Part shown: in pieces, positions 1-35,600 of the stretch
Layout: each line of letters begins with the position of its first letter
How positions within the stretch are numbered: the first letter of the stretch is position 1
Assembly (NCBI GenBank): GCA_043807745.1
Contig: JAZDFP010000035.1
Span: 1-35,600, forward strand
Direction of reading: 5' to 3'
From: Planctomycetota bacterium
GTDB taxonomy: Bacteria > Planctomycetota > MHYJ01 > JACQXL01
DNA length: 35,600 nt
Position numbers and translations under genes: made by a program
Notes under the pieces: model-generated
Told to the model about the DNA's origin: nothing
The model's input: the letters and a program-made list of their open reading frames with translations, nothing else
Database searches by the model: none

Positions 1-105
1 AGAACACTGCGACGCTTTCGCAGAACACTGCGACGCTTTCGCAGAACACTGCCCGGCTTGAGCAGAACACTGCCCGGTTCAAGCAGAATACTGGCAATGT
101 TGAGC
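1..105. repeat. 21-bp tandem repeat, 5 units, truncated by the left window edge
   Basis: Units lie at 1-21 and 22-42 (both AGAACACTGCGACGCTTTCGC), then 43-63, 64-84 and 85-105. The 5' half is constant, AGAA(C/T)ACTG; the 3' half varies. Confidence 0.9.
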
Positions 106-249
106 CAGATATCTGCAAATTGTTTCCGCCCTTGGCGGATAGTTAGACCCGCCGAAGCTTTAGCGTAGGCGGGCTGTCATTTTGCGGTTAATAAAGTTAT
201 TTATCCTAATCCCCTGATACCCTATTATGGGCTGTCCCCCGAAAAACGG

Positions 250-849
250 TTATTTCATCTTTTCTAAATTCATACCGCACTTGGAGCATTTGCCGGGTTT
301 ATCCTGCGGCTCTACACATCCCATCGGACACTTATAAAGCGCTTTTTTCTCGGTGCTCTTCTTCTGGTCCTTTGGTATCAATGACTGGCATTTTGTAGTT
401 ATTTCCACGCATTTCTTCATCAACTTAGTAGCGATTTCTACGGACTGACTATCAAACCAACCCGGTCCTTCCGTTACTTGATTACACTCTGTGATTATCT
501 CGGCGGCTCTGTTAAGCATCTGTTCGCAATGCTTCATTAAAGAAGCAACATCCTTTGTCTTGTCGGCTTCTTTGAGAAGTTTATCGGCCTTTTTCAGAAG
601 GCGACCAGGACACCTGGGGTTATCAGGTGTGCAACCATGACACCCAGGGTCATCGTCATCACGGGTGGTCTCTGCTTTCGCACTATCAGATGGCTGTTCA
701 CCATGTCCGCCTTGTTTACCGCATACGCCTTTTTTACCGCATCCGCATCCGTCGCAGCTTGTGAGATAAGCATCGCTGATAAAAACTATGCCGAGCGCCA
801 GCAGGACTAGAGTTACTAATCCTGCCAATATTTTCCATTTGTTTACCAT
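250..849 (-). CDS. Membrane-anchored Cys-rich metal-binding protein with a C-terminal heavy-metal-binding (HMBD-type) motif
   Basis: 199-aa ORF with a GGAGGA RBS upstream of the ATG and an N-terminal TM helix. It has a CDGCGCGKKGVCGK cluster and a helical segment with spaced Cys (HCEQM, ECNQV, KCVEITTKC). The C-terminal YKCPMGCVEPQDKPGKCSKCGMNL fits the Y-x-CPM...C-x2-CGM-x-L HMBD pattern. Confidence 0.7.
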   Translation of the reverse strand: MVNKWKILAGLVTLVLLALGIVFISDAYLTSCDGCGCGKKGVCGKQGGHGEQPSDSAKAETTRDDDDPGCHGCTPDNPRCPGRLLKKADKLLKEADKTKDVASLMKHCEQMLNRAAEIITECNQVTEGPGWFDSQSVEIATKLMKKCVEITTKCQSLIPKDQKKSTEKKALYKCPMGCVEPQDKPGKCSKCGMNLEKMK

Positions 850-931
850 TTTAGTGTCCTCCTATAATGGTTATTTCGCGTAGAATTTCAGTTGTTGATA
901 AATAGGCATCTACACTTAGCCCATATCTCAA

Positions 932-1615
932 CTATTTCTTGGATCCACCACCACAGCCACAGCCACAGCCACCGCCATCGCCACAGCCACCTTCTTTACA
1001 TTTACAGCCGCCTTTCGGTCGATTACCGTATTCTGATTTTAATTCGCCTATGATTTTCTGATATGCCTTCTCATTACGGATATTGTCTAAATCCTTATCC
1101 TGTTCCATCCATTCCCAATTATTATAACCATTATTTACGGCCTTTGTAAGATAGGTTACGGATTTTTCCTTATCGCCTATCAAAGAACAGGTGCAAGCAA
1201 TATTATAAAGGGTGCCGGGGTTAGTAGGATATTTGGCCAGAACCGCGTTGAAGCATTTCATTGCTTTGTCATATTCTGACTTCTGAACACATTCCATCCC
1301 TTCCGTATTCAATTTCTCTATTTCCTGCAGTGCCTGCATCATTCGGGACGATGGCACCTGTTTTTTTACCATCGTCATCCCGCAGGCCGGGCAATCTGAC
1401 GGCTTGCTTGAAAGAACATCAGGATACATCGGGCAGATATGGCAGGTATAAGATTCTATCTCTTTTTCCTTCATTGACTGAACGGCTTTTGCCTTGGCTG
1501 TATCTCCGGTTTTGCTTGGTGCGTTTGTTGAGATCTGGCTTTGGCAGGAAATAATCCCCAGAACTACGATAACCGTTAGTGCCGATATCATTGTCCCATA
1601 TAAGTATCTTTTCAT
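932..1615 (-). CDS. Secreted/lipoprotein-like protein: HMBD motif, TPR-like domain and a Cys/Gly-rich C-terminal tail
   Basis: 227-aa ORF with an AGGAGA RBS and a signal peptide ending in ISC. It carries YTCHICPMYPDVLSSKPSDCPACGMTMV, a TPR-like YNIACTCSLIGDKEKSVTYLTKAV...DKDLDNIRNEKAYQKII, and the tail GGCKCKEGGCGDGGGCGCGCGGG. Confidence 0.7.
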   Translation of the reverse strand: MKRYLYGTMISALTVIVVLGIISCQSQISTNAPSKTGDTAKAKAVQSMKEKEIESYTCHICPMYPDVLSSKPSDCPACGMTMVKKQVPSSRMMQALQEIEKLNTEGMECVQKSEYDKAMKCFNAVLAKYPTNPGTLYNIACTCSLIGDKEKSVTYLTKAVNNGYNNWEWMEQDKDLDNIRNEKAYQKIIGELKSEYGNRPKGGCKCKEGGCGDGGGCGCGCGGGSKK

Positions 1616-1777
1616 TATATTTATTTCTCCTTATTTATCATGAGACTGTTGACAAAATCTCCGTTTTATTTGGTTTCCCTTTTGCCCGTCAACTCCCTCG
1701 CTACAACCTCAGAGGAAACAAAAGATTATTTTTAAGGTTACCCCCATCATTTTCTATCTCTTAAACATCACCTCCTT

Positions 1778-3418
1778 TCATTTTGCGGTTATTTTTTTAG
1801 CTTTTGGACGCTGTTCGTTAAGTTCCGTAAAGAAATTAACTATTAGATTCTGTAAAGCAAATTCGTCCAGTTCGGATCTCTGCTTGCCAAAATGGCTCAT
1901 TACATGTAATACCCGTCCACCGGGCATAAGAGTTGGTTTATCACTGCCGGTTAGGATAACAGGTTTGCCATACTTCCAAGTTACTGCAACTGCTCCTCCA
2001 TCTTTGTTTTTTTCTGCAATTTGAGGACTGACTATTAAAACAGTTACAGCCTCTTTTTTTAGTATTTTTATATCAGGGCTGTCATTATCAATTTTCCATT
2101 GTGCATCAATACGGAATTCTCCCGGTTTTACAGATTTTGTTTCACCCGAGTTTTCTCCTGATGGACCCTGGTCTGAACTTGAGGGTGGAGCTTCAAAGAC
2201 GTATTTTAAATAAGAATGTAATGCAGCACCTGGAGCCGGGACTATCTTCACTTGTCTTTCAGAAAGAAATTGAGTATGTGTAATATATCCTGGAAATGCC
2301 CGTTCAATTACTTCTTGAATATTCAGGTCTTCAGTGAAAAGATAGCCGCCGGTTTCTACAAACTGCGTGATTTTCTTTATGGTATTATTGCTTAATTTAG
2401 TGCTATGATTTTGATGTGTGCCATCAGGACCCGGACATTTGAATAACCTTACTCCTGCTTTTTGACCTGTACCTTTCATTTGTGCATGCGCAGAAGAACA
2501 ACAATGTTCTGTAAAAAGATTACAATTCATAACGATTGCCCATTTATCGTCCAGAGAATATGAATCCTTATCAAATTCTGATTTGCCGATTACAGTATGA
2601 GGAATACCTAATTTTGATAGAATATCCTCTATTTTATCATAGTTATTGTCAAGCGCTGGGGCATTTTTATCGCATTTATCATTTCTCAGAACAAGAATTT
2701 TTTCTTTATCCAATGTTTCTACTGGTTTCATATCACGATACTGACCCACATGTTCAATATTACCACCCATTTGTTTAGGATGAATAAGTCCTGAAGAATC
2801 TTTATTTTTATTTTCTTCCCACCATTGTATCCATGGTTCCGGATAATTACCTTTGTCAATTCCGGTAATATTTTTTAATATGCTAACAGTCTCTTTTATT
2901 AAATCCTTATTTTCCGGTTTTAATGTTTTAATGAAATTGAAAAGCGTCTCTAATGTTTCCTTAGAGTTCATAGTCCTCAATTGATGAAGACATTCCAATT
3001 GCATTTCATAAGAACCTTTTTCTAAAACACTGCCAAGAAGAGGAATTACAGTTGAAGTGCGATTAGATTTCATTGCTGCAAGTAAATCAGTCCCTAAATC
3101 TTTATATTTGTTATTAATAATAAGATTAGCTACTTTAGAGATGACATCTTTATTAGTAAAACGGCCAATACCTTCTAAAATTGTCCAATATGCCGATGGC
3201 TCCGGGTATAGTCCCAATGAATTTAGTGCATCGGTTAAAGCATTTAGTGCTTTTTCATCATTTTGTTGAACTAATTCCTCCACAGCTTTTTCAATCAGTT
3301 TATTGTCTTTTTTCTGAATGGCTGTTTTTAAGCCCGTAGAAGGATTTTCTGCTATTGTGATAATACTAAAAATGGCACAAAGAAATATCATTATTGGAAT
3401 CAACAATACTTTTTTCAT
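1778..3418 (-). CDS. Secreted protein of unknown function, with N-terminal HEAT/ARM-like helical repeats; the C-terminal domain may be glutamine-amidotransferase-like (weak)
   Basis: 546-aa ORF with an N-terminal signal/TM segment and a helical-repeat N-terminal half. The C-terminal half has an ILVL...WAIVMNCN...FVETGGYLFTED pattern reminiscent of ThuA/DUF4159-type folds. I do not recognise a specific family. Confidence 0.55.
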   Translation of the reverse strand: MKKVLLIPIMIFLCAIFSIITIAENPSTGLKTAIQKKDNKLIEKAVEELVQQNDEKALNALTDALNSLGLYPEPSAYWTILEGIGRFTNKDVISKVANLIINNKYKDLGTDLLAAMKSNRTSTVIPLLGSVLEKGSYEMQLECLHQLRTMNSKETLETLFNFIKTLKPENKDLIKETVSILKNITGIDKGNYPEPWIQWWEENKNKDSSGLIHPKQMGGNIEHVGQYRDMKPVETLDKEKILVLRNDKCDKNAPALDNNYDKIEDILSKLGIPHTVIGKSEFDKDSYSLDDKWAIVMNCNLFTEHCCSSAHAQMKGTGQKAGVRLFKCPGPDGTHQNHSTKLSNNTIKKITQFVETGGYLFTEDLNIQEVIERAFPGYITHTQFLSERQVKIVPAPGAALHSYLKYVFEAPPSSSDQGPSGENSGETKSVKPGEFRIDAQWKIDNDSPDIKILKKEAVTVLIVSPQIAEKNKDGGAVAVTWKYGKPVILTGSDKPTLMPGGRVLHVMSHFGKQRSELDEFALQNLIVNFFTELNEQRPKAKKITAK

Positions 3419-3542
3419 ATTTCATTTTCCCCTTGAGTTTTAATTACTATTATTACAAATTGGTCCATCTGATTCCTTGTAATATATAATGTTACAACTA
3501 CCCTAAAATATTACAATCGGGATTCGTCATATCACATAAATT

Positions 3543-3846
3543 ACCTGCCCGATCTTTTGGTCGTCCGCCAGACCGAGTCTGTCGGACTGGTTCGGGCGGG
3601 TATCGCTCCGCCATAAGGGCGAGATTTCGCCTCGGCGAGTTCGCAGAGCATAGTGCGAAGCACGAGGGATTACTTTTTAGATACCAGACATTTCTATCGG
3701 GGTCAATGAAAAAGCCACAGATTACACGGATTGGTTTATAAGGAAACCAAGAACAATTCCTGTTCTCCCGGATTCCTTATAAATATTAATCTGTGTAGCC
3801 CGTACGGGCTCTGTGTTCATCCAGCCCCTGCACGCAAGGGCTGGGT
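3543..3846. repeat. Cluster of GC-rich hairpin mini-elements in the divergent intergenic region
   Basis: ACCTGCCCGA...TCGGGCGGGT sits at about 3543-3600 with a nested CCAGACCGA/TCGGACTGG. TCCGCCATAAGGGCGAGATTTCGCC at about 3607-3635 has a reverse-strand relative at 23294-23330. AGCCCGTACGGGCT is at 3799-3812 and CCAGCCC-N10-GGGCTGG at about 3821-3846. Confidence 0.7.
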
Positions 3847-3920
3847 TTATCTGCGTCCCGTTTTGATATTACGGATTCCGAATTAGAATGAGATTGATGA
3901 TTCATATTTTTATAAAAAAC

Positions 3921-3948
3921 TTGACTTGTATTTATTTTCAGATATAAT
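3921..3948 (+). promoter_or_regulatory. Sigma70-type promoter for the OMP gene
   Basis: TTGACT at 3921-3926, a 16-nt spacer, then TATAAT at 3943-3948, about 68 nt upstream of the ATG at 4016. Confidence 0.6.
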
Positions 3949-4015
3949 TTAATTTTTAATTAACAATATTAATATGTTCTTCATTGCGAGGGACTAAAAT
4001 AAAGGGAGTGAAGAG

Positions 4016-5473
4016 ATGAGAAAGATAAGTATTATTTCCTGTGTAGCATTGATGGGTATTATGATTGGCAGCGCACTTCAGGTGTCAGCCGAGGAATGGA
4101 CTATTTATGGTCCACGCGCAGAGAGTATGGGCGGTGCCGGTGTGGCGATGGGTGATGGCGCTACGGCACATTATTGGAATCCGGGGGCTACGACTAAAAA
4201 TGACCAGTTCGGATTGTATATTCCTTTCGGTGGCACTGTTTCTGCTGAAGGAGATATTATGAAATCGGTGGATAAACTTTACAATGCAGGTAAAGGTATT
4301 AATTGGCCAGTCGTTTTAAGTGCGACTAATGGTGGTGCAATACTGACTACTACACAGGCGGAACAAGTTCTTAATTTCTTCTCTATTGCTACAAGCGAAT
4401 TGAGTAAACCGGGGCAGGGTATGTTGGTAAGCAGTGTGGGTGGAATATCTTTTGCCGTAGGTCAATTGACTGTTTTCGGTAACGGTTTTATCAATAGTGC
4501 TATCGACCCGGTGGGAGATGACGGTCATTTAACAATGGCATCCAGTATAGCTAATTTTGTCGGCACAGCTTCTTCTGCTTGTACCAATACCGCTCTTGCG
4601 GCGACAATCGCAGGTAAACCCTGGTGGTCCAGCGGCACTCTGACACAGGCACAACAATTTGTTTATTTAGCCGAGCATGGTGGTGCCAATACATCAGACC
4701 CCGCAGTTCAACAGAGTATTATTCTTGCTGCTCAAGCCACAGCAGCAGGTCTAGTCGGTGGTTCAAGTATTTCTAATAATAAATCCGGTGTGGTAATCAG
4801 CGGTATTATTTTTAATGAGGTGGGAGCTTCTTATAGTCAACAATTATTTCTTGATGGTTTATCAGTTGGTGCAAATCTTAAGATGATGGAAGGAACGACT
4901 TATTATAATTATATTGGTTATAAGGCACTGAAAAGCAGTAAGGAAACACAAAAGGATATCGATAAAAAAGAGTACACCAAGCAATCAATGTCTTTAGGCA
5001 TTGATGTCGGCGCTTTATACGTAGTGAACGATCAATTTCGTACCGGGTTAACTATAAGGAATGTTAATACGCCAAAATTTGCCTACGCAGGTCCGGGTGA
5101 TGTGAAACTTTATCCCCAAATACGGGCAGGTGTTGCTGTGGATGTCCTGCCCGGCTTATTAGTTGCAGCGGCTGATTATGATTTGACTAAGAATAAATCA
5201 GACCTTTTAGATGGCTATGAATCGCAGATGTTTGGATTGGGTGCCGAAGTCAATCTCATCGGCGTTCTTAGATTGAGAGCCGGAACATCTCAAAATCTTG
5301 CATCAAAAGTTTCATCAAGTGTTTACACCTACGGAGTCGGGATTAATTTACTGCTGTTAAATATTGATGTGGGTGGTTCGTTTGCTAAGAAGATGGTTGA
5401 AACTAAAATGGCTGGAGGTGGACAAATGCCTGAACGAACTACATTGACAGTTGCAGTGTCTTTGAGATTTTAA
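4016..5473 (+). CDS. Outer-membrane beta-barrel protein, TraF_2/PorV-like
   Basis: 485-aa ORF with a GGGAG RBS and a signal peptide ending in VSA. The N-terminal GPRAESMGGAGVAMGDGATAHYWNPGA matches the R-x-x-GMGGA...NPA signature I remember from TraF-like/PorV-type barrels. It shows an alternating beta-strand pattern and a C-terminal aromatic (..SLRF). Confidence 0.65.
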   Translation: MRKISIISCVALMGIMIGSALQVSAEEWTIYGPRAESMGGAGVAMGDGATAHYWNPGATTKNDQFGLYIPFGGTVSAEGDIMKSVDKLYNAGKGINWPVVLSATNGGAILTTTQAEQVLNFFSIATSELSKPGQGMLVSSVGGISFAVGQLTVFGNGFINSAIDPVGDDGHLTMASSIANFVGTASSACTNTALAATIAGKPWWSSGTLTQAQQFVYLAEHGGANTSDPAVQQSIILAAQATAAGLVGGSSISNNKSGVVISGIIFNEVGASYSQQLFLDGLSVGANLKMMEGTTYYNYIGYKALKSSKETQKDIDKKEYTKQSMSLGIDVGALYVVNDQFRTGLTIRNVNTPKFAYAGPGDVKLYPQIRAGVAVDVLPGLLVAAADYDLTKNKSDLLDGYESQMFGLGAEVNLIGVLRLRAGTSQNLASKVSSSVYTYGVGINLLLLNIDVGGSFAKKMVETKMAGGGQMPERTTLTVAVSLRF

Positions 5474-5526
5474 GGTCAGCACAAATCAATTGCAAATCGT
5501 GTAATTGAGATTGCCAATAAAAATTA

Positions 5527-5696
5527 GCCACAGATTACACAGATTTAAGATTTAATCCGTGAAATGATTTCTTTATAACCAATTCTTTTCACCAGCGGAT
5601 TAAACCAATCTGTTATGTATTAGCCGGACTCACTGGGTCTCTGTGAGATACGCCTTTTTCTTAAATTACACTGATTTAATCTGTGAAATCTGTGGC
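5527..5696. repeat. MITE-like element bounded by ~20-nt inverted repeats (GCCACAGATTACACAGATT type)
   Basis: Left arm GCCACAGATTACACAGATTT starts at 5527. The reverse complement of the right arm (ending at 5696) is GCCACAGATTTCACAGATTA. A related partial copy lies at about 3714-3800 (CACAGATTA / TAATCTGTG). Confidence 0.6.
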
Positions 5697-5720
5697 AAAA
5701 TATACTTTCCTATACTGTTT

Positions 5721-5936
5721 ATGAAATTCCGTGTTATTCTTATTATGTTGGTTCGGTGTTATCAGCGGGTTATTTCGCCGTTATATCCACCTGTCTGCCG
5801 ATTTCAGCCGACGTGTTCAGAATATTTAATCCAGGCAATAGACAAAAAAGGCATTGTTATAGGGATATTCTACGGTATTAAAAGATTATTAAGGTGTCAT
5901 CCTCTGGGCGGTAAGGGATACGACCCGGTGGAATAA
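5721..5936 (+). CDS. yidD: Membrane protein insertion efficiency factor YidD
   Basis: Motif YQRVISP...[10 protein letters not shown]...[14 protein letters not shown] prefer the ATG at 5721 (71 aa, typical YidD length) over the track's GTG at 5643, which lies inside the repeat element. Confidence 0.85.
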
Positions 5937-5939
5937 CGT

Positions 5940-7406
5940 ATGATAATCGTAGATTTTGTTTATTTTATATACATTGTCATTATCACGCCGTATTATCTTT
6001 TTAAGTTTCTTACTTCAAAGTATCATCGGCAGGGTTTGCTGGAACGGTTTGGATTTGTTAAATTCTTCAATTATGATCGGTCCGCCAAAGGCGGATCTGT
6101 TCGCCACGGCGAATCTGCCTGTGGCATGACCGTAGGCACAGGGATGCAAGGAAAAACCCGCATCCGACAAAAACGTTGTATTTGGCTGCACGCCGCATCA
6201 GTAGGTGAAATAAAGGCATCAGAGGTTCTCATTAATAATTTACGGAGACTTTACCCCGATTATGAATTTGTCATTTCCACCTTGACCCCATCGGCTCAGG
6301 AATTAGTCAAGGAAAAATATCCTGATATCAGAAGTTTTTTCTTTCCCTTGGATTTAAGTCTGATTATAAGGAGGGTGTTAAAACGAATCAACCCGGCTCT
6401 GATTATTCTTATTGAACAGGAACTCTGGCTTAATCTTATCCGTATAGCCGCCTCTAAAAGAATACCCGTTATTTTATTGAACGGCCGAATTACCAAGCAT
6501 TCAACTATGAGATATCGTCTTATAAAGCCTGTTATTAGCCGTATCTGGAATAAAATATCCTGTTTTTGCGTGCAGAATAAGGAGTATTTTGAGCGTTTTA
6601 AGACCTTGGGAGTTAACCCTGATAAAATCAGGATTACAGGTAATATGAAATATGACTTGTTAGATAAATCACATCTTTCCGCCAGAGGCGGATCTGCCGA
6701 AGGCACAGGTAAGCAAGAGAAAGACCACATCCGACAAGCGGACGAGGTGTCTTATAGGAAAATATTCGGTTTTAATAAGAATGATTTAGTCATTATAGGA
6801 GGGAGTACGCATCATCCTGAAGAAGAAATCTTATTGGAAGTGTATTCTAACTTAAAACGGGACATCAATAATTTGAGATTAATTATAGCACCACGACACT
6901 CATTTCGTTTTGATGAGGTAGAGAAACTCATCAAGACAAAAGGATTTGAGAGTCTTCGTCGCAGTACATTGTCAACGAGATATGCATCAGAAGAACGCAG
7001 GCTAAAGCCTGCGGCTACTATTATTCTTCTTGATACGTTGGGTGAATTATCTAAAATATATTCTATTGCTGATGTTGTTTTTGTGGGCGGGAGTTTTGTT
7101 AGGCGCGGAGGACAGAGTATTTTAGAGCCGGCTTTGTCAGGCAAGCCTGTCCTTTTCGGTCCGGATATGTCCAATTTCCAGGAGATGGCGGATTTGCTTA
7201 TAAAAGAAAATGCGGCTATTTCAGTTATAGATAAATCCGCATTATACCAGCAGCTTAATCATCTTTTTAAAGAACCGGCAGAATTAAAAAAGATGGGCGA
7301 ACGGGCGCAAATTGTTATAAGCCAATACCAGGGTGCAACTATTAAAAATATTGAATTTATTAAGAATTTGTTGACCCCGTTAGAAATGAATCACAATATT
7401 TTATAA
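5940..7406 (+). CDS. waaA: 3-deoxy-D-manno-octulosonic acid (Kdo) transferase carrying two in-frame insertions
   Basis: N-terminal TM helix, ERFGF...WLHAASVGE motif, C-terminal GT-B signature (DTLGEL...VFVGGSF...GGQSILEP). Its start is 3 nt after the yidD stop. At 488 aa it is longer than the ~425 aa I remember for WaaA. Confidence 0.85.
   Translation: MIIVDFVYFIYIVIITPYYLFKFLTSKYHRQGLLERFGFVKFFNYDRSAKGGSVRHGESACGMTVGTGMQGKTRIRQKRCIWLHAASVGEIKASEVLINNLRRLYPDYEFVISTLTPSAQELVKEKYPDIRSFFFPLDLSLIIRRVLKRINPALIILIEQELWLNLIRIAASKRIPVILLNGRITKHSTMRYRLIKPVISRIWNKISCFCVQNKEYFERFKTLGVNPDKIRITGNMKYDLLDKSHLSARGGSAEGTGKQEKDHIRQADEVSYRKIFGFNKNDLVIIGGSTHHPEEEILLEVYSNLKRDINNLRLIIAPRHSFRFDEVEKLIKTKGFESLRRSTLSTRYASEERRLKPAATIILLDTLGELSKIYSIADVVFVGGSFVRRGGQSILEPALSGKPVLFGPDMSNFQEMADLLIKENAAISVIDKSALYQQLNHLFKEPAELKKMGERAQIVISQYQGATIKNIEFIKNLLTPLEMNHNIL
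6078..6175 (+). repeat. GC-rich palindromic element inserted in frame in waaA (copy 1, with a nested extra segment)
   Basis: TCCGCCAAAGGCGGATCTG ... AGGCACAGG ... CATCCGACAA encodes RSAKGGSVRHGESACGMTVGTGMQGKTRIRQ, between the conserved ERFGF and HAASVGE motifs. Boundaries are approximate. Confidence 0.6.
6678..6745 (+). repeat. GC-rich palindromic element inserted in frame in waaA (copy 2)
   Basis: TCCGCCAGAGGCGGATCTG ... AGGCACAGG ... CATCCGACAA encodes SARGGSAEGTGKQEKDHIRQ. It has the same three sequence blocks as copy 1. Boundaries are approximate. Confidence 0.6.
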
Positions 7407-7489
7407 ACTAATACATTAAAGATGACGATATAATAAAATCTTTAAGATTTTAATAGTAATTTATCGTGTAGAATTTCAAAGTTTGATAG

Positions 7490-7563
7490 AGATTGCTTCG
7501 CTGACGCTCGCAATGACAATCGTTCGTACTGTCATTGCGAGGAGCGGAGCGACGAAGCAATCT
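7490..7563 (+). terminator. Long imperfect palindrome followed by a T-rich tract; probable yidD-waaA terminator or repeat element
   Basis: AGATTGCTTCG (7490-7500) pairs with CGAAGCAATCT (7553-7563). TCGCAATGACA (7508-7518) pairs with TGTCATTGCGA (7530-7540). The loop is ATCGTTCGTAC, and AATTTATTTTA follows the structure. Confidence 0.5.
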
Positions 7564-7610
7564 AATTTATTTTACGGTCACGCCATAGGCGCGACATATT
7601 TCTAACGGGG

Positions 7611-7639
7611 TTGACCACTTGAGATATTTCTGTTGATAT
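7611..7639 (+). promoter_or_regulatory. Sigma70-type promoter for metK-ahcY
   Basis: TTGACC at 7611-7616, a 17-nt spacer, then TGATAT at 7634-7639. This leaves a leader of only about 25-30 nt before the AGAGAAAGG RBS and the ATG at 7674. Confidence 0.5.
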
Positions 7640-7673
7640 TTCAGGAAAATAATAAAGAGAAAGGTAATTATTT

Positions 7674-8864
7674 ATGAAAAGACGAGCCACCCACAGGGTG
7701 ACCCGGCGGGCCAGACGGGAATTTACTTCAGAAGCAGTTTGTATGGGTCATCCGGATAAGATATGCGACCAGATTTCGGATGCGATTCTTGATGAGATTA
7801 TTGCCAAAGACCCGACTGCACGGGTTGCCTGTGAAACGATGGTTAAAACCGGTATGGCCATTGTAGCCGGCGAAATCACTACCAAAACATACGTGGAAAT
7901 ACCTGATGTGGTCAGAAGAACCATTAAAGAAATCGGGTATACTGATGCTAAAATGGGTTTTGATTATGAAACGTGTTCCGTGCTGACATGCATTCAGAAA
8001 CAATCACCGGATATTGCCCAAGGTGTTGATGAAAAGAGCAATAAGAAATTAGGTGCCGGAGACCAGGGAATTATGTTCGGTTATGCCTGCCGCGAAACGG
8101 CTGAATTTATGCCTTTACCAATTATGCTGGCGAGGAAACTTGTTAATCGTGCTGCTTTGGTTAGGCAGCAGGGCATTTTATCTTACCTTAGACCTGATGG
8201 TAAGTCTCAGGTGACAATAGATTATGAGAACGACCATCCGGTTAGAGTAAATACGATAATTCTTTCGCTTCAACATAATCCTGAAGTTAGCCATTCAAAG
8301 ATAACAAAAGATTTAATCAAACATATTATTGTTCCCATAATACCGAAACATTTAATGGATAATAAGACTAAGGTTCTGATTAATCCGACAGGCAGATTTG
8401 TTTTGGGAGGACCATATGCAGATTGCGGTTTAACAGGCCGCAAGGTAGTCGTAGATACATATGGGAGTATGGGAACTCATGGTGGCGGAGCTTTTTCCGG
8501 TAAAGATCCGACCAAGGTTGACCGGAGTGCTTCGTATGCAGCCAGATATGTTGCCAAGAATATAGTCGCTTCAGGATTAGCTAATCGATGCGAGGTTCAG
8601 TTAGCTTATTCTATCGGTGTTGCAGAGCCTGTTACTGTTGATGTTGAAACATTTGGCACAGCCCAGATAGACGAAGAGAAGATTATCAGATTAGTCAGGA
8701 AAAACTTCGACTTGACGCCGGGAGGGATAATTCATCATCTTCATTTACGCAGGCCCATATATAAACATACTGCCAGATACGGTCATTTTGGCATAAAGGG
8801 ACCCGGTTATACCTGGGAGATGACTGATAAAATAAATATATTAAGAAAGGCATTGAAAAAATGA
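7674..8864 (+). CDS. metK: S-adenosylmethionine synthetase
   Basis: [36 protein letters not shown] and [17 protein letters not shown] motifs; 396 aa; RBS upstream. The N-terminus has an Arg-rich extension ([14 protein letters not shown]). Confidence 0.95.
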
Positions 8865-10120
8865 AATACGATATCAAAGATATTAAGTTGGCAAAAGTAG
8901 GGCAGAACAAAATAGACTGGGCTGAGAAGCATATGCCCGTAGTGGCGAAGATTCGAGAGCGTTTTAGTCGTGAAAAACCATTGAGAGGTAAACGTATCGC
9001 TGCCTGTCTTCATGTTACTTCGGAAACAGCAAATTTAGTCAGGACTCTATCGGCTGGCGGTGCCCAAGTTTTTCTGTGCGCCTCTAATCCTCTGTCTACT
9101 CAGGATGATACTTCAGCGGCTATAGTTAAAAACTATCATATTCCTGTTTTTGCTTACAGGGGCGTTAATAGAAATAATTATTACAAACATATTGAAGCGG
9201 TTCTTTCCTATAATCCGCATATAACCATTGATGATGGTGCTGATTTAGTCTCGTTAATTCATTCTAAACAACGGGATAAGGTTGATAATATTATTGCCGG
9301 TATGGAAGAGACCACAACCGGTGTTATCAGATTAAGAGCAATGGAAAGAGATAATGCCTTATTATATCCCATATTTGCTGTTAATGATGCACAGATTAAA
9401 TATCTTTTTGATAATCGTTATGGCACAGGGCAATCAACATTAGACGGTATTATAAGAGCGACAAATATCCTGTTTGCCGGTAAGGTAGCAGTAATAGCCG
9501 GTTACGGTTGGTGTGGTCGAGGGTTTGCCATGCGTGCTAAAGGGCTCGGTGCTCGTGTTATTATAACTGAGGTAAATCCATTAAAATCTATAGAGGCTAT
9601 TATGGATGGTTTTGATGTAATGCCTATGGGGAATGCGGCTAAAATCGGTGATATTTTTTGCACGTTCACAGGTGATATTTCTGTTCTTAGACGAGAACAT
9701 TTCTTAGTGATGAAAAATGGTGCGATAGTTGCTAATTCAGGTCATTTTAATGTTGAGATAGATATACCGTCATTAGAACAGTTAAGTAAAAAGATAAAGA
9801 AAGATATCAGGCCTAATGTTGAAGAGTATGTTTTGAGTGATAAAAAATCAATTTTCCTTTTGGGTCAGGGACGGCTGGTTAATCTCGCTTGTGCCGAAGG
9901 GCATCCTGCTACTGTAATGGATATGAGTTTCGCTACTCAAGCTTTAACAACTGAGTATGCCGTAAAAAACGCCAATAAACTTCAACCGAAAGTTTATCCT
10001 GTGCCAGTTGAAATAGAAAACTGGATAGCTAAATTAAAATTAGAATCAATGGGAACAAGAATCGATTCTCTTACCGAAAAGCAGAAAAAATATTTGGCCA
10101 GTTGGGGTGAAGGAACATAG
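8861..10120 (+). CDS. ahcY: Adenosylhomocysteinase (short ~420-aa form)
   Basis: [15 protein letters not shown], an NAD-binding GYGWCGRG and GHFNVEID motifs. Its ATG overlaps the metK stop (ATGA), indicating translational coupling. Confidence 0.95.
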
Positions 10121-10290
10121 AAAATCAGTTGCATTTTTTAGATACTGGTAGGTAGTTGTTTGATAAGTAAAATCAAACAGCATTGCTAATTAATAACAGA
10201 ATTTAGTGGAAATTACTTGATTTTTATAAAGATAAATATATGATAATTATAATAATAATAGAATTGAAAAAGAGATGGGGGAGTAAATAA

Positions 10291-10848
10291 ATGATAAGAA
10301 ATAATCTGGTAAATAAGAAAGTTTCTCGGAATGGTTTTACTTTGATAGAATTACTTGTTGTAATTACTATTATAGCCATATTGGCAACGATTATTATACC
10401 AAGTATGGCAAAGATAAGAACAGATGCGAAGAAAATGAAATGCCGTGATAATCTCGCGAAATTGTATCAAGCGTTGGTAATGTATGATACTGAATTCAAA
10501 ATATATCCCCGTGGTGATAGTTACAGAGGGGCACAATTCTGGGAAGTCTTAAGAACTCTACCAACTTCTGATACTGCTGTTCTAAAGGAAAAGAATAGAG
10601 ATGATTTATATATATGTCCACTAAAAGGCGGATTTGGGGGAGCCGGTATTTGTCATTATCGCGGACCAAATTTCGATGTGAGCGATGCTCTTGTAGAATC
10701 AGACCCTATCGGCGCAGATGTGGCACAAAATCATGACCCCAAACAAGGTCAAAATCCTATTAATGTTCTTTATTGGGGAGGAAAAGTTATTGAGGTTAAG
10801 TATAATACGACTGAGTGGCAACAAGTTGAGTCATCTCTTCAGGAATAG
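10291..10848 (+). CDS. Prepilin-type N-terminal cleavage/methylation domain protein (pseudopilin-like, DUF1559-like tail)
   Basis: The G/FTLIELLVVITIIAILA processing motif follows a basic leader, and there is a GGGGGAG RBS. The C-terminal NHDPKQGQNPINVLYWGGKV resembles the H-x9-DG type tail. Confidence 0.8.
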   Translation: MIRNNLVNKKVSRNGFTLIELLVVITIIAILATIIIPSMAKIRTDAKKMKCRDNLAKLYQALVMYDTEFKIYPRGDSYRGAQFWEVLRTLPTSDTAVLKEKNRDDLYICPLKGGFGGAGICHYRGPNFDVSDALVESDPIGADVAQNHDPKQGQNPINVLYWGGKVIEVKYNTTEWQQVESSLQE

Positions 10849-10913
10849 ATTATAATTATTCTCGTCATCTATGCCAGATACGGGAAATCGGAAATATATT
10901 AATTTAAAAATAT

Positions 10914-11966
10914 ATGATAAAATTATCTTTTTTTCGCATCTTGGTTTCCATAGTTCTTTTAACATTTTTATGTAACATTACTAATGCTTACATCGAACTT
11001 AAAAAAAGATGGGAAATAGATTTTGAATATAAGCCGTTGAAAATATTTACTTATAGCGATGCCTCCAATAAGCTGAAAAATTACTACTACTTTCTTTACA
11101 CGCTTACGAATAAATCAGACAAAACAATTCCGCTTAACATAGATGCTTGTCTTAAGATAGATTTGCATCATCCTAACCTCATTGCTGCCGGTTACTCTCC
11201 AAAAATAAAGTATTACCAAGATTCATTACAACCTTTAGTGGGAGACGAGATTATATTTGCTGAAGAGAAACTTTTAGGTTTATCTTTGGGAGTTAGAAAG
11301 GATAAAGTCAAAGATTTTAAAGGTAAATTTTTCTATTTGAATTGTCAGGAATTACGAACCAAACAGACAATTTTGCCTAATGAAAAAATAATTGGATTGG
11401 CTATATTTGAAAATGTTGATAGGCAAGCCAAAACTTTTGAGATAATGATTGGCGGATTATTCGATTCGGTAAAAAGAAGATATGTCGATGAGATTCAATC
11501 TGAAGAAGTCAAAAATTCACATATTGAACGAGATATCAAGGATGCACTTAAAGATAAACGTATTCCTATCAGTAAAGAACCAACATATGAATATGAGAAT
11601 CGCATTAGAAAGATAACCTATATTTGTGAAGGGGGTGAATTCAACAAACAATCTCAGGCGCTAATAGAAATAATAACCGCACCTCAATGGGTAGTTAGAA
11701 ATTATGGACCGATTGATGAAAAAAACACTCTTAAAAAGATGATAGAATCATTAGAAGATGAGAATCCAGCAATTCGATGGAGTAGTTGGTTTCTTCTGCG
11801 TCGTCTTACAGGATTATCTTTTGACTACAATATAGAAACAGAAGCATCATCTGAGGAAAACCAAAAATCTATTAAATTATGGCAGGAGTGGTGGTATATT
11901 AATAAAGAAAAATTGGTCTACAATAAAAATCTAAATCAATTCCAAATATCCGAGCAAACCAAATAA
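10914..11966 (+). CDS. Hypothetical secreted protein with a HEAT-like C-terminal segment
   Basis: 350-aa ORF with a signal-like N-terminus. ENPAIRWSSWFLLRRLTG resembles a HEAT repeat. There is no obvious RBS and I do not recognise a family. Confidence 0.55.
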   Translation: MIKLSFFRILVSIVLLTFLCNITNAYIELKKRWEIDFEYKPLKIFTYSDASNKLKNYYYFLYTLTNKSDKTIPLNIDACLKIDLHHPNLIAAGYSPKIKYYQDSLQPLVGDEIIFAEEKLLGLSLGVRKDKVKDFKGKFFYLNCQELRTKQTILPNEKIIGLAIFENVDRQAKTFEIMIGGLFDSVKRRYVDEIQSEEVKNSHIERDIKDALKDKRIPISKEPTYEYENRIRKITYICEGGEFNKQSQALIEIITAPQWVVRNYGPIDEKNTLKKMIESLEDENPAIRWSSWFLLRRLTGLSFDYNIETEASSEENQKSIKLWQEWWYINKEKLVYNKNLNQFQISEQTK

Positions 11967-12139
11967 GATAGTTTTCTACAGGGAATATCAACATATCAGA
12001 CATATAATCATAGGTTATAATATTTGCTGTGAATTCGTGGGACACCCAGAGGGCAGGCACCATACTGCCATTGCAGGCAGGTCTCATATAGCCAGAAAAA
12101 TCCACATACTTAGACCCCTAATTAGCCTTGGTTGGAAGG

Positions 12140-12340
12140 GTATTTACCCTCTACTGTAGGGTATCTCGCCTCTACTGGTTCTGTATTACCGGACTACTGG
12201 TAGGATAATTCGGCTCTATTAGAGGTGTAATAGCCATCTATTGGTAACCTAATTCGCCTCTATTAGAAGGGTAATCACCCTCTATTAGAAGGTGAATACC
12301 TCTCTACTCGTAGGGTAATCAGGGTCTATCCGTTCCCTAT
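12140..12340. repeat. Degenerate ~22-bp tandem array, at least 9 units, followed by a G-rich tract to about 12470
   Basis: The core CT(C/A)TA(C/T)T recurs at 12149, 12170, 12192, 12214, 12236, 12258, 12280, 12302 and 12324, so spacing is 21-22 nt. The unit consensus is about GGTAATCACCCTCTATTAGAAG. The surrounding 730 bp holds no ORF of 60 aa or more. Confidence 0.8.
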
Positions 12341-12601
12341 TGAGGGGGTAGTAGAAGGTAATTAGGGTAGGGATAGAAGGTAGATACACCCTTACCGGAG
12401 GGTGGTGGGGTATCCGGGGGATAACCGGGTGATAACCGGGGGGTATCCTCCCTCGGCTGGTTTTACAGGGGTGCTAAAATAGTGATAATCCTATGTATTA
12501 AATGTAGTTATATCAAAAATTGGTATTTTAAACACTTTGCCTGAAGGTGCTTAAAGAGGGAAAATATAGTAGTTATTAACCGAAAGTTTACATTCAGTTT
12601 G

Positions 12602-12659
12602 GGTAGACAACGAGGTTTATCCTCGTTGATGTCAACGACCATAAAGGTCGTTGTCTACC
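12602..12659. other. Compact Y-shaped (three-way junction) or long-hairpin structure downstream of the wecA-like gene; possible terminator
   Basis: Outer stem GGTAGA (12602-12607) pairs with TCTACC (12654-12659). Arm 1 is CAACGAGG (12608-12615) with CCTCGTTG (12621-12628). Arm 2 is CAACGACC (12633-12640) with GGTCGTTG (12646-12653). Confidence 0.5.
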
Positions 12660-12699
12660 ATTCTTATGACAACTTTTGACTAATAACCACTACAGTTAA

Positions 12700-13779
12700 T
12701 TATTTTGATTTAGGAATAAATTCTATTAAGAGAATAATAATAAGGAATACTAAAAGATATTGAGTGAATATAAGGATAGCTTCCCATTTTGTTGTATTTC
12801 TAAGTGCAATTGCACCAAGTCCAAGCGTGCAAGAAATAAGATAGACGAATAAAACTGTTTGACGAGGTGATAAAAAATGATTAATTCTGTGGGAAAGATG
12901 GTCATGTCCTGTGTATGTGATAATTTGAGAAATATTTGTAGTGATTTTTTGTCGATATCTGCGAATAATAACATAAATCAAATCAAGGATAGGAATGCCA
13001 AGGATGATAACAGGAATAATAGCGGCTTTAATAGGGTTTGTTGACCAGCCACCCATAATACTTAGTACGCCTAATGTGAATCCAATAAAAAATGAGCCGC
13101 TATCACCCATAAAAATGGCGGCTTGTTTTTTGAATCGGAAATTATGAGGTAAAAATCCAGCATTACTACCCATTAATATAACAGCTAAAATACCCCATAA
13201 CCACTGACCAGTTTGAAGAGCAATAATAGCATAAGTACCCGATGCAATTATTGCCAAACCAGTAGCAAGACCATTCATATTATCTATTGCGTTAAAAGCA
13301 CTGATTACACCAACTATCCAAAAAAGAGTTAATATGAAATTAACCGTATAAGGTAATGGGAAATTCAATAAAATTCCTCCGTGTGCGAGAATAATAGTTA
13401 CTCCAAAGAGAATTATTAATTTCATTACTGCTGGAATTCCATTAGAAGTAGATGATTTTATGTCATCATATAAACCTACCAGCATAACAATACTGCTACC
13501 AATAATAATACTTGAAACTCTATGGTCAATCGGTATTGATAAGCCAAACCAGACGGCCATTGATGATTTCGATAATAATAAAATAGTAGAAATACTAAAA
13601 CTTATAAAAACACCAATTCCTCCAATGCGAGGAGTAGGTTGTTTATGCATCTTAAGGGGTCCAGGATTATCTATTATTTTTAAGCGGATTGAGATAATTA
13701 TTGTTAAGAATGTAACAAAATAAGAAATTAATCCTGAAGATAGGAAGACAATTAAATAAATAATCAACCAGTTACTCAT
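12700..13779 (-). CDS. Glycosyltransferase family 4 (WecA/MraY-like) undecaprenyl-phosphate sugar-phosphate transferase
   Basis: 359-aa polytopic membrane protein with GLYDDIKS, NAIDNMNGLA and a MGDSGSFFIGF-type motif. Confidence 0.85.
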   Translation of the reverse strand: MSNWLIIYLIVFLSSGLISYFVTFLTIIISIRLKIIDNPGPLKMHKQPTPRIGGIGVFISFSISTILLLSKSSMAVWFGLSIPIDHRVSSIIIGSSIVMLVGLYDDIKSSTSNGIPAVMKLIILFGVTIILAHGGILLNFPLPYTVNFILTLFWIVGVISAFNAIDNMNGLATGLAIIASGTYAIIALQTGQWLWGILAVILMGSNAGFLPHNFRFKKQAAIFMGDSGSFFIGFTLGVLSIMGGWSTNPIKAAIIPVIILGIPILDLIYVIIRRYRQKITTNISQIITYTGHDHLSHRINHFLSPRQTVLFVYLISCTLGLGAIALRNTTKWEAILIFTQYLLVFLIIILLIEFIPKSK

Positions 13780-13787
13780 CGTTTTTA

Positions 13788-14537
13788 TTAAGTCATTTCA
13801 AAATATTTGCCGCTGTCTTTAATTATTTCCAGACTTTTATCACCATAATTAAACAAAAGGTCTATTATCGATAATTCTGGTATAAATGGTTCGTATATTT
13901 GCTTGTATAATGGATGGTGGAAATCTTGGTAATAAGATTTTATATTATATCGGTTTAGTTTGTTTTTGTCTAGATAATCATGACCATGTTTTCCATGGAG
14001 ATAAAAGTCCGAATCAAATTTCTGACATATCTTTATTATTAAATCTGTAGCGGAGCTATCTGATAATGTTGAGTTACTTTGTTTGGAACAGTAATTAAGT
14101 CCTAATTGAGATGCGCGACTAATTTTTACTTTGATACCCAATGCTTCGATTATATAAAAAATAATTGCTTCATTTAGTTGTGTAAGTAAATCCCATTTTT
14201 TCTGATAGATTTGGTAGAAGAAATCAGCATATTTATGAAAATGTGGTGTTTGATGATAATTTCTTTCTATACTCTTGAGATGTTTTCGAGACCAGAGTGT
14301 TGTATTGTCTATCTCTGTTTCTACAATAGGTTGATAAAATTTATTTTTGGTTTTAACTGGTACCGTTAACCAAATCCAATTATTAGATGTTCTTATACGA
14401 TTACGGTTAATCCAACCAAAGGGTCCTCGTTTGACATATTGAACTATATCTACAATAACAAAAATATCAGCAAGTGAAATTTTATGAAAGAAACCAATAT
14501 AAGGTAAATAATTAGGCTGATGACCAGTAATAAGCAT
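13788..14537 (-). CDS. WbqC-family protein
   Basis: The N-terminal MLITGHQPNYLPYIGFFHKI matches the WbqC-like signature (QP-x-YLP-x-GYF), and the ~250-aa size fits. Confidence 0.7.
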   Translation of the reverse strand: MLITGHQPNYLPYIGFFHKISLADIFVIVDIVQYVKRGPFGWINRNRIRTSNNWIWLTVPVKTKNKFYQPIVETEIDNTTLWSRKHLKSIERNYHQTPHFHKYADFFYQIYQKKWDLLTQLNEAIIFYIIEALGIKVKISRASQLGLNYCSKQSNSTLSDSSATDLIIKICQKFDSDFYLHGKHGHDYLDKNKLNRYNIKSYYQDFHHPLYKQIYEPFIPELSIIDLLFNYGDKSLEIIKDSGKYFEMT

Positions 14538-14565
14538 CTATACTTAGTATTATTAAGAAGGACTA

Positions 14566-15282
14566 TTAGATAAAAGTTTTTATTTTATGTATACTAAAAG
14601 AACCATCTTTTAGACTTCCACTAAGACCTAATGATAAAATGATTTCATTAGGTCTAGCTGTTCCTTTGTTCGTTATTTTGACAGTCAAAAAAAGCAAATC
14701 GTTTTTTAATTCTATTTTTTGAACATAATTTCTAATGTTAATCTCCTTAAAATTTTTATTTATATAATCGCGTTGAACTATTTGATTTACTTGATTCATC
14801 CAGTTCTCTATTTTTTCTTGGGATAATTTAAGCAGTTCGTTTGAGGCCATATCATTTAGAGGGGTAATTTTATATTCAACATTAAATCCATTAGAAATGG
14901 AGTTATTAATAGTATTTTCTTTGTCGGTTTCTTGATATGATTTTATATGATCTAATGTATCTTGACGTAGAGGTATACAAGGTTTGACAGTTGAAATCAC
15001 AATGTCTTCTATTAATTTTTTGTTAATTTTTTGAATAACATCTTTGGGATTTAACCATTCTGAAAATTGAAGATATATTACTTCGTCATCTGAGGAAATT
15101 CCTACAGCTAAAGCAGTAGTAAAAGAGAGACGGGGACGAGGATTAAATCCTTCAGAAAAGATAATCGGGATATTCGCGCGACGAATAGATTGTTCGATAA
15201 TATTAAGGAATTCTCGTTGAGATAGGTATTTAGCACGTCCATTTTTTTTTAAGCGCAACAGGAATTGAAATTTTGTTGGCAT
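14566..15282 (-). CDS. DUF2344 / TIGR03936-type radical-SAM-associated protein
   Basis: AKYLSQREFLNIIEQSIRRANIPIIFSEGFNPRPRLSFTTALAVGISSDDE matches the S-H-x-D...RA-x-RRA-x-P...GFNP-x-P motif I remember for this family. Confidence 0.7.
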   Translation of the reverse strand: MPTKFQFLLRLKKNGRAKYLSQREFLNIIEQSIRRANIPIIFSEGFNPRPRLSFTTALAVGISSDDEVIYLQFSEWLNPKDVIQKINKKLIEDIVISTVKPCIPLRQDTLDHIKSYQETDKENTINNSISNGFNVEYKITPLNDMASNELLKLSQEKIENWMNQVNQIVQRDYINKNFKEINIRNYVQKIELKNDLLFLTVKITNKGTARPNEIILSLGLSGSLKDGSFSIHKIKTFI

Positions 15283-15303
15283 TTGCCATACCTGTAAAGT
15301 TAT

Positions 15304-17079
15304 TTATTTTACCCATTTCCATTTCTTAGAAGTATCTATTTCTGTAGATCCTTCTGTACCTTTGATTTTATTTTCCAATATCTTAACGGTTGATTCTGCT
15401 GATGTTATAATACGAGGGGTAACAAATACTAATAATTTTCTTTCGATGAGAGTGCCCGATTTATATCGGAATAAATTATTAACAAATGGAATGTCACCTA
15501 AGAAAGGAATTCTTTCAAGTATTTTGGTAAGTCTTTCATCCACGAGTCCTCCGACAATTGCGGTTTGTCCGCTTTCTATAATTAGATTAGTTACGATTGT
15601 TGATTGTCTTACTCTTGGAAGACGAAGGGTTTGACCGGCAATTTCGTACGTTTCAAAACCATTATCTTGTCCAGAGAGATCTTCTAAACGAGGGATAAGA
15701 GTTATAATAATTTTATTTGTGTCTTGAACTATATGGGGTGTAACCCACAATTGGAATCCGACGTTTATAGGCGTTGCTTCAGTTAATTCATACATGGGAA
15801 TACCAGCCGATGAATATGTGACTTTTATTTGAGGATACCTGATTAATTCGCCTACAAATACTGTTGCTTCTTCTCCGTCTATAGTAAGTAAATTAGGTTC
15901 TTGAATAAATTTTGTTTTAGTATCGCTTTTAAATAATCTTAGTATCGTAGATGCATCATATGAGTTTAGGAAGAACTGATTAAAAGAAGTATCTTGCTTA
16001 CGTCCAAATCCAAAAGGAAGTGTAGTAGAAATACTCGCAGGACTTGGTTTTGCTTTTATTATGTCAGATTTTGGGTTTACAGTTCCTCCGAACTCATATT
16101 TTAAACCAAGGTTAATGAGGTCATCATTAGTAGTAGAAACAAATTTTAATTCAATCAATACTTGTCTGGGAGCTACATCTAACTGGTCAAGTATTTTTTC
16201 AATCGAATCAAGAACAGTTTTAATATCCTGTACAATAATACTATTTGTCTTAGTATCATATTCCAAAGAACCAATAGGAGTGTTTCCTTTATGGGACAAC
16301 ATATTTTTAAGGATATTCAATAAAGTAAATTCTTTAATAGCGTCTTCAGTTGGTTTGACCTTACCAACAGCATATGGTGTTACGATAGTTGCTTTGAATG
16401 ATGCAGGTGGTCTCAAATATTTTAACCGGAAAATTCTTGTTTCTAATTGGTCTTTTAATGTCTCGGTTTTAACTATACGGATAACATTATATTTTTCACG
16501 TACGAGACTAAATCCGGTAGTTTTAACGATGTTATTTAAAGCTTCTAACCATGGTACGTCTGATAGTATCATCGTAACTGCACCCTTAATATCTTCAGAG
16601 ATAATAACATTAATACCAGCAAGTTTAGCAATATTACGGATTACTTCCTCTAATGGAGCATTTTTAAGATCCATATTTATTGTCGGTGGTTTAGTTATTC
16701 TAAAAAGTGAAGGAGTTGCTTCTTCTAAAATACATTGAGCAATCATAACAGTTTCTTCCAGTGCAGAATGCCAATCTAAATTTCTGAACGTTACTGTAAT
16801 GGTGTCTTCATTAGATATTCTTAAATCAATTATTATATTAACGTTTGCAATTTCACCAATAGTTTCTAAGGCGGCTCTAAGAGGTTTATCTACCCATTCA
16901 ACAGTGATAGTCGGAATGGACGGTTTATCTGTTACTGATGGAGTTGGTGAAGATGATGATATTGCAGTGGGTGTTTGTTTTTCTTGAGCTAATAAGACAA
17001 TGCTGGAAAATATTATTATACATAAAATAATACTTAGACAACGGAATATGATGAGAGATAGTTTTCGGTTTGATTCCAT
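15304..17079 (-). CDS. pilQ: Type IV pilus secretin PilQ
   Basis: 591 aa with an AGGAG RBS and a signal peptide. It has repeated secretin-N type domains and the C-terminal secretin signature GGLVDE...IPFLGDIPFVNNLFRY...LLVFVTPRII. It lies downstream of pilMNO. Confidence 0.9.
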   Translation of the reverse strand: MESNRKLSLIIFRCLSIILCIIIFSSIVLLAQEKQTPTAISSSSPTPSVTDKPSIPTITVEWVDKPLRAALETIGEIANVNIIIDLRISNEDTITVTFRNLDWHSALEETVMIAQCILEEATPSLFRITKPPTINMDLKNAPLEEVIRNIAKLAGINVIISEDIKGAVTMILSDVPWLEALNNIVKTTGFSLVREKYNVIRIVKTETLKDQLETRIFRLKYLRPPASFKATIVTPYAVGKVKPTEDAIKEFTLLNILKNMLSHKGNTPIGSLEYDTKTNSIIVQDIKTVLDSIEKILDQLDVAPRQVLIELKFVSTTNDDLINLGLKYEFGGTVNPKSDIIKAKPSPASISTTLPFGFGRKQDTSFNQFFLNSYDASTILRLFKSDTKTKFIQEPNLLTIDGEEATVFVGELIRYPQIKVTYSSAGIPMYELTEATPINVGFQLWVTPHIVQDTNKIIITLIPRLEDLSGQDNGFETYEIAGQTLRLPRVRQSTIVTNLIIESGQTAIVGGLVDERLTKILERIPFLGDIPFVNNLFRYKSGTLIERKLLVFVTPRIITSAESTVKILENKIKGTEGSTEIDTSKKWKWVK

Positions 17080-17093
17080 ATAAAACTCCTTTT

Positions 17094-18779
17094 TTATTTG
17101 CTTTTATATTCTATCGTAATTTCTTCATTTTTGTAATTGAATGTAATTGAATTACGCATAATTTTTTTTATTACAAGATTATCTAATATTGTATTACTTT
17201 CTTCATAGGTTTTATTATTAATTATAACTGTAGAGGCAGGTATATGCTTGAAATAAGATATTGGCAAGGAAATTTCTGCACCAAGGAAATATATAATTAA
17301 CGGTGGTAATTTAACCTCTTCTGGTTTAATATAATAAATAATACCGTTAACAACTGGTTGTTTAGAAAAGAATTCTTCTATTATTTTGGCGCGGCGAGAT
17401 AGTTCCTTCATTTCATCAACTAATTTTAATATCTCTGGAAGATATTCAGTATCTTTTACCTCTTTTCTTTCGGCTAATTCTGAAATTTTGGATAAATTTT
17501 TAGGTATATCCTTGAAATTTCTTAACTCAAAATCCTTTTGAGATTCATTTTTTATATAACGGGCTTCAGCATAAATTTTTTCAGCTCCAGCGAAAAGTTT
17601 TTCAGCTTCGTCACGAATCGAAGCCATTTTTTCTTTAGCAGTATTATTATCAGTACAATTTATTTGCTCATAAATATCCAATATTTTTTGGTATGGTGCA
17701 GATAATAATTTATCCCTTTCTTCCTCTGGAGTTTTATCGTAAATATCTTTCATTAATTTCAATTGGTCCTCTGCTTGTTTCAATAAAGTTAATAATTGTA
17801 TATCAGGTGGTAGTGTGGGAGGTTGTTGTAAAGATGTGGTATTAGGTGAACTTTTTTTTATTACTGGCGTGAGTTTAATCGTAAATGGATCAGGACGTCC
17901 TCGACGTTCAAAGATAGGTTTATTATTATTCACTTTGTTTGCAAATTCTTCCTTTGTTACCTTGATAATATTAATATCACCAATAGTTTGTTTTAGAAGA
18001 ATACCATTTAATCCTATAAAATATTCTATTTCTTTAACACTTGCCGCGGGATCTAAAATAATTAAAGAACAAAGATATCCTTCGGTGGGTGTCCCCATTA
18101 TTGTTTGAGAAGTCTTTTCTTTTACCATTAAGTGTGCATTAGTAAAGAAGTTACTTGAATTATAATAGCTAATAAATCTTAGAGGATAACTTTGATTAAC
18201 AGACCAATTGTTTTCAATTAAGGCAGTGCCTAATAATTGTTCAGAATAAAAATTTTCTTTAGGTGTAAATTCTTGGTTACTTGTTTCCGGAATCGGTTCA
18301 TTGGTAGATGATACGGTTTGAACTGTGATGGAAAACTTTACTTTATTTTCATCCTTAATGCCCTTAAGAATAAATTCGCGATTATCTATTAATAATAGTT
18401 TAAGGTTTAAGCTTTGGAAATCCAAACTATCTACATTAACTTGAATTTCCTCGGTTAATTTTTGATATGGCAAAAAAGAAGGTTTAATAAATGAAATTTC
18501 CCTTAAGAATTTATATAACTTTTGTACTTGAGAATTTTTTTGAGAAGTGTTATTTAATTCGCTAAATGAAGTATTCATGTAACCAATTTTTTCCCCTTTT
18601 AATAAAATAACATACCAACTCTCATCGTTTTTAGCAGTTTCCGGTAAGTTTTTAATGGGTTTTTCTGATTGAATTGTTGTGGAATTAGAAGAAGATTTAG
18701 TGGTTTGTTCTGAGATTAAGCTTGTTGGTAATACATAAATCAGTAAGACTAATGTTATTGAATAAAAAAATAAACGCAT
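17094..18779 (-). CDS. Hypothetical 561-aa secreted protein occupying the pilP position
   Basis: Signal peptide, a long N-terminal beta-rich region, a central coiled-coil/helical region, and a C-terminal beta segment (VVNGIIYY...ITFNYKNEEITIEY). The call rests on its position between pilO and pilQ. Confidence 0.5.
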   Translation of the reverse strand: MRLFFYSITLVLLIYVLPTSLISEQTTKSSSNSTTIQSEKPIKNLPETAKNDESWYVILLKGEKIGYMNTSFSELNNTSQKNSQVQKLYKFLREISFIKPSFLPYQKLTEEIQVNVDSLDFQSLNLKLLLIDNREFILKGIKDENKVKFSITVQTVSSTNEPIPETSNQEFTPKENFYSEQLLGTALIENNWSVNQSYPLRFISYYNSSNFFTNAHLMVKEKTSQTIMGTPTEGYLCSLIILDPAASVKEIEYFIGLNGILLKQTIGDINIIKVTKEEFANKVNNNKPIFERRGRPDPFTIKLTPVIKKSSPNTTSLQQPPTLPPDIQLLTLLKQAEDQLKLMKDIYDKTPEEERDKLLSAPYQKILDIYEQINCTDNNTAKEKMASIRDEAEKLFAGAEKIYAEARYIKNESQKDFELRNFKDIPKNLSKISELAERKEVKDTEYLPEILKLVDEMKELSRRAKIIEEFFSKQPVVNGIIYYIKPEEVKLPPLIIYFLGAEISLPISYFKHIPASTVIINNKTYEESNTILDNLVIKKIMRNSITFNYKNEEITIEYKSK

Positions 18780-18803
18780 AGTTGAATATTTAATTAGTTT
18801 GTT

Positions 18804-19397
18804 TTATTTTTTAGTTTGAGGTTTATTGTAAACATAAGTTGTTAGTGTCAAATCTAAACTATATCTAATAAGTTTATTATTAGTACTTTCTGTGATCGGT
18901 TTAACAGAAAATCTATCTACTTTAATAAATCTTTGATAGGTTTCTAGGAGATAAATGTAGTATATAACTTGAAAAAAATCACCAGTTATTGATAACCTAT
19001 AAGAAATTTTGTCAAAAAGACTACTTTGTATGGATGGCTGAATTCCTCTGTTTTGTTCAGGTATGGCACTAGAAAGATAAATATTTGCTTCACGACTTAA
19101 TTTTGTTAGTGTATCAATAAAATTCTCATAAGAAATTTCTTCTTTCGTAGGCATAAGTGCTTCAAGTTCATCTTGTTCTTTTCTTAATTTACTGAGTCTT
19201 CCCTCAAGTTCTTCCATTTTAACCGATCTATCCTTGGCTTCTGTAATCTTGGTGGAAGTCTCATTAATATTTTTAGTTAAGAGAGAAAGTTTTTTAGAAA
19301 ATACAAAATAACCTACAACTCCTAAAATAACAGCAATAACTGCAGGTATAATAATAGTCAAAATAAGTAGTTGTTTTTCCGATAGTTTTAGTTTCAT
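18804..19397 (-). CDS. pilO: Type IV pilus assembly protein PilO
   Basis: 197 aa with one TM helix followed by a coiled coil. Its start overlaps the pilN stop (TAATG), and its position in pilMNO-Q order fits. Confidence 0.75.
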   Translation of the reverse strand: MKLKLSEKQLLILTIIIPAVIAVILGVVGYFVFSKKLSLLTKNINETSTKITEAKDRSVKMEELEGRLSKLRKEQDELEALMPTKEEISYENFIDTLTKLSREANIYLSSAIPEQNRGIQPSIQSSLFDKISYRLSITGDFFQVIYYIYLLETYQRFIKVDRFSVKPITESTNNKLIRYSLDLTLTTYVYNKPQTKK

Positions 19398-20026
19398 TAT
19401 TTTTTTACTTTAAGTTCTTTTGCTAAGTCTATATCAAATTTAACTGCGGATTCCTCCTTATATTCAGGTTGAGCAATAACCTGAAATTGGGGTGGTTCAT
19501 TTAATCCAAGATTAAATGTTTCTTTTAGTCCGGGGTGATTTTTAAGTTCTATTCTAAAACTAGTCATTCTGTCTGAAGATGATCCAGCCGCAAGGCAATT
19601 CATACTGATAGATGCTTCTATTTTTGTATCAGCACGGCGACCAGGAGGAGGACCATCCAATGCTTGTAACGAAGTGATCCAAATATCATGAGAACTATGA
19701 ATAACATCCCATAGTTCATCTATTTTTTCCCACCATAAGAAAGAACGAGTATTTTTTATTTCCGCGGCGGTTTTATTCCACTTATTAAGTTCTGTTTCAT
19801 CAACTAACATTTGGTCATAAAGTTCAACTTTTTTCAGTAAGGATTCCAGATCTTCCTTTTTTGTATTATAAATTGCACTTTGTTGTTTAGTCTCTCTATA
19901 TTGGTATACATTCCAAATTAATAAAAGTGCACAAATAATTATTGCAGCATTCATTGCTAAAAATCTAGGTAAGGGAATTCTTTCTTTACGCTGTCTTTCC
20001 GGTGGAAGTAAATTAATACAAATCAT
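19397..20026 (-). CDS. pilN: Type IV pilus assembly protein PilN
   Basis: N-terminal INLLP motif (MICINLLPPERQ) followed by a single TM helix; 209 aa; adjacent to pilM. Confidence 0.8.
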   Translation of the reverse strand: MICINLLPPERQRKERIPLPRFLAMNAAIIICALLLIWNVYQYRETKQQSAIYNTKKEDLESLLKKVELYDQMLVDETELNKWNKTAAEIKNTRSFLWWEKIDELWDVIHSSHDIWITSLQALDGPPPGRRADTKIEASISMNCLAAGSSSDRMTSFRIELKNHPGLKETFNLGLNEPPQFQVIAQPEYKEESAVKFDIDLAKELKVKK

Positions 20027-20029
20027 ATA

Positions 20030-21082
20030 TTAATCCTTTTTTATTCTTGCTGCTAGTCCGGTAGCTATAACTAATTGAGAGGCTTTTTCCTTTAATTCAG
20101 GGGTATCAATTTTTTCGGACAAGACTTCAAATGACTCACACGGATCCCATCGAATAGGCTTTTTATTAAATGCTGATTCAAATGATTCTTCTAATCCTTG
20201 CAATAAAGAAGAGCCTCCAGAAAGATAGATATCGTCTATCGGTTTATCAAACTGGTGTTCAAAATAATCAAATGAAAGTTTTATCTCATGAGTAAGATCA
20301 TCTAGAAAAGAGCTTATATAATCTTTAACTTCTTCATATTTAAGACCGGGGTTTTTCTTGAGTTCTTCTGCTTCTTTTTCAGGTATTCCCATTTTCTTGC
20401 TGGTAGATTCAGTAAAATCTTTACCGCCTATATAGATTTCTCTAGTAAAAGATACTTGAAGTTCAGACATAATATTAACATTTGTTTTCATTGCTCCAAT
20501 ATCTATAAGAGCTGCTACTCTATTTGCTATATTTGATGATGGATTATTTGACTGTTTTAATTCAAAGGAGTTACCTAATGCAAAACAATCAACATCAATA
20601 GCAATAGGCCAAAGACCACTTTCTTCTAAAAGGTTAATATGCTCATCAAGTTTGTCTCTTTTAGCAGCTACTAAAAGAACCCGCATATCTTTTATTGTTC
20701 CACCACTTTTTTGTTCTTTTTTTATATCTGGTAGACGTAAACAATCAATCATTACTTCATCTATTTCAAATGGAATATATTTACTTGCTTCATATTGTAT
20801 GGCATTTTTTAATTCTTCATCAGACATCTCTGGCATAGTTATATAACGAACTATAACTGAACGTCCTGATATTGCTGTAACTACTTTTGTGGTGTGAAAA
20901 TCATGTGTTTCCCATATTTTCTTTAATGTTTCTTTTATATTTTCTCCAGAAAGGATTTCATGATAAGCATAACCACTGAGAGCATAGTTATTCATTTTAG
21001 GTAAGTGGATTAATTCTACAGCTTTAATAACTTGGGAGCCTATATCTAGTCCTACAATTGGTTTCCCTTTTAGTTTTGGCAT
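20030..21082 (-). CDS. pilM: Type IV pilus assembly ATPase-fold protein PilM
   Basis: The actin-like fold signature GLDIGSQVIKAVEL, IDIGAMKTNVNI and YLSGGSSLLQGL; 350 aa. Confidence 0.9.
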   Translation of the reverse strand: MPKLKGKPIVGLDIGSQVIKAVELIHLPKMNNYALSGYAYHEILSGENIKETLKKIWETHDFHTTKVVTAISGRSVIVRYITMPEMSDEELKNAIQYEASKYIPFEIDEVMIDCLRLPDIKKEQKSGGTIKDMRVLLVAAKRDKLDEHINLLEESGLWPIAIDVDCFALGNSFELKQSNNPSSNIANRVAALIDIGAMKTNVNIMSELQVSFTREIYIGGKDFTESTSKKMGIPEKEAEELKKNPGLKYEEVKDYISSFLDDLTHEIKLSFDYFEHQFDKPIDDIYLSGGSSLLQGLEESFESAFNKKPIRWDPCESFEVLSEKIDTPELKEKASQLVIATGLAARIKKD

Positions 21083-21135
21083 AATTATTATATTATCAAA
21101 TTTCTATTTTATTTCTACTAATTTGATGTTTTTTA

Positions 21136-21984
<849 letters not shown>

Positions 21985-22255
21985 TTAATTTTATTATTTT
22001 GATTAAGTGTTATTCGGTTGTCAATATTTTTAAAGTATTATTTAATTTACAATTCCCTGCGGTCTTGCCACAGGGTTACAAGGTTACCGTCCCATTCCTC
22101 TTCCTTGATGGGAGAGGTTAGGTGAGGGTGATTAGATGTTTTATACCGATTGATATTTCGTCCTCTTGGCACAGGGCACTTCATTTATATATAGTTATCT
22201 CAAAAATCTATATCATATATGAAGTATATGGGATAGAGAATTATTGATAAATCAA

Positions 22256-23269
22256 TCATTGCTTATCAAAAGGTTGTTCTTTATTGAAGTCAGGCAAATA
22301 ATCATCACTGCTGGTTAATGACTGGATGTAACAATTTCCCAGTTCCAAAGATTCCGCATATCGTACCACCTCATCATATTCCGATTGTTTTAGACGTCTA
22401 TTAAGCATCGAATGTTTATGCGCCTTGTAACACGGATGATACTGTGACATTAAACTTATATAAGCATCTTTTGATATCTCTTGTTTAATGAAATCAAGCG
22501 AGGCAAAACTGCCGGCGATTTTTTGTGGTAAAACTAAATGCCTGATAATTACGCCGTGTTCTGCTACACCCATTTTAGTTTGTAAAAGATTACCGGTCTG
22601 CCGGTACATCTCTTTTAATGCAAGACGGTTATTCTCGGCATAATCACTAACTGCAGAATATTCCTCTGCATATTTATCATCACTGTATTTGATATCAGGC
22701 AGATAAATATCAACAATACCATCAAGCAGTTTTAATGTTTCTATTGTATCGTAACCATTTGTATTATAGACAATCGGCAGGGTTAACCCTTTTTTTACTG
22801 CATAAAGCAGAGCATCTAAAATCTGCGGAACGAAATGGGTCGGTGAAACCAGATTGATATTATGACAGCCTTTTTCCTGCAATGAAATCATTATTTGACC
22901 CAGTTCATTTATCGTAACTGGTCTGCCTTCATATCCTTGGCTAATCTGGTAATTCTGGCAGAAAAGGCATCTCAGGTTGCAACCGGTAAAAAAGATGGTG
23001 CCGGAGCCGGCAAATCCTGAAATAGGAGGTTCTTCCCCGTGATGTGGTCCTGAACTGGATATAATAACCTCTTTTCCACTCTTGCAAAATCCCAATTCGT
23101 CCGCTTCGCCGACCTTTTCGGGTAGCCCGGAAGGACAGCGAGGCGAGCCTGCGAGGCGGTTTACCTTACATCGTCTCGGGCATAAAATACATTCCTTCAA
23201 TATCAGGTTTGCCTTGGCTACCCGTTTGGCTAATTCCTCATTACCTAATTTTAGATATGATGCTTTCAT
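22256..23269 (-). CDS. Radical SAM protein, PflX-like (pyruvate formate-lyase activase homolog)
   Basis: CNLRCLFCQN is a CX3CX2C cluster, and the N-terminal CILCPRRCKVNR...GFCKSG is a second Cys motif typical of COG1313-type proteins. I prefer the start at MKASYLKL (23269). The track's extension to 23335 runs into a repeat element. Confidence 0.8.
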   Translation of the reverse strand: MKASYLKLGNEELAKRVAKANLILKECILCPRRCKVNRLAGSPRCPSGLPEKVGEADELGFCKSGKEVIISSSGPHHGEEPPISGFAGSGTIFFTGCNLRCLFCQNYQISQGYEGRPVTINELGQIMISLQEKGCHNINLVSPTHFVPQILDALLYAVKKGLTLPIVYNTNGYDTIETLKLLDGIVDIYLPDIKYSDDKYAEEYSAVSDYAENNRLALKEMYRQTGNLLQTKMGVAEHGVIIRHLVLPQKIAGSFASLDFIKQEISKDAYISLMSQYHPCYKAHKHSMLNRRLKQSEYDEVVRYAESLELGNCYIQSLTSSDDYLPDFNKEQPFDKQ

Positions 23270-23321
23270 ATTAGAAAATAAAATTAGCCACCCGCCGCAG
23301 CGAGGTCTCGCCCTAATGGCG

Positions 23322-23474
23322 GACAAAGACACCAAGAATTAAACACGAATAACACGAATGAAACTAATCCCACGAATAATTCCAATTTGTCTTATTCGTC
23401 GTATTCGTCTGATTCGTGTTCTCTTTTAGTGTCTTGGTGCCTTCGTGGCAGAAATTATCCCGCCGAGGCGGGAT
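23322..23474. repeat. Long imperfect palindrome (CACGAATAA / TTATTCGTG words) plus an ATCCCGCC-GA-GGCGGGAT hairpin in the divergent radical-SAM/mutM intergenic region
   Basis: AACACGAATAACACGAATG... at about 23341-23385 faces ...TTATTCGTCGTATTCGTCTGATTCGTGTT at about 23390-23425. AGACACCAAGA and TCTTGGTG form outer arms. A perfect 8-bp-stem hairpin sits at about 23458-23475. Confidence 0.7.
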
Positions 23475-23547
23475 TTTCTTGATTATTTATATTATAATTA
23501 ATATTATAACTCTATTATAACAATTTATTTCCTATATATCAAATGAT

Positions 23548-24375
23548 ATGCCTGAACTACCCGAAGTAGAAACCATTCGCAGAGGACTGTATAAAAATGC
23601 TCTCGGCTTAAAAATAAAGGATGTTGCTATTCTCCTGCCTAAGATTATTAATACCACTCCAATGCGATTCAGGAATGCCGTTATCGGTAAAACCATTCTG
23701 AATGCCCAACGCCGCGCTAAAGTAATTATTATTGAATTGTCCGGTGACTACGCCCTGGTGATTCATCTGAAAATCTCTGGACAATTACTGTACTTGCCTA
23801 AAACTACGCCAATAAAAAAACATACTCATATTGTTTTTAATCTTAGTAACAAATACCAATTGAGATTCTGGGACCAGAGGCAATTTGGTTATGTCAGGGT
23901 ATTCAAAAAAGCAGAGATGGTTAAATTCATTGATGATATGGAATTTGGTCCTGAACCGTTGGAAAAAACATTTACACTGAATCGTTTCAGGGGATTGCTC
24001 AAGAAACGTTCCAATGGACGTATTAAACCGCTTCTGATGGACCCGAAATTTATCAGCGGCATAGGCAACCTATATGCGGATGAAATCCTCTTCTATGCTA
24101 AGGTTCATCCGCTCCGGAAACCTTCTTCCTTAACAGATGCGGAAATTAATAAAATCTATCAGGGGATAAAGAAAATACTTGATTTAGCAATAAAAAAGCG
24201 GGGTAGTTCCGTAGAATTATATGTAGATGTAGAAGGCAGGCCAGGTGGCTACGTCCCATATATCAAGGCATATAATCGGGAAGAAGAACCTTGTTTAAGG
24301 TGTAGAGCATTCATCAAACGGATAAAGATTGGTTCTCGGAGTGCCTACTTCTGTCCTCACTGCCAATCATTATGA
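23548..24375 (+). CDS. mutM: Formamidopyrimidine-DNA glycosylase
   Basis: N-terminal MPELPEVETIRRGL, an H2TH region (GIGNLYADEILF) and a C-terminal zinc finger CLRC...CPHCQ; 275 aa. Confidence 0.95.
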   Translation: MPELPEVETIRRGLYKNALGLKIKDVAILLPKIINTTPMRFRNAVIGKTILNAQRRAKVIIIELSGDYALVIHLKISGQLLYLPKTTPIKKHTHIVFNLSNKYQLRFWDQRQFGYVRVFKKAEMVKFIDDMEFGPEPLEKTFTLNRFRGLLKKRSNGRIKPLLMDPKFISGIGNLYADEILFYAKVHPLRKPSSLTDAEINKIYQGIKKILDLAIKKRGSSVELYVDVEGRPGGYVPYIKAYNREEEPCLRCRAFIKRIKIGSRSAYFCPHCQSL

Positions 24376-24746
24376 CAAAAATTATTCATTATCAACTTAG
24401 ATACTGGCTGCCGGTTTATCTGTATGCCTTTGCCATATTCTTATCATCTCATCAGGCAAGATTGGAAATACCAATAAAATTTATCGGTATAGACAAAGTC
24501 CTTCATTGTATTGCTTATGCGGTGTTGGCAGTATTGATTTACCGGGCGTGCCGTAAATCCCAAAAGATTCTCATATACCAAAAGGCATATTTTATCAGCG
24601 TGATATGTTCAGTTCTTTACGGTTTTTCTGACGAATTTCACCAATTCTATATACCGGGCAGGCAGACAAATGAATGGGACTTTATCGCTGATGCCCTGGG
24701 AGCAATAATTGCGATTATTATTATCTTGCAGTATAGGAAAGCATAA
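24372..24746 (+). CDS. VanZ-like membrane protein
   Basis: 124 aa with four TM segments and DKVLHCIAY...SDEFHQFYIPGRQ...DFIADALGA motifs. Its start overlaps the mutM stop (ATGA). Confidence 0.75.
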   Translation: MTKIIHYQLRYWLPVYLYAFAIFLSSHQARLEIPIKFIGIDKVLHCIAYAVLAVLIYRACRKSQKILIYQKAYFISVICSVLYGFSDEFHQFYIPGRQTNEWDFIADALGAIIAIIIILQYRKA

Positions 24747-25020
24747 AGAGTAAGCGGATTTAGCTGATTTTATCTGATTTAAGACTTATTTCTTTTCTAT
24801 ATTATTTTAATCCGCTTAATCAGTTCTATCTGCTTAATTCGTTTACTAATTTCTTGAAATTTACTTTGGATAAGCCTGATTCAATCTAACCGACCCAATA
24901 ATCATATACAAAAAACTAATATTTATTCCCTAATAATAGATGGTTATATTCCTGTCCGCCGTTCCGCAATCATATCACGAGGATAAGTGCTGGACTCTGG
25001 AAGGCGAGTTTGAGATATCC

Positions 25021-26616
25021 TTATTTTGCCTCCAACTTAACTATATCAGATTTTGGACCAGACTTAACTATATCAAGGCGATAATAAACTTCTAATGTTA
25101 GAACGTTGGTAGCAGTGCAATAAATCCGGCTTGCTTCACTACTCCACCGGTCGATAGGGTCCCAACTACCATTGGCACAACCGTCTGATTTAATGTGTTG
25201 ATGCTTTAATAAAACGTCTTTGATTTTCTCATTCCACGCAGTCCAACTCTGTCCATTAGGCCCATCATACTGATTCAAGCAATATGAGGCATAAAACCAG
25301 TAATAATAATCAATGATACAAGGATTGGATGTATCCCATGTTGGTAGGCTTGAAAGAATTTGGCTGACTCCAAGCTTTATTAATGGGTCGGTGGTTTTTT
25401 TATCTATAAAGATACGAACCATTATACCAATGGCGGTAAGAGAAGGTTGTATCGTATTGGCGTTTACCAGACGTTGGTCTTCATCTCCTCTGATAGCAAG
25501 ACTACCAAGTTCTGTATAACCGACCTTGCCATAATTTTTATCAGTAACATCATCATAGAATGATTTGATATTGGCGAATGCTTCCGGAGGAACAGGTATG
25601 TTGCAACCCTCTGCGGCTTTCAAAGCCATGGCGACCCACCCGCTAACCGAGGTATCATTTTGACCGCTTTTGGGTTGATAACGCCATCCCTTGTTAGGAT
25701 TCTGGGTATCTAAAATATATTTAACTGCTCTTTCTACAGGCTCTCTAAAAATAACACCGGCTGGATTATCCATATTTAAAGCATAAAGGTCAGCCATAGC
25801 ATAAGTAGCCAACGCTTGATTATACATAAATTTACCCTCTCTGACACCCCCAAAAGTACCATCAGAAAGTTGGATACCGGTCAGATAAAGTGCACCTTTA
25901 CGAACGACATCACCAAAACAAATGTCTTCGTATGTATCCCGTGAACTATTAGTATAACCGGCACCTGTAAAGGCAAGCATTGATAATCCGGTCAGACCGA
26001 TATTATATTGTTCATCACCTATGCCCGAACATCTGGTATCGCGGCATTGATTCTGGAATGACTTAGCACCCCAGGAACCGTCAGGGTTTTGGTGCTTGGC
26101 TAACCAGATAAGTCCTGCTACAACTGCATCTCCCTCAGGCTTGGCAACGCGTTGTCGTCCTATTCGACCACGTTTTCTTTTGCGACCTAATCCGCCATCA
26201 GTACCGATAGTATCATAGACGCCCGCGCCTTTAAGAGAACTTTCTGTATCAAATTCATCATTTGCATCTATATCTTCAGTTGATGTTGCTTCCACTTCGT
26301 CAGTTTTTGAGACCTCTGGTTCGACTGGTTTATCAGGTTGTTCTTCAACTTTTTTTGTTTCTTTATCAATTGGTGCTTTCATCTCAATAACGGTAGGTCC
26401 TTCGTCTACTACACGAGAGATTACAGAAGGTATAGAAGCGAGGAAAAGGATTAACAAGATATGGAAAGCAAGTGAAATTCCCCACCAGGGGGCGAGTTGG
26501 AGTTGGCCTTGAAACCAAAGATTAAAATCAAATTTATTAGCCAGAGCTTTTTCTGCGACAGAACCTTCCTGAATCAGGATTTCTTCCGAATGGCTATTTT
26601 GATGATTGGTTATCAT
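25021..26616 (-). CDS. Membrane-anchored prenyltransferase/squalene-oxidase-repeat (alpha/alpha toroid) protein
   Basis: Repeats of the Q-x-x-DGSWG type: KHQNPDGSWG, QLSDGTFGG, TQNPNKGWRY and GCANGSWD. There is an N-terminal TM helix and an acidic linker. I prefer the second ATG (26616, MITNHQ) because AAGGAGG lies 5 nt upstream. The track start is 26631. Confidence 0.75.
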   Translation of the reverse strand: MITNHQNSHSEEILIQEGSVAEKALANKFDFNLWFQGQLQLAPWWGISLAFHILLILFLASIPSVISRVVDEGPTVIEMKAPIDKETKKVEEQPDKPVEPEVSKTDEVEATSTEDIDANDEFDTESSLKGAGVYDTIGTDGGLGRKRKRGRIGRQRVAKPEGDAVVAGLIWLAKHQNPDGSWGAKSFQNQCRDTRCSGIGDEQYNIGLTGLSMLAFTGAGYTNSSRDTYEDICFGDVVRKGALYLTGIQLSDGTFGGVREGKFMYNQALATYAMADLYALNMDNPAGVIFREPVERAVKYILDTQNPNKGWRYQPKSGQNDTSVSGWVAMALKAAEGCNIPVPPEAFANIKSFYDDVTDKNYGKVGYTELGSLAIRGDEDQRLVNANTIQPSLTAIGIMVRIFIDKKTTDPLIKLGVSQILSSLPTWDTSNPCIIDYYYWFYASYCLNQYDGPNGQSWTAWNEKIKDVLLKHQHIKSDGCANGSWDPIDRWSSEASRIYCTATNVLTLEVYYRLDIVKSGPKSDIVKLEAK

Positions 26617-26860
26617 AACGACCTCCTTCATTTTTAGGATTAAGGTCTCCGATTATATAAACGGATAAAAACCGAAAAGGTTCATTCTTTTTTATAATTT
26701 CTTCTTTTTTACGCTATTTTCCGTTCACGGTGAATCCGTTTTCCTCGACCCAGAAGTGTCTCGGGACGCTCCGTATCCGAAGGCATCGGAGCGCCTTTGT
26801 GGTGAAATTGCATTTTCTAACGGAGCATGATGTATACCGATTAAAATGTTTCATAAATTA

Positions 26861-26889
26861 TTGACCAATAATGCAACTTATTATACTAA
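26861..26889 (+). promoter_or_regulatory. Putative sigma70-type promoter for the lipoprotein gene
   Basis: TTGACC at 26861-26866, then TACTAA after a 17-nt spacer or TATACT after a 15-nt spacer. The AAGGAGAA RBS and the ATG at 26938 lie downstream. Confidence 0.35.
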
Positions 26890-26937
26890 AATAAGAATCA
26901 ACTAAAATATCTACTAATTATAAGATAAGGAGAATTT

Positions 26938-27852
26938 ATGTGGTCCAAGATAATAAGTTTAGTCGGGTTAACCTTGTTATTAAGCGGATGTATTGTTTAT
27001 AAAGACCCATCGTATATCTCTCTACCCTCATATCCGCCACCATCATCACCTTCACGTCCGCCTGTTGTGATTGAAACGTATAGTCCCACCCACTATGTGG
27101 GTTACTCTGATATGGAATGGGTGGTTTGGGAATATTATGATTGGGATTATAGTATGGTAGAGCATTTACATTCACTTAATTACAGTTCAGATGAAGTAAC
27201 ATTGATACTCTTTTTGGCATATCACGGACATACTGACCCCATAAACATTGTTCGCTGGCGGCAATCAGGTATTTCCTGGATGTATATAACCACGGTTTAT
27301 CTAAGATTAGAACCAACTATTTTCTTTGTTTCAATACCATCGGATGTCAGACTTGGACCGCCTTATGCCCGGGCTTACGGTTGTTACTGGAGAAATCCCA
27401 GAGGAATTATTTTAACCGATTCAGAAATAATAGACTTGGTGCATTTGAAAACGACCAGCGAGGCATTTAATGTCCACCCTGTTGAAGTGATAAAATTAAG
27501 AGAACAACATAATGATTTTAATGTAATAATTCAGGTGCATATTAACGCTGGAAGAGAAATAAGAACTACAAGAGGAAGGGTAGTAAAAGAACGACCCGAT
27601 AAAGATAGGAGAGAGAGGGGGAAACCAAAATGGGATGATAAACCTGATAGAGACAAAAATAAACCCAAACAAGACGATAAGCCAAAAGACAAACCTAAGC
27701 AAGATGACAAGCCCAAACAAGACGATAAGCCGAAAGATAAGCCAAAACAAGATGATAAACCTAAACAGGACGATAAGCCGAAAGATAAACCCAAACAAGA
27801 TGATAAGCCCAAACAAGACGATAAACCTGATAAAGATAAAGGAAAAGGATAA
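26938..27852 (+). CDS. Lipoprotein with a C-terminal Lys/Pro/Asp-rich repeat tail
   Basis: Lipobox LLSGC, a Pro/Ser-rich linker, a Trp/Tyr-rich globular region of unknown family, then (KPKQDD/KPKD)n to the stop. Confidence 0.75.
   Translation: MWSKIISLVGLTLLLSGCIVYKDPSYISLPSYPPPSSPSRPPVVIETYSPTHYVGYSDMEWVVWEYYDWDYSMVEHLHSLNYSSDEVTLILFLAYHGHTDPINIVRWRQSGISWMYITTVYLRLEPTIFFVSIPSDVRLGPPYARAYGCYWRNPRGIILTDSEIIDLVHLKTTSEAFNVHPVEVIKLREQHNDFNVIIQVHINAGREIRTTRGRVVKERPDKDRRERGKPKWDDKPDRDKNKPKQDDKPKDKPKQDDKPKQDDKPKDKPKQDDKPKQDDKPKDKPKQDDKPKQDDKPDKDKGKG
27661..27852 (+). repeat. 48-bp coding tandem repeat, about 3.7 copies (KPKQDDKPKDKPKQDD)
   Basis: Units lie at 27661-27708, 27709-27756 and 27757-27804, with a partial unit at 27805-27852. 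Copies differ mainly at synonymous positions. Confidence 0.9.
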
Positions 27853-28026
27853 TTACAAATATAAGTTCCTCTTTTAGACCTGAAAGCCTTTCAGATGATG
27901 CACAGAGTTAACCTGTATCCGTCATATTATCATGCCTACCCGTCCCGAACCGACCCTTCGGACCCTGACGGGTTCTCGTTCAGCCCTTCAGGGTTCGTAG
28001 AGTGGTTAGTATTTTTATTATTTTCC

Positions 28027-28055
28027 TTGACATTTTCATGAATCAAGTGTATATT
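28027..28055 (+). promoter_or_regulatory. Sigma70-type promoter for the giant surface protein gene
   Basis: TTGACA at 28027-28032, a 17-nt spacer, then TATATT at 28050-28055; the AAAGGAAAAAG RBS region and the ATG at 28108 follow. Confidence 0.6.
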
Positions 28056-28107
28056 TAATTACAGAAGTATAAACTTTCATAATTAAACAAAAAAGGAAAA
28101 AGAATAT

Positions 28108-31100
28108 ATGCGAAAATATTACATAATAGCAATCTTGTTCTTGGTTGCGTTTGTAACCGTTTTTAATTATGTCGGTTGCGGAGGCGGAGGAGGTGGTGGT
28201 AGTAGTAGCGGTAGTAGCACTCCACCAACGACAACTGTACCATCATTAACAACCAAGCCCGCCACTAATGTTCTTCTGACTTCTGCTACATTAAATGGCA
28301 CGGTCAACCCCAATGGTGTTAGCACTACTATATATTTTCAGTACGGTACAAGTTTAGGATATGGCAGCACGACACTTTATCAAAGCATCGGTTCAGGTGC
28401 GAGTTCTATCAATGTGTTTGCCAATGTGACCGGATTAACACCAAATACCAACTATAACTTCAGAGTCGTGGTAAGTAGGAGTGGCAGCACATTCTACGGT
28501 TCAAATTTAACCTTTAAAACCTTAGTAGGAACACCACCGACCTGCACCACCAATGCTGCGGATAATATCACTACTAATTCAGCCAGATTAAATGGCACGG
28601 TTGACCCCAATGGGCTGAATGTTACCTCTTGCTATTTTCAGTGGGGTACAACTACAGATTATTTTGGAGGTAGTCCAACCGCCACTCCATCTACTTTTGG
28701 CATTACAAGTAGTGTTTCTGCAAACATAAGTTCATTATCAATATCTACCACATATAACTTCAGGGTGGTGGCGACCAATATCGGAGGAACAACCAACGGG
28801 AATAATCTGACATTTACTACCGGTACTGTTGCTACTGTAGTCTGCTCCGGTCCTGACCAGATTACCTCCGGAATACAATCTTCATCGTTCACCGCAATCT
28901 CAAGGGACATAAGCAATAATATAGTTTCAGATACATATACCTGGACGAATGCAAATGGCACCGGCACAGCCAATCTTATCGGTGATACATTAACCGGAGT
29001 AACAGCCGGAACAGTAAGGATTACAGCCACCTCGGTTGCTAATCCTGCTATATCAGGGGGCAAAACGGTTACTGTTATTCCGGGCGCTGTTGTTACAGTG
29101 ACGGTCTCAGGCGCTGATTCAATCACCTCTGCGGGGACATCTGAAACCTACACCGCGGTCTCTGAAGATGCGGCTGGCAATAATGTATCAGAAACATACA
29201 CATGGTCTCATACCGATGACGCTGGCTCAATCACCCGGACCACCAACACAATCACCGGCTTTCTGACAGGCGCAGTAACTATTACCGCAACAGGCACCGG
29301 CGCTGTTGCCGGCGGTAGAGTAGTAACTGTAACACCCGGCGCTATAAATGATTATCTCGTCATCCCCGCTTCTTATTCTGTGGTTACCGGCACCAATCAA
29401 ACCGCAACCATTACTGCCCGTGATGTCAATGGCAATACGGTTACCACTGATTCATCTACAGTTATAACCGCGACATTTGTTGTGATAACCGGAACAACCG
29501 TAACAACAGGAACCTTCTATACAAATGATGAATATATTACAACTACAGATACCTACACCTTAAACAGCGGTATAGCAACCATTTGTTACAGGGCAGTACA
29601 CGATGGAACCCCGCCGAATTGGTTCACCATAACCGCTACAGATGACAACGACAAGGAAGGAACAAGTGAAACGGTGGGTATTTACAGCAACCCGACTAAA
29701 TTGGTATTTACAGTCCAGCCGACTGATACTCCTGCGGGCAGCGCATTCAACCCGACCGTTGAAGTGTCGGTTGAGGATGATTATGACAATATTGTGCCAT
29801 CTGCTGTTAATACCATCACCATTACCGGCCCTGCCGGTGTTACACTCGGTGTCATAACTACTACCGATGCGATTAGCGGAACCGCAACCTTTACCGGTAT
29901 GACTGTGAGCGGCATTGCATCTGCAGGTTACACCTTAACGGCTACATCTGCCGGCCTGACATTAGCAATTTCTAATCCATTTTCTATAACCTACGGCGCT
30001 GCAAATAACCTTGCCTTTGTTGCCCAGCCGCAATCTGACACCGCCGGTGATACCTGGGCACCGGTTACGGTCAGCGTTACAGATTCCTATGGCAACGATG
30101 TGCCGGATGTCTCGGTAACCATAAGCAACAATAATGGCACAGCGATAAACGGTTCTCTAACTCAACTTAGTGATGCAAGCGGTATCGCCACTTTCTCACC
30201 ATTGAGTATGACCCTGGCGGCTGATAATTATGTCTTAAGTGCTACATCAGGCGCACTTGCAACTACTTCTTCTGCATTCAATATCACACCTGCCGCAGCG
30301 AATAACCTGGTATTTGTCCAACAGCCGACCACTACCATATCAGGTGCAACCTTCAGTACGATTACAGTCCGCGTCAGGGATATTTATAATAACTTTGTTA
30401 CTACCGCAAATGATACGGTAGTTTTGGCTGTAAGCGCCGGAGCAACACTCGGTGGCACAACCAGTGTAGATGCCGCCGGGGATGGCACTGCGACATTTAG
30501 TGCGGTAACATTGACAAGCGGGATTAGCGGAACCGGTTATACGTTGACAGCTACTTCTGGTGTGCTAACTGAAGCGGTTTCTAATCCATTTGCTATCATC
30601 GGATATGGTGCAGCAACTACTTTAGCCTGGGTGACTAACCCTCCGGCAACTACCATAGCCGGCAATACTATGACTGCATTCACTGTTAGGGTTACAGATG
30701 CTTTAGGCAACAATGTCCAGGGGACCACCGTATCAATAACCACCACTGTTACTACGCCGTTGGTATATCAGGCAGGAACGGCCGTAGCCAATGCAACAGC
30801 CGATAGTGATGCAAGTGGTATAGCGAGTTTTGGCACAATCAGTATGACCTTAGTCGGAACCTATGCCTTGAGCGCCTCGGTCGGTACGCTCTACGCTCCA
30901 CCCTCTACGCTTTTTGATATCACACCGGCCGCGGCGAATAACCTGGCATTTGTCCAGCAGCCGACCACTACCACAGCCGGCAATATTATGACACCCGCAT
31001 TCACTGTCAGGGTTACAGACCAGTATGGCAACAATGTCCAGAGTACCACCGTATCAATAACCACCACTGTCAGTTCCTTGGCAGTATATCAGGGAGGGAC

Positions 31101-32133
31101 ACAAGTAACGAACTATGCGACAGCAGACAGTGATGCAAGCGGCATCGCCATATTCTCTACAATCAGTATGACCCAGGTTGGGACAGGCTATATATTCAGG
31201 GCATCAAGCGGCTCGCTAACCCCGGTAGACTCTACTGCATTCAATATTGCCACCGTTGCCGTGGATGACTATTGCTGGGTGGCAAATTCAGGTTCTAATA
31301 CTGTTACACGCATCAAGAAATCCGACTCTACCACGACCACGATTGCGATAACAGGAGCAACTAATCCTAACCCTCGTGCAGTCGCGGTTGATGAGACCTA
31401 TGTCTGGGTGGCAAATGTTGATAGTGTTAATGTCACCCGCATCAGTAAATCAGATTTAAGCACGATTACGATTGCGGCGGGACGGACCAATGGGGTCTCG
31501 GTTGACGAGACCTATTGCTGGGTGGCAAATTATAGTGAGACTTGGGGTCTCACCCGCATCAGGAAATCCGACTCCACCACGACCACGATTGCCGGAGTGT
31601 TCTCTGTAGTCGCGGTTGACGGGACCTATTGCTGGGCGGCGGCAAATGATGCTAATACTGTTACCCGCATCAGGAAATCAGACTTCACCACAACCACGAT
31701 TACAGTGGGAACTACCCCCCGGGGAATTGCGGTTGACGGGACATATTGCTGGGTGGCAAATGCGAGTACTAATAATGTCACCCGCATCCTGAAATCAGAT
31801 TTAAGCACGACCAGTGTTGCGATTGCTACGACGACCGGCCCCTATGCACTTACGGTTGACGATACCTATTGCTGGGTGACACATTGGGTTAATGCTAATG
31901 TCACCCGTATCCTGAAGACAGATTTAAGCACGACCACGATTGCTGTGCAAACCAGCCCTTATGGAGTCTCGGTTGACGGGACCTATTGTTGGGTGGCAAA
32001 TTTTGGTAGTGGTACTGTCACCCGCATCCTGAAATCAAATTTAAACACAACCACAATTCAGGTGGGAAGTCAACCATTTTCAGCGGGCGATATGACCGGC
32101 TATGCATACGATAATTACTCAAGGGTGCCGTAA
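28108..32133 (+). CDS. Giant modular surface lipoprotein: Gly/Ser linker, 2 FN3-like domains, Big_2-like Ig domains, about 7 invasin-type Ig domains, and a C-terminal 7-bladed YVTN-like beta-propeller
   Basis: Lipobox VGC followed by G7S-rich linker. Two TSATLNGTVNPNG...YFQYGT...YNFRVV modules. Repeated L-x-F-x-QP...V-x-V-x-D-x-YGN-x-V modules. Seven ~40-aa repeats (D-x-TYCWVAN...NVTRI-x-KSD-x-TTTI) span about 31255-32133. Confidence 0.85.
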   Translation: MRKYYIIAILFLVAFVTVFNYVGCGGGGGGGSSSGSSTPPTTTVPSLTTKPATNVLLTSATLNGTVNPNGVSTTIYFQYGTSLGYGSTTLYQSIGSGASSINVFANVTGLTPNTNYNFRVVVSRSGSTFYGSNLTFKTLVGTPPTCTTNAADNITTNSARLNGTVDPNGLNVTSCYFQWGTTTDYFGGSPTATPSTFGITSSVSANISSLSISTTYNFRVVATNIGGTTNGNNLTFTTGTVATVVCSGPDQITSGIQSSSFTAISRDISNNIVSDTYTWTNANGTGTANLIGDTLTGVTAGTVRITATSVANPAISGGKTVTVIPGAVVTVTVSGADSITSAGTSETYTAVSEDAAGNNVSETYTWSHTDDAGSITRTTNTITGFLTGAVTITATGTGAVAGGRVVTVTPGAINDYLVIPASYSVVTGTNQTATITARDVNGNTVTTDSSTVITATFVVITGTTVTTGTFYTNDEYITTTDTYTLNSGIATICYRAVHDGTPPNWFTITATDDNDKEGTSETVGIYSNPTKLVFTVQPTDTPAGSAFNPTVEVSVEDDYDNIVPSAVNTITITGPAGVTLGVITTTDAISGTATFTGMTVSGIASAGYTLTATSAGLTLAISNPFSITYGAANNLAFVAQPQSDTAGDTWAPVTVSVTDSYGNDVPDVSVTISNNNGTAINGSLTQLSDASGIATFSPLSMTLAADNYVLSATSGALATTSSAFNITPAAANNLVFVQQPTTTISGATFSTITVRVRDIYNNFVTTANDTVVLAVSAGATLGGTTSVDAAGDGTATFSAVTLTSGISGTGYTLTATSGVLTEAVSNPFAIIGYGAATTLAWVTNPPATTIAGNTMTAFTVRVTDALGNNVQGTTVSITTTVTTPLVYQAGTAVANATADSDASGIASFGTISMTLVGTYALSASVGTLYAPPSTLFDITPAAANNLAFVQQPTTTTAGNIMTPAFTVRVTDQYGNNVQSTTVSITTTVSSLAVYQGGTQVTNYATADSDASGIAIFSTISMTQVGTGYIFRASSGSLTPVDSTAFNIATVAVDDYCWVANSGSNTVTRIKKSDSTTTTIAITGATNPNPRAVAVDETYVWVANVDSVNVTRISKSDLSTITIAAGRTNGVSVDETYCWVANYSETWGLTRIRKSDSTTTTIAGVFSVVAVDGTYCWAAANDANTVTRIRKSDFTTTTITVGTTPRGIAVDGTYCWVANASTNNVTRILKSDLSTTSVAIATTTGPYALTVDDTYCWVTHWVNANVTRILKTDLSTTTIAVQTSPYGVSVDGTYCWVANFGSGTVTRILKSNLNTTTIQVGSQPFSAGDMTGYAYDNYSRVP

Positions 32134-32152
32134 TGAAGTAAAAAGTAAATAA

Positions 32153-32180
32153 GTAGACCCCGATGTCCATCGGGGTCTAC
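32153..32180 (+). terminator. Stem-loop terminator after the giant gene
   Basis: Perfect 12-13-bp stem GTAGACCCCGAT-GTCC-ATCGGGGTCTAC, 20 nt after the stop, followed by TTAT (a weak U-tract). Confidence 0.6.
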
Positions 32181-32303
32181 TTATCACCGTATCAACTTGA
32201 ATTCAGGGAACAGCATAGAATGGCACCACACCTGCCCGTTCGTTCAGGCGGAAATTCCCACTATATGTTTATCCGAAGGGCGGGAAAAGTTTCCCAGTGG
32301 TAG

Positions 32304-32408
32304 GGGGAAGAAATCCGATACATAGGGGAAGAAATCCGATACATCGGGAATGAAATCCGATATATCGGGGAAGAAATCCGATATATCGGGGAAGAAATCC
32401 GATATATC
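32304..32408. repeat. 21-bp tandem repeat, 5 units (GGGGAAGAAATCCGATA(C/T)AT(A/C))
   Basis: Units lie at 32304-32324, 32325-32345, 32346-32366, 32367-32387 and 32388-32408. The array is bracketed by GGAAA/TTTCC palindromes at 32250-32258, 32282-32295 and 32409-32422. Confidence 0.9.
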
Positions 32409-32493
32409 CGGAAAGGTTTCCGCTAATAAGCAGAAGGAAATCGCTAACAAGTAGGAGGTTTCCGCTTTAATTAATAAATTTTATATAAAATTA

Positions 32494-32522
32494 TTGACTC
32501 CGTTAGAAATATTTTATATAAG
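32494..32522 (+). promoter_or_regulatory. Sigma70-type promoter immediately upstream of the first Ntn-like gene (would give a leaderless or near-leaderless mRNA)
   Basis: TTGACT at 32494-32499, a 17-nt spacer, then TATAAG at 32517-32522. The ATG at 32530 is 7 nt after the -10 and has no SD sequence. Confidence 0.5.
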
Positions 32523-32529
32523 ACAAATT

Positions 32530-33627
32530 ATGGCTATTGTAAATGCATTGAGATTTGACGATTATTCAGGTGCCATTATAAGTGATGAGGAGTCCTGGCG
32601 TCTGCGCCGCAGGAGAACAGTCTTCTGCGATAATGTTCATTCCTTGGTTACGCCTGAAATTTCCGATGCGTTTCATATTGAAGCGGTTTATGGCGGTATC
32701 GGCACGCCTGCCATCCATTACGAAACCGTGACCAAAACCCAGCAGAAATTATTAGACATATTCAAGCACCGCAATGACCCGGAAATCAAGAAGCAACTTT
32801 ATAAGACAATCGGTGATATCAGCAAGATTACTTTAGAGAATCTGCAGAAGACTATTAGACGCCGGACAGATGACCGGCTCCGTTTCCTTTACGGTTTTAC
32901 ATCCGAAGACCTTAACCGCGGTTATTTTGTCGCCGGAGGCGACCCTGATGTTAGCACACAGACCCGCCTCGGGCGGGAGTCGCAGGGTGAAAAAATAGAT
33001 ATCAAGCAGGAAAATGTTAAAAGCAAAGCACTGGAAATATCCACGCTTAAGGACAAGAGCGAGACCGCACGTTTTGAGGTTGAGAATCATGCCTGCCTTA
33101 TCGGCTATGATAAAAAGCATGGCTTTACTGCTTACTGCCTGAAGGGTGAAATATCGGTCAGTTCTTTTGTCTCAGGCGGATTTGAAAGTCTGGGCACCGG
33201 TAAATATGGCGGCGGACAGGCGTTTGCCGAATTCCTCAATAAGAAATTCCTGGCAGAACGCACTAAAGGATTCAACCGTATTGAGGGAATGATTGAACTT
33301 ATCTACTCGGCAATCCAATGCTCGCTTTATTTCAGCCAGGTGGGCGGTTATTTCGCCATTGCCTATATTGACGGACGCGGTAAAGACCACGCCAGCCGAT
33401 ATAAAGAGATAATCCATCACCGGGCTAAATTAGCCAGTGAGATTGTCCATAGTTATAAAGCAGGTTACCTGCCTCGCAACATAACCTATCAACTGATTAA
33501 CGATTTGGTTTATGAAGATGCCAAGGAAGATACAATAGAGGGGCGATTCTTCAAGGCAGTTAAAGACCGCAAGAAACTGGAATATTTCCTGCGGGCTTAT
33601 AAACTGGACCCATTAAGAAGGGAATGA
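32530..33627 (+). CDS. Proteasome-beta/HslV-like Ntn-hydrolase-fold protein, predicted catalytically inactive paralog (Ala instead of Thr after Met)
   Basis: 365 aa counted from the ATG at 32530, chosen by N-terminal alignment to the paralog (MAIVNALRFDDYSG vs MTSINAIKFDDYSG). The track's TTG at 32494 coincides with the -35 box. It is homologous to 34094..35131 along its whole length. Confidence 0.6.
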   Translation: MAIVNALRFDDYSGAIISDEESWRLRRRRTVFCDNVHSLVTPEISDAFHIEAVYGGIGTPAIHYETVTKTQQKLLDIFKHRNDPEIKKQLYKTIGDISKITLENLQKTIRRRTDDRLRFLYGFTSEDLNRGYFVAGGDPDVSTQTRLGRESQGEKIDIKQENVKSKALEISTLKDKSETARFEVENHACLIGYDKKHGFTAYCLKGEISVSSFVSGGFESLGTGKYGGGQAFAEFLNKKFLAERTKGFNRIEGMIELIYSAIQCSLYFSQVGGYFAIAYIDGRGKDHASRYKEIIHHRAKLASEIVHSYKAGYLPRNITYQLINDLVYEDAKEDTIEGRFFKAVKDRKKLEYFLRAYKLDPLRRE

Positions 33628-34087
33628 ACAGTGAGCAATGGACAATGAGCAGTTAAGAGTGAGCAATAAGCAGTGAACAATGGAAAAATCAGAAATATAG
33701 AACAAGACCTTGCAGAAAGAATTTATAATTTTGTATTAGGTGTTATAAAATTAGTTAGGTCATTAGACCGGGAGATGTCTGCCCAAGAAATCGGGCGTCA
33801 ATTATTACGTTCGGCCACTTCAATTGCGGCAAATTATGAAGAGGCAACTGTGGCTTTTACAAAGGCTGATTTTACTCATAAACTGAGTATATCTTTTAAG
33901 GAGGCAAAAGAAACCAATTTGTGGTTGCGCTTGATAAGAGATTCAGAGTTATCTAATTCTAATGTATTAAGTAAACTTATTCAAGAGTCATTAGAAATAA
34001 AGAAAATCTTAGGTAAAAGCGTAAAAACAGCTAAAGAAAATCCTTAATTGCTAAATTGTTAATTGCTCATTGTTAACTGTTAATTGA
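33628..34087 (+). mobile_element. Four-helix-bundle gene cassette bounded by inverted AGTGAGCAAT/CAATGAGCA-type repeats
   Basis: The left repeats at 33628-33683 are CAGTGAGCAATG, GACAATGAGCAGTTAA, AGTGAGCAATAAG and CAGTGAACAATGG. The reverse complement of the right region at 34046-34087 contains AACAATGAGCAATTAA, which matches 14 of 16 nt of a left unit. Confidence 0.4.
33673..34047 (+). CDS. Four-helix-bundle protein (23S rRNA intervening-sequence protein / Avd-like family)
   Basis: LLRSATSIAANYEEA...FTHKLSISFKEAKETNLWLRLI matches the family signature. It is 124 aa, and its GTG start lies within the left flanking repeat. Confidence 0.8.
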   Translation: MNNGKIRNIEQDLAERIYNFVLGVIKLVRSLDREMSAQEIGRQLLRSATSIAANYEEATVAFTKADFTHKLSISFKEAKETNLWLRLIRDSELSNSNVLSKLIQESLEIKKILGKSVKTAKENP

Positions 34088-34093
34088 ATATAT

Positions 34094-35131
34094 ATGACCA
34101 GTATCAATGCCATAAAGTTTGATGATTATTCAGGTGTGATGGTCTGCGACGAACAGCGCAGTTGGGGTCCGGAGGATATGAAGATATTCTGCGCCTATAA
34201 AATCAGACCCTGCATTCCACCTGAGATTCAGAAAGATTACGGCATTGTGGCTGCCTACGGTAATACCGGAACATCCACCATCGGCGATGAACTCAAATTC
34301 ACCATCAAGCAGAGAGTCAAGGAGGAATACGAAAAGGAATTAGAGCGTCTGGGCAAAAAACCCAAGCAATTCAAGACCATAGAAGAAATTGCCGGACTTA
34401 CTTTTGATGTGATTACCAAGATGAAACATACCCATATCAACCAGGAAATGAAAGGCAAATACGGTTTTACGACCAACGATTTCTGCCGCGGTTTTTATCT
34501 TAAGGACGGCAAGAAGATAGAAATTACGGATAAAGATATTGCCCGCCAGGTGGATGAAATGCTTACCTGGAAGAGCCGCGGTGAATTGGCACGGGCGGTA
34601 TTCCTTAATGCCGGTATTGTCGCCGGTTTTGAACCGCGTGAAGGATTCAAGATATTCCATTTTTCAATGATTGAGATGTACTGGACGCCGGTCCAGGGTA
34701 TCTTTGTGGCAGACGGCTCAGGTTGCGATACGGTCAATCTCCGGATGGCTGAATTTGCTGCAAATAAATCCATACCCGAACGGCGCGGTAATATTGACCC
34801 TGTAGAAGGATTGGTAGCCATCATAGATGCGGTCAATACTGCTTCGTTTCATAATCTTGGGGTGGGCGGATATTACAATATCATCTGGTTCAACGGCCGT
34901 GCCAAGAATAATATGGAAAAGATGGTGGAGATTAACGACCATCGTTCTAAATTAACCAGCGAGATTGTTTCCGCATTATACGAGGATTTCATATCGCAGG
35001 ATACCGCATTCAAATTGGTTAATGAATTGATTTATCAAGGCAAACCCTACGAACAGATCAATGAGCAACTCTTCAAGAAGACCCGCGACCCGAAACGTTT
35101 ATCCCGTTTCCTCAGAGGCTACAAAATCTAA
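34094..35131 (+). CDS. Proteasome-beta/HslV-like Ntn-hydrolase-fold protein, predicted active paralog (Thr at position 2)
   Basis: The 345-aa protein starts MTSINAIKFDDYSGVMVCDEQRSWG, compared with E. coli HslV [24 protein letters not shown] as I remember it. Further matches are YKIRP (Lys33-like), IVAGFEP..., VADGSGCD (GSG motif) and EGLVAIIDAVNTAS...LGVGGYYNIIWF. An in-frame TGA 7 nt upstream fixes the ATG as the only possible start. Confidence 0.65.
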   Translation: MTSINAIKFDDYSGVMVCDEQRSWGPEDMKIFCAYKIRPCIPPEIQKDYGIVAAYGNTGTSTIGDELKFTIKQRVKEEYEKELERLGKKPKQFKTIEEIAGLTFDVITKMKHTHINQEMKGKYGFTTNDFCRGFYLKDGKKIEITDKDIARQVDEMLTWKSRGELARAVFLNAGIVAGFEPREGFKIFHFSMIEMYWTPVQGIFVADGSGCDTVNLRMAEFAANKSIPERRGNIDPVEGLVAIIDAVNTASFHNLGVGGYYNIIWFNGRAKNNMEKMVEINDHRSKLTSEIVSALYEDFISQDTAFKLVNELIYQGKPYEQINEQLFKKTRDPKRLSRFLRGYKI

Positions 35132-35171
35132 CGATTGGTTTCATTCTGAATAATAATGAAAGGAGATAAAA

Positions 35172-35600
35172 ATGGATAATTTAAAACATTGGCTGAAAGT
35201 TGGTGGCAAAATTGTTATCGTGCCTATATTGTTCATCGGGGTTATCCAGATATGGCATTCTGTTATCGCCCAGGAAAAACCGGCTGGTCCATATTTTACT
35301 GAGGTAACCAAAGAATTAGGGCTGGGCGAAGCAAGGGCATACAGATTGTCCGCGGCAGATGTTAATGGTGATAGTTATCAGGACCTGGCAATTCATGTTG
35401 GAACAGACCTCAGAAAGGCTACATTCTTCTACCTTAATAAAAGAGGCAAGATGTTTACCGACTTCACTAAAGAATCAGGTGTCCGTGCTAATCGCGACCC
35501 GGCAATAGACGGCCGTCGGTCTTCCTTGATGGTATTTGGGGATATAGATAATGACGGCGATATGGATATGTTTTCCGGAGTCCATGTCCATCGCCGTGAG
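35172..35600 (+). CDS. FG-GAP/VCBS-repeat (CRTAC1/ASPIC-like) protein, 5' partial, running off the window
   Basis: AAAGGAGAT RBS, ATG at 35172 and an N-terminal TM/signal segment. It carries DVNGDSYQDL and GDIDNDGDMDMF calcium-binding FG-GAP-type motifs. The frame stays open to 35600. This ORF is not in the supplied track. Confidence 0.7.
   Translation, partial: MDNLKHWLKVGGKIVIVPILFIGVIQIWHSVIAQEKPAGPYFTEVTKELGLGEARAYRLSAADVNGDSYQDLAIHVGTDLRKATFFYLNKRGKMFTDFTKESGVRANRDPAIDGRRSSLMVFGDIDNDGDMDMFSGVHVHRRE

Follow-up and report, generated by a model that had tools for sequence, protein, structure and literature searches.

A co-inherited pair of proteasome-fold genes, one with and one without a predicted catalytic set, in Planctomycetota and other uncultured bacteria

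The DNA analysed here comprises positions 1 to 35,600 of contig JAZDFP010000035.1 from a Planctomycetota bacterium (assembly GCA_043807745.1), and this whole 35.6 kb stretch is referred to as the window. Two genes on its plus strand, gene A (32530..33627, 365 amino acids) and gene B (34094..35131, 345 amino acids), were found at the positions and with the lengths given in a preliminary description of this DNA. Translation of gene A was placed at the ATG at 32530, while the open reading frame itself opens at a TTG at 32494; all orthologs of A begin with MAIVNAL. The stop-to-stop frame of gene B opens at 34088, two codons ahead of its ATG, and the in-frame stop directly upstream makes a propeptide impossible, as had been proposed. 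Between the two genes lies a third open reading frame on the same strand (33673..34047), which the preliminary description does not mention. It encodes a 124 amino acid long four-helix-bundle protein of the 23S_rRNA_IVP family (TIGR02436) and is bracketed by an imperfect inverted repeat (left arm 33627..33682, right arm 34055..34086) whose stem spans about 45 bp (-37.6 kcal/mol, z -5.4). This interloper stands outside the conserved pair and is found only here and in a 94%-identical relative (L003). The genes of the window are ordinary chromosomal genes, such as those for SAM synthetase, AdoHcy hydrolase, Fpg and pilus/secretion proteins. An origin from a defence system or a phage was considered and rejected on account of this setting and of the lack of matches to PADLOC and PHROGs models.

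A and B are full-length paralogs. They share 29% identity across their whole length (BLASTP, E 8e-52), and every shared motif that had been listed for them is present. Neither protein matches a Pfam, NCBIfam, PADLOC or PHROGs model; single-sequence searches of the PDB returned only noise, and profile-based comparisons with PDB entries reached weak E-values of 0.02 and 0.008. The profile check against the proteasome family PF00227 was successful in part. Neither A nor B gives a direct match, and scanning 62 B orthologs yielded two weak matches only, but some members of a single-gene, Thr-bearing sister family in DPANN archaea, here termed C, pass the PF00227 gathering score (27.6-29 bits versus a cut-off of 22.4). 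The archaeal C family in turn aligns with B over its full length (hhalign probability 100%, E 6e-59). Thus, the link of A and B to PF00227 is transitive only.

The AlphaFold (AF2) models have a pLDDT of 93.3 for B and 88.9 for A. Foldseek comparison of the B model with the PDB gave 937 matches at E<=1e-3, with target-normalised TM-scores of 0.65-0.80; its top matches reached 0.72-0.80 with E 1e-9. The A model gave 856 matches with a top E of 1e-7. The best matches of both models are all 20S beta subunits or Anbu. Anbu ranks among the top matches especially for A, the closest 20S beta subunits are actinobacterial PrcB (7pxa, 1q5q), and phage HslV-like proteins also match structurally (BFVD). 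In addition, the profile of B orthologs is colinear with human beta1 from Thr1 to Lys33 and from the AGxD to the GSG motif. A and B are therefore modelled as sharing an alpha-beta-beta-alpha Ntn sandwich that would superpose on 20S beta subunits, in line with the proteasome/HslV-like fold first suggested for them.

Residue conservation was counted over 173 B-type, 87 A-type and the archaeal C-type sequences, with non-gap residues as denominators. Thr2 of B (codon 34097..34099), the predicted nucleophile once Met is removed, is Thr in 169/170 B-type and 111/111 C-type sequences. Asp19 (34148..34150) is the likely equivalent of proteasome Asp17, with a register that is uncertain by one or two residues, and is Asp in 171/171 B-type, 116/116 C-type and 83/85 A-type sequences. 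Lys36 (34199..34201) aligns with Lys33 of PSMB6 and is present in 173/173 B-type and 116/116 C-type proteins; among the 87 A-type sequences, Lys is not one of the six commonest residues in this column. Gly208-Ser209-Gly210 (34715..34723) aligns with Gly128-Ser129-Gly130 of PSMB6, and its Ser is kept in 171 of 173 B-type sequences. The near-invariance of Thr2, Lys36 and the GSG motif among orthologs supports the earlier assignment of the downstream copy as the putatively active one. The upstream copy had been described as having Ala at the Thr site and no Lys33 equivalent, and this also holds: the window's A has Ala2, Asn35 and a G222-T223-G224 triad, while Asp19 is retained. These losses are common to A orthologs, in which residue 2 is Ala in 54, Gly in 16, Ser in 10 and Thr in 3 sequences and the column of Ser209 is variable (K/S/T/P/A). 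A-type proteins have invariant residues of their own, namely R28, R244, G272 and G273. Judged by these alignments, B carries the full proteasome-type catalytic set and is the predicted hydrolase, whereas A lacks the nucleophile, Lys and Ser of this set. Without these residues, A would be a structural or regulatory partner. Its designation as alpha-like was thus appropriate in the sense of an inactive subunit, but not in the sense of an alpha type, because A has no N-terminal H0 gating extension (MAIVNAL versus the MTSINAI start of B) and is no closer to alpha subunits.

Both proteins are larger than typical proteasome-fold subunits owing to insertions, whose lengths required revision. In the B model, H1 (61-86) and H2 (96-123) are both long, S5 is preceded by just one 7-residue helix (43-49), and H3 and H4 stand about 12 residues apart (224-235), a stretch that includes a 4-residue helix. 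The family-specific insertion after H2 (34463..34609, plus strand, residues 124-172) consists of a helix, a hairpin and two further helices according to DSSP of the model, and residue 173 aligns with beta1 residue 96 in the profile alignment. A, B and the C family of archaea all keep this insertion, with conserved columns at G124, F125, D129, G133, Y135, I144, W159, F170 and N172. Its length of about 45-50 residues in B is shorter than the 60-90 previously estimated. The greater length in A of the window is due solely to a disordered 16-residue insert that is specific to its lineage. The C-terminal extension of three helices past H5 (34982..35128, plus strand) ends in a conserved LRGYK motif. 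It is helical and conserved, as had been proposed, but comprises about 45 residues rather than 70, or about 63 if H5 is included.

The comparison with known proteasome homologs defines what is particular to this pair. Like B, the 20S beta subunits (MEROPS T1A; PF00227) show the order Thr1, Asp17, Lys33, Gly47 region, Gly-Ser-Gly and GG strand, and in the 20S proteasome an inactive paralog also accompanies the active one. Unlike 20S beta subunits, A and B have no propeptide and fall below the Pfam threshold. Their additions are about 45 residues after H2, a short helix ahead of S5, about 12 residues that separate H3 from H4, and a further three helices at the C-terminus; genes for Mpa/ARC/PAN, Pup or Bpa are absent from the vicinity. 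HslV resembles B as a bacterial proteasome-fold protein in which Thr becomes residue 1 after Met removal alone, which for B is a prediction. It differs in being compact (about 175 residues), homo-oligomeric and adjacent to hslU, whereas A and B measure 345-365 residues, are encoded by two paired genes and lack an AAA+ partner, B having four insertions or extensions. A related protein carries the automatic name HslVU peptidase subunit in one JGI record. Anbu shares with A and B the bacterial proteasome fold, a longer C-terminal helix and the lack of a proven ATPase partner, but has one subunit type and no post-H2 insertion; the ATP-grasp and transglutaminase partner genes of Anbu are found neither in the window nor in related loci. 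Connectase, an archaeal protein ligase, is likewise a long, divergent proteasome-fold protein with an N-terminal Thr and without propeptide or ATPase. It is restricted to some methanogenic archaea, is devoid of H1/H2 and carries a two-helix insertion that separates S3 from S4 (PMC8665760), whereas in B H1/H2 are present and the main insertion follows H2.

A survey by Fuchs, Alva and Lupas (2021) added 22 further proteasome homologs, some of which (PHI, PMI-3, PMI-4) have an insertion after H1/H2, while PMI-2 to PMI-6 also have an H3-H4 insertion (PMC8665760). Compared by description only, PHI and the groups PMI-3 and PMI-4, all uncharacterised prokaryotic proteins, resemble B in keeping Thr1/Asp/Lys, in the absence of a propeptide, in the long post-H1/H2 insertion and in an uninformative gene context. 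PHI is reported from PVC bacteria, other bacteria and 'other archaea' (PMC8665760), a distribution similar to that of the A/B/C family. The statement that the architecture is unlike any described member holds with respect to canonical 20S, HslV, Anbu and connectase, but the family may itself belong to the groups of this survey, of which PHI as well as PMI-3 and PMI-4 share the post-H1/H2 insertion by description. Inactive paralogs, tandem genes and hetero-oligomers are not mentioned in the survey (PMC8665760), and its representatives WP_012956871.1, OGZ26396.1 and HDY66466.1 are absent from the accession look-ups of 20 family members. The live/dead tandem pair is not mentioned in this survey of proteasome homologs, while the type of insertion was already known there (PMC8665760). 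In the library searched, no later paper characterising the surveyed groups was found.

The family as a whole is small, with 347 representatives at 50% identity among 1.84 billion proteins. NCBI accessions were looked up for nine of its members, and eight of these belong to series that presumably post-date the survey by Fuchs and colleagues. The bacterial carriers of the pair include Planctomycetota, Eremiobacterota/Vulcanimicrobiota, CSSED10-310 and related phyla, and in the genome survey the family occurs in metagenome-assembled genomes only, one of which is labelled Candidatus Kuenenia stuttgartiensis (anammox). A, B and C form separate clades in the tree. Examination of gene neighbourhood and phyletic distribution showed that A immediately precedes B in 63 of the 66 loci that could be evaluated, with A intact at all 63. 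The stop of A overlaps the start of B in 30 loci; 22 of these overlaps measure 4 nt, 7 measure 1 nt and one measures 29 nt. The distance matrices of A and B correlate with r = 0.94 (Mantel 0/999), A and B have duplicated together up to three times per genome, and in genomes with 2-3 pairs the A and B subclusters match. These patterns mark A as a conserved partner that co-evolves with B rather than a copy in decay. Three loci (L011, L012, L015) carry a B-type gene without an adjacent A; together with the single-gene archaeal form, they indicate that B-type proteins can exist without a neighbouring A.

The gene neighbourhood provides few further clues. In agreement with the preliminary description, no AAA+, Pup, ATP-grasp or transglutaminase domain occurs among the annotated genes of the window, and the Pfam-annotated related loci likewise contain no AAA+ unfoldase (Mpa/ARC/PAN), Pup/ubiquitin-like tagging, ATP-grasp or transglutaminase gene. 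Across the related loci, no conserved neighbour hints at a substrate. The commonest neighbour is a fusion of a Ser/Thr kinase with an ATPase and TPR repeats (17 loci, with variable position and strand), which is present in about a quarter of the lineages once syntenic duplicates are removed. Kinases of this kind are very abundant in the phyla that carry the pair, and a functional tie to it is unproven. Other candidate partners were rejected: a block of DXP synthase, FtsJ, NAD kinase, SMC-like and polyprenyl synthase genes reflects the synteny of one clade; a Memo-like gene (4-5 loci) and AMMECR1 (a single archaeal locus) occur too rarely; and the radical-SAM gene of the window does not belong to the AmmeMemoRadiSam type. 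The Ignavibacteria pair is flanked, on the same strand and across short gaps, by kynurenine formamidase (PF04199) on one side and by kynureninase together with a kynurenine-monooxygenase-like flavoprotein on the other. Other lineages have different neighbours, namely Ser/Thr kinases, Memo-like genes, or a peptide ABC transporter with polyprenyl synthase.

We consider it probable that A and B constitute a co-inherited, proteasome-fold (MEROPS T1-like) pair in which B is catalytic and A structural or regulatory, most likely working as an ATPase-independent, peptide-cutting hetero-oligomer. Methionine aminopeptidase (MetAP) removes Met ahead of Thr, and E. coli HslV matures in this way. Met1 of B would be removed by the same enzyme, exposing Thr as residue 1, which would then act together with Asp19, Lys36 and Ser209 in the manner of HslV or a 20S beta subunit, presumably by hydrolysis. 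A single transcript would supply A and B in matched amounts, and the two most likely assemble into a hetero-oligomer. The putative complex would cut peptide bonds, in peptides or proteins, without a dedicated ATPase. Several observations speak against this explanation. The conserved 45-residue insertion occupies a site at which a long insertion was judged to clash inside a ring (PMC8665760). Three solo B-type genes and the single-gene archaeal form exist. Finally, the window proteins have no direct Pfam, NCBIfam or PDB sequence match, and no neighbour hints at a substrate.

A more far-reaching version can be offered only tentatively. That the two genes are inherited together within a small set of uncultured bacterial phyla gives the pair the look of an independently evolved two-subunit proteasome-like enzyme. 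It is conceivable that this machine arose by one bacterial duplication of a single-gene ancestor, still present in DPANN archaea, paralleling the alpha/beta split, and that the lumen-side insertion and the C-terminal helical bundle give it a novel quaternary structure. It might then serve ATP-independent protein processing in Planctomycetota, Eremiobacterota/Vulcanimicrobiota, CSSED10-310 and related phyla.

The strongest alternative, which we nevertheless regard as unlikely, is a small, connectase-like heterodimer that acts as a sequence-specific processing protease or transpeptidase without forming a self-compartmentalising ring, A being a substrate-binding or lid subunit. The window has no unfoldase, and the post-H2 insertion and the extra C-terminal helices are at positions that are hard to fit into stacked rings (PMC8665760). 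A precedent exists in connectase, a proteasome-fold enzyme that acts as a monomeric ligase (PMC7980362). Against this stand the long H1 and H2 of the present family, which connectase lacks, and the S3-S4 position of the connectase insertion (PMC8665760); moreover, no connectase is found among the best 50 Foldseek matches of the A and B models, and no candidate substrate gene is conserved beside the pair. Considerably less probable is a role of B as a small-molecule Ntn amidohydrolase, with A as its inactive partner. The kynurenine-pathway genes around the Ignavibacteria pair would fit, as would the many small-molecule amidases of the wider Ntn clan (PMC8665760), but this context is confined to one lineage and the close structural matches are all proteasome-family subunits and no other Ntn amidases. 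That A and B do not interact, A having drifted to another or no function with adjacency a historical relic, would be compatible with the solo B-type genes and the single-gene archaeal homolog but is very improbable given the intact A with its own invariant residues at the paired loci, the overlapping stop and start codons and the co-diversification of each A with its own B, including matched subtypes within genomes.

The preferred reading, a catalytic B with a non-catalytic partner A, concerns a small family that is missed by Pfam, NCBIfam, PADLOC and PHROGs and known from metagenome-assembled genomes, which makes it a well-defined target for structural and activity work. If the B enzyme were sequence-specific like connectase, it could possibly be of practical use. 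The A/B family would provide a second natural case for the evolutionary question of how separate catalytic and non-catalytic proteasome subunits originated, and the single-gene, Thr-bearing DPANN form can be compared directly with the translationally coupled live/dead bacterial pair.

The segment at 32530-35131 is taken up by three ORFs on one strand: gene A (365 amino acids, 32530 (ATG)-33627), a middle ORF (124 amino acids, 33673-34047) and gene B (345 amino acids, 34094-35131). The preliminary description had considered A and B homologous along their whole length, and protein alignment agrees, with 29% identity across the full length (E 8e-52) and all seven of the listed shared motif blocks (7/7) present. 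Neither protein matched any Pfam, NCBIfam, PADLOC or PHROGs model, nor any PDB sequence. The window's A contains a 16-residue insert (VAGGDPDVSTQTRLGR, residues 134-149, window 32929-32976) inside the post-H2 hairpin; this region is predicted to be disordered (pLDDT <50 for residues 140-150) and the insert is absent from the ortholog at L003, the nearest related locus (94% identical, Planctomycetota bin).

AlphaFold2 models of B (alignment of 62 B orthologs; mean pLDDT 93.3, pTM 0.89) and A (41 A orthologs; pLDDT 88.9, pTM 0.87) gave 937 and 856 Foldseek matches in the PDB at E<=1e-3, respectively, and the top 50 for each were all 20S proteasome subunits or Anbu, which bears out the proposed proteasome-beta/HslV-like fold. 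The B model matched Mycobacterium 7pxa_U with E 1e-9 and Rhodococcus 1q5q_H with a target-normalised TM-score of 0.80, and the best E-value for A was 1.3e-7. The matches in a viral structure library were phage HslV-like and proteasome-like proteins. The B-family profile matched human beta1 weakly (E 0.02) and colinearly; this weak alignment pairs Thr2 with Thr1, Lys36 with Lys33 and Gly208-Ser209-Gly210 with Gly128-Ser129-Gly130. As read from the secondary-structure string of the model and this profile alignment, B differs from a 20S beta subunit by a short helix (43-49) ahead of strand S5, a longer H2, about 45-50 residues added after H2 (124-172: helix, hairpin, two helices), about 12 residues separating H3 and H4, and three additional helices past H5 with the end motif LRGYKI. 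In most B-type proteins and most of the archaeal C-type proteins described below, 1-3 residues separate the LRGYK motif (window 35114-35128) from the C-terminus, whereas A-type proteins continue past it with tails of 8-31 residues that vary in sequence or length. An invariant Tyr so close to the free C-terminus may recall the docking motifs of proteasome activators.

HMMER searches of 1.84 billion representative proteins revealed 347 relatives at E<=1e-3, including a group of 300-330 amino acids from Woesearchaeota and Nanoarchaeota. This archaeal C-type family matches B over its full length in hhalign (100% probability, E 6e-59), and the alignment also covers the post-H2 insertion and the LRGYK tail. 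At each of five archaeal loci inspected, the gene stands alone, with no paralog next to it. Several C-type members exceed the gathering score of PF00227 (27.6-29 bits, cut-off 22.4), and together with the match to B this adds a sequence link to the structural one between the whole family and the proteasome family. Neighbour-joining separates A, B and C into three clades that are essentially pure.

For the catalytic residues, 376 near-full-length family members were pooled and assigned by best-scoring profile to the A-type (87), B-type (173) and C-type (116). In B numbering, residue 2 is Thr in 169/170 B-type and 111/111 C-type proteins, whereas A-type proteins have Ala (54), Gly (16), Ser (10) or Thr (3). 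Asp19 is present in 171/171 B-type, 116/116 C-type and 83/85 A-type proteins. Lys36 is found in all B-type (173/173) and C-type (116/116) proteins and is replaced by Asn, Ser, His, Thr, Cys or Pro in the A-type, where Lys is not among the common residues. Ser209 occurs in 171/173 B-type and 110/116 C-type proteins, while the A-type has Lys, Ser, Thr, Pro or Ala. The earlier distinction between an active-type and an inactive-type copy thus stands. The stop-to-stop frame of the window's B begins only two codons ahead of the ATG; the start is therefore forced, as had been stated, and a propeptide is not possible. Methionine aminopeptidase removes Met before Thr, and E. coli HslV matures in this way.

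The pair is a conserved unit. Scanning one genome per GTDB species yielded 64 loci in 39 genomes, all metagenome-assembled, whose labels include Planctomycetota (including a bin labelled Candidatus Kuenenia stuttgartiensis), Vulcanimicrobiota/Eremiobacterota, CSSED10-310, Sumerlaeota, Muiribacteriota, Wallbacteria, Schekmanbacteria and, for some bins, Gemmatimonadota, Bacillota or Synergistia; additional A-B loci were found in Ignavibacteria. For 66 B-type genes there was enough sequence upstream to judge the arrangement, and in 63 of these cases the gene immediately before B, on the same strand, is of the A-type. A-stop and B-start overlap by 4 nt at 22 loci, 1 nt at seven and 29 nt at one, and are separated by 0-17 nt at 22 loci, 30-143 nt at nine, and 466 and 527 nt at two, the window and L003. 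Solo B-type genes occur at three loci (L011, L012, L015). Some genomes (JAKJGF, DAIOEN, JBEHWP, JBEHWO and CAYSLJ) have two A-B pairs and a third B-type gene, which at these three loci lacks an A partner in the 3-8 kb upstream, giving five family members per genome. Two or three loci were present in 17 genomes. The A and B distance matrices correlate with r = 0.94 over 58 pairs (0/999 permutations as high), and in multi-copy genomes the A and the B of every pair belong to corresponding subclusters. Thus, the pair duplicated and diverged as a unit.

The middle ORF encodes a four-helix-bundle protein of the 23S_rRNA_IVP family (PF05635, E 2e-18; TIGR02436, E 1.5e-24). Imperfect inverted repeats with heptamer-like units GAGCAAT / ATTGCTC flank it (33627-34086), with arms that pair as a stem of roughly 45 bp (-37.6 kcal/mol, z -5.4). 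The same cassette lies between A and B in the window and L003 and is absent from all other A-B loci. It resembles an intervening sequence of the ribosomal-RNA type that has entered the spacer of an mRNA and there appears to uncouple two genes that are otherwise translationally coupled.

Annotation of the window shows ordinary chromosomal genes: SAM synthetase and AdoHcy hydrolase, with SAM-cycle genes at 7674-10120, Kdo transferase, Fpg, a radical-SAM enzyme, type IV pilus or type II secretion proteins (PilM, PilO-like and secretin genes, 15304-21082, minus strand) and an FG-GAP protein downstream of the pair. No AAA+ unfoldase, Pup-like, ATP-grasp or transglutaminase domain turned up among them, in line with the initial description of the adjacent genes, and across the A-B loci the conservation of neighbours does not go beyond synteny within lineages. 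Gene A is preceded by a 1341-amino-acid repeat-rich surface-type protein (28108-32133), which has Ig-like and fn3-like repeats and, at its C-terminal end, repeated TYCWVAN...VTRI.KSD units. At the Woesearchaeota locus L071, the single-gene homolog comes 3 nt after the end of a 2842-amino-acid PKD/Big-repeat protein (1-5997); this likeness is probably a coincidence. A 21-mer (GGGGAAGAAATCCGATAYATC) is present in five head-to-tail copies at 32304-32408, about 120 nt upstream of gene A (0 expected by chance), and could provide putative protein-binding sites. L003 has no room for so long an array, because only about 100 nt separate gene A from the preceding gene. In Ignavibacteria (L067-L070, 6107-11726), the pair shares a strand with its neighbours, a kynurenine-formamidase-type cyclase (PF04199) on one side and kynureninase and an FAD monooxygenase on the other, and the genes of this cluster are 13-110 nt apart. 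A gene for AmmeMemoRadiSam system protein B (Memo family) is directly upstream of A at L044 (5545-6804), L046, L057 and L062, in one pair subtype of CSSED10-like genomes, and at one Woesearchaeota locus the archaeal single-gene homolog is followed after 170 nt by a gene for AmmeMemoRadiSam protein A (AMMECR1; L074, 6099-6647); so small a number of cases does not establish an association. At 17 loci (e.g. L045, 3539-6676), large Ser/Thr kinases with a fused ATPase and TPR repeats are found within 6 kb of the pair in varying position and strand, which may reflect the mere commonness of such kinases in these phyla.

Most likely, B is a Thr-N-terminal hydrolase and A its non-catalytic partner, which would be produced in matched amounts from the same transcript and would join B in a hetero-oligomer working without a dedicated ATPase. 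The data show the fold, the residue pattern, the order and coupling of the genes and their co-diversification; activity, complex, substrate and shape are what we infer here. A non-ring, connectase-like A-B heterodimer is a serious rival to this assembly, because the conserved insertion is located where the lumen of a ring would be. It is less likely that B is a small-molecule amidase or that A and B act independently.

Among characterised families, 20S beta subunits, HslV, Anbu and connectase come closest. For each, features that define it were looked for and not found in the pair, which therefore falls outside all four. Fuchs, Alva and Lupas 2021 (PMC8665760) described 22 further uncharacterised proteasome homologs, and the family or its archaeal sister may, with about an even chance, be one of these groups. 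The fold family itself is thus at most one more proteasome homolog beside the known ones. Because neither that study nor the later literature searched mentions inactive paralogs, tandem genes or hetero-oligomers for such homologs, the new element is the conserved pairing of a live and a dead gene.
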